This document shows, one piece after another, positions 1-64,000 of a stretch of 64,000 nucleotides of DNA; the stretch's first letter is position 1, and the number at the start of each line of letters is the position of its first letter. Source of the stretch: an uncultured Chloroflexia bacterium (GTDB lineage Bacteria; Chloroflexota; Limnocylindria; Limnocylindrales; CSP1-4). The notes beneath the pieces were generated by a model. The model did not search any database, was not told the DNA's origin, and saw only the letters and a list, made by a program, of their open reading frames with translations. The stretch covers positions 430,155 through 494,154 of the forward strand of contig CAWFBS010000008.1 of assembly GCA_963814115.1 (NCBI GenBank), read 5' to 3'. The translations under genes were made by a program, and so were the position numbers.

Positions 1-2160
1 GACGTGCTGGGCGGGATCGGTCGGCGGGAGATCCGTGTCCATCGCGTGGAGACTCCGTCGGCGACCCCCATGGCCTCGTCCCTCCTGTTCGACTACGTCG
101 CCGCCTACATGTACGAGGGTGACGCGCCGCTGGCCGAGCGCAGGGCCCAGGCCCTCGCGCTCGACCGGGACCTCCTCCGCGAGCTGCTTGGCCAGGAGGA
201 GCTTCGCGAGCTCCTGGACCCGGCTGCGCTCGACGAGACGGAGGAGGGCCTGCAGGCACGGACCGACGAGCGGAAGGCGGGCTCGGTCGACCAGGTCGCC
301 GACCTCCTGCGTCGTCTCGGCGATCTTGGGGAGGACGAGGTGGCGGCTCGGACCCGGGGCGGCCCACCCGCCGCGCACGAATGGCTGGAGGCGCTCGCCG
401 GGGCCCGCCGCGCCATCGCCGTGCGGATCGCCGGCGTGCCGCGCTGGATCGCGGTGGAGGACGCCGGCCGTTACCGCGATGCCACGGGCGCCCAGCCGCC
501 CCCGGGGACGCCCGTCGCCTTCCTCGGGGCAACCCACGACGCGCTGGGGGGCCTGCTTGCGCGCTATGCCCGCACCCACGGTCCGTTCCTGGCGGCCGAG
601 CCGGCCCGTCGCTGGGGGCTGCCGGTGGGCATCGTGGACGAGGCGCTCGCCCGCCTGGGCGACGCCGGGACGATCCTCCTCGGCGAGTTCCGGCCTGGCG
701 GCGCCGAGCGCGAGTGGTGTGACCCGGGGGTGCTCCGAGTCCTCCGGCGCCGGTCGCTGGCACGCCTGCGGCGAGAGGTCGAGGCTGTCGACGCAACCGC
801 GTTCGCCCGGTTCCTGCCCGCCTGGCAGGGCGTCTCGCCCGTGCCTGCTCCCGGGACGGAGCATCCGGCGCTGCTCCGCGGCCAGGCCGCCCTGGAACGG
901 CTCGCCGAGGTCGTTGACCAGCTGGCGGGCGTCCCGATCCCGGCTTCGGTCCTGGAGCGGGATGTTCTCCCTGCGCGCGTCCCCGGCTACCAGCCGCGCC
1001 TGCTCGATGAGCTCGGCTCCCTCGGCGAGGTCGCCTGGATCGGCTGTGGGTCGCTCGGTCGTGACGACGGCCGGGTCGCGCTGTTCCGCCCCGGCAGAAG
1101 CGACGGACTTCGCGCGTTGCTGGCGACGTCCCGGGAGGTCACGGGAGACCAGGCCGCGGAGCCCCGTCGGGCCGCCATTCGCGAGCTCCTGGCGCGCCGC
1201 GGCGCCTCGTTCTACCGGGAGATCTTCGCCGCGGCGGGAGGCGGCACAGACCGCGAGGTGCTGGACGCCCTCTGGGACCTGGTCTGGGCAGGCGAAGTGA
1301 CGAACGACACGTTCGCGCCGCTCCGGGCGCTCCGCTGGAAGCGTCCCGGCGGCGATCGGCGCCCGCGGCCGGGACGGCTCGCCACGCTGGGACCGCCGGA
1401 GGCCGCCGGCCGCTGGTCGCGCGTGGAGGCAGGCGCGGAAGCCGGTGGGGGAGCCAGGCCCACAACCGCGCCGGTCGCCGATGGAGCCGCCGCATCCGGC
1501 GCGACGCGGCGGCTCCACGCGCTGGCGCTCGCCCTGCTGGACCGCCACGGCGTCCTGACCCGCGAGGCGGTGCTTGCCGAGGGCATCGAGGGTGGCTTCG
1601 CGGCGATCTACCCGGTCCTGCGGGCGCTCGAGGAAGCCGGTCGGATCCGCCGTGGCTACTTCGTCGATGGGCTGGGTGCGGCCCAGTTCGCGCTGGCCGG
1701 GGCGATCGACCGCCTCCGCGGGGTCCGCGACCCGGAGGCTGCCGCGTCGCGCGTCGACCTGCTGGCGGCAGCCGATCCCGCTCAGCCCTACGGCGCCGCG
1801 CTGGCGTGGCCCCGCCGTGCCGCATCGGATCGCCGTCCGGTCCAACGGGCGGCGGGCGCGTACGTGGCGCTGGTGGGCGGGGCGCCCGTCGTCTACCTCG
1901 AGCGCGGCGGTCGCGGCCTCGTGACGTTCCCCGCGGCCGACGACCCCGACCTCCTCGCCGCGGCGCTCGCCGCGCTCCGGATGCTCGTGGTGGACGGCCG
2001 CCTGCGAGAGCTCGTCGTGAGCCGCGTGGATGGCGACCCGGTCGGCCCCGCCAGCCCGTGGGCCGAGCGCCTGGCCGTGGGCGGCTTCTCGGCCGGCTAC
2101 CGCGGGATGGTGCTCCGCGTGCCGGGCGCGGGCCGGGCGGACGCACGTGCCCGAGGGTGA
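1..2160 (+). CDS. lhr: ATP-dependent helicase Lhr, C-terminal ~718 aa (5'-truncated by window edge)
   Basis: Long ORF in frame from the window start with no start codon, about 718 aa. Ala/Arg-rich C-terminal domain architecture like the Lhr-CTD. Immediately followed by an Fpg/Nei glycosylase gene with a start/stop overlap, the same synteny as mycobacterial lhr-nei2. Confidence 0.6.
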   Translation, partial: DVLGGIGRREIRVHRVETPSATPMASSLLFDYVAAYMYEGDAPLAERRAQALALDRDLLRELLGQEELRELLDPAALDETEEGLQARTDERKAGSVDQVADLLRRLGDLGEDEVAARTRGGPPAAHEWLEALAGARRAIAVRIAGVPRWIAVEDAGRYRDATGAQPPPGTPVAFLGATHDALGGLLARYARTHGPFLAAEPARRWGLPVGIVDEALARLGDAGTILLGEFRPGGAEREWCDPGVLRVLRRRSLARLRREVEAVDATAFARFLPAWQGVSPVPAPGTEHPALLRGQAALERLAEVVDQLAGVPIPASVLERDVLPARVPGYQPRLLDELGSLGEVAWIGCGSLGRDDGRVALFRPGRSDGLRALLATSREVTGDQAAEPRRAAIRELLARRGASFYREIFAAAGGGTDREVLDALWDLVWAGEVTNDTFAPLRALRWKRPGGDRRPRPGRLATLGPPEAAGRWSRVEAGAEAGGGARPTTAPVADGAAASGATRRLHALALALLDRHGVLTREAVLAEGIEGGFAAIYPVLRALEEAGRIRRGYFVDGLGAAQFALAGAIDRLRGVRDPEAAASRVDLLAAADPAQPYGAALAWPRRAASDRRPVQRAAGAYVALVGGAPVVYLERGGRGLVTFPAADDPDLLAAALAALRMLVVDGRLRELVVSRVDGDPVGPASPWAERLAVGGFSAGYRGMVLRVPGAGRADARARG

Positions 2161-3154
2161 CACCCTCTTCCGGACTGCTGCCGGGTTACGCCCATACCTG
2201 GCCGGGCGCACGCTGCTCGCCGCCCGGGCCCGCGTCCCTGGTCCGCGCGTGGACCGCGTGGTCGGCTCGGAGATCCTGGCCGTCGAGGCGCACGGCAAGA
2301 ACCTGCTGATCCGCTTCGCCAACGGGCTGGAACTGCGGACGCACCTCCGCATGACCGGCACCTGGCATCGCTACGCGCCCGGGGAGCGGTGGCGCCGCCC
2401 GCCGGGCCGGGCGGCGCTGGTCCTCGAGGTCGCCGGTGCAGTTGCCGTCTGCTTCGACGCCCCCGTGGTCGAGCTCCTGGAAAGCAGGACGGCCGCGCTC
2501 CATCCGCCGCTCGGCGGACTCGGCCCGGACCTGTGCGCAGACGAATTCGATCCCGCCGAGGCAGTTCGACGTTTGCGTGACCCGTCGCGAGCCGGCCTGA
2601 CCATCGCGGAAGCCCTCCTGGACCAGCGTGCCATGGCCGGGGTCGGGAACGTGTACAAGAACGAGGTGCTGTTCATCGAGCGCGTCGACCCGTTCGCACC
2701 GGTCACGACGCTCGATGACGGGACCCTCGCGGGGCTGGTCGCCCGGTCCCGCGCGCTGCTGCGCGCCAACCGGTCGGCGCAGGTCCGGGTTACCACCGGG
2801 CCAGAGGGGGGCGGCCGGGACCGGACCCCGGCGGGAGGACCGGCAGGTGCCGGGCTGTGGGTCTACGGTCGAGCCGGGCGGCCCTGTCGGCGCTGCGGGA
2901 CGCCGATCTCCGCGCGACGACATGGGGCCCTCCCCCGGACGACGGTCTGGTGCCCGCGCTGCCAGGCCCAACGGCAGCCGTGCCAGTCGCCGGGGGGCGA
3001 ACCCGGTCAGGGCGAACCGGGTAGGGCCATTGACGCGGCGCCGCACGAACTGGATGCTTGCGGCTCCGGGGGGCGAAGGGAGGCCCGCGATGGCCGGCGG
3101 GGCGGGCGCGCATGGACGCGACGAGCCGGGCTCGCCGATCGAGGCGCCGGCTGA
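2147..3154 (+). CDS. nei: Fpg/Nei family DNA glycosylase (endonuclease VIII-like, Nei2-type)
   Basis: GTG start giving V-P-E-G-D-T-L, the catalytic N-terminal Pro-Glu motif of the Fpg/Nei family. H2TH region and C-terminal CxxC...CxxC zinc finger (CRRCGTPI...CPRCQ). The start overlaps the lhr stop. There is a long Arg/Gly-rich tail after the zinc finger. Confidence 0.75.
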   Translation: MPEGDTLFRTAAGLRPYLAGRTLLAARARVPGPRVDRVVGSEILAVEAHGKNLLIRFANGLELRTHLRMTGTWHRYAPGERWRRPPGRAALVLEVAGAVAVCFDAPVVELLESRTAALHPPLGGLGPDLCADEFDPAEAVRRLRDPSRAGLTIAEALLDQRAMAGVGNVYKNEVLFIERVDPFAPVTTLDDGTLAGLVARSRALLRANRSAQVRVTTGPEGGGRDRTPAGGPAGAGLWVYGRAGRPCRRCGTPISARRHGALPRTTVWCPRCQAQRQPCQSPGGEPGQGEPGRAIDAAPHELDACGSGGRREARDGRRGGRAWTRRAGLADRGAG

Positions 3155-4448
3155 CGACGTCGCGAGGTTCGAGCCGGGCAGCAGCGCAGGTGCCCCGACC
3201 CGTCTTCTGACGGTCGCCCAGCTGCTCCAGCTGGCCGTCTACTGGTACGGCCTCGTATCCGTCATGAACGGCGTCACGATCCTGATCCAGGAGCGAATGC
3301 CGTCGCTCGTCCCCGTCTCCGAGGTCGGCCTCATGACCGGCCTGGCCCAGGTCGCCGGCGTCGTGATCGCGGTCGCGGTGCAGCCGACGATCGGGTCCAT
3401 CAGCGACTACACGATCTCGCGCTGGGGGCGGCGCAAGCCGTACATCATCCTGGGCACCAGCCTCGACATCATCTTCGTCGTCGGGATCGCCACATCGGGG
3501 ACATTGCTGGCCCTGGCCGCGTTCCTCGCCCTCCTCCAGCTCAGCTCGAACTTCGCCCAGGGCCCGTTCCAGGGATACCTGCCCGACCTCGTGCCGCCTT
3601 CCCAGGTGGGCTTCGCGAGCGCGCTCGTTGGCGTCATGCAGATTCTCGGCACGGTGGGCGGGATCCTCACGATCACGGTCGGCCGGGAGCTCGCCGGCAA
3701 CTACGTGGCCCCCACGATCGCGCTCGGACTGGTCGAGTTCCTGACCATGGTCGTGCTGGTCTACCGCCTCGACGAGGGCCGCCGGGCGAAGCCGCGAGGT
3801 GGTCGTTCCTGGCGGGGCATCGCGGCCGAGGCCTGGGGAACGGACATCCTTGCGGATCGAAGCTTCGTGTTCCTGGTCGCGTCCCGGTTCTTCATCATGG
3901 GAGGGACGGCATTCCTGCTCGCCATCGCGGTCCGCTACTTCGAGCGATCGCAGTCCCTGGACCTCGCCGACCGGACCCTCTGGATCAACCTGATGACGGT
4001 CGCCGTGGCCCTCACGACCGTCGCCGCCACGCTGCCGTCAGCACGAATCTCGGACCGCATCGGCCGCAAGCCGGTCATCTATGCCGCGTGCGCGACAGGC
4101 GCGTTGGGGATGGCGATCATCGCGATCGCTCCGACGCCGCTGCTTTCGCTGCCCGGGGCAATCCTGGTTGGTGCCGGGGCCGGCACCTTCCTCGCGGTCG
4201 ATTGGGCGCTCATCACGGACCTCGTACCGAAGGCGTCGGCGGGCCGCTACATGGGGATCAGCAACGTGGCCACGGCCACCAACGGCCTCGTGGCCGGAAT
4301 CGTGGGCGGGATCTTCGTGGATGTCTTCTACGGCCTGGGGAACCCCGGCGCCGGTCCCCGCGCCGCCTACCTCTTCTCCATCCTCGTCTTCGGGATCGGC
4401 GCGCTGCTGCTCCGCAGGGTCGTGGAGCCGCGGGAGCGCGCTGCCTAG
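3090..4448 (+). CDS. MFS transporter
   Basis: About 12 predicted TM helices, with MFS-like loop motifs (DRIGRKP, ISDYTISRWGRRKP). ATG at 3090 in frame 3. The upstream part of the 606-aa ORF is an out-of-frame overlap with nei. Confidence 0.8.
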   Translation: MAGGAGAHGRDEPGSPIEAPADDVARFEPGSSAGAPTRLLTVAQLLQLAVYWYGLVSVMNGVTILIQERMPSLVPVSEVGLMTGLAQVAGVVIAVAVQPTIGSISDYTISRWGRRKPYIILGTSLDIIFVVGIATSGTLLALAAFLALLQLSSNFAQGPFQGYLPDLVPPSQVGFASALVGVMQILGTVGGILTITVGRELAGNYVAPTIALGLVEFLTMVVLVYRLDEGRRAKPRGGRSWRGIAAEAWGTDILADRSFVFLVASRFFIMGGTAFLLAIAVRYFERSQSLDLADRTLWINLMTVAVALTTVAATLPSARISDRIGRKPVIYAACATGALGMAIIAIAPTPLLSLPGAILVGAGAGTFLAVDWALITDLVPKASAGRYMGISNVATATNGLVAGIVGGIFVDVFYGLGNPGAGPRAAYLFSILVFGIGALLLRRVVEPRERAA

Positions 4449-5386
4449 GGCCGCCTGTCGGCCGGAGGAGCAGCGGAGGGCGAGAGGCCAAATGCGTCCC
4501 GCACCCGCTCCACGACCGTCTCCGGCCGGCGGATGAGCGCGAGCCCGTCCCGGGCCCAGGCCCGCCACGTCGCCGGCCGCAGGAACCACACCGGGTCCTG
4601 CCGCAGCCAGATGGTGGGAACGAGCGCCCACAGGTAGACGAGGTAGTCAAGCCTGGCCGGCCGGGGTATGGCGAACAGGACGGAGAGCTGGACGACCGTC
4701 AGGGGGAGCGTCGCGAGCGTCAGCAGGCCGGCAATCGCCAGGAAGAGCACGCCGTGCAGGCGCGCCCGCGGGGCGAGGATCCCGAGGAACACGGCCGGGA
4801 CCCACTTGATAGCGGTCGCCAGCGCCCAGAAGAGGCCCGCCGTCCGTGGACCAGTGAAGTGGGCTCCCCACAGCACGAGGACGAGGATCAGGTTGACGTT
4901 GCCGGTGTCGAGGTTCGCGAAGACCGGGAAGGCCAGCACGACCGCCACGGCCGCCGTCGCGAGCGGGCGGCGGCGGTACGCCCAGGCGACGGTCCAGAGG
5001 AGGAGCAGGATCGTCCCTCCCCGCCAGACGAACCAGGCGACGTCCCACGGCAGCAACGCCCACGGGGTGAATGCCGGGAGCAGCCATGGCGCATAGACGT
5101 ACGGCATGAACGGGCTTGCCGGATGGTACGGATCTCCGCCGTTGATCCAGATCCGGACGGCGGCCCAGTAGGCGCGGGCATCCACGCCCCCCAGCTCGCC
5201 CCGTGCGAACATCCCCGCCAGGCCGATACCCCCGGCGAGGGCAAGCAGGAAGATCGCCAGCAGTCGGCGTCGATCGTGGAGCCGGGAAACCTGGCGTCGA
5301 ATGGATCGCCGGTAGACGTTGCCCCGTCGCCGGGTCGGGCCGTCAACCAGCCCGGCCACGAGATCCCCCGCCCGTGCGGATGCCAT
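4445..5386 (-). CDS. Polytopic membrane protein, DUF2029 / GT87-like (putative mannosyltransferase family)
   Basis: Multi-TM Trp/Leu-rich protein with DUF2029-like motifs (GGDPY, FxYxPW, NLDTGNVNL). ATG at 5386; the upstream Arg-rich part of the ORF was rejected. Confidence 0.5.
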   Translation of the reverse strand: MASARAGDLVAGLVDGPTRRRGNVYRRSIRRQVSRLHDRRRLLAIFLLALAGGIGLAGMFARGELGGVDARAYWAAVRIWINGGDPYHPASPFMPYVYAPWLLPAFTPWALLPWDVAWFVWRGGTILLLLWTVAWAYRRRPLATAAVAVVLAFPVFANLDTGNVNLILVLVLWGAHFTGPRTAGLFWALATAIKWVPAVFLGILAPRARLHGVLFLAIAGLLTLATLPLTVVQLSVLFAIPRPARLDYLVYLWALVPTIWLRQDPVWFLRPATWRAWARDGLALIRRPETVVERVRDAFGLSPSAAPPADRRP

Positions 5387-5508
5387 GCGGGGGAGTATCG
5401 CATCGCGCCGAAACCCCGGCGCCGCCCACCGCTCCGAGGCCAAGGCTGGACCACCCTCGGGGGAAGCGGACGAAGGCCCGGCCCGTGGCTCCGATCTAGA
5501 CTGTCGCG

Positions 5509-6738
5509 GTGCCGACGGAACTGGCCGCGCTTCTCCCTGACCGCGACCTCGCCGCCCTGCGCGCGAGGATTGCCGCATCGCAGCCGAATTTGCTCACCGA
5601 CCTCGAGCGCCTCGTCAACCTGGACTCCGGCAGCTACACGCGCGACGGGGTGAACGAGGTCGCCGGCTGGGCGGCCGATCGCCTTGCCCGGCTGGGTGGC
5701 AAGGTGACCCGGCATGCCGACCCGGCCGGCCGGCTCGGCGATACGGTCGAGGCCGTCTTCGTGGGCGAACGGGGCGGTCCACGCGCCCTGTTGATCGGGC
5801 ATACGGACACCGTCTTCCCCGTCGGGACGGCCGCTGAGCGCCCGTTCCGGTTGGCGGGCGGCGTCGCGACCGGGCCCGGGGTGACCGACATGAAGGCCGG
5901 GCTGGTCACCCTGGTCTACGGGCTCGAGGCGGTGCTGGCCGCGGGCGGGCTCCCCTTCGAGCAGCTTACGGTCATCGCGAACCCGGACGAGGAGATCGGC
6001 TCTCCGGTCTCGACGGCCCACGTTCGGCGCGTCGCGGCCGACTGTGACGTGGCGTTCGTGCTCGAATGCGCTCGCGCGAATGGCGACATCGTCTCGGCGC
6101 GCAAGGGGACAGTGGACTACCAGGTGACGATCACGGGTCGCGCGTCTCACGCGGGAGTGGAGCCGGAGAAGGGGCGCAGCGCGATCCTCGAGGCGGCGCA
6201 CCAAGTGGTGGGCCTGCACGGGCTGACCGGTCGCTGGCCGGGCGTGACCTGCAACGTCGGTGTGATCTCGGGCGGGACGCGCCCCAACGTGGTGGCCGAC
6301 CAGGCCGTCCTCGAGGTCGACCTGCGGGCGGAGGACGGGGAGGCCATGGAGGCCGCCACCGCCGCGGTGCGCGAGCTCGCCGCCGCCCCGACGGTTCCGG
6401 GAGTCGTGGTCTCGGCCGTGGAGCGCCACCGGCACCCGCCGATGGAGAAGCTTGCGCGGTCCGCCCGGCTCGTGGAGCACGTCCTGGCGATTGCCGACCG
6501 GCTGGGCTTCGCCGTGCACGACGCCATGACCGGGGGTGCGTCGGACGCCAACACGACCGCCGCGATGGGGGTGCCGACGCTCGACGGCCTGGGCCCGATC
6601 GGCGGGCTGGACCACTCGCCCGACGAGTGGCTCGACGTGACGAGTATCGTCCCACGCACGACGCTCTTCGCGGCGCTGCTCGTCGCGGTCGGAAGGGACC
6701 GGCTGATCGCGGGCTGGCGGGTCGGCCCGATCCCCTGA
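5509..6738 (+). CDS. M20 family metallopeptidase (carboxypeptidase G2-like)
   Basis: GHTDTV...D(M)K metal-binding motifs and M20 dimerisation-domain signatures. 409 aa with a GTG start. Confidence 0.8.
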   Translation: MPTELAALLPDRDLAALRARIAASQPNLLTDLERLVNLDSGSYTRDGVNEVAGWAADRLARLGGKVTRHADPAGRLGDTVEAVFVGERGGPRALLIGHTDTVFPVGTAAERPFRLAGGVATGPGVTDMKAGLVTLVYGLEAVLAAGGLPFEQLTVIANPDEEIGSPVSTAHVRRVAADCDVAFVLECARANGDIVSARKGTVDYQVTITGRASHAGVEPEKGRSAILEAAHQVVGLHGLTGRWPGVTCNVGVISGGTRPNVVADQAVLEVDLRAEDGEAMEAATAAVRELAAAPTVPGVVVSAVERHRHPPMEKLARSARLVEHVLAIADRLGFAVHDAMTGGASDANTTAAMGVPTLDGLGPIGGLDHSPDEWLDVTSIVPRTTLFAALLVAVGRDRLIAGWRVGPIP

Positions 6739-6835
6739 CCGGCCCCGACGACCGGCGCGTCAGCCACGACTGGCGTGTCACCGACTGACGGACGGACGCC
6801 GCGGTCGCCGCGCGGAGACGACGGCCCCGGCGACC

Positions 6836-7168
6836 CTAACCCGCCCCAAGCGCCCGGACCGCGGCGGTCAGGACAACCGCGACGAGCAGACCCACGAAGA
6901 GGTTCCGGCGCCAGGCGACCAATGCGACACAGGCCACCACCGCGAGGACATCGATCCCGACGTGGATCGAGGGGCGGCCGCCCGCGCCTGTGACGAGCAG
7001 CGTCTGCGAGGCGGCGATCGCTCCGAGGACGGCCGGGCCCACCAACCGGAGATACTCGAGGGCGCGCGCCGGCAGCCGCTCGAACGCCGGCGCCAGCAAT
7101 GGCACAGCACGTGCCGGGTACGTGACCGCAGCCATGAGCAGTGCCAGGAGGACCAGCCCGCCGGTCAT
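6836..7168 (-). CDS. azlD: Branched-chain amino acid transporter AzlD
   Basis: 111-aa protein with 3-4 TM helices, immediately downstream of azlC. ATG at 7168. Confidence 0.7.
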   Translation of the reverse strand: MTGGLVLLALLMAAVTYPARAVPLLAPAFERLPARALEYLRLVGPAVLGAIAASQTLLVTGAGGRPSIHVGIDVLAVVACVALVAWRRNLFVGLLVAVVLTAAVRALGAG

Positions 7169-7178
7169 GCTGGTCCTG

Positions 7179-7910
7179 TCACGGCGCGATCCCGTCGTCG
7201 GACCTGCCGGGCCGGCTGAACGCGCCCGGCTCCGCCGGAAGCTCGTCCGGCTCCGGCACGTCCGGGTCGCGGCGCGGAACCAGCAGGCCGACGAACGGGC
7301 CGACGATCCCGCCCGCCAGGACGCCCGCTCGTGGGTCGAGCACCAGCCCGACGGCGAGGGCGATGCCGACCCCGGCGACGCCTGCCGCCACCTCCCGCCT
7401 GCCCGTGGCCAGTCCGACCGCGAGCCCGGCCATTGCGGCGGGGAAGACGACGTCCAGCCCGAGGATGCGCGGATCGGGAACCATCTGGCCGCCCAGCACG
7501 CCGACCAGCGTGGCGAGGTTCCACGGGATGAAGACGCCGCCGATCGCCGCCAGCCAGTATCCACGCCGGTCGGCGAAGCCGAGCCGCCGGAAGTGGACCA
7601 GGCTGAGCGCAAAGGCCTCGTCAGTCAGGACGTACGCCATGAGCGCCCGCTCGCGCCTCGGGCGGCCGCGCAGCCACGGGCTCAGGGCGGCGGCGTACAG
7701 GATGTGCCGGGCGTTCACGAGCGCCGTCAGGACCACGATCGCCGGCCAGCCGTAGCCGGCCCCGACCATTCCTGCGGCGGCGAACTGCGCCGCGCCCGCG
7801 AAGACGACCACGGAGAACACCACGGCTTCTAGCGGGGAGAAGCCGTTCGCCCGCGCGGTCAGTCCAAAGACCATGCCGAACCCGGCCGCGGAGGCGACGA
7901 TCCCGAGCAT
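7179..7910 (-). CDS. azlC: Branched-chain amino acid transporter permease AzlC
   Basis: About 243-aa polytopic membrane protein of AzlC family appearance. ATG at 7910, with an alternative upstream GTG possible. Followed by azlD. Confidence 0.7.
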   Translation of the reverse strand: MLGIVASAAGFGMVFGLTARANGFSPLEAVVFSVVVFAGAAQFAAAGMVGAGYGWPAIVVLTALVNARHILYAAALSPWLRGRPRRERALMAYVLTDEAFALSLVHFRRLGFADRRGYWLAAIGGVFIPWNLATLVGVLGGQMVPDPRILGLDVVFPAAMAGLAVGLATGRREVAAGVAGVGIALAVGLVLDPRAGVLAGGIVGPFVGLLVPRRDPDVPEPDELPAEPGAFSRPGRSDDGIAP

Positions 7911-8013
7911 GTCGACGACCAGGCGCCGCCGCGCGGCGCGGAGCACGACCGGGCCCGGATGGTCGCTCGGAACGGCGGTCACCGTCGTGGTGGTCGAGTT
8001 CGGTCGAAGCTGC

Positions 8014-8277
8014 TCAGCGGAGGGCGGTCTTCCCACAGCGGTCGCAGACCACGTAGACCGCGTGCCGATCCAGAGCATAGCCGGCAACGTGGAGCGTCCC
8101 GCCACAGCCGCCGTGGTGGTAGGTCCACCAGGTGTCCCCCTCGTCGAGAGGCACGGCCTCGTTCGAGATCGTCGCATCGAGGCCGGCGTGGGCTGCGACC
8201 GCCGCCGCAACAGCGGCCCCGCGCTCCGCCTCGGTCTCGCTCGAGTACGGGTAGGACTGGGAGATGTTCGAGGTCAC
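8014..8277 (-). CDS. Small hypothetical protein with a Cys/His cluster (putative zinc-ribbon)
   Basis: 87 codons. GTG start preceded by a strong SD (GGGAGGA, 5-6 nt upstream). HHGGCGG...CDRCGK motif. Lies upstream of azlCD on the same strand. Confidence 0.45.
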   Translation of the reverse strand: MTSNISQSYPYSSETEAERGAAVAAAVAAHAGLDATISNEAVPLDEGDTWWTYHHGGCGGTLHVAGYALDRHAVYVVCDRCGKTALR

Positions 8278-8399
8278 CTGGTCCTCCCTGGGTTGCGCCG
8301 CCGCCGGTCGTATTCGAATGGCTCGTCAGCCGCGAGTATCGCACGCGTGATGGGCCGGGCGGCGTGGCCGCCGCCCGCGAGGTGCCGGGCCGCCGCACG

Positions 8400-8942
8400 T
8401 CAGGCCGGCGGTTCTCCGAGAGCCGTCCGCCACCCGGCCTCCAGCACGTCGACCACGTCGGCGGCCAGGTGTCGGCGGAGCGTGGCGGCACAGGCAACGT
8501 TCCAGCACGCCACGATCGCGAGGCGCGGATCCCACGGTGCGACGGCGCGGTCGATCAACCGGATCGCCGCGTCAGAGCTGGAGCGTCCGCTTGAGGCGGG
8601 GAGAAATAGGCGCGCGATGTCGCCGAGGACACCTTCCTGCTGGGGGTCCCGCCGGCTCGCCGTGATTGCGTCGGCGTCGAGTCCGGTCATCGCGCGGGCG
8701 ATGGCGACAACCACCTCGGTGAACAGGTCCTCGAGCTCGGAACGTTCCCTCTTCGACAGCCGCAGCTCCGCGTACCAGGCGAACCAGAAGCCCCGGTCGA
8801 TTCGCCCCTGGTATGTCTTCTCGTCGCGCCGCGCGCGCACGGCCGCATCCAGCGCGTGCAGTTCCGAGACGGTCAGCGCGCCCAACCGGTCGAGCAACGC
8901 CGCGCGCCGACCCGGGGGGAGAAGCTCGGCGTGCTCGGGCAC
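8400..8942 (-). CDS. Hypothetical protein (~180 aa)
   Basis: C-terminal 180 aa of the 510-aa ORF have normal amino-acid composition (FWFAWYAELRLSKRERSELEDLF...). The upstream part of that ORF overlaps ggt out of frame and is low-complexity. GTG start at 8942, just downstream of the ggt stop. Confidence 0.4.
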   Translation of the reverse strand: MPEHAELLPPGRRAALLDRLGALTVSELHALDAAVRARRDEKTYQGRIDRGFWFAWYAELRLSKRERSELEDLFTEVVVAIARAMTGLDADAITASRRDPQQEGVLGDIARLFLPASSGRSSSDAAIRLIDRAVAPWDPRLAIVACWNVACAATLRRHLAADVVDVLEAGWRTALGEPPA

Positions 8943-8947
8943 GTGGC

Positions 8948-10627
8948 TCACCAGGCAGCCGGCAGCCCGAGCGACCTCGGGTCGGTGGCGGCCGCCAGGG
9001 TCCCGCCGCGGGCCGGTCCCCCTTCGACCAGCTCGATCGCGTGGGCGTGTCCCAGCGCGCCGTCGAATGGCGCCCGCACGTCGAGATGGTGGCCCAGGGC
9101 GGCGAGTCGGTCCAGGAGGCCGGCGCGGAATCGCGCCTCGATGACGACCGTTTGCGGTGGGGCGAAGTGCCGGGCAGCGGCGGCATGCCAGCGCGGCGCG
9201 CCGACCGCGATCGCGACATCCACGCCGCCGTCGACCAGCGCCGAGACGACCTGGGCGAAGATCGCCGGTTGCGCGTCGCCGCCCATCGACCCGTGCACAA
9301 CCCACGGCCGGCCGTCGCGGAAGAGCATTCCGGGCATCAGCGTGTGGAGCGTTCGCTTCCCGGGAGCCAGCACGTTCGGGTGGGCCGGGTCCAGGCTGAA
9401 GTAGCTGCCCCGGTTCTGGTAGGCGATGCCCGTCGACGGCTCCACGATGCCCGACCCAAAGCCCGCGTAGTTCGATTCGATCAAGCTGACCGCATTCCCG
9501 CGGTGATCCACGACCGCGAGATAGACCGTCCCTCCGCCCGGCGGGTTCGTGGTTGGCACCGGCCTGGCGGCCCTCCCGGGATCGATCGCCGCGGCGAGCT
9601 CCGCGCCGTAGGCGGCGTCCAGCAGTTGTCCGACGGGGACGGTCCCGAACGTCGGGTCGGTCAGGAACGCGTCGCGGTCCGCCAGCGCGCGCTTGGTGGC
9701 CTCGATCCCGGCGTGGACCCAGCGCACGCCCGGCCCTGCGCTGCGGCCGCCGTCTCCCGGAATGAACTCGGCTGGGGCAGGCGCCGGCAGCGCCCGAAGG
9801 ATGTTGAGCACCTCGAGGCCGGTCACGCCCGAGCTGTTGGGCGGATGCGTGGTGGCCGTGGTGCCGCGATAGTCCAGGGTGAGCGGCGCCTCCCAGGTCG
9901 ACGCATGGCTCGCGAGGTCCCCGGCCGTGCACATCGAGCCAATCGCTGCGAGGCCGGCGGCCTGGCGGGCCGCGATCTCACCGGTGTAGAAGTCGTCCAG
10001 CCCGGAGGTCGCGAGCCGCTCCAGGGTCGCCCCAAGGGCGGGAAGTCGGACGCGCTCTCCGAGGCCCCACGGCCGCCCATGGGGCCGGTAGGTGGCGTGC
10101 CAGCCAGCCGCCAGCGGCCCGAGCGCTGCGTCGAAGACCGGGCCCGATCCCTCGACCGCCCGCACGAAGTGCTCGTCGGCCGGGAAGCCACCCCGGGCCA
10201 TCTCGATCGCGGGGGCCAGCAGCGTCGCGATCGGCAGCTCCCCCCAGCGCGCATGCGCGTCTGCCCAGGACCGGACCGCGCCGGGGACCGTGATCGTGAG
10301 CGGCCCGCGGAGGGGCAGCGTCGCCAGCCCGCGGGCCCGGAGGGCCTCCGCGTCCGTGCTCGCCGGGGCGCGTCCCGACCCGTTGAGCGCCGTCTGGGTC
10401 CCGGAGGCCTCGTCCCAGACCAGCCAGAACGCGTCCCCCCCGAGGCCGCACGCCTCACCCATCACGACCGCCAGGACCGCGTTCGTCGCGATCGCCGCGT
10501 CGACCGCGCTGCCGCCCTGCCTGAGGATGCCAAGACCAGCCGTGGACGCAAGGTGATGCGGTGCGACCACGGCGCCGGCGCCACCCCGGGCGAGCGGCAT
10601 CGGGGCAAGCGGTCGGACGGCGTCCAT
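8948..10627 (-). CDS. ggt: Gamma-glutamyltranspeptidase
   Basis: GGT family motifs (THPPNSSG..., GGTVYLAVVD, GSMGGD). ATG at 10627. No obvious signal peptide. Confidence 0.85.
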   Translation of the reverse strand: MDAVRPLAPMPLARGGAGAVVAPHHLASTAGLGILRQGGSAVDAAIATNAVLAVVMGEACGLGGDAFWLVWDEASGTQTALNGSGRAPASTDAEALRARGLATLPLRGPLTITVPGAVRSWADAHARWGELPIATLLAPAIEMARGGFPADEHFVRAVEGSGPVFDAALGPLAAGWHATYRPHGRPWGLGERVRLPALGATLERLATSGLDDFYTGEIAARQAAGLAAIGSMCTAGDLASHASTWEAPLTLDYRGTTATTHPPNSSGVTGLEVLNILRALPAPAPAEFIPGDGGRSAGPGVRWVHAGIEATKRALADRDAFLTDPTFGTVPVGQLLDAAYGAELAAAIDPGRAARPVPTTNPPGGGTVYLAVVDHRGNAVSLIESNYAGFGSGIVEPSTGIAYQNRGSYFSLDPAHPNVLAPGKRTLHTLMPGMLFRDGRPWVVHGSMGGDAQPAIFAQVVSALVDGGVDVAIAVGAPRWHAAAARHFAPPQTVVIEARFRAGLLDRLAALGHHLDVRAPFDGALGHAHAIELVEGGPARGGTLAAATDPRSLGLPAAW

Positions 10628-11987
10628 GAGCGGAATTCTAGGGGTCACCGGCCTGGATCTTGGGCCGCCGGACACGGCGGTTGCCGGGTACCCTGCATCC
10701 GTGGCACGTTCCATCTGGTCCGTCATCGTGGGGACGCTCACCCTTCGGTTCAGCACGGGCCTGACCGGTGCCATGCTGGTCTACTACCTGGCCGAGCTTC
10801 ACCGGCATGGCGGACCGCACGTGTCGTCGATCACGGTGGCGGTGTTCACCGCCGCCTTCTTCGCCGCCGAGCTGGTCCTTTCGCCCCTGTTCGGTTCGCT
10901 CGCGGATCGCTTCGGCTACCACCGGATCATGCAGTTCGGCCCCGTCTTCGGCGCGACCGCGGTCATCCTGACCGGGCTCACCACGAACCTCTGGATGCTG
11001 GGCGCGACGCGGTGGCTGGAGGGCGCCTCGAGCGCGGCCAGCGTGCCCTCCATCCTGGGCTTCATCGCGATTGCCACGCTGGCCGACGAGGGCCTGCGTG
11101 GGAAGGCGGTTGCGCGCTTCGAAGCCGCGACGCTCGCCGGCCTTGGCGTGGGCATCGTCGCGGCGGGGCCGCTCTGGACGCTCCTCCATCGTGACGCGTT
11201 CTTCGTGAACGCGGTCGTCTACGGGATCTCGTGGGCGATCTACCGGTTCGGCGTCGCCGACCCCCGGGCCGCGCACGGCGGCCACGAACACGAGCAGCGA
11301 ACAAGCCTGGCCCGCTACTTGCAGATCCTCTCGGGATCCCACGTCTGGCTGCTGGCGCCCACCTGGATCGCGGTCAACGCTGCGATCGGCCTGTGGACGT
11401 CCCAGTCCATCTTCCAGTTCGTGTCGGGCCCCGACCCGCGCTTCGCCAACCAGCGCCTGATGGCCGGCGCGTCGCCGCTGCTCGTGAGCGCGGGCCTGGC
11501 CGTCGGGATGGTCGTCTTCTTCGCCGGCCTCGTCTACTGGGGCAACCGGTTCAAGAAGATGCGCCGAACCACCATCATCCTGTACGGCCTGTGCGGCGGC
11601 GCCGCGCTGGTGGCGGCGGCCGTCGCCATCAACCACGGCGGCGACCTGCCCCTGATCGTGACGCTCGTCCTCCTCGTGCCCGTGGTCGGCGGCCTGTTCG
11701 TGCTCGCCGGATCGACGCCGGCGGCCCTCGGCCTGCTCGCGGACATGTCGGAGCCGTATCCGCGCGACCGGGGCGCGATCATGGGCCTGTACTCGGTGTT
11801 CCTTGGCGTCGGCCAGATTGCCGGCAGCCTGGTGGGCGGGGCTGCCGCCGAGAGGAGCGGCATCGACGGGCTGCTCCTGGCCACGCTGGTCATGCTCGCG
11901 ATCGCGGTGGTGCCCCTCTGGTGGCTCCGCGGCGTGGAGCACCATCTCGACTCCGTCGTTCGGCCCGGCTCCGCCGCGCCGGGCTGA
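10626..11987 (+). CDS. MFS transporter
   Basis: 12-TM protein with MFS motifs (GSLADRFGYHR). Its ATG shares the CATG tetranucleotide with the divergent ggt ATG, so an alternative downstream GTG start is possible. Confidence 0.8.
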   Translation: MSGILGVTGLDLGPPDTAVAGYPASVARSIWSVIVGTLTLRFSTGLTGAMLVYYLAELHRHGGPHVSSITVAVFTAAFFAAELVLSPLFGSLADRFGYHRIMQFGPVFGATAVILTGLTTNLWMLGATRWLEGASSAASVPSILGFIAIATLADEGLRGKAVARFEAATLAGLGVGIVAAGPLWTLLHRDAFFVNAVVYGISWAIYRFGVADPRAAHGGHEHEQRTSLARYLQILSGSHVWLLAPTWIAVNAAIGLWTSQSIFQFVSGPDPRFANQRLMAGASPLLVSAGLAVGMVVFFAGLVYWGNRFKKMRRTTIILYGLCGGAALVAAAVAINHGGDLPLIVTLVLLVPVVGGLFVLAGSTPAALGLLADMSEPYPRDRGAIMGLYSVFLGVGQIAGSLVGGAAAERSGIDGLLLATLVMLAIAVVPLWWLRGVEHHLDSVVRPGSAAPG

Positions 11988-12082
11988 ACCCCGACCCGAC
12001 CGCCCGGGAGCCGAGATCCGGACGGTGGCGACCGGCGGTTGGATGCGCCCCGGCGGCCAGATGGGGCCCGTATGATGCCGAC

Positions 12083-12934
12083 ATGCCGTCCGTCGCCATT
12101 GTCACCGACTCGGCTTCCGACCTGCCGCCCGAGCTTGCCGCCGCCCACGGGATTCGCGTCGTTCCACTCCTCGTCCGGTTCGGGACCCAGGAGTTCCGGG
12201 CGGGCGTCGACCTCTCGGCAGCCGACTTCTGGACCCGCATGCTCGCTCCCGATGCCCCCTTTCCGACCACGGCCGCCCCACCGCCCGGTGCGTTCGCCGC
12301 GGTCTTCGCCCAGGCGCTCGCCGCCGGGGCGACGTCAATCGTCTGCGTGACGATCGGCAGCCGTCTGTCGGGCACGTTCGCCAGCGCCGAGCTCGGCGCA
12401 AAGGAACATCCCGGGCGTGACATCCACGTCGTGGACTCGACGTCGGCCTCGATGGGCGTGGGTCACCTGGCGATCCTGGGGGTCGAGCTCGCGGCCGCCG
12501 GCCGGCCGGGCGCCGACATCGCGGCCACGCTCCGCGATCGGGCCGCGGACCTGGACATCTTCGTGACCGTCGATACGCTCGAGTACCTCCGGAAGGGAGG
12601 CCGCCTCTCGCCGGCACGCGCCGCGATCGGGACGATGCTGTCGGTCAAGCCCATCATCACGGTCGCTGACGGTCTCGTGGAGACCGCGGACCGGGTCCGG
12701 ACCCGCGCCCGGGCCCGCGAGCGCGTGACGGAACTGCTCGCGGGGCGGCCCGTGGAGCGGATCGCGATCCTCCACACCGGTGCCGCCGACGTCGAGGAAT
12801 TCCTCCGGACGGTCGTCGGACGAATTCCGGGCGGCGTGGACCCAGCGTGCGTGAGCATCCAGACGATCGGCCCTTCCATCGGTCCACACGTGGGCCCCGG
12901 CGCTCTCGGCGGGGTGGTCCTGCTCCGGCGCTGA
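12083..12934 (+). CDS. DegV family fatty-acid-binding protein
   Basis: IVTDSASDLP N-terminus, GTF/S motif and DegV fold signatures over 283 aa. Confidence 0.85.
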   Translation: MPSVAIVTDSASDLPPELAAAHGIRVVPLLVRFGTQEFRAGVDLSAADFWTRMLAPDAPFPTTAAPPPGAFAAVFAQALAAGATSIVCVTIGSRLSGTFASAELGAKEHPGRDIHVVDSTSASMGVGHLAILGVELAAAGRPGADIAATLRDRAADLDIFVTVDTLEYLRKGGRLSPARAAIGTMLSVKPIITVADGLVETADRVRTRARARERVTELLAGRPVERIAILHTGAADVEEFLRTVVGRIPGGVDPACVSIQTIGPSIGPHVGPGALGGVVLLRR

Positions 12935-12943
12935 ACCGCTACG

Positions 12944-12985
12944 GTCGCGGCGAGCGGCGAGCGGCGAGCGGCGAGCGGCGACGGC
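12944..12985. repeat. Heptanucleotide tandem repeat (CGAGCGG) x4 perfect copies plus imperfect flanking copies
   Basis: Direct reading of 12951-12978. Intergenic, between degV and gdhA. Confidence 0.8.
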
Positions 12986-13311
12986 GCGCCGCGCCGCGAG
13001 CGCGCCCGGCGTCAGGAGCGACTCTGGACCAATGGTTGCAAGACGGGTACGGGCCGGGTTCGGTACCATTGCCGTCGGCGTCCGGGCCATTCCGCCCGGG
13101 GCCGGCATCCCCGTTCGGCACTCGTGGCCGGCAGTGAACGGCCGGATGATCGGCCAATAGAGCAGTCCGTTGGGAGGGCGGTCCCGCACCAGGCCCGCAT
13201 GGTCCCGACCGGCAGCCGTCCCGGAGGCGGCAGCGTGGCCGTCCCGGAGGGGCGGCGATCGCAAACGGTCGTCCCGCATTCCGGGCGATCGACCAGGAGG
13301 AATTCCGCTCC

Positions 13312-14577
13312 ATGACCACCGAGCAGGCCGCCGCAACGATCAACCCGTGGGCGGTCGCCCAGCAGCAGTTCGATCTCGCGGCCGAGCACCTGAAGCTTGA
13401 CCCGGGCGTCCGCGCGGTCCTGCGCGAGCCCCGCCGGGCGCTCACCGTGACGTTCCCCGTCAAGATGGATGACGGGACGATCCGCGTCTTCACCGGCTAC
13501 CGGGTCCAGCACAACCTGGGCCGCGGCCCGGCCAAGGGCGGGATCCGCTACCACCAGGCCGTCACGATCGACGAGGTCAAGGCCCTCGCGATGTGGATGA
13601 CCTGGAAGTGCGCGGTCGTCGGCATCCCGTACGGCGGCGGCAAGGGCGGCGTCATCGTCGATCCCAAGAAGCTCTCCATGAAGGAGCTCGAGGCGCTGAC
13701 GCGGCGGTTCACCACCGAGATCAGCGTGCTCATCGGGCCCGAGCGCGACATCCCGGCCCCGGACGTCAACACGACGCCCCAGATCATGGCCTGGATGATG
13801 GACACCTACTCGATGCACGCCGGGTACACGGTCCCGGGCGTCGTGACCGGCAAGCCGATCAGCCTCGGCGGGTCCGAGGGGCGCAACGAGGCGACGGCGC
13901 GCGGCTGTGTCTACACGATCGTGGACGCGGCGAAGCACCTCGGCATCGACCTCACGAAGACCACCACCGCGGTCCAGGGATTCGGCAACGCCGGGTCGAT
14001 CGCCGCGCGCCTCATGCGCGACGAGGGCTCCACCGTTGTCGCCGTCTCGGACACGCAGGGCGGGATCCACAACCCGGCCGGCCTCGACATCGAGAAGGTC
14101 GTCTCCTGGAAGCAGGAGCACGGCACGGTCGTCGGGTTCCCCGGCAGCACGAAGATCACGAACGGCGAGCTCCTCGAGCTCCCGGTTGACATCCTGATCC
14201 CGGCTGCCTACGAGAACCAGATCACGGTCCGCAACGCAGAGAACGTCAAGGCCAAGATCGTCGCCGAGGCCGCCAACGGCCCGACGACGCCGGAGGCCGA
14301 CAAGATCCTGGCCAAGAAGGGCGTCTTCATGATCCCGGACATCCTCGCCAACGCCGGCGGGGTGACCGTGAGCTACTTCGAGTGGGTCCAGGACCTGAAC
14401 CGGGACCACTGGAGCGAGAAGATCGTCAACGAGAAGCTCAAGGAGATCATGGATCGCTCCTTCGGCGAGGTGCTCGCGATGTCGCTCCTCGAGGAAGTGG
14501 ACATGCGGACGGCGGCCTACCTGGTCGCGGTCAAGCGCGTGGCCGATACCACAGCCCTTCGGGGCCTGTACCCGTAG
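13312..14577 (+). CDS. gdhA: Glutamate dehydrogenase (Glu/Leu/Phe/Val dehydrogenase family)
   Basis: 421 aa with the canonical K-G-G motifs (GPAKGGIRYH, GIPYGGGKGG) and NAD(P) Rossmann GFGNAG. AGGAGG SD 13 nt upstream of the ATG. Confidence 0.9.
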   Translation: MTTEQAAATINPWAVAQQQFDLAAEHLKLDPGVRAVLREPRRALTVTFPVKMDDGTIRVFTGYRVQHNLGRGPAKGGIRYHQAVTIDEVKALAMWMTWKCAVVGIPYGGGKGGVIVDPKKLSMKELEALTRRFTTEISVLIGPERDIPAPDVNTTPQIMAWMMDTYSMHAGYTVPGVVTGKPISLGGSEGRNEATARGCVYTIVDAAKHLGIDLTKTTTAVQGFGNAGSIAARLMRDEGSTVVAVSDTQGGIHNPAGLDIEKVVSWKQEHGTVVGFPGSTKITNGELLELPVDILIPAAYENQITVRNAENVKAKIVAEAANGPTTPEADKILAKKGVFMIPDILANAGGVTVSYFEWVQDLNRDHWSEKIVNEKLKEIMDRSFGEVLAMSLLEEVDMRTAAYLVAVKRVADTTALRGLYP

Positions 14578-14588
14578 GCTGCGCGGTT

Positions 14589-14683
14589 GTGACCGCCCTC
14601 CGCGGGGGAGCGGTCACGCCAACCTGACGCTGCATCCGGCTGCACCGCCCGTAGGCCCCGGCCATCCCGGCCGGGGCCTACGG
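14589..14683 (+). terminator. Two consecutive GC-rich hairpins downstream of gdhA (8-bp stem at 14589-14617; perfect 15-bp stem at 14649-14683)
   Basis: GTGACCGC...GCGGTCAC and CCGTAGGCCCCGGCC-atccc-GGCCGGGGCCTACGG read directly. A weak U-tract follows, so this is termination or RNA processing/stability rather than a proven terminator. Confidence 0.5.
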
Positions 14684-14713
14684 CGTTCCAGGAGCAGCCC
14701 GGGTCTGACCCCG

Positions 14714-15334
14714 GTGTACCATCCGGGAATGCTCGACCACGAAGAGAAGTTCCTGTTCAAGGAAGAGATCGGTCAGCTCGGGACCGCGATGGCGGACACG
14801 GCGGTCCTTGACAACGTGGAGGACCTCCTCACCGACGTCATCACGAGCCCCCGCTTCGATTCCGAGGTCTTCACGCTGGAGCGGTCGCTCCAGGTCATGC
14901 TTGGGGCGCGTGCCGGAAGCACCTTGGTCGGGCTCCTGACCGTGACGCCGGAGGTCTTCGACGAGGTCGCGGAAGTCCGGATCTCGCCCGAGGTGCACGA
15001 GCGCCTCGTGGCGTGGCGGGCGCGCTTCGGCCTCGCGATCGACAACGCCCTGAACTTCCTGAACAACCCGGATGGCATCCAGGGCCACTCGTTCGCCACC
15101 CAGATTGCCCACATCGAGGACCGGCGTGTCCTCCAGGGGCGCCTCACGCTGGTCCGCTACAACAACGAGCCCCAGTTTTTCGTCGCCGACGCGAGCGTGT
15201 TCCTGGGCCTCGTCAGTGACGTGCTCGAGCGGCTCGGCCCGTATCTCGAGCCGGACGCGGTCGACCCGGAGACGATCGCGCGTCTCAAGGAGGCGATCGC
15301 GCTCGTCGAGCGAAAGACGACGCCGCGCGGATGA
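14714..15334 (+). CDS. Hypothetical protein (206 aa)
   Basis: ORF with normal composition and no recognisable motif. Its stop overlaps the ATG of the next small ORF. Confidence 0.5.
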   Translation: MYHPGMLDHEEKFLFKEEIGQLGTAMADTAVLDNVEDLLTDVITSPRFDSEVFTLERSLQVMLGARAGSTLVGLLTVTPEVFDEVAEVRISPEVHERLVAWRARFGLAIDNALNFLNNPDGIQGHSFATQIAHIEDRRVLQGRLTLVRYNNEPQFFVADASVFLGLVSDVLERLGPYLEPDAVDPETIARLKEAIALVERKTTPRG

Positions 15335-15519
15335 GCCGGCGCGGTGGCCAGGCCGCCACCCGGCGCCGGCCGCGGCCGCGCCCGGCGCAACCGTCCGGGC
15401 TCAGTCGCGGCGCTGCGCGTCGAAACCGGCGCCTCGCGTTCGTCCTTCTCGCCGCGTTCGCGCTGATCGCCCTCGCCATCCTCGCGACTCCGTTCGCCGC
15501 GGCCCCCACCCACCCCTAG
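15331..15519 (+). CDS. Small membrane protein (62 aa, single TM helix)
   Basis: ATGA start/stop overlap with the upstream gene. Arg-rich N-terminus followed by one hydrophobic helix (LAFVLLAAFALIALAILATPFAAAP). Confidence 0.35.
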   Translation: MSRRGGQAATRRRPRPRPAQPSGLSRGAARRNRRLAFVLLAAFALIALAILATPFAAAPTHP

Positions 15520-15541
15520 CGCGGGCCGTCCCAGACACCCC

Positions 15542-16741
15542 GTGCGTCACCTCTACCTCGCCGCGACCGGCCAGAACCGCGGCAAGACCACTGCCTCGCT
15601 GGGGCTGGTCCACGCGTTCCTCGGGGCGGGGCTCCGGGCGGGCTTCACCAAGCCGGTGGGCCAGCGCACGGTGACCGACGCATCGGGGCTCCCGGCCGAC
15701 GAGGATGCCGTGCTCATGAAGGCCGTCTTCGGTCTCTCCGAGCCGAACGATGTGATGAGCCCGGTGCACATCCCGCGGGGCTTCACGAAGGCCTACATCG
15801 CCGGCGAGGTGACCGATGACCTCGGTGCTCGGATCCAGCGGGCGCACGCGATCCTGGCGGAGACCAAGGAGCTTGTCCTGATCGAAGGGACCGGGCATGC
15901 CGGCGTCGGCGCGGTGATCGGGCTGTCGAACGCGGTGGTCGCCAGCCTGCTCGGAGCCCCGGCGGTGATCGTCAGCGAGGGTGGTGTCGGGCGACCCATC
16001 GACGAGATCGTCCTCAACGCCGCCCTGTTCGAGAAGCACGGTGTCGCCGTGGCGGGCGCCATCGTTAACAAGGTCGACCTCGACGCGCAGCCCGGCATCC
16101 AGGCGGTGCTGGAGCGCGGCCTGGCCCGCCACGGCATCGCCCTGCTCGGCGTCATCCCGTATCGGCCGCTGCTCTCGAACCCGAGCCTGGCAATGATTCT
16201 CGAGGGGACGCAGGCTGAACTGCTCAACCGCGGACCGGACCTCGACGCGGTGATCGGCGGCATCAGCGTGGCCGCGATGGAACCCCACCATGTCCTGCAG
16301 CACGTGGTCGGTCGCCGGATCGTGATCGTCACGGGCGATCGCGAGGACGTGATCGTGGCGCTGTCCCGTGCCCACCGGGCGGAGATGCGCCGTCCCGCCG
16401 TGATCCGCGGCGAGGTCGTCCCATCCATGCTCGGCTTCGTCCTCTCTGGCTATCGCCCTCGGCCGGTGGTGGTGGACGAGATCCGCCGGGCAGACCTCTT
16501 CGCCTGTTTCCTTGACGAGGACGCCTACATGGTGGCGTCCGACGTGCATGACCTGCTGGTGAAGACGCATCCGGCCGACCGCGAGAAGATCGCCACGATC
16601 AAGGCGATCGTCGGCGAGGCGCTCGACGTGGGCCGCTTCCTCGATGCGGCAACGGAGGCGCGCATCCCTGCCCCGGTCAAGCCCCCGCGACCGGCGGCAG
16701 CCCGGCGGGGAGGGGCGAGCCGCGGCGGAAGCGCCGGATGA
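15542..16741 (+). CDS. AAA (CobQ/BioD-like P-loop) + DRTGG domain protein, similar to the phosphotransacetylase N-terminal regulatory domain; no PTA catalytic domain
   Basis: N-terminal P-loop LYLAATGQNRGKTT, then IVTGDREDV (DRTGG-type motif). 399 aa. Resembles the Pta N-terminal half. Confidence 0.65.
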   Translation: MRHLYLAATGQNRGKTTASLGLVHAFLGAGLRAGFTKPVGQRTVTDASGLPADEDAVLMKAVFGLSEPNDVMSPVHIPRGFTKAYIAGEVTDDLGARIQRAHAILAETKELVLIEGTGHAGVGAVIGLSNAVVASLLGAPAVIVSEGGVGRPIDEIVLNAALFEKHGVAVAGAIVNKVDLDAQPGIQAVLERGLARHGIALLGVIPYRPLLSNPSLAMILEGTQAELLNRGPDLDAVIGGISVAAMEPHHVLQHVVGRRIVIVTGDREDVIVALSRAHRAEMRRPAVIRGEVVPSMLGFVLSGYRPRPVVVDEIRRADLFACFLDEDAYMVASDVHDLLVKTHPADREKIATIKAIVGEALDVGRFLDAATEARIPAPVKPPRPAAARRGGASRGGSAG

Positions 16742-17672
16742 GAAGGAACCCGATCAGCCCCAGCACCCCGACGACCAGGAAGACCGGAAGGCCCACGATC
16801 AAGAGCCAGATTCCGAAGCCGGCAAGCCCCTGACCGAGCCCGACGAGCGTCGCGGCCGCCTGGTCAACCTCGCGGCCGGGATCCCATCCCTCGCGCACCT
16901 GGGTGACGGCGACAGCCGGGGGCGGCGCGAAGGTGACCGTGAGCGTGGCCAGCGCGGCCTGGTTCTCGAGGGTCTGCTGCTGGGCCGTCAGCTCCTCGAT
17001 CTGCTGGCGCACGCTGGTCAGCTGCTCCTGCACCGCCAAAACGTCCGCGATCTTCATGGCCCGGTCCATGATTCCCTGGAGCGCCGTCTCCGTGACCCGG
17101 AGGTTGGCGAGGCGTGCCCCCAGGTCCACGACCTGCGCGGTGACCTCCTGGCTCGACGTCTGCTCGCCGAGGACCTTCGTCCCGATTGCCCGCAGCGCGT
17201 CCAGCGCGTCGGTCCAGCGGGCCGCCGGGACCCGGAAGGTGACGCTCGCAGTCGCCCGATCGCCGTCGCCGCTCCGCTGTGATCCGGCGACGTACCCGCC
17301 CACGGTGGCGACCGCGCGCTCCGCGTCGCCGATCGCGCCGTCCAGGTTCGCAACCTGGAGGTCGAGCTCGCCGGTCCGGACGATCAGCGGGCCGCCAACG
17401 TCGGGGAAAGTCGTCCCGTCCGTCGCGGCGGACCCGCTCGCACCCGCGGCGTTCTGAAGCGAGCCGAAGGCGGAATCGCGGTTGGCCGGCGCCGGGGCGG
17501 CTGTCGACGCCGGGACGGCGCCAACCCCTGGGACGCCTTCGGCGCTGGTGGGGCTGCTCGTCGCGCTGCTGCAGCCGGCCAGCAGGATCAAGCTTGTGGC
17601 AAGGAGGCTACCCAACGCGAACCGGAGCCCGGGGTGCGACCCCCCGCCGACGTGGATGCTCTCGCTCTTCAT
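16677..17672 (-). CDS. DUF4349-like lipoprotein with C-terminal TM anchor
   Basis: Signal peptide plus lipobox LLAGCSS. Coiled-coil-like middle region. C-terminal hydrophobic helix plus RRFRR. The 3' end overlaps the convergent DRTGG gene by about 65 nt. Confidence 0.55.
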   Translation of the reverse strand: MKSESIHVGGGSHPGLRFALGSLLATSLILLAGCSSATSSPTSAEGVPGVGAVPASTAAPAPANRDSAFGSLQNAAGASGSAATDGTTFPDVGGPLIVRTGELDLQVANLDGAIGDAERAVATVGGYVAGSQRSGDGDRATASVTFRVPAARWTDALDALRAIGTKVLGEQTSSQEVTAQVVDLGARLANLRVTETALQGIMDRAMKIADVLAVQEQLTSVRQQIEELTAQQQTLENQAALATLTVTFAPPPAVAVTQVREGWDPGREVDQAAATLVGLGQGLAGFGIWLLIVGLPVFLVVGVLGLIGFLLIRRFRRGSPLPAGLPPVAGA

Positions 17673-17756
17673 GGCGTCACCTGTTTCCTCGCCGGCGGCG
17701 CATGGCCGCGTCGCCTGCCACGGGGACGCCGCGGGATGGATCGTGGTTCCGGCCGG

Positions 17757-18587
17757 TCAGCCCAGGTGGATGTTGTCGATGAGGCGCGTGGTGCCGAACC
17801 GCACCGCGAGCGAGAGCATGGCTGGCCGTTGGATCCGATCCAGCTCTTCGAGCGTCGTGTCGTCGGCGCAGGAGACGTACTCGACGCTGGCGCGCGGCTC
17901 GGCGGCGAGCACCGCGGCGACGCGGTCGCGAATGGCGCTGGCGTCGCGCTCTCCGGCGTCCCACGTGACCCTGCCCTCGAGCAGGGCGCGATGCAGGACC
18001 GGGGCCGCGGCGCGATCGTCGGCGGCAAGGTGGACGTTCCGGGACGAGAGTGCCAGCCCGTCGGGCTCCCGGACGGTCGGGCAGCGGACGACCTCGGTCA
18101 GGCCCAGGTCCCGGGCCATCCGCTCGATCACCCGGAGCTGCTGGCCGTCCTTCTCGCCGAAGTAGGCGCGGTCGGGCCGAACGATGCCGAACAGCACCGC
18201 GACGACAGTCGTGACGCCGGCGAAATGTCCCGGGCGGGCGGCACCCTCCAACGGGAGCGTCAACCGATCGACGGTCACGGACGTGTCGAACCCCGCCGGG
18301 TAGACGTCGTCGACCGACGGGAGCCAGACGAGGTCCGCACCGGCATCCGCGCATAACCGCAGGTCGCTGGCCTCGCCGCGAGGGTATTGCGCGAGGTCGG
18401 CCGGGTCGTCGAACTGGCGGGGATTGACGAAGATCGAGACCGCGACGGCCCCGCATTCGTCGCGGGCCCGCGCGATCAGGGAGCGGTGGCCGGCGTGAAG
18501 CCATCCCATCGTGGGGACCAGCCCGAGTGGCCGGGGCAGTCCGCCCAGCGCGCGGCGGAGCTCCGCGCGGCTCCGGACGACGTCCAC
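17757..18587 (-). CDS. panC: Pantoate--beta-alanine ligase
   Basis: PTMGWLHAGH HIGH-type motif and full-length PanC similarity (276 aa). Confidence 0.9.
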   Translation of the reverse strand: MDVVRSRAELRRALGGLPRPLGLVPTMGWLHAGHRSLIARARDECGAVAVSIFVNPRQFDDPADLAQYPRGEASDLRLCADAGADLVWLPSVDDVYPAGFDTSVTVDRLTLPLEGAARPGHFAGVTTVVAVLFGIVRPDRAYFGEKDGQQLRVIERMARDLGLTEVVRCPTVREPDGLALSSRNVHLAADDRAAAPVLHRALLEGRVTWDAGERDASAIRDRVAAVLAAEPRASVEYVSCADDTTLEELDRIQRPAMLSLAVRFGTTRLIDNIHLG

Positions 18588-18597
18588 CGAGGGCGAT

Positions 18598-19518
18598 TCA
18601 GAGATCGCGGTCGAGCGGGATGCCGGCGCCGGCGACCCCCGGCTCGGTGGCCGTGCGGTCGTCCGGGCTCCTGCCGAGGACCTCGTCGAGGACAGCGTCG
18701 TCCATGCGGCTCGACTGGGCGGCGCCCGGGAACGTGCCCGCCTCCACCTCGGCCCGGTAGGCGGCAGCCGCCGCGAGGATCGTCCCTCGGAGGTCCGCGT
18801 AGGCCTTGGCGTGGCGCGGCCTGAAGGAGCCGAGACCCAGGAAGTCGGTCACGACCTGCACCTGACCGGAGCACCCCGCGCCCGCGCCGATGCCGATGGT
18901 CGGGATTCGCAGCCGTGCCGTGATCGCAGCTGCGAGCTGCTCCGGCACCAGCTCCACCACGATCGCAAATGCCCCCGCTTCCTGGACCGCCAGGGCGTCG
19001 TGCATGAGCGCCCGAGCCGCATCGCGGGTCCGGCCCTGGACGCGAATCTTGCCGAGCGCGTTGATCGCCTGGGGGGTCAGGCCCACGTGACCCATCACCG
19101 GGACTCCGGTCCGGACAAGCGTCTCGATCACGCGCGCGGTCCGGACGCCGCCCTCCACCTTCACCGCCTGCGCGCCTGCCTCGCGGAGGAATCGGCCGGC
19201 GTTCCGGACCGCGTCGTCCGGCGTCGCATACGAGAGGAAGGGCATGTCGGCCACGATCAACGCCCGATGCGCGCCCCGGACCACGGACTTGGCATGGTGG
19301 AGCATCTCGTCCATCGTCACCCGGACGGTGGACTCGTAGCCCAGCATCACCTGGCCCAGGGAGTCGCCCACGAGGAGCATCGGAATCCCCGCCTCGTCCA
19401 GGATGGCGGCCGTCGGGTAGTCGTACGCGGTCAGCATCGCGATGCGTTCGCCGTCGGCGTGCATGCGGGCGATGTCGACCACCGATAGGCGCGGCGCGGT
19501 CTCCGGCGTGCTGCTCAC
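18598..19518 (-). CDS. panB: 3-methyl-2-oxobutanoate hydroxymethyltransferase
   Basis: LTAYDYP, VGDSLG and GHVGLTPQ motifs. ATG overlaps the coaBC stop (ATGA). Confidence 0.9.
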
Positions 19519-20915
19519 GAGGCGGTTCTCCCGGTTGCGGATGTCGCGCCAGTCTGCGCCGCCGCGTCCCGAGCGTCCAGCAGGGCCACGACGCGATCGA
19601 GGATCCGGTCGGCCACGATGCGCTTGGGCAGGAGCGGCAGCGCCTCCGTGGCGCCGTCGGCCGCGAACAGCGTCACCCGGTTGGTCGAAGTTCCGAAACC
19701 GGATCCCGGCTCGCTCACATCGTTGGCCACGAGGAGGTCGACCCGCTTCGCCCGGAGCTTGGCGGCGGCACGCTCCAACCCCCCGGTCTCCGCGGCGAAC
19801 CCGACCATGACGGGCCGTGGAAGGATCGGCACGCCAGTCTGGCCGCCGGTCGCGTCGAGACCGTCGACCCGGTGACCGAGCTCGGCGAGCACGTCCGGGT
19901 TGGGAATCAGCTCCAGCGCCAGGCCGGCCCCGGTCCGCGCGATCTTCCGGGCAGCCGTCACGGCGGGCCGGAAATCTGCCACCGCGGCCGACATGACCAG
20001 GGCATCGAAGCCCGCCCCGCCGGTTGGCGCGAGGACGAGCGACGCGAGCGCTGCCTGCATCGCCGCCGCCGTCTCGGCATGGAGCACCTCGACGCCGGTG
20101 GGTATCGGGGCAGAGATCGTGCCGGCGACCAGCGTGACCCGCGCACCGCGATCGCGGGCGGCATCGCAGATCGCGAAGCCCATCGCGCCGGTGCTGCGGT
20201 TGCCGATGAACCGGACGGGATCGATCGGCTCCGCCGTTCCTCCCGCGGTAACCACCACGTGGCGACCGGCCAGGTCGTCCGTGTCGCGCCCCGGTTCATC
20301 CGCGTCGAGGAGGCGAGGGGGGCGGTCGGCGGGGTCGGGCGTTCGGATCGCGCGCGCCCCGATCGCATCGATCGCCACGTCGACGATTCGATCGAGGGCG
20401 GCCAGGCGACCGATGCCGACCTGGCCGGAGGCAAGGCTGCCGGCTTCGGGCTCCACGATCCGGTAGCCGAACTCGTCGCGGAGGATCCGCACGTTCTCCT
20501 GTGTCGCCGGATGGGCGTACATGTCCCCGTCCATCGCCGGCGCGACCACGACCGGCGCGGACGTGGCGAGGCAGGTCGCGGTGACGACATCGGCAGCCAG
20601 CCCGTGCGCCATCGCGCCCAGCCAGTGGGCGGTGGCGGGCGCGACGACGACCACGTCCGCCGCATCGGCGGTGATCACGTGGCCGATCCGCCCATCCGGG
20701 AGGAGGTCCAGGACGTCCGCGTCCACGGGCCGGCGACTGAGCGCCGCGAGCGTGAGCGGTGCGACGAAGCGCGTCGCCGACGGCGTCATGAGCACGGCCA
20801 CGTCGGCGCCCTCGGCACGCAGGAGGCGCAGCAGGTCGACGGCCTTGAACGCGGCGATCGAGCCGGTGATACCCAGCGCGACGAAACGTCCAGCGAGGCG
20901 ACCGGGCTGGCTCAC
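19515..20915 (-). CDS. coaBC: Bifunctional phosphopantothenoylcysteine decarboxylase / phosphopantothenate--cysteine ligase
   Basis: N-terminal flavoprotein domain ([10 protein letters not shown]) plus C-terminal DFP ligase domain (NRSTGAMG). 466 aa. Confidence 0.9.
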
Positions 20916-21712
20916 GCCTGGGCCCCGTCGCCGGTGACCGCAACGTGCAAATGCACCAGCCCCTTGAGGGTGAGGTCCGGGTCGATCCCGTCCAGCCCTT
21001 CGATCGTGTGGGCCCAGGGGAGGCTGCTCAGGCCGCCCGTCAGGACGGCCCGGACCTGGTGGGGGGCGATCCCCGCTCCGACCGCGAGCTCACGTCGAAG
21101 GTGGCCCAGGACCCCCTCGATCATCATCCGGTGCCCGAGCACGGTCCCCACCCGGATTGCGGACGCCGTGTCGCGTCCGATCGCGTTCTCGGGGCTGCGC
21201 AGCTCCACCAGGGGGAGCCGGGCCGTGTGGGCGGCCAGGGCCTCGAGGCCGAGCCCGAGTCCGGGCGCGATCGCGCCGCCCACGAAGTCGCCCCGCGAAT
21301 CGACCGCATCAAAGGTCGTGGCCGTCCCGCAGTCGACGACGACGGCCGGCCGCCCGAGGAGGTGTGCCGCAGCGTACGCGTTGACAAGCCGGTCTGGCCC
21401 GACCTCGTCGGGCTGGTCAACCTCGATTGCCATCGGGATCGTGTCAGCACCGGCGAACAGGGACGGGATTCGGCGCCGCGCCGCGATCTCCCCGAGGACC
21501 TCCTCCAGGGCCGGGACGGTGCTCGAGATTGCCACCGCCGCGACCGCGGACAGGTCCTGCCCATCGAGTCGGAGCAGGTCGTCGATCAGGACCTCCAGCT
21601 CGTCAGGGGTCCCACGGGGACGAGTTGCCGCGCGCCGCGATGAGATGAGGACGCCGTCGCGGGCCAAACCGAGCCTGACGTGGGTGTTCCCGGCATCGAT
21701 CACGAGGAGCAT
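20912..21712 (-). CDS. coaX: Type III pantothenate kinase
   Basis: LLVIDAGNTHV N-terminus and PanK-III family length (266 aa). 4-nt overlap with coaBC. Confidence 0.85.
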   Translation of the reverse strand: MLLVIDAGNTHVRLGLARDGVLISSRRAATRPRGTPDELEVLIDDLLRLDGQDLSAVAAVAISSTVPALEEVLGEIAARRRIPSLFAGADTIPMAIEVDQPDEVGPDRLVNAYAAAHLLGRPAVVVDCGTATTFDAVDSRGDFVGGAIAPGLGLGLEALAAHTARLPLVELRSPENAIGRDTASAIRVGTVLGHRMMIEGVLGHLRRELAVGAGIAPHQVRAVLTGGLSSLPWAHTIEGLDGIDPDLTLKGLVHLHVAVTGDGAQA

Positions 21713-21908
21713 GCGGCGATCATAGGGCCGGTCGCCATGTGCGCGTGGCGCCGATGAGGGTGCCCCCGTGAACGATCCCGAACCGCAACCAGGCGGGCTG
21801 TGCCGGGGTCGGCGGCCTGCGCTACGATCGCCCGGTCCGCGGACCGTCCCGGGACGGCCTGGTCGGGCGGCTGGTCGCAGCCGGCAGCGGAATGGCAGGA
21901 GGGGCCCG

Positions 21909-22340
21909 ATGGCGCGTCCGATCCCGGCGAGGTTCTACGTCAACAGCGGAATCGTCTCGTCGCGAACGGACATCCACAACCTGCTCCGGCCGCTCGTCAA
22001 GCAGACCGTCGCCTACCGCTACTTCCGCGGCCGGGACCTGGTCGCTTCCGGGACCGGCTGGGTGGAGCGGGTCGTGATCGACGAACCGGAGACCTCGAGC
22101 TACTTCACCCCGATCTCGATCTGCCTGAACGTCGATTCGTTCGAGCAGCTTGACTTCGAGACGCGGCCCGACCAGCTCATCGTCTACACGCTGGTCGAAG
22201 GCGACGAACGGGTGGTGCTGGAGTACGCGCCGGCCGGAGAGCGCGACTCGAACGGGCAGGTGCCGGGCCAGCTTGCGTTCGACACGAGCGGTTTCGTCCA
22301 GATGGAGCTGCTGGCCTCGCCGGACGACGAAGAGCGCTGA
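21909..22340 (+). CDS. Hypothetical protein (143 aa)
   Basis: ATG at 21909, in frame inside the 190-aa ORF. Normal composition after an Arg/Pro-rich upstream part. Divergent from coaX. Confidence 0.4.
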   Translation: MARPIPARFYVNSGIVSSRTDIHNLLRPLVKQTVAYRYFRGRDLVASGTGWVERVVIDEPETSSYFTPISICLNVDSFEQLDFETRPDQLIVYTLVEGDERVVLEYAPAGERDSNGQVPGQLAFDTSGFVQMELLASPDDEER

Positions 22341-22406
22341 CCGCCGTCCCCGGCGGGACCGATCGCCGGCCCTGGCCGGACCCGAGACCCCGTAACGAGA
22401 CCCCCG

Positions 22407-23366
22407 CTACGACTCCTCGCGCACGTAGGGGACCCCAAGCGCAGCCGGCGTGCCGATGCGCCGCTGGGCCAGGGTGGTCGATGCGACTGCAAGCACCACG
22501 ACCGTCATGATGTAGGGAAGTGAGGAGAAGAACTCGGACGGGAGCTGGACGCCGTGCGCCTGGAGGGTGAAACCGAGGCTGGACAGGGCACCGAAGAGGT
22601 AGGCGCCCACGACGAGCAGGTCGGGCCTCCAGAACGCGAAGATCACGAGCGCAATCGCGATCCAGCCCGCGCCGGCCGTGAGCCCGTCCGTCCAGATCGG
22701 CGCGATGGCGAGCGTGAAGTAGGCGCCGCCGAGCCCGGCGAACGCGCCGCCGAGGACCGTGTGCACGTAGCGATACCGGCTGACGTTGATCCCCATCGCA
22801 TCGGCCGAGCGGGGTGACTCGCCGACGGCCCGCAGGTAGAGCCCGAAGCGGGTGCGGAACAGGTAGTACGTGACGAGGGCCACGAGCCCCCACGAGAGAT
22901 AGACGAAGGCATCCTGGTTGAGCAGGATCGGGCCGACGATCGGGACGTCCGAGAGCCCGAACACGTCGAGCTTCACGAGCTGGTGAAGGCCGTGCTCGCC
23001 GCCGACTCCCCAGACGTGCCCCGCGTACGACGAGAGCCCGATCGTCCCGGCAAAGATCGTCAGCGCCAGCCCGGAGACGATCTGGTTCACCCGGACCGTG
23101 ATCGAGAGGAAGGCGTGGATGAGCGCCATGAGCGCTCCGGCGGCGGCGGCGGCGAGGATGGCCGCGATGAGCACGGCCAGACCCGGGCCGCCAAGCGTCT
23201 GCGACACGAAGAACGCCGTGACCGCGCCCATCAGCATCATCCCCTCGACCCCGAGGTTCAGGACGCCGGAGCGCTCGGCGAGCAGCTCCCCGAGACCCGC
23301 GAGCACGAGCGGCGTGCCGAAGGCGATGGCGGAGACGGCGACCGAGACGACAAGATCGACGGTCAT
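22407..23366 (-). CDS. ABC transporter permease (BMP/nucleoside-type, YufQ-like)
   Basis: Polytopic membrane protein of branched-chain/ribose-type permease architecture. 4-nt overlap with the upstream permease. Confidence 0.8.
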   Translation of the reverse strand: MTVDLVVSVAVSAIAFGTPLVLAGLGELLAERSGVLNLGVEGMMLMGAVTAFFVSQTLGGPGLAVLIAAILAAAAAGALMALIHAFLSITVRVNQIVSGLALTIFAGTIGLSSYAGHVWGVGGEHGLHQLVKLDVFGLSDVPIVGPILLNQDAFVYLSWGLVALVTYYLFRTRFGLYLRAVGESPRSADAMGINVSRYRYVHTVLGGAFAGLGGAYFTLAIAPIWTDGLTAGAGWIAIALVIFAFWRPDLLVVGAYLFGALSSLGFTLQAHGVQLPSEFFSSLPYIMTVVVLAVASTTLAQRRIGTPAALGVPYVREES

Positions 23367-24496
23367 GAGACGACCTCGGCTCCGGCCTCATCGTCCACGC
23401 TGGGGGCGGGCGCCGCGGCACGGCCGAACCGGACCCGGTAGCGACCCAGGAACTCCCCACCGAGGACGCTGAACAGGATGATGCCCTCCATGGTCCCGAC
23501 CAGGCCGATCGGGAACGTTGGCCCCTGCAGGGCGAACCCGGCGTTGGTCAGCGCGCCGATCAGGATCGAGACGATCACGACCGCCAGCGGGTTGTACATC
23601 GCCAGGGCCGCAACGACGATCCCCGTGTAGCCATAGCCTGCCTGCTGCAGCCCGCGCGGGTCGAGCACGTGACCGAAGTCGCCGATCTGGCTGGCGCCGC
23701 CCATTCCGGCCAGCGCGCCGGACAGGGCCATCACCGAGACGATGGTGCGCCTGGTGCGCATCCCGGCGTAGTGCGCCGCGGTGCTCGAGTCCCCCATGAC
23801 GCGCATCTCGAATCCGAAGCGGGTCCAGCGAATCAGCGCCAGCAGGCCGACGGCGAGCACGACTCCGGCGATGAACCCGAACGGCAACGTGAACGACCCG
23901 AGGGCGATTCCGGGCCAGTCGGCCGCCGGCAGGAGGTACTTGCCCTGGGGGAACACGAGCGCGCTCGGCGACGTCGTGTCGCGCCAGAAGGACGTGCTGT
24001 CGTAGATCAGGTAGTACATGAACAGGCCCGCGATGTAGTTGAGCATCAGCGAGACCAGGATCTCGTTGGTGCGGAGGTAGGCGCGGAGCAGGCCCGGAAT
24101 CATGGCCCACAGGAGGCCGGCCAGGGCACCCCCGAGCATCATCGCCAGGATCAGCAGCGGCTGCGGCCATCCGCCCAGCAGGAGGCCCACGCCGGAGGCG
24201 CCCACGGCGCCCATGTAGAGCTGACCTTCGCCGCCGATGTTCCACACGCGCATCCGGAAGGCGAGCGCGACGGCCAGGCCGGTGAACAGGAGGGGCGTTG
24301 CGTACACGAAGGTCGCCGTCACCGCTCCCGCCGAGGTGAAGGATGCCTCGTAGATCTGCCGGTACGTGTCGAGCGGGTCGTGCCCCGACACGAGGAGCAC
24401 CACGCCGGCGATGATCGACGCCATCACGAGCGAAACGATCGGAAGCGCGACTCGCTGCCACCTCGGGGTGACGAGGCTGCGCTCGATGCTGATCAC
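23363..24496 (-). CDS. ABC transporter permease (YufP-like)
   Basis: 377-aa polytopic permease. Overlaps the ATPase gene by 4 nt. Confidence 0.8.
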   Translation of the reverse strand: MISIERSLVTPRWQRVALPIVSLVMASIIAGVVLLVSGHDPLDTYRQIYEASFTSAGAVTATFVYATPLLFTGLAVALAFRMRVWNIGGEGQLYMGAVGASGVGLLLGGWPQPLLILAMMLGGALAGLLWAMIPGLLRAYLRTNEILVSLMLNYIAGLFMYYLIYDSTSFWRDTTSPSALVFPQGKYLLPAADWPGIALGSFTLPFGFIAGVVLAVGLLALIRWTRFGFEMRVMGDSSTAAHYAGMRTRRTIVSVMALSGALAGMGGASQIGDFGHVLDPRGLQQAGYGYTGIVVAALAMYNPLAVVIVSILIGALTNAGFALQGPTFPIGLVGTMEGIILFSVLGGEFLGRYRVRFGRAAAPAPSVDDEAGAEVVS

Positions 24497-26082
24497 GATG
24501 CGGCCCCTGCCATCATCAGGCCCAGGTGCTCGTAGTCCGCGGTTGCCGCATCCACGACGCCCACCACCCGGCCTTCGTAGAGGACTGCGATCCGGTCGGA
24601 CAGCTCGACGATCTCGTCGAGATCCTCGCTGATCAGCATGATGGCGGCTCCCTGCTTCGCAGCGTCCACCAGCACGCTTCGGACGTACTCGGTGGCGCCG
24701 ACGTCAAGCCCGCGGGTCGGCGAGGCAGCGATGACCAGGCGAGGTCCGGACGACAGCTCGCGGGCCAGGACGACCTTCTGGACGTTGCCCCCGGAGAGCT
24801 GGCGGACAAGGGTGCCGGGACTGGGCGCCCGGATATCGAAGCGCGCCATGAGCGCCGTCGCCTGCGCCTCTGCCCGCCCCATCAGGAGGATGGGCCCGAC
24901 ATGCGGGCTGCTGCTCCGGTAGGACTTCAGGATCAGGTTCTCTGCCACCGACAGGTTCGGCGACACGCCGGTCCCCATGCGATCCTCCGGAACGTTCGCC
25001 ACGCCCCGATTGATGGCGTCCCGGGGATCCCCGGAAACCACGTCCTCGCCGCCGATCCGGATGGTCCCTTGGGTGAACGGCCGAATCCCGGCGACGACCT
25101 CTGCGAGCTCACGCTGCCCGTTCCCGGATACCCCCGCGATCCCGAGGATCTCGCCGGCATTGATCGCCAGGGAGACGTTCTTGAGGGCATCGATCCCGAA
25201 GTCCCCCCGGACGTGCACGCCGTCGAGAACGAGCACCGGAGGTTGGGCGGGTTCCGGCTTCGGCGCAGCGCCGGCCGCCCGCGGATGCACATCGAACGAC
25301 ATCTCGTGGCCGACCATCAGGCGGGCGAGCTCCCGCGCGTCCGTCCCGGCGATGTCGAGCGTGGTGACCGAGCGGCCCTTGCGCAGGATCGTCGTTCGGT
25401 CGGCGATCGCGAAGACCTCCGGCATCTTGTGGGAGATGAAGATGACGGTGCTGCCCTCGGCGACCATCTCCCGGACGCTCGAGAACAGCTGGTCGATCTC
25501 GGCCGGGGTCAGGACCGTGGTCGGCTCGTCGAGGATCAGGATGCTCGCGCCCCGGTAGAGCGCCTTGAGGATGTCGACCCGCTGGCGTTCCCCGAGCGAC
25601 AGCTGCCAGATCCGGGCCCGCGGGTCCACGGCCATCTGGTACCGCGCGGCGATCTCCTCGATCTCCGCCTCGACCGTGTGGGCGGAGTAGGTCACCCCGC
25701 CATGGCGCGACCAGCCCAACACGACGTTCTCGGCGACCGTCAGGCTGTCGACCAGGCTCAGGTGCTGGTGCACCATGAAGATTCCGGCCGCCTGTGCCTC
25801 GTGAGGGGAGTGCAGCCGGACCGGACCGCCGTTGATGCGGATCTCGCCCTCGTCCGGCCGGTACAGCCCGGTCAGGATGTTGCAGAGGGTGGTCTTCCCC
25901 GCGCCGTTCTCCCCCAGCAGCGCGTGGACTTCGCCATGACTCGCCTCGAACGAGACGCGGTCGTTGGCGACCACGCCACCCGTGAAGCGCTTGGTCACGC
26001 CGACTGCCGCCACCGCCGGGTCGGCCCCGGCGGTGGCGGATTCGGCGGCGGTCGGGCTCACCCCGACGGCGCGGATGTCCAA
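24493..26082 (-). CDS. ABC transporter ATP-binding protein with duplicated ABC domains
   Basis: Two Walker A sites (GENGAGKTT; GVSGNGQ) and two LSGG signature motifs. 529 aa. Confidence 0.85.
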   Translation of the reverse strand: MDIRAVGVSPTAAESATAGADPAVAAVGVTKRFTGGVVANDRVSFEASHGEVHALLGENGAGKTTLCNILTGLYRPDEGEIRINGGPVRLHSPHEAQAAGIFMVHQHLSLVDSLTVAENVVLGWSRHGGVTYSAHTVEAEIEEIAARYQMAVDPRARIWQLSLGERQRVDILKALYRGASILILDEPTTVLTPAEIDQLFSSVREMVAEGSTVIFISHKMPEVFAIADRTTILRKGRSVTTLDIAGTDARELARLMVGHEMSFDVHPRAAGAAPKPEPAQPPVLVLDGVHVRGDFGIDALKNVSLAINAGEILGIAGVSGNGQRELAEVVAGIRPFTQGTIRIGGEDVVSGDPRDAINRGVANVPEDRMGTGVSPNLSVAENLILKSYRSSSPHVGPILLMGRAEAQATALMARFDIRAPSPGTLVRQLSGGNVQKVVLARELSSGPRLVIAASPTRGLDVGATEYVRSVLVDAAKQGAAIMLISEDLDEIVELSDRIAVLYEGRVVGVVDAATADYEHLGLMMAGAAS

Positions 26083-26128
26083 GGTCGCTCCCTCGCGGAG
26101 TTGGGCCCTGTCAGGCCGGGCGCTCGGG

Positions 26129-27334
26129 TCAGCCCTTCGGGCTGCCGATGACGCCCTTGACGAACCAGTTGAGCGCGTACTTGTCGTTGACGGTCAGCGT
26201 CGTGCCGGCCGGCACGCCGATCGTGCCGTCCTGCTTCGTGATCGGCCCGGTGAACGGGTCGAAGGTGCCAGCCTTGATCGCGTCTTCCTTGGCGGTGATG
26301 GCGGCCTGGGTCGCCGCGTCGACCGACTTGCCGAACGGGGCCATGACGATGAAGCCGTCCGCGAATCCGCCGTAGTAGAAGTGGCTCTTCCAGCTGCCGT
26401 CCATGGCGGCCTGGACTTCCTGCGTGTAGTAGGGGCCCCAGTTATAGGTGGTGGCCGTCAGCCACGAATCCGGCGCGAAGGACGTCTGGTCGGAGTCGTA
26501 ACCGGTCCACTTGAGGCCTGCGGCCGCTGCGACCTGGCCGGTCGTCGGGCTGTCCTGCCCGTCGCCGAGCACGTCGACGCCGGCTGCCACGAGGCTCTCG
26601 GCGGCCGAGCGCTCCGTCGCGGGCGCGAACCACGTGTTCGTCCAGACGACCTTGACCGTGGCGTTCGGGTTCATCGCCTGGGCGCCCATGGTGTAGGCGT
26701 CGATCTCGCGGATGACCTCGGGGATCGCGAACGGGGCGACGAAGCCGATCTTGCCGGTCTTGGAGGCTGCCCCGGCGGCCATGCCGGAGAGGTAGTCCCC
26801 GTCCTCGCCGGCGCCGTAGTACTCGGAGAGATTCGTGGCGAGCTCGGTGCCGGTGGCCTGCTCAAACAGCACGTTCGGGTACTGCTTGGCGGCGGCGACC
26901 ATCGCGTCCTGGTAGCCGAACGAGGTCGCGAAGATGATGTTCGCGCCCTGGTTCACGAGCTGGGTGATGACCTGGGCGGTCTGCGGACCTTCTGGAACGT
27001 TCTCCTTGAACATCGTCTGGACCCGCCCGCCGAAGGAGGCCTCCATCGCGAGGCGTCCAACGTCATGGGCATGCGTCCAGCCGGCGTCGCTGGCGGCGCC
27101 CACGTAGATGAACGCGGCCTTGAACGGGTTGCTGGTGGTCCACTGGCTGCCGGCAGCCGAAGCCGCCGCGGACGGCGATGCCGCCGACGGCGATGCCGCG
27201 ACCGAGGGAGCGGCCGACGCGGGCGCAGCGGCCGACGCCGGTACCGGTGTCGATGCGGAGCTGCACGCGGCCAACAGGGCCGTGACGACCCCGAGCACCA
27301 CGGACAACCGGATCGTTCGCCTGGTTCCGTTCAC
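26129..27334 (-). CDS. BMP family (PnrA/Med-like) ABC transporter substrate-binding lipoprotein
   Basis: GTG start with a perfect AGGAGG SD 8 nt upstream. Signal peptide plus lipobox LLAACSS. Ala/Ser/Pro linker, then BMP family core. Confidence 0.8.
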   Translation of the reverse strand: MNGTRRTIRLSVVLGVVTALLAACSSASTPVPASAAAPASAAPSVAASPSAASPSAAASAAGSQWTTSNPFKAAFIYVGAASDAGWTHAHDVGRLAMEASFGGRVQTMFKENVPEGPQTAQVITQLVNQGANIIFATSFGYQDAMVAAAKQYPNVLFEQATGTELATNLSEYYGAGEDGDYLSGMAAGAASKTGKIGFVAPFAIPEVIREIDAYTMGAQAMNPNATVKVVWTNTWFAPATERSAAESLVAAGVDVLGDGQDSPTTGQVAAAAGLKWTGYDSDQTSFAPDSWLTATTYNWGPYYTQEVQAAMDGSWKSHFYYGGFADGFIVMAPFGKSVDAATQAAITAKEDAIKAGTFDPFTGPITKQDGTIGVPAGTTLTVNDKYALNWFVKGVIGSPKG

Positions 27335-27699
27335 AGAGCTCCTCCTTGCTTGCCAAAGATCGTGCCCAGCCCGAGGTGTGACAGTTTGGCCCATCGAGAC
27401 CGCGCCGATCGTGCATATCCGCGGATCGCGGCGACTCGCGCGGGTCCGCCGCGCCCAGGAATGGGCCCCTCGTCGGCAACGGGGTGCCGCCGCGGAGCCG
27501 GCTGACCACGCTTCTTCGTCTCCTCCACTAGATCCCCGCGCCAGGGTGGACGGCCACGGGCATGTGCGACACGGGACGCAGCGACACGGCACCGAGGGTC
27601 CCGTCCAGGGTGCGATCGTCCGTCTAGGATAGTCGTCCGCGACCCGTCCGATCGGGCATTGGCGTCCGGGTCAGTGTCGTTTGGGATACCCTTCCGCGG

Positions 27700-28989
27700 A
27701 TGTTCGAACGTACCGCGCTGCCTGTCGGACCGCGCGTCATCACTGCGCGACTGCCGGGCGCCCGCTCGTTCACCGTGGAGGCACACGTCCTGGCCGGCTC
27801 GCGCCACGAAGCCCTCGGACAGGCGGGCTGCGCCCATTTCATGGAGCACCTGACCTTCAAGGGCACGCGGGCGTACCCGACGACGCGCGCCCTCTCGGAG
27901 GCTGTCGAGGGCCTGGGTGGAACCTTCAACGCATCGACGGACCGCGAATCGACCGTCTACTACGTGCGGGTCCCCGCGCGCCATGCGGCGACCGCCATGG
28001 AGGTGCTGGGCGAGCTCGTGGTCCGGCCGAACCTCGACGAGGCGGAGATAGAGAACGAGCGGGATGTCATCGTCGAGGAGATCCGCTCGTACCTCGACGA
28101 TCCCGCCGAGCACGTGAACGTGCTCTTTGACCTGGCGATGTTCGACGACACGCCGCTCGGGCGCGAGATCGCCGGTTCCGAGGAGAGCGTCCGGGCACTT
28201 CCCGCGACCGCCATCCACGAGTTCTGGCGGACGCACTACCGGCCGTCCAACGTTGTCGTCGCGGCGTCGGGCGACATGGGTCATGACCGGGTCGTTGAGC
28301 TCGCCGCGGCCGCCTTCGGAAGTGGAGGCGGCTCCAGTGCGGGGTTCCTTCCCGCGCCCCGGATCCCCGCCGGCACGCGCAGCCTGCGGGCCACCCGGCC
28401 GGCCACCCAGGCCCAGCTCGTGGTGGGCGTCCCGGCGCTCCCGCGTGATCACCCGGACCAATGGACGCTCTCGGTGCTCAACGCCGTGCTCGGTGACGGC
28501 ATGTCGAGCCGGCTGTTCCTGGGGGTCCGCGAGGAGCGCGGCCTCGCCTACGACGTGGGGAGCTCGACGGTCGAGTACAGCGACGCGGGGGTGCTCTCCG
28601 TCTATGCCGGCGTCGACCCGGGACGGATCAGGCCGACGATCGCGGCCGTGCTCGCCGAGCTGGCCCGGCTCCGGGACGAGGACGTGCCGGAGCCCGAGAT
28701 GGTGAAGGTCAAGGCCTACCTCGCCGGGCGCCTGGAGCTTCGCCTGGACGAGACGCGGTATCTCGCGTCCTGGATCGGCACCCAGGAAGCGCTCCACGAC
28801 AGGGTCCTCACCCCGGAGCAGGCCCTCGCCGCGATCGACGCCGTGACCGCCGCCGACGTTCGGCGTTTGGCCGGCAGGCTCTTCGTCGACGAGGCCCTTC
28901 GACTGGCTGTCGTCGCCCCCGCCGGGAAGGGCCGCGCGCTGGAGCCGGCGCTGCGGCTCCCGGCACGCAGCACGGTGTTCGCCACATGA
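27700..28989 (+). CDS. M16 family zinc peptidase (insulinase-like)
   Basis: Inverted zinc-binding motif HFMEHLTFKG (HxxEH) plus downstream E. 429 aa. Confidence 0.8.
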   Translation: MFERTALPVGPRVITARLPGARSFTVEAHVLAGSRHEALGQAGCAHFMEHLTFKGTRAYPTTRALSEAVEGLGGTFNASTDRESTVYYVRVPARHAATAMEVLGELVVRPNLDEAEIENERDVIVEEIRSYLDDPAEHVNVLFDLAMFDDTPLGREIAGSEESVRALPATAIHEFWRTHYRPSNVVVAASGDMGHDRVVELAAAAFGSGGGSSAGFLPAPRIPAGTRSLRATRPATQAQLVVGVPALPRDHPDQWTLSVLNAVLGDGMSSRLFLGVREERGLAYDVGSSTVEYSDAGVLSVYAGVDPGRIRPTIAAVLAELARLRDEDVPEPEMVKVKAYLAGRLELRLDETRYLASWIGTQEALHDRVLTPEQALAAIDAVTAADVRRLAGRLFVDEALRLAVVAPAGKGRALEPALRLPARSTVFAT

Positions 28990-29948
28990 CCGATCTGTCG
29001 GACGACGCCCCGGCGACCGCACCGGCGACCGCGCTCCGACTTGCGCGGCTCCACCTCCGCACGGGCATGGTGCGCCTGGCTCGGCTAGAGCTCGAACAGC
29101 TGGCAGGTGTGGCGGCGCTCGACTCCGAGGGGATCCTGGACCTTGCGGAGGCCCGCTGGCGCACCGGCGACCTGCGCGGCGCCGCCGAAGCGGCAGGCGC
29201 CTGGCTCGACGCTCCGCAGGTCGCGGATGCCGGGGCGACGGGCCGATCGCGTGCCATGGCGCACGCAATCGTCGCAGACGGCCTGACCGTTCGAGGCCGC
29301 CACGAGGATGCCGCCCTCCACGTGACGGCTGCACTTGACGCACTCGCGGAAGGTTCCGGCGGGACCGTGGAGGCGGATCTCGACGACCTGTTCGCAGGGA
29401 TCCCCGCCCGGTCCGACACGTGGCCGGCCTTCGGGCAGAGCGCGGTTCGGGGTGACGTCACCCTGGCGCCGGGCCGGAGGGCCGCGGGTCGCCCGGCCGG
29501 CCGTCCGGCAGAGCGCACGGCCGAGGCGCGTCCGGAGCGCGAGGAGGCCGAACCGACGGTCGTCCCGCCGATGGGCCCGACGGCCGACGACACCATCGCG
29601 GCTGCCACCGAGCGGCTCCGCGCGCGCGATGACACCGCCGCTGCGGTCCTTCTCGTCCTGGCGCTCCGCACGACGCCAACCCGGGCCGACGAGATCCTCC
29701 AGCGCGCCGACAATGCGCTCGCAGCCCGTCCCGGGGCGGCACTCCTCCTCGCGCGGGCGGAGGCGCTCCAAGCGCTCGGCCGGACGGAGGCTGCCGCGAT
29801 CGCCTACGCTGTGGCGGATGCGCAGGCCCGGCGGGGCGAGGGGGCGCCGACTCCGACACTCGGCCCCGGCGCGGCTGGTCCCATCGATGCGCCGCCGGCG
29901 GTTCCGAGCGCAGCCTCTCCTTCCGATCCCGAATGGAGCTCGCCATGA
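28986..29948 (+). CDS. Hypothetical Ala-rich protein (possibly TPR-like)
   Basis: ATGA overlap with the M16 gene stop; its stop overlaps the ndk start. Helical, Ala/Arg-rich, no recognisable motif. Confidence 0.4.
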   Translation: MTDLSDDAPATAPATALRLARLHLRTGMVRLARLELEQLAGVAALDSEGILDLAEARWRTGDLRGAAEAAGAWLDAPQVADAGATGRSRAMAHAIVADGLTVRGRHEDAALHVTAALDALAEGSGGTVEADLDDLFAGIPARSDTWPAFGQSAVRGDVTLAPGRRAAGRPAGRPAERTAEARPEREEAEPTVVPPMGPTADDTIAAATERLRARDDTAAAVLLVLALRTTPTRADEILQRADNALAARPGAALLLARAEALQALGRTEAAAIAYAVADAQARRGEGAPTPTLGPGAAGPIDAPPAVPSAASPSDPEWSSP

Positions 29949-30403
29949 TCGAACGCAGCCTCGTCCTCATCAAGCCGGACGGCGTCCAGCGCCTCCTGGT
30001 CGGCCGGGTCATCACCCGCTTCGAGGATCGCGGGCTGAAGCTCGTTGGGCTGAAGCTCGTCCACGTCACCCGCGAGCTCGCCGAGCGCCACTACGCGGTT
30101 CACCGCGACAAGCCGTTCTTTCCCGGGCTCGTCGCGTTCATCACCTCGAGCCCGCTTGTCGCCATGGCAGTCGAGGGCCCGAACGCGATCGGGGTCGTCC
30201 GCTCGATGGTCGGCGCGACCCGGCCGTGGGAGGCCGCCCCGGGCACGATCCGCGGCGATCTTGCGCTCGAAGTCGCGCAGAATCTCATCCACGCTTCGGA
30301 CGGGCCGGAGACCGCCGATGTCGAGCTGAAGCTCTGGTTCCCGGAGGGGACCCTCGCCTACTCCCGCGAGATCGATCGCTGGGCGCTCGCTCCCGGAGGC
30401 TGA
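29945..30403 (+). CDS. ndk: Nucleoside diphosphate kinase
   Basis: ERSLVLIKPDGVQR, NLIHASD and the active-site H region. ATGA overlap with the upstream gene. Confidence 0.9.
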   Translation: MIERSLVLIKPDGVQRLLVGRVITRFEDRGLKLVGLKLVHVTRELAERHYAVHRDKPFFPGLVAFITSSPLVAMAVEGPNAIGVVRSMVGATRPWEAAPGTIRGDLALEVAQNLIHASDGPETADVELKLWFPEGTLAYSREIDRWALAPGG

Positions 30404-31957
30404 TCAGCCGCCCGCGACCGAGGGGAGCGCAGCCAGCCCGGGCAGGCGGGCCGCCGCCTCGATCCCGAACGCTCCTGCGGCGACCAGGCAGGCCAGCCCC
30501 GCCAGCATGAGCACCGCGAAGGCGCGGAGCGGGACGCGGTTGATCTCCAGGGCCGGCCTGGCGCTCCGCCCGGCCACCGCCACGAGAGTCCGAACCCGGC
30601 CCACGAGCGCGCGTGGGCCTGCGACTCTGCCCGACGGCACCGTCCCACTCCGACTCGCGGTTTCGATCCCAGGCGCCGAGGGCGCCGATGGCGCCGGGAG
30701 GCGCGGCAGCTCTCCGAGTGCCCCGGCAACCGCGGCGGAGGGGCGACCGGCCCCCACCGCGAGCACCCGGAATATCGCCACCCCCGTACCGAGCGAGCCG
30801 ACATAGGCGAGGAGGAACGCGGGCCCTGCGGTGGCGGACTGGAGCACGTCGAGCCTGGTGTCCCAAGCCAGCAGGCCAGGCCAGCCAACGACTGCGACGA
30901 GGATCCCGGCAAGGGCGACGCCAAGGGCCGGCGCGCGTCGCAGCCAGCCGCTCGCGTCGCGGAGGCGCCCCGTGTCGAACGCTGCGCGGAACGCGATCGT
31001 CCAGCCGATGAGCGCCGTCCTGGTCACGGCGAAGACGAGGAGCCAGGAGCGCGCCGCATCGCGGGCGGCTGGATCGAGGGCCGCCAGGGCGAGCAGGGCG
31101 AGACCCGCGTCCGCGACGATGGTATAGGCGACGACGTGCTCCACCTCGTCCTGGACGAGGGCGGCGAGAGCGCCGAACAGGAGCGTCAGGAGCGCGAGCG
31201 CGACGAGCAGGCCGCGCTCCAGGCCCAGACCGGGTGCGTACGGCCCGAGCGCCGTGGGTGCCCAGCCCACGATGATCAGTCCCCAGGCGGCCGGGAGCCA
31301 TGCGCCGAGGACGGGAAATGCTGCGGATGGCGCCGCGTCGGACAGGCGCGACACACGGGCATGGAGCGGAATCGCCCCGAAACGATGCGCCACCACGAGC
31401 GCCATGCCGACAAGCGCGAGGGCAGCGGCTGCCGGCTCGGCGACCCGGCCGCTGCCCGTCGTCGCAGGCACGATCGCGGCGGCGATGACGCCGACGACCG
31501 TACTGGTCGCGGCGCCGCGCAGCTCGCGCATGAGCGCCCGGACCCGCGAGGGTGCAGCGGGGCTGGCGAGCGCGAGGGTGGCGGCGGCCCCCGTCGCGGC
31601 GCCGGCCGCGAGCAGTGCCGCCGGCGCGCCCGACAGACCAAGGGCCAGGCCAACGCCCGCCGCGCCCCCGAGCAGCACCCCCGGCGCCGACGGCTGCCAG
31701 GTCGCGAGCCGGCCGACGATCAGGACGAGAAGCCCGCCGCCAAGACACAGGCTGAGCACGAGGCGCAGGTGGGCGTCCCCGGCGAGTGCTTCGGCTCCGA
31801 GCTGGAGCGGATCGTCGGTGCGGATCGCGATCGCCGCGGCGAGGGCCACGATCACCGCCGCGAATCCGACCACGGTTCCCAGCTGTCGCCTGCTGCTGGC
31901 GAGCGTCGCGACGACGACCCCGGCCAGCGCGACGGCCGAGAACGCGAGGACGCTCAT
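30404..31957 (-). CDS. Polytopic membrane protein, distantly NuoN/MrpD (proton-conducting antiporter-like subunit) like
   Basis: About 517 aa, 12+ TM helices. Segment VEHVVAYTIVADAGLALLALAA...LLVFAVTRTALIGWTIAF resembles the conserved NuoN/ND2 core pattern (LAYSSIxHxG...). ATG at 31957; the upstream RG-rich part of the ORF was rejected. The family call is tentative. Confidence 0.45.
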   Translation of the reverse strand: MSVLAFSAVALAGVVVATLASSRRQLGTVVGFAAVIVALAAAIAIRTDDPLQLGAEALAGDAHLRLVLSLCLGGGLLVLIVGRLATWQPSAPGVLLGGAAGVGLALGLSGAPAALLAAGAATGAAATLALASPAAPSRVRALMRELRGAATSTVVGVIAAAIVPATTGSGRVAEPAAAALALVGMALVVAHRFGAIPLHARVSRLSDAAPSAAFPVLGAWLPAAWGLIIVGWAPTALGPYAPGLGLERGLLVALALLTLLFGALAALVQDEVEHVVAYTIVADAGLALLALAALDPAARDAARSWLLVFAVTRTALIGWTIAFRAAFDTGRLRDASGWLRRAPALGVALAGILVAVVGWPGLLAWDTRLDVLQSATAGPAFLLAYVGSLGTGVAIFRVLAVGAGRPSAAVAGALGELPRLPAPSAPSAPGIETASRSGTVPSGRVAGPRALVGRVRTLVAVAGRSARPALEINRVPLRAFAVLMLAGLACLVAAGAFGIEAAARLPGLAALPSVAGG

Positions 31958-32595
31958 CGGGGCTCGGCGCCGGATCGGCTCGTGGCTGCCCGGCCCGCGA
32001 GCGCGCCATCCGGGATCGCGGTGCCGGCGGTCGCTGCCACGGCGCCCCGGATCAGCGCCGACGACGACGCGGCGAGCACCACGAGGGCGATCCCGGCCGC
32101 GATCCCCGTCAACGGGTCGGGCGTGCCGGCCAGCGCCTCCGCGACCAGGAAGGCGCCGTCGAGCAGAACGATGAGCGCCGCGCCGAGCCGGAACACGTCG
32201 CGCGTGACCGCGATCGGCCCGACCGCCACCACGACGGCGGCGAGGCCCGCCGCCAGCGCCGCATCGGGGCCGCCGCGGGGCAGCGACACGGCTGTCGCCC
32301 CGAGTCCCACGGCGAAACCCGCAGCTGCTGCGGCCAGCGCCGCGAGCGTGCCCAGCGGCGGCACGAGAGGCTCCGCCACGCGACGTGCCGCGGTGAACAT
32401 GAGGAACGCGGCCAGGATCCCGGCCGCCGCGCCGAAGGCGAGTGACAGGGGCTGGGGCAACGGGTCCGCCACGAACGGCGTGATGGCCAGCATGCCGGCG
32501 AGGCCAAGGGAGGCGATCCTGGGGTCGCGCGCCCCCGTCGCGACCGCCGCCCCGATGGCGGCGAGGGCGCCGGCGGCGACCAGGAGCGGCGTCAC
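31954..32595 (-). CDS. Hydrophobic membrane protein (213 aa), unknown function
   Basis: GTG start forming a GTGA overlap with the lepB stop. Its stop overlaps the ATG of the next membrane protein. Multi-TM, Ala/Leu/Gly-rich. Confidence 0.4.
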   Translation of the reverse strand: MTPLLVAAGALAAIGAAVATGARDPRIASLGLAGMLAITPFVADPLPQPLSLAFGAAAGILAAFLMFTAARRVAEPLVPPLGTLAALAAAAAGFAVGLGATAVSLPRGGPDAALAAGLAAVVVAVGPIAVTRDVFRLGAALIVLLDGAFLVAEALAGTPDPLTGIAAGIALVVLAASSSALIRGAVAATAGTAIPDGALAGRAATSRSGAEPR

Positions 32596-33197
32596 GGAAC
32601 GGCGGGGCTCGGACTCGCGACGGCGTTGCCGACGGGCGCGGGGTACGTGGGCGTTTGCAGGATTCCGAACGTCGAGAGCGGCCAGTAGCGCAGCCAGGCA
32701 CGCCCGATGACGTTGCTGATCGCGATCGTGCCGAAGGACCGGGAATCCGCCGACGCTTCGCGATGATCGCCCATCACGAACAGCTGGCCGCCCGGGACGA
32801 TCCATTGCGCCGGCTCCTGGGCCGCGGTCGTGGGCTGTCCCTCGTAGGTGTACGGCTCGTCGAGCTTCGTCCCATTGATCCAGACAGCCCCGTCCTTGAC
32901 CTCGATCGTGTCGCCCGGCAGCCCGATGACCCGCTTGATGAACGGCGTGTTCTCGGGTCCCTCTGACCAGCCGGCAGGAGGCTGAAAGACCACGATGTCA
33001 CCGCGGCTGTAGGGGTCGAAGCGCGGCGTCAGCTTGTCGACCAGGACGTACTGATCGGGCTGCAGCGTGTTCTCCATCGACATCTGCTCGACGCGGTACG
33101 GCTGGGCGACGAACGTCTGGATGACGAAGAAGATGATGAGGGTGAGGACGAGCGTCTCGACGATCTCGAAGAGACACCCAAGGGGGCGTCTGGTCAC
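32592..33197 (-). CDS. lepB: Signal peptidase I
   Basis: TM anchor, then catalytic motifs (box with S: MENTL; GDHREASADSR; VIGRAW). Start taken at GTG 33197; an upstream ATG at 33392 is possible. Confidence 0.8.
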   Translation of the reverse strand: MTRRPLGCLFEIVETLVLTLIIFFVIQTFVAQPYRVEQMSMENTLQPDQYVLVDKLTPRFDPYSRGDIVVFQPPAGWSEGPENTPFIKRVIGLPGDTIEVKDGAVWINGTKLDEPYTYEGQPTTAAQEPAQWIVPGGQLFVMGDHREASADSRSFGTIAISNVIGRAWLRYWPLSTFGILQTPTYPAPVGNAVASPSPAVP

Positions 33198-33386
33198 AAG
33201 TCCGGCAGTATAGGGGCTGGCGTGGGGCAACGCCCCGGGGCCGGACGGCGCCCCGGAGAATCGGAGGATGAACCCGGCGCGAGACCACCGGCCGGCGACC
33301 CGCGCGCTGGTGCGCCTTGCCCGACGCAGGGCGCGGCTTGGACCGTTTCGGGCGCCCCGTTCACCCGGGGATGAGGGCCGTCCGGA

Positions 33387-33442
33387 CTGCATATTCCGGG
33401 CCGCTATGCAGTTTGACCCTCGCGTGGACCGGAGGCTATCCT
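33387..33442 (+). promoter_or_regulatory. 7-bp perfect inverted repeat (CTGCATA-N11-TATGCAG) abutting a candidate promoter TTGACC-N18-TATCCT upstream of hppA
   Basis: Read directly. Palindrome at 33387-33411, -35 at 33413-33418, -10-like at 33437-33442. About 140 nt upstream of the hppA GTG. Confidence 0.35.
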
Positions 33443-33581
33443 TCGCGAGGCCCGCCCGCGCGATCTCATTGGACCAGCAGGGTGGGGCCCGCCCAGGCGA
33501 CCCAAGGTGTTCCTCGTCCCCGGCGCGACGGACGCGCTCGAGCGGGCGTACGTGCCCTGACAGGGAGGTCTCGCACCAGCC

Positions 33582-35807
33582 GTGGATTCAAGCTCGCTCC
33601 AACTTGTCATCCTGCCCGCCGGCCTGATCGCGGTCGGGTTTGCGCTGTATCTCGCCCGGGACGTCCTCCGGCGCGACACCGGCACGAAGGCCATGGAGGA
33701 CGTCGCGGCGACCATCTTCGAGGGAGCCGTCGCGTTCATCCGGCGCCAATACTCGACCATCGCGATCCTCGCCCTGGTCGCCGCGGTCGGGCTCGCGGTG
33801 CTCATCTCGGTGGCCGAGACGGCGAACGTCGCCGACACCAGCACGTACGGCGCGGCGCTCGGGATCCGGACCGGGATCGCGTTCCTCGTCGGCGCGGCGT
33901 GCTCGATGGCATCCGGGATCATCGGCATGTTCATCAGCGTGAAGTCGAACGTCCGGACCGCTGCGGCGGCCCGGCGCAGCCTCGTCGAGGCGGTCCAGGT
34001 CGCGATGCGGGGCGGCGCCGTCTCGGGCTTCCTCGTCGTCGCGCTGTCGCTGCTGGGCGTCTACCTCATGTTCGCCGCCTTCGGTGGCCTCAACCCCGAC
34101 ACGGTGAAGGACGCGCCGTTCCTCATCGTGGGCTACGGGTTCGGCGCGAGCTTCGTCGCGCTGTTCGCCCAGCTCGGCGGCGGGATCTACACGAAGGCCG
34201 CCGATGTCGGGTCGGACCTCGTGGGCAAGGTGGAGAAGGGGATTCCCGAGGACGACCCACGGAACGCGGGGGTCATCGCCGACCTCGTCGGCGACAACGT
34301 CGGCGACTGTGCGGGCCGCGGGGCCGACCTGTTCGAGTCCACCGCGGCCGAGAACATCGGCGCGATGATCCTGAGCGTAGGCGTCTACTACGTCGCCCTG
34401 AAAGCCGGCTGGGCGAACCCGGAGGCTTGGATCTTCTTCCCGCTCGTCGTCCGCTCGTTCGGGCTGCTCTCGACGATCATCGCGATGTACTTCGTCCGCG
34501 GCAGCGAGGACGAGAACCCCATGAACATCCTGAACCGCGGTTACTGGGTCACCACGATCCTCTCGGTGGTCTCGCTTGGCTTCGTCACGAACGTGATGAT
34601 GCAGACGGGCACCCAGACCGGCGCCAACGGCATCCCGACCTGGATCTGGTTCTTCGGGGCCGGCGTGGTGGGCCTGGCGACCAGCGTCGCGTTCGTCTAC
34701 ATCACCCAGTACTACACCGCGGGAACCTTCCGGCCGGTCAGGGAGATCGCCGAGGCCAGCAAGACCGGGCCGGCCACGAACATCATCATCGGCACCGCGG
34801 TGGGTTACGAGACCACGTTCGTGACGGCGGTCACGATCGGCATCGCGCTCTTCCTGAGCCACTGGCTCGGCTCCCAGGCCGGCCTGACCGACGCCGCGGG
34901 CGCCAATGTCGGCGGCATCTTCGGGACCGCGGTGGCGACGATGGGCATGCTGATGACCTGTGCCTACATCCTGGCCATGGACACGTTCGGGCCCATCACC
35001 GACAACGCCGGCGGCATCGCCGAGTTCAGCGGGGCAGAGGCGGGCGCGCGGGAGATCACCGACCGCCTCGACGCGGTCGGCAACACCACCAAGGCGCTCA
35101 CCAAGGGCTACGCGATCGCCTCCGCCTCGCTGGCCGCATTCCTGCTCTTCAGCGCGTACATCGACAAGATCAACCTGATCCTGGGTCGCCAGATCGCGGC
35201 AGGCAAGCAGGGCGTGACGCTGATGACGTCGGTGAACATGGAGAACGTCAACGTGTTCATCGCGGCGCTCATCGCCGCGATGCTCGTCTACTTCTTCAGT
35301 TCGCTGGCCATCCGGGCGGTGGGCAAGACCGCAGGCGCGATCATCGTCGAGGTCCGTCGGCAGTTCCGGGAGATGCCCGGGATCATGACCTACGAGCAGA
35401 AGCCGGACTACGCGCGCGTGGTGGACATCACGACCCGGGCCGCGCTCCGCGAGATGGTCGCGCCCGGCCTGGTCGCCGTCGCCACCCCGGTCATCGTCGG
35501 ACTGCTCCTCGGCTACGAAGCCGCGGCCGGCCTGCTCATGGTGGGCACGATCGCGGGCGTCCTCCTCGCCACCGTCCTCAACAACGGCGGTGGCGCGTGG
35601 GACAACGCCAAGAAGTACATCGAGTCGGGCCACCTCACCGACGACCAGGGGAACGTCCTGGGGAAGGGCAGCGATGCCCACGCCGCGGCGGTCGTCGGGG
35701 ACACGGTCGGCGATCCGTTCAAGGACACGGCCGGGCCGTCGCTCCACGTGCTCGTGAAGCTGCTGGCCACGATCACGCTCGTCCTCGCGCCGATCTTCAT
35801 CCGCTAG
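33582..35807 (+). CDS. hppA: K+-insensitive/‑type membrane H+-translocating pyrophosphatase
   Basis: 741 aa with 15-16 TM helices. Hallmark H+-PPase motifs GGG(I/A)YTKAADVGSDLVGKVE, DNVGDCAG and DNAGGIAE. GTG start with GGGAGG SD. Confidence 0.9.
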   Translation: MDSSSLQLVILPAGLIAVGFALYLARDVLRRDTGTKAMEDVAATIFEGAVAFIRRQYSTIAILALVAAVGLAVLISVAETANVADTSTYGAALGIRTGIAFLVGAACSMASGIIGMFISVKSNVRTAAAARRSLVEAVQVAMRGGAVSGFLVVALSLLGVYLMFAAFGGLNPDTVKDAPFLIVGYGFGASFVALFAQLGGGIYTKAADVGSDLVGKVEKGIPEDDPRNAGVIADLVGDNVGDCAGRGADLFESTAAENIGAMILSVGVYYVALKAGWANPEAWIFFPLVVRSFGLLSTIIAMYFVRGSEDENPMNILNRGYWVTTILSVVSLGFVTNVMMQTGTQTGANGIPTWIWFFGAGVVGLATSVAFVYITQYYTAGTFRPVREIAEASKTGPATNIIIGTAVGYETTFVTAVTIGIALFLSHWLGSQAGLTDAAGANVGGIFGTAVATMGMLMTCAYILAMDTFGPITDNAGGIAEFSGAEAGAREITDRLDAVGNTTKALTKGYAIASASLAAFLLFSAYIDKINLILGRQIAAGKQGVTLMTSVNMENVNVFIAALIAAMLVYFFSSLAIRAVGKTAGAIIVEVRRQFREMPGIMTYEQKPDYARVVDITTRAALREMVAPGLVAVATPVIVGLLLGYEAAAGLLMVGTIAGVLLATVLNNGGGAWDNAKKYIESGHLTDDQGNVLGKGSDAHAAAVVGDTVGDPFKDTAGPSLHVLVKLLATITLVLAPIFIR

Positions 35808-35819
35808 CTCGGAGGGCAA

Positions 35820-35858
35820 GGCGGGCCGGGCCCTGCAGGACCGGCCCGCCTCCGCGTT
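35820..35858 (+). terminator. Rho-independent terminator-like hairpin after hppA
   Basis: Perfect 10-bp stem GGCGGGCCGG / CCGGCCCGCC with an 11-nt loop, followed by a TCCGCGTTTC T-stretch. Located 13 nt after the hppA stop. Confidence 0.55.
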
Positions 35859-35860
35859 TC

Positions 35861-36688
35861 ATGGCCATCGCGTTCCAGGCGCTCGTGATCGGGATCGTCC
35901 AAGGGCTCACCGAGTTCCTGCCGATCTCGTCGTCCGCGCACCTGATCCTGGTCCCGTACCTGCTCGGGTGGACGGACCCGTTCGTCAACTCGCTGTCGTT
36001 CTCCGTGATGCTCCACCTGGGGACACTCGTCGCGCTGCTCGCCTATTTCTGGCGCGAGTGGGCGCGCCTCGTGCCCGCCGGCCTTGCCGCCCTGGGGGAG
36101 CGCTCGTTCGCTGGTGATCCGGACCGGCGGCTCGCCTGGCTGATCGCCGCGACGCTGCCGCCCGCCGTGCTGCTTGGCGTGCTGCTCAGTGACTTCTTCG
36201 CGGAGCAGGTGCGCCGGCCTCTGCTTGTCGCGCTGATGCTCGTCGTCGGGGCCGCGATCCTGTGGCTCGCCGATCGGCTCGGCCGGAAGACCGACGGGAT
36301 CGACCGACTCGGGTTCCCCGGGGCGTTCGTGATCGGGTGCGCCCAGGCGTTGGCCCTGGTCCCGGGGATCAGCCGGTCGGGGATCAGCATCAGCGCCGGG
36401 CTCGGCCTGGGGTTGAGCCGGGAGGCGGCCACCCGGTTCAGCTTCCTGATGGCGACCCCGGTGGTCGCCGGAGCTGGGACCTTCGAGCTCAGGAAGATGC
36501 TGACCGGCGAGGTCGCGGGCGACGTCAACGTTACGGCGGTCGGTATCGGGTTCGCCGCGGCGGCGCTCTCCGGGCTGGCCGCCATCCACGTCCTGCTCCG
36601 CTTCGTCCGGACGCACTCGATGGCCGCCTTCGTCGCGTACCGGCTCCTGCTCGCGGCGCTCGTCCTCATCGTCTTCCTGGCAGCCTGA
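35861..36688 (+). CDS. uppP: Undecaprenyl-diphosphate phosphatase
   Basis: 275 aa with 8 TM helices. BacA/UppP motifs (GLTEFLPISSSAHL, PGISRSG). Confidence 0.85.
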   Translation: MAIAFQALVIGIVQGLTEFLPISSSAHLILVPYLLGWTDPFVNSLSFSVMLHLGTLVALLAYFWREWARLVPAGLAALGERSFAGDPDRRLAWLIAATLPPAVLLGVLLSDFFAEQVRRPLLVALMLVVGAAILWLADRLGRKTDGIDRLGFPGAFVIGCAQALALVPGISRSGISISAGLGLGLSREAATRFSFLMATPVVAGAGTFELRKMLTGEVAGDVNVTAVGIGFAAAALSGLAAIHVLLRFVRTHSMAAFVAYRLLLAALVLIVFLAA

Positions 36689-36707
36689 CCGGAGCCGCGG
36701 GACCGCC

Positions 36708-37175
36708 ATGGAAGTCATGAAGCAGCTCCGCCAGCGGGCGATTCGCGACCTGGTAGCGCAACGCCCCATCCGCACCCAGCAGGAGCTGGCCGCGGCGCTC
36801 CGGGAGCGCGGCTTCCGGACCACGCAGGCCACGATCAGCCGTGACATCGCCGAGCTCGAGCTGATCAAGGTGGATCGCGAGGGCGTCGCCATCTACGCGC
36901 AGCCCGCCCGCCTGGCGGAGGCCGATCCGGGTGGCGAGGAGCGGCTGCGGCTCCTCTTCCGTGACGTCCCGGTGGAGCTCCGGGAGGCCGGCCTGCTCCT
37001 CATCGTCGTCACCCTGCCGGGGTCTGCCCACGCGATCGCGGCGGCCCTCGATCGGGCGCGCTGGCCCGAGGCCGCCGGCACGATCGCCGGAGACGACACG
37101 CTCTTCATCGCGTGTGCCGACCGGCGTGCCCTGGCGCGGCTGCGAGGGCGGCTGGAACGGCTGGCGGCGGGGTAG
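36708..37175 (+). CDS. argR: Arginine repressor ArgR/AhrC family
   Basis: N-terminal winged helix (TQATISRDIAEL) and C-terminal oligomerisation domain with the hallmark GTIAGDDT motif. No arg biosynthesis genes nearby. Confidence 0.8.
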   Translation: MEVMKQLRQRAIRDLVAQRPIRTQQELAAALRERGFRTTQATISRDIAELELIKVDREGVAIYAQPARLAEADPGGEERLRLLFRDVPVELREAGLLLIVVTLPGSAHAIAAALDRARWPEAAGTIAGDDTLFIACADRRALARLRGRLERLAAG

Positions 37176-37182
37176 GGGGACG

Positions 37183-37596
37183 ATGGCCGAGGGTCAGACC
37201 AGCGCACGCGGGGGCGGGCCACACACGTTCCACATGCTGGCAGCCGAGCGGTGGGCGGTGTGGCGCGATGGGCCGCCGAATGCCCTGTATGAGCCGGAGG
37301 GCTTTGCGGCCGACGGGTTCGTGCATTGCACGGACGGTGCCGGCCAGACGGTCGCAACGGCGAACCGGCACTACCGCTCGGATCCACGGCCGTTCGTCGT
37401 GCTGGAGTTGGACCTCGGCGCGGTGGGCGCGCCGTGGCGCTACGAGGATGCCAACCGCCGCTACCCGCACATCTACGGGCCGCTCCGCCGCGCCTGCGTC
37501 CGGTCCGTCGCGCCGCTTCTTCGCGCAGCGGACGGGAGCTTCACCGCGTTCGGCGGGGCATCGATTGTCGGCCCGGATGCGCCTTCCGTTCTTTGA
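37183..37596 (+). CDS. DUF952 family protein
   Basis: 137 aa. SD-like GGGGGA before the ATG. Pattern (HMLAAERW...GFVHCTDG...) resembles DUF952. Confidence 0.5.
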   Translation: MAEGQTSARGGGPHTFHMLAAERWAVWRDGPPNALYEPEGFAADGFVHCTDGAGQTVATANRHYRSDPRPFVVLELDLGAVGAPWRYEDANRRYPHIYGPLRRACVRSVAPLLRAADGSFTAFGGASIVGPDAPSVL

Positions 37597-37741
37597 CACC
37601 CCCACGGGCGGGGGCTATCATCCGCACCCGACCGGACTTCGGGCGCGCTCGCCGCGGGGCACCGCCCGGGGTTCTTCCGTTTGTGCCACGCCACCTGCCG
37701 GGAGGATCGACCCGCCCGGTCGTCAGAGGTTCGAACCCTCC

Positions 37742-38206
37742 GTGAACAGCAAGCCAACCTATCTGTCTCGCGAGGGCGAGTCCGGCCTCCGTCAGGAGCT
37801 CGACACCCTCGTCAACGTCCGCCGCGCAGAGGTTGCCGCTCGCATCCACGACGCGAAGCAGCATGGCGACCTCTCGGAGAACGCAGAGTACGAAGAGGCG
37901 AAGAACGAGCAGGCGTTCGTCGAGGGCCGGATCCAGACCCTGGAAGCCATGCTCAAGACCGCGGTGATCATCGAGAACTCGGGCTCGGATCACGCGGCGC
38001 TGGGCTCGACCGTGGTCGTGGAGAGCGTTGACGGATCGGAGACCTTCTCGATCGTGGGCTCTGCCGAGGCCCGCCCTGCCGACGGCAAGATCTCGAACGA
38101 GTCGCCCGTCGGGCGAGCCCTCCTTGGCCGCGCCGCGGGTGACCGGATCACGGTCCGACTCCCGAACGGGACCGACGTCACGTACACGATCACGAAGATC
38201 AGCTGA
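37742..38206 (+). CDS. greA: Transcription elongation factor GreA
   Basis: N-terminal coiled-coil with the acidic DLSENAEY tip motif and C-terminal FKBP-like domain. 154 aa, GTG start. Confidence 0.9.
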   Translation: MNSKPTYLSREGESGLRQELDTLVNVRRAEVAARIHDAKQHGDLSENAEYEEAKNEQAFVEGRIQTLEAMLKTAVIIENSGSDHAALGSTVVVESVDGSETFSIVGSAEARPADGKISNESPVGRALLGRAAGDRITVRLPNGTDVTYTITKIS

Positions 38207-38282
38207 GCGCGCGCCCCGCGACGCCGGGACGCACGGCCGGTGCGGCCCCCGCCCGGCGATCGAAAGGCCAGGGACGCACGCA

Positions 38283-39944
38283 ATGTACTGGGCTGACGAG
38301 CTGGCCGCGGCGGCCGAGGGACCGCAGGTCGTCAACGACTCGAAGACGCCCTCGGGGACCGTCCACGTCGGGAGTCTTCGCGGCCCCGTCATCCTCGACG
38401 TCATCACCCGGGCCCTGCGCGATCGCGGCGTCCCGACGACGCTGCTCTACGGTGTCGACGACATGGACCCGATGGATGCCCAGGCCCTCCTGACGCCAGA
38501 CGCCGTGGAGCGGGAGATGGGCCGTCCGCTATCCCGGGTGGCCGACCAGGTCGGCGACTGCCATGCCTCCTACGCTCGCCACCACGCCCAGATCTTCATC
38601 GACATCTTCGATGGTCTCGGCATTCGTCCTGATCGCTACTACTGGATGAGCGACATCTACCCATCCGGCGCGCTCGATCCGTTCATCCGGACCGCCCTCG
38701 ATCGCGCGGACATCGTCCGGGACCTCTACCGGCGCATTTCCAGGGTGGAGCGGCCGGCCGGCTGGCTCCCGATCAGCGTCATCTGCCCCGCCTGTGGCAA
38801 GGTCGGGACGACGCTCGCCCGGGACTGGGACGGCGCGACGGTGGCGTTCGAGTGTTTGCCCGACTACGTCACCTGGGCCAGCGGCTGCGGGACGACCGGT
38901 CGGCTTGCGCCGTTCGGGGGCGCCGCGAAGCTGCCCTGGAACCTGGAATGGGCAGCCCAATGGTCGCTCTTCGGCGTGACGATCGAGCCATGCGGCAAGG
39001 ACCTCGCCACCGCGGGCGGCTCGCGCGATCGCTCCGACGCGCTGGCCCGCGAGGTATTTGACCGGGAGCCCCCGCGCAACCTGGCCTACGAGTTCCTGAA
39101 CATCGGCGGGCGCAAGATGTCGACGAGCAAGGGACGCGGTGCCGCCGCCCACGAGATCGTCGAGGTCCTGCCGGCGGAGCAGCTCCGGTTGCTCTTCCTC
39201 CGACCCCGACCGAACCAGGTCATCGAGTTCGATCCGGACGGCACGGACGCGGTCCCGCGTGTGTTCGATGAGTTCGACCGGCTGGCGGCTGCCGCCGGCG
39301 GCCGAGAGGTCAAGGGCGAGCTTCCCGCCGACGCCGGTCGGATCTTCCGCTACGCGCTCCTGGATCCAACCGCGGACGTCGCCGCGGAGGCGGTGCGCTA
39401 TCGGCCGGCGTTCGCGCACCTCGCGCTGCTGGCGCAGATCCCCGGCGTGGACGTCGCCGAACGGGTGACGGCGGAGAAGGGGAGCGCCCTGACCCTCGCG
39501 GAGCGCCGGATCCTCGAGGAACGGCTGGTTGCCGTCGACGGCTGGTTGGAGTCCTACGCGCCGGAGCGGGCCCGGATCGAGATCCGGCGCGACGCGCTCC
39601 CGCCGGAGGCCGCGGCCCTGGGCGAGGACCAGCGAGCCTGGCTCGGCGCGTTTGCCCGCGCGGCAAAGGCGACGCTGCCATCGTCCGGCGACGCGTGGCA
39701 AGCGCTGATCTTCGCGGTTGCCGAGGCGGCAGCGCTCCCTGCGGGCCGTGCCTTCGGTGCCCTCTACGTGGCGTTCCTGGGCCGGACCAACGGACCGCGC
39801 GCCGGTTGGCTGCTGGCCAGCCTGGAGCCCGTCTTCGTGGTGGAGCGATTGCGGGCCGCGGCAGGTTGGCGCGATCTTCCGGATGGCGAGCAGGGCGCTG
39901 CCGGCGGGACCGGCGGCCGCGACACGACGGAGGCGGTGGGATGA
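38283..39944 (+). CDS. lysK: Lysine--tRNA ligase, class I (archaeal-type LysK)
   Basis: Class I Rossmann signatures: HIGH-type HVGS near the N-terminus and KMSKS-type KMSTSKG, in the order and spacing of class I LysRS. Zinc-binding Cys cluster (CPACG...C). 553 aa. Confidence 0.75.
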   Translation: MYWADELAAAAEGPQVVNDSKTPSGTVHVGSLRGPVILDVITRALRDRGVPTTLLYGVDDMDPMDAQALLTPDAVEREMGRPLSRVADQVGDCHASYARHHAQIFIDIFDGLGIRPDRYYWMSDIYPSGALDPFIRTALDRADIVRDLYRRISRVERPAGWLPISVICPACGKVGTTLARDWDGATVAFECLPDYVTWASGCGTTGRLAPFGGAAKLPWNLEWAAQWSLFGVTIEPCGKDLATAGGSRDRSDALAREVFDREPPRNLAYEFLNIGGRKMSTSKGRGAAAHEIVEVLPAEQLRLLFLRPRPNQVIEFDPDGTDAVPRVFDEFDRLAAAAGGREVKGELPADAGRIFRYALLDPTADVAAEAVRYRPAFAHLALLAQIPGVDVAERVTAEKGSALTLAERRILEERLVAVDGWLESYAPERARIEIRRDALPPEAAALGEDQRAWLGAFARAAKATLPSSGDAWQALIFAVAEAAALPAGRAFGALYVAFLGRTNGPRAGWLLASLEPVFVVERLRAAAGWRDLPDGEQGAAGGTGGRDTTEAVG

Positions 39945-41281
39945 GCGTCGGCGTGCAACGGCTGCGAGACGAGCCCGATCTCATCCGAAAGGGCGCGATC
40001 GACAAGGGCGAGGACGCGACGCTCGTGGACACGGCCGTCGCGCTCGACGCGCGCCGGCGGGCGCTCCTCGGCGAGGCGGACGCGCTCAAGGCCGAGCGCA
40101 ACATGGCCTCGCGGCAGGTCGGTGATGCGATCAAGGCCGGCGCCGCGCCCGCCGGCCCGGAGGTCGCGGCATTGCGCGCCGCGTCCGTTGCCGCGGGCGA
40201 GCGGATCGCCACCCTCGACGTCGAGATCGGCCGCGTCGAGGCCGAGCTGGAGGACGCGCTCCTGCGCATCCCGAACCCGGCCGACCCCGACGTGCCGATC
40301 GGCGACGCCGACGCGAGCGTGACGGTCCGTACCTGGGGCGAGCGACTCCCGCGGTCGGTGGCCGCGGCGGAGGCCGGGGGCCCGGACGCCGCCGCACCGG
40401 CCTGGGAGCGCCGGCCCCACTGGGACGTCGCTGAGCGCCTTGGCATCTTCGAGCTCGAGCGCGGCGCCAAGATCGCGGGCTCCGGCTTTCCCGTCTACCG
40501 CGGGGCCGGGGCAGGGCTGCAGCGCGCCCTGATCGACTTCTTCCTGGGCGTCCACACGCGCGAGAACGGATTCACCGAGATCTGGCCGCCCGCCGTCGTC
40601 AACGCCGCGTCCGCGCGGGGCACGGGCCAGATCCCGGACAAGGAAGACCAGATGTACGTCGTGACGCGCGACGAGCTCTACCTGGTCCCGACGGCCGAGG
40701 TGCCGGTCACGAACCTCCACCGCGGCGAGATCTTCGAGGCCGGCGAGCTGCCCGTCCGCTACGCGGCGTACTCACCCTGCTTCCGCCGGGAGGCCGGTGC
40801 GGCGGGCAAGGACACCCGCGGGATCCTGCGCGTCCACCAGTTCGACAAGGTCGAGATGGTGCTCTTCGAGACACCCGAGGCGTCCGCCGAGGCGCTCGAG
40901 TGGATGGTGGGCCGGGCCGAGGATCTCCTGCGCCGCCTCGGGCTGGCCTACCGCGTGCTCCTCATGGCGACCCGCGACATGGGGTTCGTGCAGGCCAAGA
41001 AGTACGACCTGGAGGTCTGGGCGCCCGGCGTGGAGCGCTGGCTGGAGGTCTCCTCCTGCTCGAACTTCCGGGACTACCAGGCGCGCCGGATGGCGATCCG
41101 CTACCGCCCGGCGCCGGGGGCGCGGCCTGAGCTGGTCCACACGCTGAACGGGTCGGGCCTCGCGCTTCCCCGGGTCGTCGCGTCGATCCTGGAGACGTAC
41201 CAGGAGGCGGACGGCAGTGTCCGCGTCCCGGAGCCGCTCCGGGTCTCGCTCGGGACGGACCGGCTGCGCCCACCGGCCTGA
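39941..41281 (+). CDS. serS: Serine--tRNA ligase
   Basis: N-terminal coiled-coil arm plus class II core motifs (e.g. FRRE, GSGLALPR). ATGA overlap with the lysK stop. Confidence 0.9.
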   Translation: MSVGVQRLRDEPDLIRKGAIDKGEDATLVDTAVALDARRRALLGEADALKAERNMASRQVGDAIKAGAAPAGPEVAALRAASVAAGERIATLDVEIGRVEAELEDALLRIPNPADPDVPIGDADASVTVRTWGERLPRSVAAAEAGGPDAAAPAWERRPHWDVAERLGIFELERGAKIAGSGFPVYRGAGAGLQRALIDFFLGVHTRENGFTEIWPPAVVNAASARGTGQIPDKEDQMYVVTRDELYLVPTAEVPVTNLHRGEIFEAGELPVRYAAYSPCFRREAGAAGKDTRGILRVHQFDKVEMVLFETPEASAEALEWMVGRAEDLLRRLGLAYRVLLMATRDMGFVQAKKYDLEVWAPGVERWLEVSSCSNFRDYQARRMAIRYRPAPGARPELVHTLNGSGLALPRVVASILETYQEADGSVRVPEPLRVSLGTDRLRPPA

Positions 41282-41525
41282 CCGCTGCCGCGCCGGTCGG
41301 AGCGCGCAGACCCCCGCGGCCGGTCTCACCATCCCGGCGGCTGGTCTCGTTGCCCCGGCCAGGATGCGCATCCCGCCCGATTCCCGGGCGCGCAAGCGGC
41401 GTGTACGATCTCCGCCTGATGCAACGGAGCGCCGGACCGAGTCCTCGACGTTCACCACCGGATCCGGTGGAAGCGCAGCGTGGGCATGGTGCGGGAGGTC
41501 CGGGCTTGAGCCGGGACATCCGGTC

Positions 41526-43976
41526 GTGAAGGCGCGCCTGCGGTTCTCCGCGCGCGGCATCGTGATCGCCTACGCTCTGGCCGCCGCGGCGTGGATCGCG
41601 TTCAGCGATCAGGTGGCCGCCGGACTGGCCCCCAGCCAGGACGCGCTCGCAACCATATCTACCCTCAAAGGCTGGGCCTTCGTCGCAGTCACGAGCGCGC
41701 TGCTCGCCGGCCTGCTGTGGGGCTTCGACGACGAGCGTGGCCGCAGGGCCATCGAGCTCGAGCTGCAGGTCGCGGAGCGGGGACGCGCGGAAGCGCACCT
41801 CGAGCGGCTGAATCGAGTGCTCAGAACGCTGAGCCTGGCGAACCAGGCGCTGGTCCGGAGCCTCGAGGAAACCGCCCTGCTGCAGGAGTTCTGTGCGGTC
41901 ATCGTCGAACACGGCGCGTTTCTCGGCGCCTGGGTCGGGTACCGCGAGGATGACGCGGCCGGAACGATCCGGCCGGTTGCCCGGGCCGGCCCCCTGGAGG
42001 GCTACCTCGACGCGATCACGTTGAGCTGGAACGACGCGACCCACGGGAGCCCGGGACCGGCAGGAACGTCCATCCGCGAAGGCCGGACGGTGGTCAGCAT
42101 GGACGCCAGCGCCGACGCGACCCTGGCCTGGCGGGACGAGATGCTCGCCCGGGGCATCCGGTCCCTGGTGGCACTGCCGCTGATGATCGACGACCTGGCG
42201 TTCGCCACGCTCGTGATCTACGCGGGAGATCAGGATGCGTTCGGACCTGACGAGATCGCCCTCCTCGAGGAGCTTGCCGCGGACCTTGCCTATGGCGTAC
42301 GCACCCTGCGCTCCCGGGCCGGTGCCGCGCGCGACACCGCGGCCCGCCATCTCGCCGAGCGCGAGATGCTCCGCCTTGTCACCGCCATCGAGCAGTCCTC
42401 CGATGCGGTCGTGATCACCGACGCGAGCGGTGCGATCGAGTACGTGAACCCAGCCTTCGAGCAGGTGACCGGCTACCCGGCCGGGGAGGCCCTCGGCCAG
42501 AACCCGCGGATCCTCAAGAGCGGCGTGCAGGGACCTGCTTTCTACGCCGCGATGTGGGCCACCCTGGTCAGCGGGCAGTCGTTCGTGGGGGACCTCGTCA
42601 ACCGGCGCAAGGACGGGAGCCTGTTCCAGGAGGAGGCCGTCATCTCGCCGATCCGCGACGAGGCGGGGACGATCACGAGCTACGTGGCTGTCAAGCGCGA
42701 CGTGACCCGCGAGCGCGCCGCGGAAGCCGCCCAGGAGCGAATGGCACGGGAGCGCGCCCTGATCGCCGGGACGCTTGCGGACCTCCAGGGTCTGCCCACG
42801 CCCACGGCGACGGCCGAGGCGATCTGCCGGCAGGTCGTGAGCCTCGCCGGCGCTACGAGCGCCTCGATCTCCTACTTCACCCTCGAGGGCCCGGCCATGC
42901 CGCTCGGCTACGTGCGGGCCGACGGCGTCCCCGTGCAGCTGCGGCGCATCCCCTTCCAACGAAGTCGTACCCTCCGCGAGCGGGCTGAGGAGGGACCATG
43001 GGTTGAGGCTTGGGTCCACCGTCCCTGGCACCCGTACGCGCGACAGCAGATGGAGATCGGCACCAGGGCCCTCGCCTACGCACCCGTCCGCCACCGTGGC
43101 GTGCTCATCGGCGTCCTGACGGTGACGTCGTCCGAAGCGTCGGCCGCAGTCGAGCGGCTTACGGAGACCCTGCCCGCCCTGCTCGAGTTCGCAGGCTTCG
43201 CGGGTGCGCTCATCGGCCCGGCTATCGCGGACCTGACCGAGGCCGGCAGCGCCCAGGAGCGAATTGCCGCGATCATCCGGACCGGCGCGTTCCGACCCGT
43301 CTTCCAGCCGATCGTGGACCTCGTCACCGGTGCCCACGTCGGCTACGAGGCTTTGACCCGCTTTGCCGACGGCGCGGCCCCCGACATCGTGTTCGCCGAC
43401 GCGCGAACAGCCGGCCTCGAGCCGGAGCTGGAGCTCGCGACGCTTGGCGCCGCGATCGCCGCCGCCACCAGGCTGCCGGCCGGTGCATGGCTGAGCCTCA
43501 ACGTGTCACCCGGCCTCCTCACCGGCAGCCGGCGCCTAGGCGGGGTGCTGCGGGCCGCCGACCGCCCCATCGTCCTCGAGGTGACCGAGCACGTCCCCGT
43601 GGACGACTACGCGGCTCTCCGCGCCGCGCTGGGCCGGATCCGCCCCAACGTGCGCGTGGCGGTCGACGACGCGGGGGCGGGCGTGGCCAACTTCGGCCAC
43701 ATCGTCGAGCTGCGGCCTGCCTTCGTGAAGCTCGACATGCGGCTGGTCCGGGGCATCGAAGCGGACCTGACCCGGCAGGCCCTGGTCCTCGGGCTCCTCC
43801 ATTTCGCCAGCGAGGCGGTGAGCCAGACGATCGCAGAGGGCGTCGAGACCGAGGCGGAGCTCGCGACCCTCCGGGGGCTCGGGGTTCCCCTCGCCCAGGG
43901 CTACCTGCTCGGCAGACCGGCGCCGGTGGAGGACTGGGGTTTGCCGACGCAGCCGGGGGCGGCCGGCACGGGTTAA
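41526..43976 (+). CDS. Membrane-anchored PAS/GAF-containing EAL-domain signalling protein (putative c-di-GMP phosphodiesterase)
   Basis: Two N-terminal TM helices and GAF-like and PAS (PAS/PAC) segments. C-terminal EAL domain with QPIVDL, EALTRF and DDAGAG motifs; no GGDEF motif seen. GTG start at 41526 chosen; the upstream in-frame region is Arg/Ser-rich. Confidence 0.7.
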   Translation: MKARLRFSARGIVIAYALAAAAWIAFSDQVAAGLAPSQDALATISTLKGWAFVAVTSALLAGLLWGFDDERGRRAIELELQVAERGRAEAHLERLNRVLRTLSLANQALVRSLEETALLQEFCAVIVEHGAFLGAWVGYREDDAAGTIRPVARAGPLEGYLDAITLSWNDATHGSPGPAGTSIREGRTVVSMDASADATLAWRDEMLARGIRSLVALPLMIDDLAFATLVIYAGDQDAFGPDEIALLEELAADLAYGVRTLRSRAGAARDTAARHLAEREMLRLVTAIEQSSDAVVITDASGAIEYVNPAFEQVTGYPAGEALGQNPRILKSGVQGPAFYAAMWATLVSGQSFVGDLVNRRKDGSLFQEEAVISPIRDEAGTITSYVAVKRDVTRERAAEAAQERMARERALIAGTLADLQGLPTPTATAEAICRQVVSLAGATSASISYFTLEGPAMPLGYVRADGVPVQLRRIPFQRSRTLRERAEEGPWVEAWVHRPWHPYARQQMEIGTRALAYAPVRHRGVLIGVLTVTSSEASAAVERLTETLPALLEFAGFAGALIGPAIADLTEAGSAQERIAAIIRTGAFRPVFQPIVDLVTGAHVGYEALTRFADGAAPDIVFADARTAGLEPELELATLGAAIAAATRLPAGAWLSLNVSPGLLTGSRRLGGVLRAADRPIVLEVTEHVPVDDYAALRAALGRIRPNVRVAVDDAGAGVANFGHIVELRPAFVKLDMRLVRGIEADLTRQALVLGLLHFASEAVSQTIAEGVETEAELATLRGLGVPLAQGYLLGRPAPVEDWGLPTQPGAAGTG

Positions 43977-44275
43977 GGTGGCCGCGCCAGCGGCCGCGGC
44001 GAGGTGCCGGAGCCGGGGGCCGGAGGTGGCTGGACCGCGGCTCCGCGACTCTCCAGACGAGCGTTAACTCGCCGTTGATTAGGACGGCCGCCGTTCGGCC
44101 AATCTTCCCGTCGGGACGGCGGCCCGGCTGGCTCGTCACTCGGGAGGACCGATTGGCGCCTTGTCCTGAGATGGCGGGGTTGCCCGCCTCAGATCCGTAA
44201 GAGGGTCAGCGGGGCTCGCGACTCAGGCCACCCAACCGCTATCGTGTTGCGAATGACAGGAGTCGGGGAAGCGGC

Positions 44276-46774
44276 ATGAACGGCGAGGGCGCGAGCGGAC
44301 GTTGGCGGACAGCCGGGCGCGGCCAGCCCCGGGAGCTCGCGTCGCGGGCTGCGGGGAGAGCCGGCTCGCAAGGCCAGCCCGGGATTCGTGCGCGGAGCGC
44401 GCCGGAGATCCCGCGCTTCCCCGTCGACCCGTGGTGCCTCCGGGAGCAGGGCTTCGATCCGTTGCTCGCCGCGGGCCGCGAGACCATCTTCTCTCTCGGA
44501 AACGGCCACCTCGGCGTTCGCGGAACCCTGGAGGAAGAGGCCGGCAACGTCACGCGCGGCACGTATGTGAACGGCTTCTACGAGACCGTCCCGATCCGCT
44601 ACGGCGAGACCGCCTACGGCTACGCCCGGAACCACCAGGTGATGCTCAACGTGGCCGACGGCACGCTGATCCAGCTCTACGTGGACCAGGAGCCGCTGGA
44701 CCTCACGACGGGCCGTGTCGAGGCGTCCAAGCGCTCGCTCGACATGCGCAGTGGCGTCCTCGAGCGGACCGTCCGGTGGCGCTCGCCGGCCGGACACCTC
44801 GTGGAGGTTTCCTCGCGGCGGATCGTCTGCCTGGCCCGGCCGAGCGTCGCCGCGATCGAATATGACGCCACGATCCTGGAGGGCCGCGGCACCCTCCGCA
44901 TCGCGTCCGCGATCGATGTCCGCGCCCGCCCGGGCGCAACGACGGGAGATCCCAGGGTCGGCCACCCGGTGCCGGAGGGCTCGCTGACGTCGATTCGACG
45001 CGAGGTCAACGGGCCACAGGGTGCCGTCATCCAGCGCACGCGGGGCACTGGCCTCACGATCGCCGTGGCGATGGACCACGCCATCTCCGCGATCGGGCCG
45101 CTGGCCGGCAAGCCGAATTCCGCCTCGCGCGCGACCGCCGACCGCGTGACGTTCGAAGTGAGCGCGGAGGCGAGTTCCGGGACGGGCCTCCGCCTGAGGA
45201 AGATTCTCGCCTACACAACGTCTCTCGATCTCGGCGCGGACGACCCGCTGGCCCGGGCGCGCGCCGATGCCGAGGCGGCCGGAGCGCTCGGCTTCAAGGG
45301 GCTCCTCGCCGAGCAGCGCGCGGAGCTGGACCGGTTCTGGAGCGTCGCCGACGTGGAGGTCGACGGCGACCCGGGCGTTCAGCAGGCGCTCCGTTTCAGC
45401 CTCTTCAGCCTCTTCCAGGCGGCCGGACGCGATGGACGCACGAGCATTCCGGCCAAGGGCCTGACCGGTGAAGGGTACGAAGGGCACTACTTCTGGGACA
45501 CGGAGGTCTTCGCGCTGCCCCTGTTCGCGTACACCCGCCCCGAGATCGCACGGGCGCTGCTCCAGTACCGGGTCCGCACCCTTGACAAGGCACGCGAGCG
45601 CGCAATCGAGATGCGCCAGCGCGGTGCGCTCTATGCCTGGCGGACGATCGGCGGCGAGGAGGCGTCCGCCTACTTCCCAGCCGGAACCGCCCAGTACCAC
45701 ATCGATGCCGACATCGCCGTGGCGTTCGAAAAGTACGTCCACGCGACGGGCGACCGGACGATCCTCACCGAGGGCGGCGCGGAGGTTGTCTTCGAGACCG
45801 CCCGCCTATGGGCGGACCTGGGCGCGTACATCCCGGCCCAGGCGAATGCGTTCTGCATCAATGAGGTCACCGGCCCTGACGAGTACACGGCGCTCGTAAA
45901 CAACAACTGCTACACGAACCTGATGGCCCGGGCCAACCTCCGGTACGCGGTCGCGCTGGCGGAACGGATGTCCCAGGACGACCCGTCGTTCTATCGGGAG
46001 CTCGCCGCCCGGATCGGGCTCGACGAGGACGAGGTGGTGCTCTGGCGTCGGGCCGCCGAGCGGATGCGAGTCCCCCGCGACGAGGCGCTGGGGATCCACG
46101 TCCAGGACGACACGTTCCTGACCCGCGAGGTCTGGGATTTCGCCGGGACGCCACGAGCCGAGTACCCGCTGCTGCTCCACGTCCACCCGCTGGTGATCTA
46201 TCGCTATCAGGTCCTCAAGCAGCCCGACGTCGTGCTGGCGCAGGTGCTGCTCGGCGCCGAGTTCACGCCCGCAGAGAAGAAGCGCAACTTCGACTACTAC
46301 GACCCGCTGACGACCGGCAATTCGTCGCTCTCGCCCTGCATCCAAAGCGTCGCGGCGGCCGAGCTCGGCTACGGGGACCTGGCCTACGCGTATTTCCAGC
46401 GCACGGTGCGGATGGACCTCGACGATGTCAACGGCAATGTCGCCGACGGCATCCACCTCGCCGCCATGGCCGGCTCGTGGATCGCCGTCGTCTTCGGGTT
46501 CGCCGGGTTCCGCGACGACGGCGGACGCACCGACTTCGCTCCGCGACCTCCGGATCCCTGGCGGCGGCTCCGTTTCCGGATGCTGATTCGCGGCTCGCTC
46601 CTGCTAGTCACGATCACCAGCCGTCACGTCGTCTACGAGCTGCTGTCCGGCCCCGACCTTGCAATCCGGCACTTCGGCCGCGCCGTGGTCCTGAGGGCCG
46701 GCCGACCAATGAAACGGTCGCTCGAGCGGCCCGCCGGTCAGATCCGGGCCCCACTCCCGCCTGGGGAGCCATAG
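44276..46774 (+). CDS. Glycoside hydrolase family 65 disaccharide phosphorylase (maltose/trehalose/kojibiose phosphorylase-like)
   Basis: N-terminal beta-sandwich (FSLGNGHLGVRG), (alpha/alpha)6 catalytic domain (general acid region GEGYEGHYFWDTE) and C-terminal beta-sandwich. Confidence 0.85.
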   Translation: MNGEGASGRWRTAGRGQPRELASRAAGRAGSQGQPGIRARSAPEIPRFPVDPWCLREQGFDPLLAAGRETIFSLGNGHLGVRGTLEEEAGNVTRGTYVNGFYETVPIRYGETAYGYARNHQVMLNVADGTLIQLYVDQEPLDLTTGRVEASKRSLDMRSGVLERTVRWRSPAGHLVEVSSRRIVCLARPSVAAIEYDATILEGRGTLRIASAIDVRARPGATTGDPRVGHPVPEGSLTSIRREVNGPQGAVIQRTRGTGLTIAVAMDHAISAIGPLAGKPNSASRATADRVTFEVSAEASSGTGLRLRKILAYTTSLDLGADDPLARARADAEAAGALGFKGLLAEQRAELDRFWSVADVEVDGDPGVQQALRFSLFSLFQAAGRDGRTSIPAKGLTGEGYEGHYFWDTEVFALPLFAYTRPEIARALLQYRVRTLDKARERAIEMRQRGALYAWRTIGGEEASAYFPAGTAQYHIDADIAVAFEKYVHATGDRTILTEGGAEVVFETARLWADLGAYIPAQANAFCINEVTGPDEYTALVNNNCYTNLMARANLRYAVALAERMSQDDPSFYRELAARIGLDEDEVVLWRRAAERMRVPRDEALGIHVQDDTFLTREVWDFAGTPRAEYPLLLHVHPLVIYRYQVLKQPDVVLAQVLLGAEFTPAEKKRNFDYYDPLTTGNSSLSPCIQSVAAAELGYGDLAYAYFQRTVRMDLDDVNGNVADGIHLAAMAGSWIAVVFGFAGFRDDGGRTDFAPRPPDPWRRLRFRMLIRGSLLLVTITSRHVVYELLSGPDLAIRHFGRAVVLRAGRPMKRSLERPAGQIRAPLPPGEP

Positions 46775-46927
46775 GCCCGCACGGCGTCGACCGCGTCGAC
46801 GGCGCCTCCTTCTCGCGCTACCATGCATATCGGAGCGGCCCCATGAGAGAGCGACGGCAAAGCCCCCCGACATGTCGAAGGTTGTGACCGGCGCACCGCA
46901 CCCAACGCCACCACGCGGTCCAATGCA

Positions 46928-47308
46928 ATGAAGCCCTCGGATGAGCGCCCCGAGATCGCGTTGCCGCGTGACCCGCTGCCGGGCGGCTCGACGGGCCCTT
47001 CGTGCACGGATTCCGGGTGGCTCGTGACGTTCACCGGTCCGACTCCGGAGCAGGAACCCTCGGTCGGAGGCATCCGGCCCGCCGCCGACGCCCTCCTCGT
47101 GGACCCGCACATCCCCGAGGCCTGGGGCGAGGTCAGGATCCCTGTGTCGTTCCGAGGTCGCCGGGTTGTCGTCCAGGTGCAGGGCGACCTCCTGCAGGTG
47201 CGCGCCCGGCCGGAAGCGCCCGTTTGCGTCGGCGGCGGCATGCCGGTCGAGAGCGGGCCGCGCGGCCGCCGCTTCCGTCGGTCGAGCGACGAATGGCTGT
47301 CGGCATGA
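46928..47308 (+). pseudogene. Remnant ORF resembling a second GH65 C-terminal beta-sandwich domain
   Basis: 126-aa ORF in the 518-bp gap between the GH65 and pgmB genes. The segment SGWLVTFTG...DPHIPEAWGEVRIPVSFRGRRVVVQVQGDLLQV aligns by eye with the GH65 C-terminus of the upstream gene (GSWIAVVFG...PPDPWRRLRFRMLIRGSLLLVTITSRHVVYEL). Confidence 0.3.
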
Positions 47309-48096
47309 AGCACGGGGGAGCGTTCCCCGGCCCTGGGTTCGACGCGGTCATCTTCGACATGGACGGCGTCGTCACCCAGACTGCGCTGGTCCACGCGGCG
47401 GCCTGGAAGCGCCTCTTCGACGAGTACCTCAGCGATCGCGCGGCCCGGACCGGCGTCCCGTTCGTCCCGTTCGACGCCGAGGCGGACTATCGGCCGTACA
47501 TCGACGGGATGCCGCGCTACGACGGCGTGCGGCGGTTCCTGGCCTCACGGGATATCTCGCTGCCCGAGGGAACTCCAACCGACCCGCCCGCCGCGGAGAC
47601 GGTCTGCGGCCTCGGGAACCGCAAGAACGGGTTCTTCCTGGCCGTCGTTGCCCGGGACGGCGTCCTCCCGTTCCCGACGACGGTCGCCCTCGTGCGGTCC
47701 CTTCGCGAGCGCGGGCTGGGCACGGCCATCATCTCGGCAAGCGAGAACGCTACGGCCATCTTGTCCGCTGCCGGCGTCCTGGGCCTGTTCGACGTGCAGG
47801 TCGACGGGATGGATGCCTCCCGCCTGGGCCTGGCCGGAAAGCCCGATCCGGCAATCTTCCTCGAGGCCGCCCGGCGCCTTGGCGTCCCGCCCGGCCGCGC
47901 CGTGGTCGTCGAAGATGCGCTGGCCGGCGTGGAGGCCGGACGGCGCGGCAGGTTCGGGCTGGTGGTGGGAGTCGACCGAGCGGGGCTCCGCGACGAGCTC
48001 GCCGCGCGCGGGGCCGACGTCGTCGTGAGCGATCTCGGTGAGCTGCCGATCGCCCCGGCGCCCGGCGGCACCGGCCGGGAGTCGAGGCCGCGCTAG
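47293..48096 (+). CDS. pgmB: Beta-phosphoglucomutase (HAD superfamily)
   Basis: HAD motif I DxDGV (VIFDMDGVV), motif II S/T and motif III K. Partner gene of GH65 phosphorylases. Confidence 0.8.
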   Translation: MAVGMKHGGAFPGPGFDAVIFDMDGVVTQTALVHAAAWKRLFDEYLSDRAARTGVPFVPFDAEADYRPYIDGMPRYDGVRRFLASRDISLPEGTPTDPPAAETVCGLGNRKNGFFLAVVARDGVLPFPTTVALVRSLRERGLGTAIISASENATAILSAAGVLGLFDVQVDGMDASRLGLAGKPDPAIFLEAARRLGVPPGRAVVVEDALAGVEAGRRGRFGLVVGVDRAGLRDELAARGADVVVSDLGELPIAPAPGGTGRESRPR

Positions 48097-48356
48097 GCGT
48101 GCGAACTGACTACCCTCCCGAGGGCAGAGTGCCAGCACCGTCTTGAGGGCACCCTGCGGGTGACCACGGAGGTGAAATCAGGGCGAACTGCCGCGGCCGA
48201 CCGTTGATGTCCGGTGGCAGATCCTGACGCCGGCGCTCCGGTCAGACTTCTCTCGCTCGCCGCCGACGACGACTGGTACCCTTCCTCCCGAGCGGGTTCG
48301 TGTGCGTGGCCCCCGACGCAAAGGATGTTGCGTCAGGTGACCGCCCTCGACAACGC

Positions 48357-48442
48357 GGAGAGGTGCCGGAGCGGTCTATCGGAGCGGTCTTGAAAACCGC
48401 CGGGTGCAAGCCCCGTGGGTTCGAATCCCACCCTCTCCGCCA
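48357..48442 (+). tRNA. tRNA-Ser (anticodon UGA), class II with long variable arm, CCA encoded
   Basis: Manual fold. Acceptor GGAGAGG/CCTCTCC, 3-bp D-stem, anticodon stem GCGGT/ACCGC with loop CTTGAAA (anticodon TGA), long variable arm, T-arm GTGGG-TTCGAAT-CCCAC, discriminator G, CCA. Confidence 0.85.
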
Positions 48443-48657
48443 TGGACCCAGGCAGGAGTCCTCCGCCGCGTCGGCGGTCACCGCCGACCCGTTCGTCGCG
48501 GGCCTGTGCTGGCGGATGGCGCCGGGACGAGGCGGACTCGCTTGTCGGGTTCCGGGCGGATTGAAAGGAACACGCGGGACGGGGTCGAGCCAGCTCCCAG
48601 CTGCGGGCCCGGCGGGTCGACGATCATCAGTCAGACCGACGCGCCGCGTATCCTGCG

Positions 48658-49662
48658 ATGCATGTCCTGGGATGTGCCGGAGATGACGGGCCTCGGCGCC
48701 GACGTGGAGACGCCGGGGCGTTCCCACGAGATGACCGGGTCGGCCTGTACGGGCCGGGCAGCGAGGCGTGGCGCCTGAATCGCGAGGCGACGATCCTGCT
48801 TGGGGCCGGTCCCCGGGCTCTGCTTCTGCAGCTGGCGCATCCGCTCGTCGCGGAAGGGGTGGACCAGCACTCGGCGTTCCGCGAGGACCCGTGGGGAAGG
48901 CTCGAGGGCACGCTCCGCAGCTACCTCCGGATCGTGTACGGCAGTTTGCCGGAGGCGCGAGCAGAGATCGGGCGGCTGGCCGTCCTGCACCGCCGGGTGG
49001 TGGGGCCGGTGCGCGATCCGGAAGCCAGGGCCGTGACGGGGACTGACCGGTACCGGGCGCGCGACCCGGAGCTCTCGTTGTGGGTGCACGCCACGCTGGT
49101 CGACTCGACCATGGTGGCGGTCGACGCCTGGCTCGAGTCCCTCTCGCGAGACCGCCGGGCCGACTTCTACGCCGAGACGCGGCCGATCGGCCGCGCCTTC
49201 GGGATCCCGGACTCGCTCCTACCCCGGGACCTCGCCGCGTTCGAGACGTACCTCGCCACGATGCTCGGGCCCGGCGGGCCGGTCCAGGTGACGACCACCG
49301 CCCGGGAGCTCGCCGAGACGATCCTCCACCCGCCACTCTCGCCGCTCCTGCGGGATCCGCGCGTCCTCGGGTGGGGCCCCCTGCCGGCGTTCGGACCGTC
49401 CGTCGATCGCGTGCCGCGGGGGAGCTACGACTTCCTGATGTGGCCGGCGCTCGCGCTCCTGCCCGAGTCGATTCGAGAGGGCTATGGCATCCCGTGGACG
49501 CCCTGGCGCCGCCTTGTCAGCGACTGGCTCGTGGCCGGCTTCCGCCTCTGGCGGCCGCGCTTCCCGACGCGAATCCGGTGGATGCCGCAGGCGCTGGCGG
49601 CCGACCGACGCGTGGCCGGCATCTGGACCGAACGGACGGCCGATCACGCTCCGGGCGCCTGA
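48658..49662 (+). CDS. DUF2236 (MpaB/oxygenase-like) family protein
   Basis: 334-aa ORF with DUF2236-like pattern (GPGSEAWRLNRE...LLLQLAHPLVAEGV...). Exact start uncertain. Confidence 0.55.
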   Translation: MHVLGCAGDDGPRRRRGDAGAFPRDDRVGLYGPGSEAWRLNREATILLGAGPRALLLQLAHPLVAEGVDQHSAFREDPWGRLEGTLRSYLRIVYGSLPEARAEIGRLAVLHRRVVGPVRDPEARAVTGTDRYRARDPELSLWVHATLVDSTMVAVDAWLESLSRDRRADFYAETRPIGRAFGIPDSLLPRDLAAFETYLATMLGPGGPVQVTTTARELAETILHPPLSPLLRDPRVLGWGPLPAFGPSVDRVPRGSYDFLMWPALALLPESIREGYGIPWTPWRRLVSDWLVAGFRLWRPRFPTRIRWMPQALAADRRVAGIWTERTADHAPGA

Positions 49663-49757
49663 TCCGGGGCCGCCGGGCGGGTGAAGCCGGTGGGCGGCCT
49701 CCGGGCTTGCAGCCGCGCTCGGCGCATCGCCCGTGACGAGGGCCCGTGGTTCGCCGC

Positions 49758-49787
49758 TTGACCGAACTGCGCGCTCGTGCCTAGACT
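49758..49787 (+). promoter_or_regulatory. Near-consensus sigma-70-type promoter TTGACC-N18-TAGACT upstream of the trp operon
   Basis: Read directly. -35 at 49758-49763 and -10 at 49782-49787. About 330 nt upstream of the trpE ATG. Confidence 0.5.
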
Positions 49788-50117
49788 CCGCGGCAACTGA
49801 AGACGTGGGCTGTGAACGGGACGAGTACCCGTCGTGCGCCGGCAGAGAGACCCGGCGGCCGGTGGAAGACCGGGGTGGCGACGGCGGCGAATGGACCCGG
49901 GAGCCTCCGGACCGAACGCGCCGGCAATGGTCGGCGCCAGTAGGCTCCGGCGCAGGGCGCCAGCGATAGCGGGCAGCGCCGATCGGACGGACCCACCGTC
50001 CCGTCGGTCAGGTGAGCGCGGCAGTGCCGAAATCGGGTGGCACCGCGGATGGTCAGACCGGCCGTTCGTCCCGAGTGGACGAAGGTCGGTTTCGTTGTCT
50101 CTGGAGGTCCGCGGACG

Positions 50118-51800
50118 ATGTCCATCCAGCACCCGCTCAGCCTGGCCGAGGTCAAGCGCCTCGCCGGCCGCGCGGACATGATCCGTCTCCGGGCGAGCCG
50201 CGATGCCGACCTGGAGACGCCGATCGGCGCCTTCCTGCGGCTCGACGACGGTGCCACCCCTGCCTACCTCCTGGAATCGGTCGAGGGGGGCGAGCGGCTC
50301 GGCCGCTACAGCTTCCTCGGCACCGGACCGCGCCGACTGCTCGAGGTGCGCGACGGGGTGGCGCGCATCCAGGACCGGCCGGTTGGCGTCACTGCGTACG
50401 CACCCGACCTGCCGATCACCGCGTTTCCCGGGGCGGACCCGCTCGCCGCGCTCCGCGCCTTCCTGCCCCGAAGGGTGGTCGAGCCGGGTGACGGGATGCC
50501 GCGGTTCACCGGCGGAGCGGTGGGCGCGCTCGCCTACGACGCGGTGTCCGTGTTCGAGCCCAGCGTCCCGCTGCCGGCGGCCGATCCGGTCGGCGTGCCG
50601 CTCGCCAGCTTCATCGAGACCGACCTCGTCCTGGTCTTCGACCACCTGACGCACGAGCTGAGCGCGATCGCCTCGCTCCACACGGAGACGCCGCGCCTGG
50701 AGGAGCGCTACCGGATCGCGGAGCGGGCCATCTTCGAGGCACTCGAGCGGACGGCCCGCCCGTCCCCGGCGGAGATCGCGGGGGCCGCGGTCGGCGGGGC
50801 CGCCGGGTCGGTCCCGGTGGAGCGGCCGCCCGCGGCGATGGACGAGGCCCGGACCAGCCTGGGCCGCGACGCGTTCGAGACCGCGGTCCGGGCCGCCAAG
50901 GACGCGATCGCCGGCGGGGAGGCGATCCAGGTCGTGCTCGCGCGGCGTGAAACGCGGGCTCTGCCGGCCGGCCCGGACGGGCGTCCGGTGGACGGGATCA
51001 GCCTCTATCGGGCGCTGCGCCGGGTGAACCCCAGCCCGTACCTGTTCTTCGTCCGGACCCCGTCCTTCGAGGTGGTCGGCGCCAGCCCGGAGCTGCTCCT
51101 CCAGGTGGAGGGGGACCGAATGACCACGCACCCCATCGCCGGAACGCGGCCCCGCGGCGCCACGCCCGCCGACGACGCCCGCCTTGCCGAGGAGCTGATG
51201 GCCGACCCGAAGGAGCGTGCCGAGCACGTCATGCTCGTGGACCTGGGGCGCAATGACCTGGGCCGCGTGGCACGACCGGGCACCGTGCGCGTGTCGAAAT
51301 ACATGGAGGTCGAGCGCTACAGCCACGTGCTGCACCTCGTGAGCCACGTCGAGGGCCGGCTGGCGGCGGGGCTGGACGCCCTGGACGCGCTGCGCAGCGT
51401 CTTCCCCGCCGGCACCCTCTCGGGCGCCCCGAAGGTCCGTGCGATGCAGCTCATCGCTGCGGCCGAGCGCGAGCGACGCGGCCTGTACGGCGGTGCGGTG
51501 GGGTACCTAGGCTACGACGGAAACCTCGACACGGCGATCGCCATCCGGAGCGCCGTGCTCAAGGACGGTGTCGCCCACCTCCACGCCGGTGCCGGGATCG
51601 TCGCGGGGAGCGTGCCCGAGCGCGAGTTCGAGGAGACCGAGCACAAGGCTGCGGCGCTCCGCCGCGCACTCGAGCTGGCGGCCGGCACGGGCCGGGGACC
51701 GGCAGGGTCAGATCCGGCGGGGTCCGGTGCGGCCGGTCAGCCGGATTCGGCCGGCGCACCTGGCTCGGCGAGCGCTGCCGCGGTGGGGACCTCGCGGTGA
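50118..51800 (+). CDS. trpE: Anthranilate synthase component I
   Basis: 560 aa with chorismate-binding family motifs (LFFVRTPSFEVVGASPE, GAVGYLGYDG). GGAGG SD 9 nt upstream. Confidence 0.9.
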   Translation: MSIQHPLSLAEVKRLAGRADMIRLRASRDADLETPIGAFLRLDDGATPAYLLESVEGGERLGRYSFLGTGPRRLLEVRDGVARIQDRPVGVTAYAPDLPITAFPGADPLAALRAFLPRRVVEPGDGMPRFTGGAVGALAYDAVSVFEPSVPLPAADPVGVPLASFIETDLVLVFDHLTHELSAIASLHTETPRLEERYRIAERAIFEALERTARPSPAEIAGAAVGGAAGSVPVERPPAAMDEARTSLGRDAFETAVRAAKDAIAGGEAIQVVLARRETRALPAGPDGRPVDGISLYRALRRVNPSPYLFFVRTPSFEVVGASPELLLQVEGDRMTTHPIAGTRPRGATPADDARLAEELMADPKERAEHVMLVDLGRNDLGRVARPGTVRVSKYMEVERYSHVLHLVSHVEGRLAAGLDALDALRSVFPAGTLSGAPKVRAMQLIAAAERERRGLYGGAVGYLGYDGNLDTAIAIRSAVLKDGVAHLHAGAGIVAGSVPEREFEETEHKAAALRRALELAAGTGRGPAGSDPAGSGAAGQPDSAGAPGSASAAAVGTSR

Positions 51801-52564
51801 TCCTCGTGATCGACAACTACGACAGCTTCACCTACAACCTGGTGCAGGCGCTCCAGGCCGCCGGGGCAGAAGTCCGGGTCGTGCGCAACAACGCGATCGA
51901 CGTGCCCGGGCTCGCCGCGCTTGCTGCCGATCCGGCCGCCGCGCTGCGAGGGATCGTGATCTCGCCGGGGCCGTCGGACCCGGCACACGCCGGCGTTTCC
52001 GTCCCGGCGGTCACGTTCGCGGCCGAGCGCCACATCCCGCTCCTGGGTGTCTGCCTGGGCATGCAGTCGATGGCGGCCGCGTTCGGGGCGTCGATCGTCC
52101 GGGCGCCGACGCTCGTCCACGGAGAGGCTTCCGCAATCGAGCACGACGGCGCGGGCCTGCTCGCGGGCATGCCCGCGCTATTCCACGCAGCCCGGTATCA
52201 CTCGCTCTCCGTGGACCCGGAGACGGTGCCGCCGGAGCTGCTCGTGACCGCCCGGAGCGCCGACGACGGCGTCGTGATGGGGCTCCGGCACGCGACGCTC
52301 CCGATGGAAGGTGTCCAGTTCCACCCCGAGTCGGTGCTCACGCCCGACGGCCCGCACCTGCTCGCGAACTTCCTCCGCCTGGCCGGCGAGGGTGACGGGG
52401 CCCTGCTCGACGCCGCGGTGGGGTCGTTCGCCACCGGCGGGCTCGCCCCCGTCCAGGCCGCGGATGCCTCGGCCGGCGTCCCGTTGGCCGCGGCCGCCCC
52501 TGGCGCGGCGGCACCGGGAGCCGGCTCGGTCCCGGCCGTGCCGGCTGCGGGGGCGATCCGATGA
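51797..52564 (+). CDS. trpG: Anthranilate synthase component II / glutamine amidotransferase
   Basis: ILVIDNYDSFTYNL, catalytic GVCLGMQ and HPES motifs. GTGA overlap with the trpE stop. Confidence 0.9.
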   Translation: MILVIDNYDSFTYNLVQALQAAGAEVRVVRNNAIDVPGLAALAADPAAALRGIVISPGPSDPAHAGVSVPAVTFAAERHIPLLGVCLGMQSMAAAFGASIVRAPTLVHGEASAIEHDGAGLLAGMPALFHAARYHSLSVDPETVPPELLVTARSADDGVVMGLRHATLPMEGVQFHPESVLTPDGPHLLANFLRLAGEGDGALLDAAVGSFATGGLAPVQAADASAGVPLAAAAPGAAAPGAGSVPAVPAAGAIR

Positions 52565-53618
52565 GCGACGCGGTTCGGGCAGCCCTCGCGGCCGTGATCG
52601 ACGGGGAGACCCTGGACCGCGACCGAGCGCACGGAGCGATGGGCGCGGTGATGGACGGCGAGTCCACGCCGGCCCAGCTGGCTGCCCTCCTCGTGGCGCT
52701 GCGGATGCGCGGTGAGACGGTCGACGAGCTGGCGGGATTCGCGCAGGCGATGCGCGAGCGGGTCGTGCACGTGGCCGCGCCCCCAACGGCGGTGGATGTC
52801 GTCGGGACCGGTGGCGACGGCTCGGGCACCTTCAACATCTCCACGGCGGCTGCGCTCGTCCTCGCCGCGGCTGGTGTCCCGGTCGCCAAGCACGGCAACC
52901 GGGCGATCACCTCGCGGTCCGGCTCCGCCGATGTGCTCGACGCGCTCGGCGTGCGGATCGACCACGATGCGGACTCAGCAGCGGCCGCCTTGCGGAGCAT
53001 CGGCTTCGCCTTCCTGTTCGCGCCCGCGTTCCACCCGGCGATGCGCTACGCGGGGCCGACCCGCCGGGAGATCGGTGTCCGGACGGCGTTCAACCTGCTG
53101 GGTCCGCTGACGAATCCCGCCGGGACGCGGCGCCAGCTCGTCGGCGTCGGGGACCCGGTCGCTGCTCCGAAGCTCGCCGAGGTCCTCCGCGCCCTGGGCA
53201 CGGAGCGATCGCTCGTCGTGCACGGCGCGGGCGTGGACGAGCTCCCACTCGACGGGAGCGGCGTCATCCATGACGTCACGCCGGACCGCGTCGTGCGCCG
53301 GGAGGTCGATGTCGTTGCGCTCGGACTCAACGCTGCCGAGACCTCGCAGCTCGCGGGCGGGTCGCCCGTCGAGAACGCGGCGCTCGTGGACGCGATCCTC
53401 GCGGGAACGGAGCGCGGGCCGCGGCGCGACGTCGTCCTGCTCAACGCCGGTGCGGCCTTCGTGGCCGCCGGCCGGGCCGCCGACCTGGCCGGGGGCATCG
53501 CCCAGGCCGCCGACGTTCTCGACGCGGGGGCCGCATCGCAGCTGCTCCAGCGGCTTCGCGCCGAGCGGCGGTCGTCGGATGACGCGAGCGCGGCCCGCGC
53601 GGCGACGGAGGTTCGGGC

Positions 53619-53622
<4 letters not shown>
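52561..53622 (+). CDS. trpD: Anthranilate phosphoribosyltransferase
   Basis: [16 protein letters not shown] and KHGNRA motifs. ATGA overlap with trpG. Confidence 0.9.
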
Positions 53623-56476
<2,854 letters not shown>

Positions 56477-56480
<4 letters not shown>

Positions 56481-57370
56481 ACGCGCTGCCGGCCGACCTC
56501 TCCCAGGACGTCCCGGCGAGCTCGGGCCGGGGCACCGGCGCGACCCCCGGGGCCGCCCGGATCGGGGACGCGTTCGAGCGGTCGAAGGCGGCGAACCGGG
56601 CGGCGCTGATCCCGTACGTCGTGGCGGGCTATCCCGACGCGGCGGGAAGCCTGGCCGCGGCCGTGGCCGCGATCGACGCGGGCGCCGACCTCCTGGAAGT
56701 CGGTCTCCCGTACTCGGACCCGCTTGCGGACGGCGCCACGCTCCAGCGGGCTTCGGGCGTGGCGCTCCGAGCCGGCGCCACGCTGGATCGCTCGATGGCC
56801 CAGATCGCCGCGATCGCCGTTGCCCGGCCGGGCATCCCGCTCGTGCCGATGTGCTATGCGAACCAGCTCCTGGCGGGCGGAGGCGGCGCGACCGCCGCGC
56901 GACGGCTTGCCGATGCCGGTGCGTCGGGCGTGATCGTGGCCGACCTGACGCCCGACGAGGGCGCACCGTTCGAGGCTGCCTGCCGGGATGCTGGCATCGC
57001 CCTGGTCTACCTCGTTGCGCCCACGACGCCACCTGATCGCCGGGTCGCGATCGCCGGCCGGACCGGCGGCTTCCTGTACACGGTCTCGCTCGTCGGCGTG
57101 ACCGGAGCACGGGCCAGCCTGCCGCCGGAGGTCGGGCGCTACGTCCGGGCCGTGAAGGCAGCGAGCCCGGTGCCGGTGGCGGTCGGGTTCGGCGTCTCGC
57201 GTCCCGCCCACGTCCGGGCCCTCATCCGGGCCGGCGCGGACGGGGTCATCGTGGCCTCGGCGCTCATCGAGGCGCTCGGCCCGGACGGCCGCGACACGCA
57301 GGGCCTGGGACGGCTGGTCGAGCGGCTGCGCGCGGCTGCCGGACGCCGAGCCGCGGTCGCCGGACGCTGA
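56477..57370 (+). CDS. trpA: Tryptophan synthase alpha chain
   Basis: TrpA motifs ([29 protein letters not shown]). GTGA overlap with the trpB stop. Confidence 0.9.
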
Positions 57371-57391
57371 GCCGCGGCCGCCAGGGGACGA

Positions 57392-57781
57392 TCAGCCGGT
57401 CTTTGAATCCGCGGCTCCGCCAGAACCTCGATCACGCTTCTGCGCGTGCTGCACCCGGCGAGTCGCGGCGATCAGCTTCCGGTAGAGGGAGACGAGCTCC
57501 GGCTCGGGGAAGAGTCCCGCCGACGCGCTCGTCACGTGCTCCAGCACCTGCGCCTCTCGCGCCGCGTCGCGCACGGTCCGCCGCCCCGTCACCTGCTTGA
57601 CGCTGCCGATCTCCAGAGCGATCTGGGCCCGCTCGTTGAGCAGCGCGACGATCTCGTGGTCGATCGCGTCGATGCGCTCTCTGAGCGGGGCGAGCGCCTC
57701 GGCCGTGGGGTCGCCTCCTTCGGCAGGGTCGCCAGCGCCGGCCGTCGTCGCCATGCTTCCGCTTCGTCGTCGCTCACCCAC
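57392..57781 (-). CDS. Chorismate mutase (AroQ class, CM_2 domain)
   Basis: LRERIDAIDHEIVALLNERAQIALEIGSVK is typical of the helical CM. 129 aa from a GTG at 57781; an alternative ATG at 57754 gives 120 aa. Last gene of the aro operon. Confidence 0.75.
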   Translation of the reverse strand: MGERRRSGSMATTAGAGDPAEGGDPTAEALAPLRERIDAIDHEIVALLNERAQIALEIGSVKQVTGRRTVRDAAREAQVLEHVTSASAGLFPEPELVSLYRKLIAATRRVQHAQKRDRGSGGAADSKTG

Positions 57782-58286
57782 CGGACGCCTCGGTGCCGCC
57801 GGCCCTCGCCGGGATGAGGCCCGACGTCCGTCGGCGGGCCAGCTCCTCCAGTGCGAGCGTGTAGCCCCGGGCGTGCAGGCCCACGAAGCGGGCGATCGCC
57901 ACGTCCTCCAGGAAGTTCACCCGCCGGAACGGCTCGCGAGCGGCCGGGTCCGAGAGGTGCACCTCGACGAACGGGCGTTCCACGGCCAGCAGGGCGTCGC
58001 GCAGGCTGACCGAGGTGTGGGTGAGTCCGGCTGCGTTCACGATCGCGGCGTCGAAATCGAGCTCGTGGAGCCGGTCGATGAGCGCCCCCTCGTGGTTCGA
58101 CTGGAAGAAATCCACGTGCACGCCGAGCTCCGACGCCCGCGCCGCGATCCCCGCATTGATCTGGTCGAGCGTCTCGCGCCCGTAGATGGCCGGCTCCCGC
58201 CTTCCCAGCAGGTTCAGGTTCGGGCCGTTCAGCACCAGCACGCGGAACGGGCGATCTGCCCCCATCGGCGACACAGTCCCGCTCAT
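57774..58286 (-). CDS. aroQ: 3-dehydroquinate dehydratase, type II
   Basis: VLVLNGPNLNLLGRREPAIYG and HLSD motifs of type II DHQase. ATGA overlap with the aroKB stop. Confidence 0.85.
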   Translation of the reverse strand: MSGTVSPMGADRPFRVLVLNGPNLNLLGRREPAIYGRETLDQINAGIAARASELGVHVDFFQSNHEGALIDRLHELDFDAAIVNAAGLTHTSVSLRDALLAVERPFVEVHLSDPAAREPFRRVNFLEDVAIARFVGLHARGYTLALEELARRRTSGLIPARAGGTEASGG

Positions 58287-59965
58287 GCGCCGGACCCATC
58301 CGCGTGCGCTGCTGCGCCCGAGGGGACGGCGGCGCCGGCGCCCGCCGGTCTGCCGGCCAGGACGCTCCGTGCCGCCGCAGTCACCACCTCGGCAGGGATG
58401 TCCGTGCGAACCGTCCACCCGCCCGCGGTCGCGAGGACCCACCGGAGCTGCCCGGCGTGGTGCTTCTTGTCCGCGGCGAGCGCCTCGAGGACCGCGCCAA
58501 TCGGGGTCGAGAGGGGTGCCAGGGCAAGCTCCAGCCGGTCCAGAAGCCGCTCCACCCGGTCCGCCCGCTCGGGCGGCGTCACCTCCATCGCCACCCCGAT
58601 CCGGAGGGCCGCCCGCAGCCCATAGGCCACGGCCTCTCCGTGGAGGATGCCCCGGAATCCCGCCGCCGTCTCGATCGCGTGGCCGAGCGAGTGGCCGAGG
58701 TTCAGCGAGATCCGGCCACCCTGCTCGCGCTCATCGGCGGTGACGACCTCCACCTTGGCCATGGCGCAGCGCTCGACGAGCTCTGCCATCGCGCCGGACT
58801 CGAAGGCGGCGGGGGCACCCGCCGCAAGGGCCGGCCCGTCGACCTCCAGGAGATCCAGGATCCGCTCGTCGCCCAGCGTCCCCATCTTGGTTGCCTCGCC
58901 CAGCGCGGCGCGCAGCTCACGAGGTTCCAGCGTTCGCAGGAAGGCGATGTCCGTGACGTTTGCGACCGCTTGGTGGAAGGCGCCCACAAGGTTCTTGCCC
59001 TCGGGCAGGTCGACGGCGCTCTTGCCACCGATCGAGCTGTCCAGCTGGGCGACGAGGGTTGTCGGCACCTGAACCAGCGGCACGCCGCGCAGCCAGATCG
59101 CCGCGAGGAACCCGGCCGCGTCGCCGAGCGCTCCGCCGCCGATCGCGACGATCGGGTCGGTCCGTTCGGCGTGCAGGTTGGCGAGCTGGCGAGCCGCCTC
59201 CTCGATCACCCCGAGGCGCTTGGCGTCCTCGCCGCGCGGAAGCAGGATCAGCTCGGTCGGGATTCCGGCCGCGCCAACTGCCTCGGAGATGGCGGCCCCG
59301 GCCGACTCCCAGGCGCGCGGCTCCGAAACGAGGAACGCACGGCGCGCTTCCAGGCTCTCGAGCGCGCCCACGACGCCGGACCCGCCCGTGCCGTCGCCCA
59401 GCTCGTAGCGGCCGAGCGGCGTGGCAGCCCGCAGGAGCGGTGTCCGCGGAATCGGATCGGCAAGGTGACGTTCCAGTGTCTCCACGATCCCGGCCAGGCC
59501 GACGATCCCGTTCACGCGCAGCGCCGGCGCGTAGAAGGGCGTCCGGGTTGCTGCAAGCAGTCGCATCGCGGCGACCGGGTCGTGACCGCTCAGCAGGGGC
59601 CGCGGCACGGGTGAGTTGCGGAGGCGCTGGGCGAGGATCTCCGGCGGGGCGTCGAGCCAGGCGGCCATCCGGCCGCGATAGAGGAGCCATCGGTTGCGTG
59701 GGTCGATGGGTGCGCCGCCCCCCGTCGCGATCACCCGCGTCAGGCCGGTCCGGGGGTCCCCGGGTCCGAGGCTGCGGATGGCGCGGCGCTCCCGCGCGCG
59801 GAAGCCCGCCTCGCCCTCCTCGGCGAAGATCGACGGGATGGGGCGCCCGGCGTCGCGCTCGATCTCCTCGTCCAGGTCCACGAACGTCGCCCCGTGGCGG
59901 CGCGACAGGCGGCGACCGACAGCGGTCTTGCCGCTCCCGGGCAACCCGACGAGGACCAGGTCCAT
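58283..59965 (-). CDS. aroKB: Bifunctional shikimate kinase / 3-dehydroquinate synthase (AroK-AroB fusion)
   Basis: N-terminal 170 aa are shikimate kinase (LVGLPGSGKT P-loop). The remainder is DHQ synthase (GGGALGDAAGF, zinc/NAD-binding motifs, SLNLGHSLGHAIE). Confidence 0.85.
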   Translation of the reverse strand: MDLVLVGLPGSGKTAVGRRLSRRHGATFVDLDEEIERDAGRPIPSIFAEEGEAGFRARERRAIRSLGPGDPRTGLTRVIATGGGAPIDPRNRWLLYRGRMAAWLDAPPEILAQRLRNSPVPRPLLSGHDPVAAMRLLAATRTPFYAPALRVNGIVGLAGIVETLERHLADPIPRTPLLRAATPLGRYELGDGTGGSGVVGALESLEARRAFLVSEPRAWESAGAAISEAVGAAGIPTELILLPRGEDAKRLGVIEEAARQLANLHAERTDPIVAIGGGALGDAAGFLAAIWLRGVPLVQVPTTLVAQLDSSIGGKSAVDLPEGKNLVGAFHQAVANVTDIAFLRTLEPRELRAALGEATKMGTLGDERILDLLEVDGPALAAGAPAAFESGAMAELVERCAMAKVEVVTADEREQGGRISLNLGHSLGHAIETAAGFRGILHGEAVAYGLRAALRIGVAMEVTPPERADRVERLLDRLELALAPLSTPIGAVLEALAADKKHHAGQLRWVLATAGGWTVRTDIPAEVVTAAARSVLAGRPAGAGAAVPSGAAAHADGSGA

Positions 59966-59972
59966 GGCGGGC

Positions 59973-61277
59973 CTAGTCGTCCCCGCCCGAACCGGCGGCG
60001 CCCGATCCCGAGTCGGCCCGTGCTGTGCCGGGAGTACCCGGGCCGGCGGCGCCGTCCTCGCCGGCCTGCGGCAGACGGCTGACCCGGGCGACGTAGCGCT
60101 CGAGGTTGTCCTGGACCTCGGCGAGCGAGTCGCCGCCGAACTTCTCGAGCACTGCCGAAGTCAGCGTCAGGAGCACCATCGCCTCGCCGATCACACCGGC
60201 GGCCGGGACGACGCTGATGTCGGAGCGTTCATAGTGGGCGGTGTCCACCGGCGCACCGGTCAGGAGGTCGGCCGAAGGCAGGGGCCTGGCAAGGGTCGAG
60301 ATCGGCTTGACGGCGCCGCGGACCACCAGCGGCTGGCCGTTCGTGATGCCTCCGGTCAGGCCGCCTGCGTTGTTCGACCGGTGGATCCACGCGCCGTCTG
60401 CTCCGCGGCCCTCGATCACGTCATGGACCTCGGATCCGAGCAGCCGGGTCTGCGCGAACCCGAGCCCCAGCTCCACGCCTTTCACGCTCTGGATGCTCAT
60501 GATCGCGCCCGCCAGGGCACCGTCGAGACGCCGATCCCAGTGGACGTGGCTGCCGAGGCCGATGGGGAGCCCGTGGGCCACCACCTCGAAGACGCCCCCA
60601 ACGGTGTTGCCGAGCGCTCGTGCCTCGTCGATCCGTGCCACCATCCGTGCCTCCGCGTCGGGGTCTGGGCAGCGCAGAGGGCTTGCCTCGGATTCGGTCC
60701 GGGTCCGCGTGGAGTTGCGCGGGTCGAGGGCAATCCCACCGACTTCGGCCGTGAAGGACCAGACGTCGATGCCGAGTGCCCCCAGGAAGGCGCGACACAC
60801 GGCGCCCGCCGCGACCCGGGCGGCTGTCTCGCGTGCCGAGGCGCGTTCGAGCACCGGGCGGGCATCGTTGAAGCCGTACTTCACGGCGCCGGCGAGGTCC
60901 GCGTGCCCGGGCCGGAGCCGCGTGACCGGCTGCGCGCGCCGGTTGCCTTCCGCCGCGAGAACGGCGAGCTCGTCGGACTGGGCTGCGGAGAGCGGCTCCA
61001 CCTGCATCACCCGGGTCCAGTTCTCCCAGTCCCGGTTCCGAAGCAGGAGCAGGACCGGCGAGCCGATCGTCAGCCCGTGTCGGACCCCCGCGAGAATCTC
61101 CGCGCGATCCTGTTCGATCGTCTGGCGCGCTCCGCGGCCGTAGCCGCCCTGGCGGCGTCGGAGGTCGGCGGCGATCGCGTCCGCCGTGACGGGCACGCCG
61201 GCAGGAATCCCTTCGAGGGTGACGCTGAGCGCGGGCCCGTGCGACTCCCCAGCGGTAAGGAAGCGGAAGGCGGTCAT
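59973..61277 (-). CDS. aroC: Chorismate synthase
   Basis: FRFLTAGESHGP N-terminus, RPGHAD and SARETA motifs. ATG at 61277, with a 4-nt overlap with aroE. Confidence 0.9.
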   Translation of the reverse strand: MTAFRFLTAGESHGPALSVTLEGIPAGVPVTADAIAADLRRRQGGYGRGARQTIEQDRAEILAGVRHGLTIGSPVLLLLRNRDWENWTRVMQVEPLSAAQSDELAVLAAEGNRRAQPVTRLRPGHADLAGAVKYGFNDARPVLERASARETAARVAAGAVCRAFLGALGIDVWSFTAEVGGIALDPRNSTRTRTESEASPLRCPDPDAEARMVARIDEARALGNTVGGVFEVVAHGLPIGLGSHVHWDRRLDGALAGAIMSIQSVKGVELGLGFAQTRLLGSEVHDVIEGRGADGAWIHRSNNAGGLTGGITNGQPLVVRGAVKPISTLARPLPSADLLTGAPVDTAHYERSDISVVPAAGVIGEAMVLLTLTSAVLEKFGGDSLAEVQDNLERYVARVSRLPQAGEDGAAGPGTPGTARADSGSGAAGSGGDD

Positions 61278-62167
61278 CCCGCTCCCGGATCGCCCGGCTC
61301 GGCTGCCGATCCTGCCTCGGCGGCCGCGAGGGCCAGCTCGGCTTCCAGCTTCTCTCGCATCAGCTCCTCCGGTGCGGGCTGTCCCGTCCAGAGCGTGAAT
61401 GCAGCGGCCCCCTGGTGAAGCAGCATCAGCTCGCCGTTCTGGGTCGCGCACCCCGCCGCGGCCGCGTCGCGAAGAAGTCGCGTCTGGGGCGGGTTGTAGA
61501 TGAGATCCAGCACGAGCAGATCGCTGGGCAGCAGCTCGGCGGGGATCGGGCTGACGTCCCCCGCCAGTCCCACGGACGTGGCATTGATCAGGACGCGGGC
61601 GCGGGACAGCTCCGCCTCGATGATCGACTCGTGCCACGGCATCGCGCGCAGCTCCATGTGGGCCGCGCTCCTCCCGAAGAACTTCACCAGCGCCTCGGCG
61701 CGGTGGAGGTGGCGATTGAAGACCACGATGCGCTGGAATCCTTCGGTCACGAGGCCGTGCACCACGGCGCGGGCACCGCCGCCGGACCCCAGGACGACGG
61801 CCTGCCGGGGCATCTTCTGCTTGCCGACCAGCCGATCGAGCGCGACGCGGAAGCCGGGCACGTCCGTGTTGTGGCCGACAAGCCTGTGGCCATCCCGGGT
61901 GATCGTGTTGACCGCGCCGGTCGCGTGCGCCTCCTCGGTCAGCCGATCCATGAGCGCGGCCACCTTCTCCTTGTGGGGGATCGTGACGTTCGCGCCCAGG
62001 AAGTCGTCGCCGCGCAGCTCCGCGACCGCGTCCGCAAGCTCGAGCGGGGCCCGGTCCCAGAGCTCGTACGCGGCGGGGATGGCGAGCGAATCGAGCGCCG
62101 CCTGCTGCATCACGCCCGACAGCGAGTGGGCCACGGGATGGCCGATGAGCACGATCCGTTTCGTCAT
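61274..62167 (-). CDS. aroE: Shikimate dehydrogenase
   Basis: SxS substrate motif (HSLSGVMQ), NVTIPHK and NTD motifs, and GSGGGARA NADP site. Confidence 0.85.
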   Translation of the reverse strand: MTKRIVLIGHPVAHSLSGVMQQAALDSLAIPAAYELWDRAPLELADAVAELRGDDFLGANVTIPHKEKVAALMDRLTEEAHATGAVNTITRDGHRLVGHNTDVPGFRVALDRLVGKQKMPRQAVVLGSGGGARAVVHGLVTEGFQRIVVFNRHLHRAEALVKFFGRSAAHMELRAMPWHESIIEAELSRARVLINATSVGLAGDVSPIPAELLPSDLLVLDLIYNPPQTRLLRDAAAAGCATQNGELMLLHQGAAAFTLWTGQPAPEELMREKLEAELALAAAEAGSAAEPGDPGAG

Positions 62168-63513
62168 GCGCGCACCCTCTCCAGCTCGTCGAAGAAGCCC
62201 GGGTAGGAGACGTCGGCGGAGGCGAAGCCCCCGACGAGCGTGGTTCCCTCGGCGATGAGGCCCGCGACGGCGAAGGTCAGCGCCAGCCGGTGGTCGTCGT
62301 GACTGTCGACCGCAGCGCCCCGGAGCGCCTGGCCGCCCTCGATCTCGATCTCGTCTCCGTCCGCCCGGATCCGGACGCCGAGGGCCCCGAGCCCCGCGAC
62401 GATCCCTCCGACCCGGTCCGATTCCTTGTGACGTAGCTCCCCGATGCCGCGGATCCGGCTGCGTCCGGATGCCACCGAGGCGGCAAGGCAGAGGATCGGG
62501 ATCTCGTCGATTGCACCGGCGACCTCGGCGGGATCCACGTCGATTCCCCGCAGCGTGCTGCTCCGGACGGCGAGGTCCGCGATCGGCTCGCCGGACGCCC
62601 CGCCGGGGCCGGACCCGACCGGCCGTTCCTCGATCTCGGCGCCCATCCGCCGCAACAGGTCGATGATCCCACGCCGCGTCGGGTTCGTCCCGACGTTTCG
62701 GAGGAGCAGGTCCGCGTCCGGGTGGACGGCCGCCGCGACCAGCCAGAAGGCCGCGCCGGACACGTCTCCGGGGACCTGTTCGTCGAGCGGCATGACGGTC
62801 GCCGGACCCGACACCGCGTGGGCGGCGCCCCCGTCGTCAAGGAGCCGGGTGCTGACCGGAACGCCCCGGGCGCGCAGCATCCGCTCCGTGTGGTCGCGGG
62901 TCGGGAGCGCCTCGTGCACGGTCGTCGTTCCGGTGGCAGCCAGCCCGGCCAGCAGCACGCACGACTTCACCTGTGCGCTCGGAATGGGCGTCACGTGCTC
63001 GATCCCCCGCAGGGCAATCGACCCCGTGATCGCAAACGGCGCCCGGGTCGTGCCTGCCCGGCCGACGACCGTGGCGCCCATCGCCGTCAACGGCGCCGCA
63101 ACCCGTGCCATCGGGCGTCGTCGGAGCGACGCATCGCCGTCGAGGATCCCAAGGCCCGGCAGACCGGCGAGGATACCCGCGACCAGGCGGAAGGTCGTTC
63201 CGGAGTTCCGGCAGTCCAGGACGCCCTCCGGCTCGGCGAGGCCGTCGCGGCCGGGCGACGCCACCAGGTAGTCGACGGCGCGGGCATCACCGCCCAGCCG
63301 CGTCAGGGTGGCCCCGAGCGCGGTGGCGACGTCCGCGGTAGCCCGCACGTCGCGGCCGTCGCCGGCGCCCGTGATCCGGCTCTGGCCGGCCGCGAGCAGC
63401 GCGAGCAGGAGCGCACGGTGGCTGATCGACTTGTCGCCGGGCAACCGCATCTCGCCGCGCAGCCGGCGCGCGGGGCGCACGCTGATCACATCCTGCACGG
63501 GCGCCTCGAGCAT
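62164..63513 (-). CDS. aroA: 3-phosphoshikimate 1-carboxyvinyltransferase (EPSP synthase)
   Basis: LPGDKSISHRALLLA and DCRNSGTTFRL motifs. 449 aa from the ATG at 63513, with a 4-nt overlap with aroE. Confidence 0.9.
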   Translation of the reverse strand: MLEAPVQDVISVRPARRLRGEMRLPGDKSISHRALLLALLAAGQSRITGAGDGRDVRATADVATALGATLTRLGGDARAVDYLVASPGRDGLAEPEGVLDCRNSGTTFRLVAGILAGLPGLGILDGDASLRRRPMARVAAPLTAMGATVVGRAGTTRAPFAITGSIALRGIEHVTPIPSAQVKSCVLLAGLAATGTTTVHEALPTRDHTERMLRARGVPVSTRLLDDGGAAHAVSGPATVMPLDEQVPGDVSGAAFWLVAAAVHPDADLLLRNVGTNPTRRGIIDLLRRMGAEIEERPVGSGPGGASGEPIADLAVRSSTLRGIDVDPAEVAGAIDEIPILCLAASVASGRSRIRGIGELRHKESDRVGGIVAGLGALGVRIRADGDEIEIEGGQALRGAAVDSHDDHRLALTFAVAGLIAEGTTLVGGFASADVSYPGFFDELERVRA

Positions 63514-63521
63514 GGCCGGGC

Positions 63522-64000
63522 TCAGGACCTGGATCCGGCTGCGGCGATTGCCCCGCCGCGGGGCGCGTGGAGCGACGCCGCCTGGGCGTGCACCGGCCGG
63601 ACGGCCGCCGCGAGTGCCGCGAACTGGTCGAGGGTCACCGACTGGTCCCCGTCGGAGAGGGCCTCCTCCGGGTGGGGGTGGACCTCGACCAGGAGGCCGT
63701 CGGCCCCGATCGCCGCCGCTGCGAGCGAGAGTGGGGCAACCAGCCAGCGCTTGCCGGTCGCGTGCGAGGGGTCGATCACGACGGGCAGGTGGGTGATCTC
63801 GTGCAGAAGCGGGACGGCGGTGATGTCGAGCGTGTTGCGCGTGGACGTCTCGAACGTTCGGATCCCTCGCTCGCACAGGATCACGTTCGGGTTGCCGCTC
63901 GACATCACGTACTCGGCGGCCATGAGCCACTCTTCGATGGTCCCCGACAGGGCACGCTTGATGAGCACCGGACGCCCGATCTTGCCGACGGCCATGAGCA
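63522..64000 (-). CDS. aroF: 3-deoxy-7-phosphoheptulonate (DAHP) synthase, type I-beta (KDO8PS-like), C-terminal part only; N-terminus beyond window edge
   Basis: [22 protein letters not shown] and [11 protein letters not shown] motifs match the I-beta DAHPS / KDO8PS family. The ORF runs to the window end, so it is incomplete. Confidence 0.7.

Follow-up and report, generated by a model that had tools for sequence, protein, structure and literature searches.

The N-terminal half of class IIa phosphotransacetylase (Pta) is built from a P-loop/AAA_26 domain followed by a DRTGG domain, and class II Pta relies on this pair for oligomerisation and allosteric control (PMC12724200 gives a summary). 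What the P-loop/DRTGG unit does is a loose end of acetate-switch enzymology. Elsewhere, DRTGG domains are known only from regulation or oligomerisation (bioRxiv 10.1101/2020.04.07.028951; PMC12724200); they are shared, for example, by the regulatory inserts of CBS-pyrophosphatases and by AF1212. The two-domain unit also occurs as a stand-alone protein of ~350-400 aa that lacks the catalytic PTA_PTB domain. DVU3031 of Desulfovibrio vulgaris has this architecture (PMC4481167) and sits in the por-pta-ack-ldh operon, and DVU3031 itself is required for growth on L-lactate (PMC4481167, PMC10102598). Haloarchaeal copies, annotated as "phosphotransacetylase family protein", adjoin an acetate-CoA ligase gene in all 7 replicons that are annotated (of 8 hits), and in both of the loci inspected (L085, L086) that gene, which encodes an NDP-forming acyl-CoA synthetase (ACD), lies upstream and overlaps the start of the stand-alone gene by 4 nt. 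The partners of these proteins are recognisable acetyl-CoA or lactate enzymes. A literature search on COG0857 returned no papers, and nothing relevant on BioD-like phosphotransacetylase; the stand-alone architecture is already known, if uncharacterised, and the protein described below is not its first case.

The locus considered here lies in the window, i.e. the whole 64,000-nucleotide stretch of DNA that was analysed, from an uncultured Chloroflexia bacterium. It encodes a stand-alone protein of this kind, p399, beside an orphan protein, p201, with a small membrane peptide, p62, between them. Its features are:

14578-14705, + strand: region between gdh and p201, containing two long GC-rich hairpins
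14717-14722, + strand: -10-like hexamer TACCAT, separated by 6 nt from ATG 14729
14729-15334, + strand: p201, 201 aa, GC1/2/3 = 0.71/0.38/0.90
15331-15519, + strand: p62, 62 aa, its start ATG overlapping the p201 stop (ATGA)
15542-16741, + strand: p399, 399 aa, AAA_26 plus DRTGG
15545-16183, + strand: BioD-like P-loop ATPase domain of p399, residues 2-214
15566-15592, + strand: P-loop of p399, TGQNRGKTT
16196-16549, + strand: DRTGG domain of p399, residues 219-336
16670-16741, + strand: C-terminal tail of p399, residues 377-399 plus stop, non-conserved and low-complexity
16677-17672, - strand: convergent DUF4349 gene

The first-pass annotation had described a cluster of three + strand ORFs (14714-15334, 15331-15519 and 15542-16741) facing the DUF4349 gene, and this is present at exactly those coordinates, together with the ATGA stop/start overlap between the first two ORFs that it also reported. 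Its 206-aa first protein, read from GTG 14714, needs correction, as the real start is ATG 14729 and the product has 201 aa. Other neighbours are gdh upstream and panC/panB/coaBC/coaX.

In the Limnocylindria, an uncultivated class of Chloroflexota with high abundance in soils and freshwaters (PMC6169038, PMC13212565), p201 and p399 form a conserved two-gene operon. The p399 gene follows p201 in 76 of 80 species-representative genomes, which bears out the co-occurrence of the 201-aa protein with a DRTGG protein that had been proposed as a check; the four remaining genomes have p201 without an adjacent p399. No other junction in the block comes close to it in tightness: the gap measures -1 to 93 nt in 59/75 loci. 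gdh lies upstream of p201 on the same strand in 70/80 genomes, at a distance of 36-2678 nt. The insertions found between p201 and p399 are all same-strand membrane-protein genes: p62, a 42-aa TM ORF (L076) and a 246-aa multi-TM protein (L036, L079). The earlier idea of a module is borne out for the conserved p201/p399 pair and not for the 62-aa gene, which is found in a single subclade.

Profiles and structure agree with the original view of p399 as a P-loop/AAA plus DRTGG protein without a catalytic domain. Pfam gives AAA_26 (E=3.5e-30, residues 2-214) and DRTGG (E=6.1e-11, residues 219-336) with no PTA_PTB match, and a conserved C-terminal helical segment follows DRTGG to about residue 376. 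The NCBIfam Pta model PRK05632 aligns over positions 2-382 of 708 only, with 116 bits where 418 are required. Source annotations call homologs of p399 "BioD-like phosphotransacetylase family protein", but it is no phosphotransacetylase. Nor is it a full-length Pta with a misplaced start, the outcome that the first-pass annotation had named as refuting its view: orthologs share an MR(H/Q)LYLAATG start and measure 358-404 aa (a single truncated call has 112 aa), PTA_PTB is absent, and the convergent gene directly follows.

The likeness to the regulatory half of an E. coli-type Pta, which had been put as sameness, extends to domain order, a Pta-type N-terminal P-loop-like domain and then DRTGG. 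It does not extend to the nucleotide site, where p399 keeps BioD-type ATP/Mg residues that a genuine class II Pta has lost. The protein has a BioD fold with the P-loop and the equivalents of K37, D54 and E115. Residues T9, K15, T16, K37, D53-D55, E115-G-x-G and N176 align with those of BioD; across 72 orthologs each reaches at least 90% conservation, and most do not vary at all. Unlike the Pseudomonas class IIa Pta, which reads GVGLTS and VEGMVP at the corresponding sites, p399 retains the Walker A Lys/Thr, the acidic Mg-ligand positions and EGxG. Since this site is retained, p399 probably works as an ATPase and not as a degenerate regulatory domain. Haloarchaeal copies likewise keep GKT and EGxG; the identity of the known stand-alone proteins to p399 is only 23-31%. 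p399 carries none of the CBS or pyrophosphatase catalytic domains of the other DRTGG proteins, and it differs from class IIa Pta in having no PTA_PTB in cis and in being encoded by its own gene beside an orphan. A linkage of the DVU3031 type to acetyl-CoA/acetate or lactate enzymes, a trait of context and not one that strictly defines the family, is absent from its neighbourhood; the window genes scanned include no pta, ackA, ACD or ldh gene.

In place of such an enzyme stands p201, an acidic, cytoplasmic protein (pI 4.65, net charge -14) that is the most conserved gene product of the block. Its median identity is 85.5%, versus 79% for GDH and 63% for the DRTGG protein, and its median pN of 0.092 is the lowest in the block. 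An exhaustive phmmer search found only 123 matches among 1.84 billion representatives, and the genuine full-length ones are all at least 71% identical; as judged by sequence the family is restricted to Limnocylindria, relatives outside the class being undetectable. Five apparently "divergent" homologs (P0254, P0258, P0260, P0248, P0249) are frameshifted calls, and five apparent Rosetta-stone fusions (P0215, P0250, P0300, P0356, P0243) are read-through or frameshift artefacts of error-rich contigs. Pfam, NCBIfam, PADLOC and PDB sequence searches gave nothing significant, in accord with the uncharacterised status first assigned to the protein; this negative is sequence-based, the AF2 model being too poor for fold assignment. 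Pfam runs on all 25 members of the p201 alignment gave sub-threshold matches to Na_Pi_cotrans in 19/25 (best E=0.003), which were judged compositional. A hidden PTA_PTB or acyl-CoA-synthetase-like domain was likewise rejected, p201 having no detectable similarity to the known partner enzymes (hhalign probability 0.06% and 0.56%, respectively). As p201 outranks GDH in conservation across a whole uncultivated class and no relatives elsewhere can be detected, it is a candidate for a lineage-defining core function. A defence-system reading of the locus was dropped because the PADLOC search was empty.

The p201-p399 operon is probably transcribed leaderless from its own promoter, starting at ATG 14729. 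The equivalent of this ATG is the start codon in 79/80 p201 orthologs, whose lengths are mostly 199-201 aa. In 78/81 loci the ATG is preceded, at a distance of 6-7 nt, by the end of a TAnnnT hexamer, and in one more the distance is 9 nt; 55 of the loci bearing the hexamer have a TGn extension. In the controls the counts are 4/69 for the DRTGG gene and 0/64 for gdh, each examined upstream. The two p201 loci without the hexamer have AGGAG instead. No full-consensus sigma70 promoter was found. Such a near-constant hexamer, a -10 element at start-codon distance with no Shine-Dalgarno sequence, implies a dedicated promoter and a leaderless mRNA. The five codons 5' of ATG 14729 are a non-coding promoter element, since the motif drifts in frame between loci and contains an in-frame stop in 6 of them. 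Upstream, the 14578-14705 region folds strongly as RNA (MFE -97.7 kcal/mol, z = -5.4 against 200 shuffles). Rfam holds no family for this intergenic region, its sole weak match being a palindrome at 14649-14683, and a reading as an RNA element was dropped on that account. The region lacks a T-tract terminator and is probably the end of the gdh transcription unit, terminator-like without a T-tract.

p62 is probably a real single-pass membrane protein. As first described, it has a basic N-terminus and one TM helix: a 35-residue N-terminal tail with 12 Arg is followed by the helix AFVLLAAFALIALAILAT (nt 15436-15489; best 19-residue hydropathy 2.8) and a short Pro-rich tail. A 62-codon ORF is insignificant by itself, as DNA of 72% GC leaves 4 of 6 frames open across this interval in all genomes, so that openness is uninformative and the support must come from comparative data. 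Chance opening of a GC-rich intergenic spacer would also fit the atypical whole-ORF GC1/2/3 of 0.78/0.70/0.87, the similar pN/pS of the antisense wobble-sharing frame and the lack of the ORF in most of the class. Such an origin nevertheless appears improbable, because the nine loci that have the ORF keep it in the same position, with the ATGA/GTGA overlap, the stop position and whole-codon indels conserved, and all six nucleotide differences between the window and L001 are third-position and synonymous. Moreover, although pN/pS is 0.41 overall, the TM half has a pN of 0.067 versus a pS of 0.293 and GC1/2/3 of 0.75/0.56/0.94, and the basic-tail-plus-TM layout survives at 43% identity in L012 and L039. 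The combination of a hydrophobic helix, a positive-inside flank and coding-type conservation thus points to a membrane peptide. It is nonetheless a subclade add-on and not a core member of the locus, as which it had been put forward, since its 9 loci here and its 17 protein clusters in 5.8 billion proteins belong to one subclade only. L007, which keeps p201 and p62 though p399 is absent next door, links p62 to p201.

Gene structure, domain identity, fold, catalytic-type residue conservation, adjacency and relative evolutionary rates are shown by the data above. The explanation that we favour, tentatively and at not quite an even chance, is a lineage-specific Limnocylindria operon, with its own promoter and a leaderless mRNA from ATG 14729, whose p201 and stand-alone ATPase/DRTGG products act together. 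p399 would bind and hydrolyse ATP and work with p201 as its partner, effector or substrate. p201 would then stand where PTA_PTB sits in cis in Pta and where the translationally coupled gene for the NDP-forming acyl-CoA synthetase sits upstream in haloarchaea. In the window's subclade the p62 gene would have been inserted between the two, translationally coupled to p201, and the Arg-rich cytoplasmic tail of p62 (net charge +12, complementary to the -14 of p201) could plausibly anchor either acidic p201 or the complex at the membrane. The alternative to be taken most seriously, although it seems unlikely, is that p399 is a regulatory or oligomerisation subunit acting in trans on an enzyme encoded elsewhere (for instance GDH next door, an NDP-forming acyl-CoA synthetase or a Pta of class I), with p201 a separate, essential protein that is a neighbour only by lineage-specific synteny or co-transcription. 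The function of the domain pair in class II Pta (summarised in PMC12724200) and the acetyl-CoA/acetate enzymes beside other stand-alone copies (PMC4481167) fit such a subunit. So do the position of gdh, the great difference in rate between p201 and p399, and the genomes in which p201 has no p399 beside it. However, the window genes scanned hold no Pta, AckA or ACD gene, the promoter of p201 sets it apart from gdh, the p201-p399 gaps are short against those between gdh and p201, and a complete BioD-type site argues for more than passive regulation.

p399 could instead be an autonomous ATP-dependent enzyme with a mechanism of the BioD/CobQ/CTP-synthase type, in which a carboxylate or carbamate of some small molecule is activated by way of a phosphorylated intermediate, with p201 accessory or unrelated. 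This is a doubtful reading, as no substrate can be inferred, DRTGG occurs otherwise only in regulatory or oligomerisation contexts, and the tight coupling to p201 would stay unexplained. Far less probable still is that p399 simply serves these organisms as their BioD, with one domain added. Fold and active-site residues do match, but the BioD equivalog model TIGR00347 gives 38 bits, below its cut-off of 83.3, and the Pta N-half model gives 116 bits across 381 positions, the putative substrate loops differ, and no bio genes, and so no bio-operon context, are found within +/-6 kb. BioD proteins, to our knowledge, lack a DRTGG domain. Returning to the favoured explanation, its boldest form, to which we give only a small probability, is that p201 and p399 are an unrecognised ATP-dependent, Limnocylindria-specific two-protein system, in which a Pta-N module of ancestral type, catalytically intact, would act on the orphan protein or through it, and that the micropeptide takes to the membrane in some lineages. 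If that were so, class II Pta would carry as its N-terminal half the degenerate remains of an active, partner-directed ATPase, and stand-alone AAA plus DRTGG proteins (DVU3031, the haloarchaeal ACD-linked copies) would make up a general class of ATP-driven modulators acting in trans. Until a function is known, the practical significance is modest. The p201/p399 locus is nevertheless a clean case, with an intact BioD-type site and only one partner, which is tightly coupled and extremely conserved, and the question can for this reason be put to ATPase assays, pull-downs and structural studies.

The 3' end of the operon shows the overlap of about 65 nt with the DUF4349 gene noted at first pass, measured here as 65 nt (16677-16741). 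It arises because residues ~377-399 of p399 extend into the convergent gene. This tail is missing from more than 50% of the 72 orthologs, and residues 378-399 have a pLDDT below 50 and are predicted to be disordered. The same overlap is found in the close relatives L001 (65 nt) and L002 (80 nt) and is absent in L003 and L004; third-position GC shifts to the DUF4349 frame at ~16660.

Three forward ORFs and a convergent gene lie where the first-pass annotation had placed them, and the ATGA that joins the stop of the first ORF to the start of the second was seen directly in the sequence:

14714-15334, forward: first ORF as originally called, 206 aa, corresponding to the orphan protein p201
15331-15519, forward: 62 codons, encoding p62, a predicted single-pass membrane peptide
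15542-16741, forward: 399 aa, encoding p399 (the DRTGG gene)
16677-17672, convergent: DUF4349 gene (Pfam), 331 aa

The region is ~70% GC; GC1/2/3 values give a clear coding signature for the first ORF (0.71/0.38/0.90) and the third (0.76/0.47/0.88) and an ambiguous one for the 62-codon ORF (0.78/0.70/0.87). Metagenome-assembled genomes under the labels Chloroflexota, Candidatus Limnocylindrales or Limnocylindria supply the nearest relatives; the last is an uncultivated class known from freshwater and soil (PMC6169038, PMC13212565). The order in a 97%-identical contig is MFS, DegV, DegV, GDH, 201-aa, 62-aa, AAA_26/DRTGG, convergent DUF4349, panC, panB, coaBC, coaX.

By its profile matches p399 is the domain pair of the N-terminal half of phosphotransacetylase (Pta), as originally proposed: Pfam places AAA_26 at residues 2-214 (E=3.5e-30) and DRTGG at residues 219-336 (E=6.1e-11), and the Pta catalytic domain is absent, the NCBIfam phosphate acetyltransferase model aligning at positions 2-382 of 708 only, with 116 bits vs a cut-off of 418. 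A mis-annotated full-length Pta is refuted. Structural comparison values were 20.2 for E. coli dethiobiotin synthetase (BioD; 1a82), 14.4 for the DRTGG-containing 3l31, 13.8 for the E. coli Pta N-terminal domain (7t85, 26% identity) and 13.6 for the DRTGG domain 2ioj, and Foldseek is consistent with these matches. Among 72 orthologs the motifs YLAATGQNRGKTT, KPVGQR, PVHIPRGFT, EGTGH, GGVGRP, NKV and TGDRED reach 90% conservation or more and are for the most part invariant; the last ~23 residues are absent in more than half. The reported 65-nt overlap with the DUF4349 gene is present and falls in this disordered, non-conserved tail; the two nearest relatives share it, those at greater distance do not, and it has no evident functional role.

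Stand-alone AAA+DRTGG proteins are an already known, uncharacterised kind, an example without PTA_PTB being DVU3031 of the Desulfovibrio vulgaris por-pta-ack-ldh operon (PMC4481167). In haloarchaea a "phosphotransacetylase family protein" adjoins an acetate-CoA ligase gene in all seven annotated replicons (8 matches in total). In the two regions inspected, both on megaplasmids (L085 2896-6065, L086 2902-6068), a ~700-aa ligase gene overlaps the start of the AAA_26/DRTGG gene, which encodes an intact P-loop GKT, by 4 nt, and one of the two ligases is an NDP-forming acyl-CoA synthetase by Pfam; a literature search found no paper on this pairing. When p399 is aligned with a bona fide BioD, a Pseudomonas class IIa Pta and a pair of stand-alone haloarchaeal homologs, the P-loop Lys/Thr and EGxG prove to be kept in p399 and the haloarchaeal proteins; p399 further retains K37, N176 and the acidic positions D53-D55, all aligning with BioD. 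The Pseudomonas enzyme, in contrast, has lost the BioD-type site that the stand-alone copies keep, with GVGLTS and VEGMVP in its place. On the basis of these retained residues p399 looks catalytically competent, and it presumably binds or hydrolyses ATP.

The partner protein p201 is acidic (pI 4.65, net charge -14) and its 206-aa version has no Pfam match. An exhaustive phmmer search of 1.84 billion cluster representatives gave only 123 matches, largely fragments, and no fewer than 355 species-representative genomes have the gene. Real members show about 71% identity or more, and "divergent" full-length homologs (including proteins P0254, P0258 and P0260) proved to be frameshifted gene calls. 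Where all four genes were nearly complete (42 genomes), p201 matched the window at a median identity of 85.5%, against 78.9% for GDH, 63.0% for p399 and 63.6% for PanC, and it exceeded GDH in 41 of these genomes. Non-synonymous divergence, taken as the median over 52 genome pairs, was lowest in p201 (0.092), higher in gdh (0.141) and highest in the DRTGG gene (0.227). Frameshifted or read-through calls for the p201 locus, derived from error-rich contigs, are many in public protein collections; apparent p201-p399 and GDH-p201 fusions (among P0215, P0243, P0250, P0300 and P0356) are of this origin and mistakable for domain fusions. Contigs carrying the Limnocylindria-specific p201-p399 pair at 84-86% identity under the labels Methylomirabilota, Patescibacteria, Candidatus Binatus or Nanopelagicales (L051, L077, P0059, P0195) probably reflect binning contamination or mislabelling.

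The start of p201 is better placed at 14729, since the equivalent ATG is the start in 79 of 80 orthologous loci and the five additional codons of the 206-aa call are a conserved nucleotide motif; homologs are mostly 199-201 aa. Its sequence is TACCAT at 59 loci and TAGAGT, TACGAT or TAGCAT elsewhere; it shifts reading frame among loci, with an in-frame stop in six, and is thus not coding. In 78 of 81 loci a TAnnnT hexamer stops 6-7 nt short of the ATG, and in one more the distance is 9 nt (79/81); of these 79 hexamers, 55 bear a TGn extension. By the same scan, 4/69 regions 5' of the DRTGG gene and 0/64 regions 5' of gdh contain one. The -10-like hexamer and ATG occupy:

14717-14731, forward: window
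about 5985-6003: loci L005-L084

This spacing is the geometry of a -10 element starting transcription at the start codon, and so implies a leaderless p201 mRNA, with a predicted promoter that is not shared with gdh. In the exceptions, L069 and L082, an AGGAG Shine-Dalgarno replaces the hexamer, and neither has the DRTGG gene downstream. The gdh-p201 spacer (14578-14705) folds into a pair of long hairpins rich in GC (MFE -97.7 kcal/mol, z = -5.4); an almost perfect palindrome at 14649-14683 is part of this structure. The spacer has neither an Rfam family match nor a T-tract, and may be a gdh terminator or repeat element.

In 76 of the 80 species-representative loci p201 is followed by the p399 gene; in the other four (L007, L014, L069, L082) p201 has no adjacent DRTGG gene, and these regions are not masked. 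The distance from p201 to p399 falls between -1 and 93 nt at 59 of the 75 loci where it could be measured, as compared with 36 to 2678 nt for gdh-p201 and -55 to 4329 nt for p399-panC, and the wider gaps contain same-strand membrane-protein genes:

p201-p399 gap, same strand: 62-65-aa peptide (p62)
L076 6607-6735, same strand, p201/p399 junction: 42-aa ORF, basic plus TM
L036 6621-7361 and L079 5137-5877, same strand, p201/p399 junction: 246-aa multi-TM protein without Pfam match

Different membrane-protein genes have been inserted repeatedly at this junction across Limnocylindria species.

The peptide p62 had been taken as a member of the set; most of the class lacks it, and it is an add-on of restricted lineage whose position is constant in its carriers: the window, L001, L002, L005-L008, L012 and L039. 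It has no Pfam match and only 17 clusters among 5.8 billion proteins. In the DRTGG protein tree its carriers share one clade with loci that lack it, a pattern suggestive of a single gain and subsequent losses. The overlap of its start with the p201 stop (ATGA/GTGA) is conserved, its indels are whole codons, and the basic-tail-plus-TM architecture is retained even at 43% identity; the window and L001 differ by 6 substitutions, at third positions only. The TM half has pN 0.067 vs pS 0.293 and GC1/2/3 of 0.75/0.56/0.94, although four of six frames are open across p62 at this GC content and pN/pS is 0.45 in the wobble-sharing antisense frame vs 0.41 in the p62 frame. From these features p62 is quite probably a real gene, and one tied more closely to p201 than to p399, since L007 has p201 and p62 without p399.

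The most likely reading, still a tentative one, is that p201-(p62)-p399 is a leaderless operon whose P-loop/DRTGG product is ATP-dependent and acts with p201. The genes would be transcribed together as a leaderless operon, p399 would work together with p201, and p62, in the window's subclade, may serve as a membrane anchor for acidic p201 or for the complex. The first-pass annotation's observation of a gene set stands, and its interpretation as a self-contained module stands in part. That p399 instead regulates an enzyme encoded elsewhere, p201 being unrelated in function, seems somewhat unlikely. In its favour, the class II Pta N-terminal region is reported necessary for full activity, oligomerisation and allosteric responses (summarised in PMC12724200); against it, no pta, ackA or acyl-CoA synthetase is among the window genes scanned, and p201 and p399 are closely linked. 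An autonomous BioD-type enzyme acting on a small molecule is unlikely, and p399 as the BioD of the lineage is highly improbable, since it falls below the equivalog cut-off and is without bio-gene context. Operation of p399 together with p201 remains the preferred reading. No new principle is demonstrated by the locus; what is new is the orphan ultra-conserved partner p201, the explicit observation that stand-alone copies retain the BioD-type site lost from the class II Pta examined, the predicted leaderless promoter and the subclade-specific micropeptide. As a way into what the Pta-N/DRTGG module does, and into a candidate lineage-defining orphan protein, the locus is tractable.

A compact CoA-biosynthesis cluster (panC, panB, coaBC and type III pantothenate kinase; 17757-21712, reverse) is convergent to the DRTGG gene, and the position of panC is conserved across the class; because the genes are convergent, a functional tie to the Pta-N-like protein is suggestive only. 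Upstream, gamma-glutamyltranspeptidase and GDH form a glutamate-related gene neighbourhood. The longest-ORF calls for gamma-glutamyltranspeptidase (8948-10774, reverse) and a divergent MFS transporter (10626-11987, forward) share 149 nt at their 5' ends, probably from an over-extended start in one or both. Unrelated window genes include this transpeptidase, an M20 peptidase, AzlC, SerRS and the following:

4-2160: Lhr helicase, C-terminal winged-helix part, cut by the window start
33582-35807: H+-translocating pyrophosphatase
41217-43976, forward: GAF-PAS-EAL protein, 919 aa

The GAF-PAS-EAL protein has no GGDEF match at E<=1e-5, and its residues 1-215 and about 500-686 carry no domain assignment.

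Follow-up and report, generated by a model that had tools for sequence, protein, structure and literature searches.

The operon described here lies on the minus strand of the 64-kb window (by which we mean the whole stretch of DNA analysed) and consists of lepB, encoding signal peptidase I, followed by genes for two membrane proteins of 213 and 517 aa (Table 1). Direct reading of the sequence confirmed the gene order given in a first-pass annotation, together with the GTGA and ATGA overlaps that join the genes and the stop-to-stop TGATCA junction with ndk. lepB runs from a GTG start (33197–33195) to a TGA stop (32594–32592), the 213-aa gene from GTG (32595–32593) to TGA (31956–31954), and the 517-aa gene from ATG (31957–31955) to TGA (30406–30404). 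Through the two overlaps the 517-aa gene is translationally coupled to its small membrane partner and to lepB, as had been proposed.

Table 1. Features of the lepB operon and of the 517-aa protein, with positions in the window.
Feature	Position	Strand	Basis
First operon gene, lepB, encoding signal peptidase I (201 aa + stop)	32592..33197	-	Pfam, NCBIfam
GTGA overlap, lepB stop / 213-aa gene start	32592..32595	-	Sequence
213-aa gene, lysine-free 7-TM membrane protein, probable tandem MrpC/NuoK-like partner	31954..32595	-	AlphaFold2, profiles
ATGA overlap, 213-aa gene stop / 517-aa gene start	31954..31957	-	Sequence
517-aa gene, divergent antiporter-like (MrpD/NuoN-class), 14 TM, lysine-free	30404..31957	-	PF00361, hhalign, AlphaFold2, Foldseek
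Ala120 at canonical TM5 glutamate position	31598..31600	-	HMMER to NdhB 6hum_B; hhalign to canonical alignment
Arg192 (CGT) at canonical TM7 lysine position	31382..31384	-	Alignments to 8e9g_N, 6cfw_H, E. coli NuoN K217, invariant K220
Proton_antipo_M match, residues 248–391, profile positions 147–291 of 294	30785..31216	-	Pfam
Arg313 (AGG) at canonical TM11 lysine position	31019..31021	-	hhalign
Arg368 (AGG) at canonical TM12 lysine position	30854..30856	-	Profile alignments, codon read
Variable Arg/Pro-rich TM13–TM14 loop, ~residues 404–473	30539..30748	-	Low pLDDT, family lengths
TGATCA, ndk (+) stop at 30401–30403 abutting 517-aa gene (-) stop, zero spacer	30401..30406	.	Sequence

The start at 33197 gives a LepB of 201 aa, matching the length of its orthologues, and the protein exceeds the cut-offs of both Pfam Peptidase_S26 (PF10502, 168 bits) and TIGR02227 (155.5 bits) and carries the SM..., KRVIGLPGD and GDHRxxSxDSR motifs of signal peptidase I (S26), including those of the catalytic Ser and Lys. 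An out-of-frame origin of the two membrane proteins was ruled out by codon-position GC, conservation and dN/dS (for the latter see below). GC3 is 0.87 in the frame of the 517-aa gene and 0.92 in that of the 213-aa gene, compared with 0.61 in a competing minus-strand ORF (30285–32009); two alternative ORFs on the plus strand have a high GC3 (0.81–0.85) but an implausibly high GC2 (0.69–0.83). In more than 40 other genomes both proteins keep their length and frame, down to ~35–40% identity. An Rfam scan found no RNA element in the operon, and no internal promoter-like or terminator-like site was found within it by a promoter/terminator scan, whose sole match was a promoter-like site facing the gene for an H+-pyrophosphatase (H+-PPase).

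Identity and predicted fold of the membrane proteins

The assignment of the larger protein to the antiporter-like NuoN/MrpD class was borne out by sequence profiles, including the Pfam antiporter models, and by comparison of its predicted structure with NuoN and related subunits. It matched PF00361 with 36.4 bits (gathering score 21.5; E = 4.4e-9), the match being limited to the second half of the domain, while hhalign aligned residues 3–405 to a MrpD/NuoN/NuoM alignment over 393 columns (97% probability, E = 7.8e-11), and a profile of the large-protein family matched NuoN (8e9g_N), MbhH and ND2 in the PDB with E values from 4e-9 to 4e-7. The AlphaFold2 model (pLDDT 79.6, pTM 0.76) found its best Foldseek matches in MrpD, NuoM, NuoN and NuoL at TM scores of 0.67–0.70 over ~440 columns, with the MrpD structures 9a6h_B, 6z16_D and 7qru_D among the top matches, and has helix breaks at residues 192–200 and ~358, in TM7 and TM12, respectively. 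As modelled, the 517-aa protein is a complete 14-helix antiporter-like MrpD/NuoN fold, built on two inverted repeats of five helices, in which TM7 and TM12 are broken. The pLDDT falls below 50 at residues 417–449, in the TM13–TM14 loop; members of the large-protein family are 470–700 aa long and match in two stretches, which flank this loop.

It should be noted that the NCBIfam NuoN and MrpD models scored the 517-aa protein at 20–50 bits overall, against cut-offs of 264–791. The best NuoN score was 49.7 bits for TIGR01770 (cut-off 332.6), with the remaining NuoN models (NF0044xx) at 24–45 bits (cut-offs 408–626), and the MrpD models NF005818 and NF009306 gave 36.3 and 34.6 bits (cut-offs 586 and 542, respectively). 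The 517-aa protein is a genuine but highly divergent antiporter-like (PF00361) protein that stands outside NuoN and MrpD proper.

The first-pass annotation had referred to an antiporter-like pair, and this description holds for the 517-aa protein but not for the 213-aa protein, for which AlphaFold2 predicts seven TM helices (pLDDT 76.7) and which has a weak though specific similarity to MrpC/NuoK. No Pfam or NCBIfam family, PF00420 included, was matched by the 213-aa protein, by any of the 28 members of its alignment or by eight half-sequences. When the small-protein family profile was compared with 177,635 PDB sequences, MrpC was both the top (7qru_C, E = 0.0037) and the third match. Each half of the protein aligns collinearly with full-length MrpC with hhalign scores of 20–23 (P = 0.003–0.01, at a probability of just 4–10%), compared with scores of 14 or less for the controls (MrpB, MrpE, MrpF, E. 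coli NuoJ/NuoK and reversed sequences), and the small-protein profile gave no hhalign signal with NuoK or NuoJ from E. coli as single sequences. The diverse MrpC sequences used for profile comparison were taken from plasmid records; in a homologue search seeded with Priestia MrpC, all the matches listed were from Bacillaceae with identities above 80%, and the MrpC profile was not widened.

The positive-inside pattern places both halves of the 213-aa protein in the NuoK orientation and the topology fits an arrangement of 3+1+3 helices. The polar TM2 and TM3 residues typical of these subunits, the invariant Q70 and T75 in MrpC and glutamates in NuoK, have no conserved equivalent here, and the small protein and MrpC share only the DPLP motif and a loop Arg. 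Faint as the similarity is, it suggests that the partner is probably a tandem of MrpC/NuoK-like units, each of three helices, with a linker helix between them, giving seven TM helices. With such a partner, the order and coupling of the two genes would reproduce those of mrpC–mrpD, and the pair would therefore resemble a mrpC–mrpD remnant rather than two antiporter-like subunits.

Charged residues and the absence of lysine

In the canonical MrpD/NuoN/NuoM alignment the TM5 glutamate E138 is invariant and aligns with Ala120 of the 517-aa protein, and in the corresponding column of the 109-sequence family alignment at least 105 sequences have one of six residues (A, G, V, I, S, L), none of these six commonest residues being acidic. 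Arg192 and Arg368, at the canonical TM7 and TM12 lysine positions, are Arg in 105 and 106 of these sequences, respectively, whereas the TM11 column that includes Arg313 is divided between Lys (64/109) and Arg (24/109). In TM8 the invariant canonical K251 falls on a gap beside Pro222, and this helix has no conserved charged residue in the 109-sequence alignment. Two independent alignment methods gave an identical residue mapping. His199 (in the 'PxH' of TM7), Asp270 and Tyr278 are kept, His199 being present in 105–106 of the 109 sequences, and Arg147, Arg192, His199, Tyr278, Arg368 and Arg397 are near-invariant in the family.

Neither the 213-aa nor the 517-aa protein contains a single lysine. 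GC pressure was ruled out as the cause because the neighbouring H+-PPase has 19 Lys and the MrpD of 72%-GC actinobacteria retains E138, K220 and K251, and the Lys to Arg changes are thus not an effect of base composition. Arginine is poor at releasing and taking up protons, so with the key lysines replaced by arginines the usual proton pumping has probably been lost. The replacement of the TM5 glutamate and the TM7, TM8 and TM12 lysines fits the earlier guess that this might be a degenerate or repurposed proton channel.

Distribution, synteny and selection

About 200–350 sequence clusters make up the family defined by the pair, with 202 clusters (50% identity) recovered at E < 1e-30. The named organisms are nearly all Limnocylindrales-type Chloroflexota, and the members are uncultivated Chloroflexota of soil and freshwater; relatives are labelled 'NADH-quinone oxidoreductase subunit N' by automatic annotation, and no publication on the family came up in our literature searches. 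The first-pass annotation had recognised no counterpart of the arrangement, which is nonetheless not unique to the window and is a fixed feature of one Chloroflexota lineage of class rank. Within the window the 'orphan' status was upheld, as a search with the family profile found no second antiporter-like ORF in the 64 kb, and no nuo or mrp genes were found within ±8 kb in the neighbourhoods of annotated relatives.

Across the family neighbourhoods the pair always sits between the H+-PPase and ndk genes, with a M16 peptidase–TPR–ndk operon converging on it. The H+-PPase gene is divergently upstream in every neighbourhood that is long enough, including those of lineages without lepB, although a Big_5 gene lies between it and the operon in one distant member (L045). 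The CCGTGAC junction between lepB and the small gene is kept in nearly all of ~40 related loci from species representatives, and the overlap is also found in the distant members L045, L058 and L059. Similarly, the distant L045, L048, L057 and L059, with large proteins 35–40% identical to the 517-aa protein, keep the 4-nt overlap between the small and large genes. Two of these lineages, L048 and L057, have the coupled pair in its usual location beside the H+-PPase gene and are without lepB, so that the linkage to lepB emphasised in the first-pass annotation is common but not universal, and the conserved unit is the pair rather than lepB plus the pair. Apparent fusions of the small and large genes or of lepB and the small gene (P0245, P0267, P0293, P0171 and a 545-aa 'LepB' in L004) were rejected as frameshift artefacts with Arg-rich out-of-frame middles.

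The pair is under relaxed purifying selection. dN/dS is 0.23–0.28 for the large protein and 0.34–0.36 for the small protein, 2–3 times the values of the neighbouring genes, and identity falls to 37–55% in the pair where the neighbours hold 60–85%.

Interpretation and relationship to known systems

The reading that we favour, with moderate confidence, is of a lineage-specific operon in which lepB is joined by a two-gene Mrp/complex I-type remnant. The small and large proteins would form a roughly 1:1 membrane complex reusing the MrpC–MrpD (NuoK–NuoN) interface, and in most members their synthesis would keep pace with that of signal peptidase I. A lysine-to-lysine proton relay of the kind found in Mrp and complex I would not be possible for this complex because of the poor proton exchange of arginine, while the hydrophilic axis of the large protein may still be in use, since mid-membrane Arg, His and Asp positions are conserved. 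Our best guess is a stand-alone module, independent of redox chemistry, for ion conduction or charge sensing, which could be a gated leak or a secondary transporter of some ion besides or instead of H+. With fixed positive charges, anions would be favoured, or a passage of protons through water rather than side chains. It should be noted that the loss of four canonical charges and relaxed selection would also be expected of a purely structural or decaying protein. There is a real but minor possibility that the pair is an unrecognised kind of two-subunit machine in which an arginine-lined pathway has replaced the lysine-based relay of protons in the antiporter fold. It would then be a transporter of anions or other non-proton substrates, a voltage sensor or, coupled to ions, a partner of signal peptidase I in Limnocylindrales-type Chloroflexota.

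We think it unlikely that the pair is devoted to assisting signal peptidase I or protein export, serving as a membrane scaffold or ion-coupled helper in physical association with LepB. The retention of the lepB overlap across the species representatives and into distant members would agree with such a role, as would the convergent M16 peptidase–TPR–ndk operon, which makes the locus rich in protein-processing genes. However, the two lineages without lepB retain the coupled pair next to the H+-PPase gene, every flanking gene is syntenic across the clade so the lepB linkage may be mere inherited gene order, and we know of no signal peptidase I that requires a partner of this kind. Less likely again is that the pair is a relic in decay, devoid of any ion-related role and kept only as membrane filler or by chance linkage. 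The missing canonical charges, the elevated dN/dS, the low identity relative to neighbouring genes and an Ala-rich, low-complexity composition are what a relic might show, but dN/dS is well under 1, more than 200 clusters retain the length and frame, the translational coupling persists, and six Arg, His and Tyr positions remain near-invariant.

A functional tie to the divergent H+-PPase, in which the pair might for instance let the pumped ions flow back or regulate their gradient, seems improbable to us: the gene is upstream in all sufficiently long neighbourhoods, even where lepB is missing, but divergent neighbours within a frozen syntenic block are weak evidence, the Big_5 gene intervenes in L045, and no such partnership of a H+-PPase is known to us. 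That the 517-aa protein is the true NuoN (or MrpD) of the organism, displaced from its operon and working in complex I or Mrp, is highly improbable, for although its top NCBIfam and PDB sequence matches are NuoN and its relatives carry that name in automatic annotation, the scores are far below the family cut-offs, the TM5 Glu and TM7, TM8 and TM12 Lys are each replaced, the gene has its own conserved partner gene, and there is neither a further antiporter-like gene in the window nor a nuo or mrp gene in the neighbourhoods examined.

In complex I, Mrp and membrane-bound hydrogenases, protons are translocated by the antiporter-like subunits, whose mechanism is still debated. On the sequence evidence the pair appears to be a new, lineage-restricted variant of the Mrp/complex I-type module, and may offer a natural minimal module of one antiporter-like subunit and a NuoK/MrpC-like partner. 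With its relay lysines replaced and the module nevertheless long kept, it could serve as a natural 'mutant' for probing what the fold does without lysine chemistry. The NuoN label given to the family is misleading, and this matters where the respiratory capacity of abundant, uncultivated soil and freshwater Chloroflexota is deduced from genomes.

Amongst known systems, the best sequence-profile matches of the 517-aa protein are to NuoN/ND2 of complex I (TIGR01770, 8e9g_N), with which it shares the 14-TM fold, broken TM7 and TM12, and the PxH, QxD and AY(S/T) motifs. Unlike nuoN, the 517-aa gene has no other nuo genes nearby in the neighbourhoods examined, and K217, K247, K395 and E133 (E. coli NuoN numbering) are not conserved. 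The Mrp/Mnh/Pha antiporter (PDB 6z16, 7qru) likewise has a small NuoK-like gene, mrpC, directly upstream of and overlapping an antiporter-like gene, mrpD; the 517-aa protein has the MrpD fold according to Foldseek and MrpC is the best PDB sequence match of the 213-aa protein. In contrast to Mrp, however, no mrpA, B, E, F or G gene lies nearby in the neighbourhoods examined, and the partner has seven TM helices (doubled) rather than the three of MrpC. Of the charged residues of MrpD, the TM5 Glu gives way to Ala, the TM7 and TM12 Lys each to Arg, and the TM8 Lys to a gap. A further comparison is with DabB of the DAB (DabA/DabB) complex for CO2 uptake, a PF00361 protein outside complex I and Mrp in which the helices of one dedicated partner complete the channel (bioRxiv 10.64898/2026.03.13.711513). 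The 517-aa protein is similarly a PF00361 protein outside these complexes with one dedicated partner, but DabB keeps the NuoL-type proton-transfer residues whereas the relay lysines are missing here. The partners also differ, as DabB is paired with the large cytoplasmic carbonic-anhydrase-like DabA (PF10070), of which no counterpart was found in the neighbourhoods examined, and the 517-aa protein with a small protein that lies entirely in the membrane.

Family and fold of the large protein

The large protein (517 aa) is a divergent yet complete antiporter-like protein with arginines at relay-lysine positions. Its membership of the NuoN/MrpD class, proposed in the first-pass annotation, is supported by a Pfam match, profile comparison and the predicted fold. 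The HMMER comparison with Pfam matched PF00361 (Proton_antipo_M) at 36.4 bits against a gathering score of 21.5, though this covers residues 248–391 only, which align with the latter half of the model. Scores of 17–50 bits with the NCBIfam NuoN, MrpD and NuoM models fall below every cut-off (264–791), and the protein is a member of none of these named families. A 25-member family profile matched mycobacterial NuoN, Pyrococcus MbhH and fungal ND2 amongst solved structures (E = 4e-9 to 4e-7), and comparing profiles against a combined alignment of E. coli NuoN and NuoM with six MrpD proteins gave 97% probability (E = 7.8e-11) over residues 3–405. The AlphaFold2 model (pLDDT 79.6, pTM 0.76) has the canonical 14 helices, with TM7 broken at residues 192–200 and TM12 at about residue 358, and gave TM scores of 0.67–0.70 over ~440 columns with MrpD, NuoM, NuoN and NuoL chains. 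Between TM13 and the final helix (474–496) runs an Arg/Pro-rich loop that is poorly predicted and differs widely in length from one family member to another (proteins of 470 to 700 aa); the helix count and positive-inside pattern would put it on the cytoplasmic side.

Lysine/glutamate relay residues have been described for Mrp and complex I, and we checked these positions against our own alignment of canonical proteins. HMMER alignments (to NuoN, MbhH and NdhB) and hhalign alignments gave one residue mapping, in which the TM5 Glu corresponds to Ala120, the TM7, TM11 and TM12 Lys to Arg192, Arg313 and Arg368, and the TM8 Lys to a gap beside Pro222; the defining relay residues of TM5, TM7, TM8 and TM12 are absent. 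Arg313 and Arg368 are encoded by AGG, one step from AAG. Our family alignment of 109 sequences (the large protein, seven close relatives and 101 cluster representatives) has Arg192 in 105, His199 in 106, Arg368 in 106, Arg397 in 108 and Tyr278 in all 109; in the TM5 column at least 105 sequences carry one of the six commonest residues (A, G, V, I, S and L), none of them acidic, and the TM11 column holds Lys in 64 sequences and Arg in 24. The median lysine count of family members is one, and the window's large and small proteins have none. Base-composition drift was rejected as the cause, as the adjoining H+-pyrophosphatase (H+-PPase) has 19 lysines, and is also contradicted by the Streptomyces and Tsukamurella MrpD proteins which keep the invariant Glu and both Lys.

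The small partner protein

The small protein (213 aa) had no match in Pfam or NCBIfam, whether searched whole, as half-sequences or with every member of its alignment, and a Foldseek search using its predicted model (pLDDT 76.7; seven TM helices plus a C-terminal amphipathic helix) returned no significant match. The most specific signal appears at the sequence-profile level, where the best match of the family profile amongst all PDB sequences was Bacillus pseudofirmus MrpC (E = 0.0037), with Anoxybacillus MrpC third. Similarity to MrpC helix 3 and its DPLP motif lies in the N-terminal part, and similarity to MrpC helices 1–2 and the loop arginine in the C-terminal part. Each half (residues 1–80 and 105–195) is also collinear with the whole of MrpC (hhalign scores 20–23, P = 0.003–0.01; controls using MrpB, MrpE, MrpF, E. 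coli NuoJ and NuoK, and reversed MrpC alignments scored 8–14), and the positive-inside pattern gives both the orientation of NuoK, helix 4 acting as the connector. The small protein is probably a tandem MrpC-like protein, but the homology is weak and not established. In mrp operons, mrpC directly precedes mrpD, often with an overlap, and the small-then-large arrangement in the window follows this order. MrpC itself is 191–196 aa in Streptomyces clavuligerus (locus L052, 2300–2875) and Tsukamurella (locus L053, 2297–2887), the three helices being followed by a long, charged C-terminal extension, compared to ~110–125 aa elsewhere.

Gene layout, distribution and selection

The lepB, small and large genes are joined by four-base overlaps (GTGA and ATGA) at both junctions, as had been claimed, and the last stop codon abuts that of the convergent ndk with zero spacer, forming TGATCA. 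No promoter-like or terminator-like site was found by scanning inside the three-gene block, and a promoter scan of the intergenic region upstream found none recognisable for the lepB operon. The convergent operon looks translationally coupled too. No terminator-like structure lies where the two operons finish, and the opposing transcripts would have to overlap or end within the opposite gene. The 320-aa protein of the convergent operon is Ala/Arg-rich with no lysine and no Pfam match, and a distant orthologue in locus L048 has weak TPR matches.

Features of the window in and around the antiporter-like pair
Feature	Position	Strand	Detail
Convergent operon	27700–30403	+	
M16 peptidase gene	27700–28989	+	ATGA overlap with 320-aa gene
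320-aa gene	28986–29948	+	16-nt overlap with ndk start
ndk	29933–30403	+	
Abutting stop codons	30401–30406		
Large gene (517 aa)	31957–30404	−	ATG start, TGA stop
Alternative ORF	30285–32009	−	Overlapping
Small gene (213 aa)	32595–31954	−	GTG start, TGA stop
lepB (201 aa)	33197–32592	−	GTG start, TGA stop
Divergent intergenic region	33198–33581		384 nt, between lepB and H+-PPase gene
Sigma-70-like site	33413–33442		Only one; oriented toward PPase gene
tRNA gene	48357–48439	+	Sole Rfam match at gathering score in whole window

Of 1.84 billion cluster representatives scanned in full with HMMER, 202 matched at E < 1e-30 and 347 at E < 1e-10, and they make up a compact, distinct family. Relatives are labelled 'NADH-quinone oxidoreductase subunit N', 'proton-conducting transporter membrane subunit' or 'hypothetical protein' in databases; our literature search found no paper on the family. 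Species-representative genomes provided 40 loci, all from MAGs, labelled Chloroflexota, Chloroflexia or Candidatus Limnocylindrales save for one Anaerolineaceae and one 2.7-kb contig binned as Candidatus Methylomirabilota (L041, DATHGS010000230.1; member 45% identical). The latter is the sole match outside Chloroflexota and most likely a binning error. Public gene calls fusing lepB, small and/or large (330–940 aa; loci L004 6367–8004, L008 and L017, and database proteins P0245, P0267, P0293 and P0171) were rejected as real fusions and attributed to assembly frameshifts because the middle segments are Arg-rich.

Every sufficiently long species-representative locus has a divergent H+-PPase gene, then lepB, small and large, followed by convergent ndk, TPR-like and M16 peptidase genes, and the lepB/small junction CCGTGAC is near-universal amongst related loci. 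The distant members L045, L058 and L059 keep lepB–small–large; in L045 the H+-PPase gene and lepB are separated by an inserted 685-aa Big_5/PD40-domain gene (4643–6700), which breaks their otherwise constant divergent arrangement. The suggested co-expression module with the signal peptidase holds in that lepB is a frequent first gene, but lepB is dispensable, being missing from L048 and L057 where small–large directly follows the H+-PPase gene. What stays constant is thus the coupled pair. That the pair serves as an accessory of LepB is unlikely.

The frames are genuine rather than out-of-frame artefacts, as judged by codon-position GC, conservation in other genomes and dN/dS. Third-position GC (GC3) is 0.87 for the large and 0.92 for the small gene, compared to 0.61 for the alternative minus-strand ORF; two plus-strand alternatives have high GC3 (0.81–0.85), but implausibly high GC2 (0.69–0.83). 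Both proteins keep their length and frame across many other genomes. Pairwise dN/dS between the window and four orthologous loci is 0.23–0.28 for the large and 0.34–0.36 for the small protein, compared to 0.09–0.19 for lepB, 0.10–0.16 for ndk and 0.08–0.11 for H+-PPase, and selection on the pair is therefore purifying but relaxed. We consider it slightly less likely that the pair is a relic than that it is a LepB accessory. The pair is evolving far faster than the genes around it (37–55% identity across loci, compared to ~75–87% for H+-PPase and ndk and ~60–80% for lepB). A role as the partner of H+-PPase seems improbable. The large protein has a dedicated co-translated membrane partner, is under selection and lies outside any nuo or mrp cluster, judging from antiporter-like ORFs in the window and from the ±8-kb annotated neighbourhoods of relatives; that it is a displaced NuoN is very improbable.

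Proposed role and comparison with known systems

The pair is a minimal, lysine-free mrpC–mrpD-like module restricted to one Chloroflexota lineage. The small and large proteins may form a complex reusing the MrpC–MrpD / NuoK–NuoN interface, and such a complex would be unable to relay protons in the canonical way because arginine is poor at exchanging them. Buried Arg, His and Asp residues are strictly conserved, an argument for continued use of the polar axis, and taken together these points would favour an ion-conducting or charge-sensing role which is not redox-driven. For asking what an antiporter fold does when lysine chemistry is lacking, the pair offers a natural test case, and it is also a caution for inferring respiration from genomes. 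DabB is a PF00361 protein able to work alone with one partner (bioRxiv 10.64898/2026.03.13.711513), but it keeps the relay residues which the 517-aa protein does not, and its partner is quite unlike the small membrane partner here.

Follow-up and report, generated by a model that had tools for sequence, protein, structure and literature searches.

A class I lysyl-tRNA synthetase gene between greA and serS as the probable housekeeping LysRS of a Limnocylindria-type Chloroflexota bacterium

When a bacterium carries a class I, archaeal-type lysyl-tRNA synthetase (LysRS) whose gene overlaps that of a second synthetase, is the enzyme an extra with a specialised task, a recent arrival from elsewhere, or the LysRS on which the cell depends? 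The locus considered here lies in a 64,000-nt chromosomal segment (72% GC) of a Limnocylindria-type Chloroflexota bacterium, referred to below as the window, in which the initial annotation had singled out the interval 38283-41281, whose ends coincide with the start of lysK and the stop of serS. Homologue N-termini match the called start codons of both genes, and the features of the locus are collected in Table 1.

Table 1. Features of the greA-lysK-serS locus and its surroundings (window positions)
Feature	Position	Strand	Basis or remark
Sigma-70-like promoter candidate (TTGACA-17 nt-TATCAT), 5' of greA	37593..37621	+	11/12 consensus positions matched; putative function
Leader hairpin (37634-37674) and U-rich tract (37675-37685), greA 5' leader	37634..37685	+	terminator/attenuator-like; putative function
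greA, transcription elongation factor, gene 1 of the unit	37742..38206	+	PF03449 and PF01272
greA-lysK spacer, 76 nt	38207..38282	+	without terminator
lysK, class I lysyl-tRNA synthetase, 553 aa	38283..39944	+	TIGR00467, PF01921, 1IRX_A alignment
HVGS, HIGH-type signature, lysK residues 28-31	38364..38375	+	aligned to 1IRX HVGN
GKDL, lysK residues 238-241, GKDH variant	38994..39005	+	clade alignment and 1IRX His240
KMSTSKG, KMSKS-type signature, lysK residues 278-284	39114..39134	+	aligned to 1IRX KMSGSKG
GGAGG, Shine-Dalgarno-like, for serS; within the final lysK codons	39929..39933	+	direct reading
ATGA, serS start / lysK stop overlap	39941..39944	+	direct reading
serS, bacterial-type class II seryl-tRNA synthetase, 446 aa	39941..41281	+	TIGR00414, PF02403, PF00587
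tRNA-Ser(UGA)	48357..48442	+	ARAGORN and Rfam

By family membership the product of lysK, whose translation begins MYWADELAAAA, is a class I LysRS. It matched the NCBIfam model TIGR00467 (lysS_arch) with 296.3 bits (cutoff 147.55), residues 2-525 covering model positions 2-513 of 515, and the Pfam family PF01921 (tRNA-synt_1f) with E=1e-73 and 248.8 bits (cutoff 27). Its sole match among solved structures was the class I LysRS of P. horikoshii (1IRX), where residues 20-521 of chain A pair with LysK residues 13-525 in a single alignment (E=4e-59, 204 bits), so that the assignment to class I rather than class II made by the initial annotation is upheld by both the profile and the full-length sequence match to the solved enzyme. 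The HVGS and KMSTSKG signatures on which that assignment had drawn are both present in the translation and fall in register opposite their 1IRX counterparts. Judged by sequence, the two proteins share one domain order along their whole length, a Rossmann catalytic domain followed by a C-terminal anticodon-binding region, but their identity is only moderate, as reflected in the bit score; 1IRX has GKDH where LysK has GKDL, and LysK differs further in a Gly/Ala-rich C-terminal tail of 25-30 residues, variable in sequence, which also encodes the ribosome-binding site of serS. Among 85 sequences of the clade, the HIGH-type motif reads HVGS in 79, HIGS in 5 and HLGS in 1, and KMSTSK occurs in 76. 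The cysteines of a CxxC...C...C segment (C168, C171, C191 and C202) are kept across bacterial relatives. An exact-sequence look-up of LysK returned no record, and close homologues were taken instead; those at 74-92% identity bear the name lysyl-tRNA synthetase class 1. In this respect lysK is an ordinary gene, and its annotation as a class I LysRS is already known.

The downstream gene encodes a seryl-tRNA synthetase (SerRS) that matched TIGR00414 with 428 bits (cutoff 301.65); PF02403, the N-terminal coiled-coil arm, was matched by residues 6-112, and PF00587, the class II core, by residues 243-420. The junction DNA reads ...GGAGGCGGTGGGATGAGC..., in which the serS ATG occupies 39941-39943 and the lysK TGA 39942-39944, so the ATGA overlap described at the outset is a matter of direct reading. 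A GGAGG lies 7 nt 5' of the serS start. In 68 of 84 related loci lysK and serS share the 4-nt [A/G]TGA overlap, and a Shine-Dalgarno-like 4-mer falls within positions -18..-5 of serS in 60 of those 84, versus 16% of control 15-mers taken inside lysK. Given the overlap and the internal ribosome-binding site, serS is probably translationally coupled to lysK: ribosomes ending at the lysK UGA would restart at the overlapping AUG, aided by the GGAGG 7 nt upstream, and would thereby contribute part of serS translation. Overlaps of this kind are, however, very common here, joining 14 of the 40 same-strand gene pairs in the window, and therefore the one between lysK and serS need not mean a functional link between the two synthetases. 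As a separate observation, 41 of the 84 related loci have a tRNA-Ser(UGA) gene in the fetched flank 3' of serS, often no more than 100 nt from it; in the window the corresponding gene is displaced ~7 kb from serS, as opposed to its position directly downstream in many relatives.

The pair had been described as a two-synthetase operon, and while the overlap bears out the link between lysK and serS, the transcription unit itself is probably larger. The genes greA, lysK and serS would form one unit behind a conserved promoter-like site and a leader hairpin, both of which lie 5' of greA, and no terminator-like site was found in the 76-nt spacer between greA and lysK. A site of the form TTG[AC][CA]N-16..18-TANNNT lies ~150 nt 5' of greA in 77 of 81 related loci. 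The leader hairpin has a 12+4 bp stem in the centroid fold, with an energy z-score that is unremarkable in GC-rich DNA; it is conserved across 34 aligned loci, shows compensatory changes at 4 of 8 consensus pairs, and matched no Rfam family. The spacer is nearly identical among close relatives and gives no more stable a fold than shuffled sequence does (z = -1.0). Under this arrangement the three genes would be co-transcribed from the conserved promoter 5' of greA, through the leader hairpin.

The conservation of this unit bears most directly on the question of role. A scan of species-representative genomes with a 9-sequence alignment as query found LysK relatives encoded on at least 549 genome stretches. 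Its best 80 matches, at 67-92% identity, all come from MAGs of the Limnocylindria/Chloroflexota type, of which a few bear other bin labels. The order greA-lysK-serS was found in 84 of 84 related loci fetched, with greA directly 5' of lysK in every one. Two such loci occur in a single MAG (L022 and L041); since the duplication extends to greA and serS, they are read as a mixed bin and not as lysK paralogues. Measured against the closest relatives, dN/dS is about 0.11-0.13 for lysK, 0.12-0.14 for serS and 0.07-0.14 for greA. Base composition is equally unexceptional, with lysK at 71.4% GC and a GC3 of 0.87, against window gene means of 71.6% and 0.89 (sd 0.03). Beyond the clade the arrangement dissolves: Aggregatilineales and Gracilibacteria are named among the nearest clusters, lysK adjoins unrelated genes in Aggregatilineales-type relatives, a sister group at 45% LysK identity keeps greA and not serS, and greA-lysK-serS with the start/stop overlap was seen only in the Limnocylindria clade. 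The arrangement has been inherited throughout a lineage of Chloroflexota from soil and freshwater (Limnocylindria) and therefore gives no impression of a recent or special acquisition.

Clade-wide synteny, host-typical composition, purifying selection shared with its neighbours and the frequency of overlaps in the window together imply that lysK is most likely the housekeeping LysRS of its lineage, a reading in which we place high confidence for this bacterium. Activation of lysine by class I LysRS is tRNA-dependent (review PMC7373986), and LysK, as a Rossmann-fold class I enzyme, would be expected to activate lysine in this manner and to charge tRNA-Lys. A tblastn search of the 64-kb window with E. 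coli LysS found no class II LysRS (best E=3). On the housekeeping reading lysK would be the only LysRS gene of the genome. Acceptor-stem features of tRNA-Lys are held to favour recognition by class I LysRS; no tRNA-Lys gene was found in the window or in the fetched loci.

The most serious competitor is a division of labour in which a class II LysRS supplies bulk translation while lysK is kept for a niche role, for which the stationary-phase LysRS1 of B. cereus and a second enzyme conferring lysine-analogue resistance provide precedents. Genomes with both classes do exist, 39 of them in one survey (PMC5388404), and B. cereus, Methanosarcina and Nitrosococcus are among the organisms that have both (PMC2916919, PMC7373986); a clade-fixed His-to-Leu change in the GKDH motif, discussed below, could also mark an altered active site. 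Such genomes are nonetheless a minority, 39 versus 377 (PMC5388404), and the B. cereus case differs from ours. In B. cereus, lysK encodes a class I LysRS that stands beside a class II LysS, is under T-box control and is expressed in stationary phase (PMC2916919). The window gene resembles it as a bacterial class I LysRS, but the B. cereus gene is limited to a few strains and has its own T box, whereas a search near the window lysK found no T box, riboswitch or any other Rfam element, and this gene occurs clade-wide, flanked by two core genes at an unchanged site in 84 of 84 related loci. Its dN/dS equals that of the essential serS, and the window is without a class II LysRS. We therefore consider an auxiliary role unlikely, and the specialised role that the initial annotation suggested, should a class II lysS also exist elsewhere in the genome, finds no support.

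A closer parallel to the housekeeping reading is offered by bacteria that use class I LysRS as their sole LysRS, which include spirochaetes (Borrelia, Treponema), alphaproteobacteria and others (PMC2916919, PMC5388404, PMC7373986). As in those organisms, the class I enzyme of Limnocylindria has apparently replaced the usual class II LysS, and lysK itself is likewise without a special regulatory leader; the Limnocylindria lineage differs in its conserved greA-lysK-serS order with the start/stop overlap.

In its GKDL motif LysK departs from its family. The family motif is otherwise a near-invariant GKDH, yet GKDL is found in 85 of 85 clade sequences. Across 103 full-length cluster representatives, the GKDH column holds His in 82 and Leu in 18, and all 18 representatives with Leu are at least 41% identical to the LysK query. 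The variant Leu aligns to His240 of 1IRX, a residue that presumably packs against the lysine side chain. As read from the alignments, this clade-fixed substitution is a small oddity of Limnocylindria LysK and a point against the housekeeping reading, and it makes GKDH-to-GKDL a cheap mutagenesis target for studies of lysine recognition by class I LysRS. More far-reaching readings can be built on it and on the gene overlap: that the His-to-Leu change reshapes the lysine pocket and alters substrate discrimination, for example in how lysine analogues are treated; that an undetected class II enzyme operates alongside the class I one; or that the deeply conserved lysK-serS overlap reflects a need for co-production at a fixed ratio or a physical LysRS-SerRS complex. 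Taken jointly, we give these readings only a slim chance.

It is less probable still that LysK is not a LysRS at all, but a paralogue of GluRS, GlnRS, MetRS or CysRS, or else a pseudo-synthetase that has lost its catalytic activity. Apart from the GKDL motif, what speaks for this is a set of weak matches near the KMSKS region, partial and of 14-29 bits, to models for MetRS, CysRS and ArgRS, whose NCBIfam cutoffs are 336-587 bits; the MetRS family PF09334 does exceed its Pfam cutoff (28.5 versus 20.1 bits), but the match is confined to residues 265-311. The LysRS model, in contrast, was matched end to end and above cutoff, and profile searches of Pfam and NCBIfam at E<=0.01 gave no match to GluRS or GlnRS families, so that the GluRS/GlnRS paralogue raised in the initial annotation did not emerge. 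Intact HIGH and KMSKS motifs, retention by the clade of the family-commonest residue in 59 of 61 family-conserved columns and strong purifying selection on lysK also argue against a non-functional or misassigned protein, and we regard this explanation as very unlikely.

Recent horizontal transfer of an 'archaeal-type' lysK into this organism is the least probable explanation and barely credible, for although bacterial class I LysRS is generally attributed to horizontal transfer (PMC7373986, PMC1475646) and outside the clade even the nearest full-length relatives share just 35-47% identity, lysK matches its host in composition, is conserved with its neighbours in at least 80 species-level genomes with a divergence that tracks serS and greA, and has a class I counterpart at ~45% identity in Aggregatilineales, another Chloroflexota order. 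The same evidence implies that any transfer predates the clade. The initial annotation noted that class I LysRS is patchily distributed in bacteria, a pattern generally attributed to horizontal transfer; a recent, patchy arrival is not borne out at this locus, where lysK holds the same position in 84 of 84 Chloroflexota loci, with host-like composition and a dN/dS equal to that of its neighbours.

Beyond correct annotation, the significance of the housekeeping reading is small. It means that a large, mostly uncultured class of Chloroflexota uses a class I LysRS, with a linkage of the gene to greA and serS that is stable across the class, and it adds a small data point to the history of the family: a bacterial class I LysRS can be of old, vertical descent in its lineage, and is not always the product of recent transfer.

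The product of lysK, which the initial annotation had read as a class I lysyl-tRNA synthetase (LysRS) from HVGS and KMSTSKG signatures seen in its translation, was matched by the Pfam class I (K) profile PF01921 (E=1e-73) and, over residues 2-525, by the NCBIfam equivalog model TIGR00467 (lysS_arch) at 296 bits (cutoff 147.55). The only solved structure matched by sequence was the Pyrococcus horikoshii class I enzyme 1IRX (query residues 13-525, E=4e-59), in whose alignment both signatures fall in register (HVGS/HVGN and KMSTSKG/KMSGSKG), and the class I assignment is thereby borne out. A GluRS or GlnRS paralogue fails as an alternative because neither model matched the product in the Pfam and NCBIfam profile search, and the Met, Cys and Arg synthetase models gave only partial matches of 14-29 bits near KMSKS. 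The serS product is a bacterial-type SerRS (TIGR00414, 428 bits, cutoff 301.65), and direct reading of the junction, GGAGGCGGTGGGATGAGC, confirmed the proposed overlap of the lysK stop with the serS start.

Features of the greA-lysK-serS locus and its surroundings (nucleotide positions in the window unless residues are named)
Feature	Position	Strand	Detail
Strong sigma-70-like candidate site	37593-37621	+	TTGACA-17-TATCAT; ~120 nt upstream of greA (−10 hexamer end to start codon)
Hairpin, then U-rich tract	37634-37674; tract to 37685	+	greA 5' leader
greA	37742-38206	+	
lysK	38283-39944	+	ATG 38283, TGA 39942-39944; 553 aa, N-terminus MYWADELAAAA
HVGS	LysRS residues 28-31		
GKDL	38994-39005	+	LysRS residues 238-241
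KMSTSKG	LysRS residues 278-284		
GGAGG	39929-39933	+	7 nt 5' of serS start
ATGA	39941-39944	+	common to serS ATG and lysK TGA
serS	39941-41281	+	446 aa, N-terminus MSVGVQRLRDEPDL
GAF-PAS-EAL signalling protein	41526-43976		between serS and tRNA-Ser(UGA)
GH65 glycoside phosphorylase	44462-46774		between serS and tRNA-Ser(UGA)
HAD hydrolase	47293-48096		between serS and tRNA-Ser(UGA)
tRNA-Ser(UGA)	48357-48442		~7 kb from serS
TrpC-TrpF-PALP ORF	53619-56480	+	953 aa
AroK-AroB fusion	58283-59965	-	560 aa

The window, whose GC content is uniformly high (68-76% per 2 kb), is an ordinary part of the core chromosome. Lhr helicase, MFS transporter, glutamate dehydrogenase, pantothenate/CoA cluster and ABC transporter genes precede lysK, as do those for NDK, H+-pyrophosphatase, UppP, ArgR, DUF952 and GreA; the genes beyond serS lead through tRNA-Ser to the trp operon and shikimate genes. 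In many relatives tRNA-Ser(UGA) lies just 3' of serS, and in a 92%-identical relative (locus L001) the gene for the EAL protein is followed by a different one; the region 41282-48442 looks like one of variable insertion. The trp operon genes are chained via 4-nt overlaps and include what appears to be a three-domain fusion of IGPS (TrpC), PRAI (TrpF) and a TrpB-like PALP domain, while the shikimate-pathway cluster contains a fusion of shikimate kinase and 3-dehydroquinate synthase.

Among 84 related loci fetched from Chloroflexota/Limnocylindria-type genomes, greA lies directly upstream and serS downstream of lysK in every one, and the 4-nt overlap (ATGA or GTGA) recurs in 68; a few loci have a gap of 1-79 nt. 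In six other non-overlap loci stop-finding read through, presumably because of a frameshift in the assembly or because the tblastn match ended out of frame. In two related genomes (L017 and L026) ~0.8 kb of inserted sequence lies between the two genes and breaks the otherwise conserved overlap. A Shine-Dalgarno-like 4-mer stands 5-18 nt 5' of serS in 60 of the 84 loci, as against 16% of control 15-mers. By itself the overlap is unremarkable, because 14 of the 40 same-strand adjacent gene pairs in the window (our own gene calls) share 4 nt.

Outside the clade of Limnocylindria-type LysRS sequences the lysK-serS linkage is absent. Aggregatilineales-type lysK genes have unrelated neighbours; one such class I LysRS, P0132 (L086 5001-7322, L087 2468-4789), has 773 aa and a C-terminal extension matching the B3_4 domain (PF03483), which is known from the PheRS beta subunit. 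A class I LysRS-like sister group, 45% identical to the window LysRS (P0130 and its cluster; L089 2495-4111), keeps greA upstream and lacks serS downstream. Its HIGH motif is degenerate (VPIS instead of VHVG) and its KMSKS loop is longer by five inserted residues (KMSTSRPEQWQG); this group may represent a diverged or non-canonical enzyme.

A promoter-like site equivalent to that upstream of greA was found in 77 of 81 related loci. The leader hairpin is kept across 34 aligned loci, with compensatory changes in four of eight consensus pairs, and matched no Rfam family. Together with its U-rich tract it suggests a terminator or attenuator within the leader, reminiscent of that of E. coli greA, which could control greA-lysK-serS. 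No terminator-like site was found between greA and lysK, and the 76-nt spacer that separates them gives no stronger fold than shuffled sequence does; with the promoter-like site and leader lying upstream of greA, the three genes therefore probably form one transcription unit. Translation of serS is in turn probably coupled to lysK termination. Lysine activation by class I LysRS requires tRNA (PMC7373986), and nothing at this locus points away from such dependence.

Only one clade-fixed departure was found among 61 family-conserved columns. GKDH is almost invariant in class I LysRS, with His in 82 of 103 full-length cluster representatives and Leu in 18, all clade-like and at least 41% identical to the window LysRS; GKDL occurs in all 85 aligned clade sequences, L241 aligning with His240 of 1IRX. 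The side chain of this His would pack onto that of lysine, and Leu could keep the hydrophobic packing. The strength of purifying selection argues for a functional enzyme. That the active site is altered, or that LysRS and SerRS are functionally linked, we consider very improbable.

Database homologues of 74-92% identity are already named 'lysyl-tRNA synthetase class 1' or 'lysine--tRNA ligase' and, where taxa are stated, come from Candidatus Limnocylindrales or Chloroflexota MAGs. At least 549 stretches encoding LysRS relatives turned up when species-representative genomes were scanned, the best 80 of which (67-92% identity; several on 1-2.9 Mb contigs) are labelled almost entirely as Chloroflexota, Chloroflexia or Limnocylindria MAGs, and a search of a 50%-identity clustered library gave 1846 matching clusters (E<=1e-3). 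Outside the clade, the closest full-length LysRS reach only 35-47% identity, including Aggregatilineales, another Chloroflexota order (~45%), and a Gracilibacteria genome (~39%). One MAG, MFD04716.bin.3.469, holds two different greA-lysK-serS loci (L022 and L041, on 125 kb and 1.4 Mb contigs); with greA and serS present twice as well, the bin is probably mixed rather than host to a lysK paralogue.

Class I LysRS in bacteria had been attributed to horizontal transfer, with a specialised role suggested should a class II lysS exist elsewhere. At 71.4% GC and GC3 0.87, lysK resembles the 52 genes called in the window (means 71.6% and 0.89, GC3 sd 0.03). In comparisons with the four closest relatives, lysK has a dN/dS of 0.11-0.13, serS of 0.12-0.14 and greA of 0.07-0.14, and dS is alike for all three, which therefore diverged together. 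A survey of >2500 prokaryotic genomes found class I LysRS alone in 377, class II alone in 2143 and the two together in 39, the last being mainly members of the B. cereus group and Streptomyces (PMC5388404). Whereas the extra class I gene of B. cereus has its own T-box leader (PMC2916919), an Rfam search found neither a T box nor any other family at this locus, and tblastn with E. coli LysS found no class II LysRS within the 64-kb window (best E=3). On these combined grounds, a housekeeping, vertically inherited LysRS is by far the best reading of lysK, and the lysK-serS arrangement is one of previously annotated, lineage-typical housekeeping genes.
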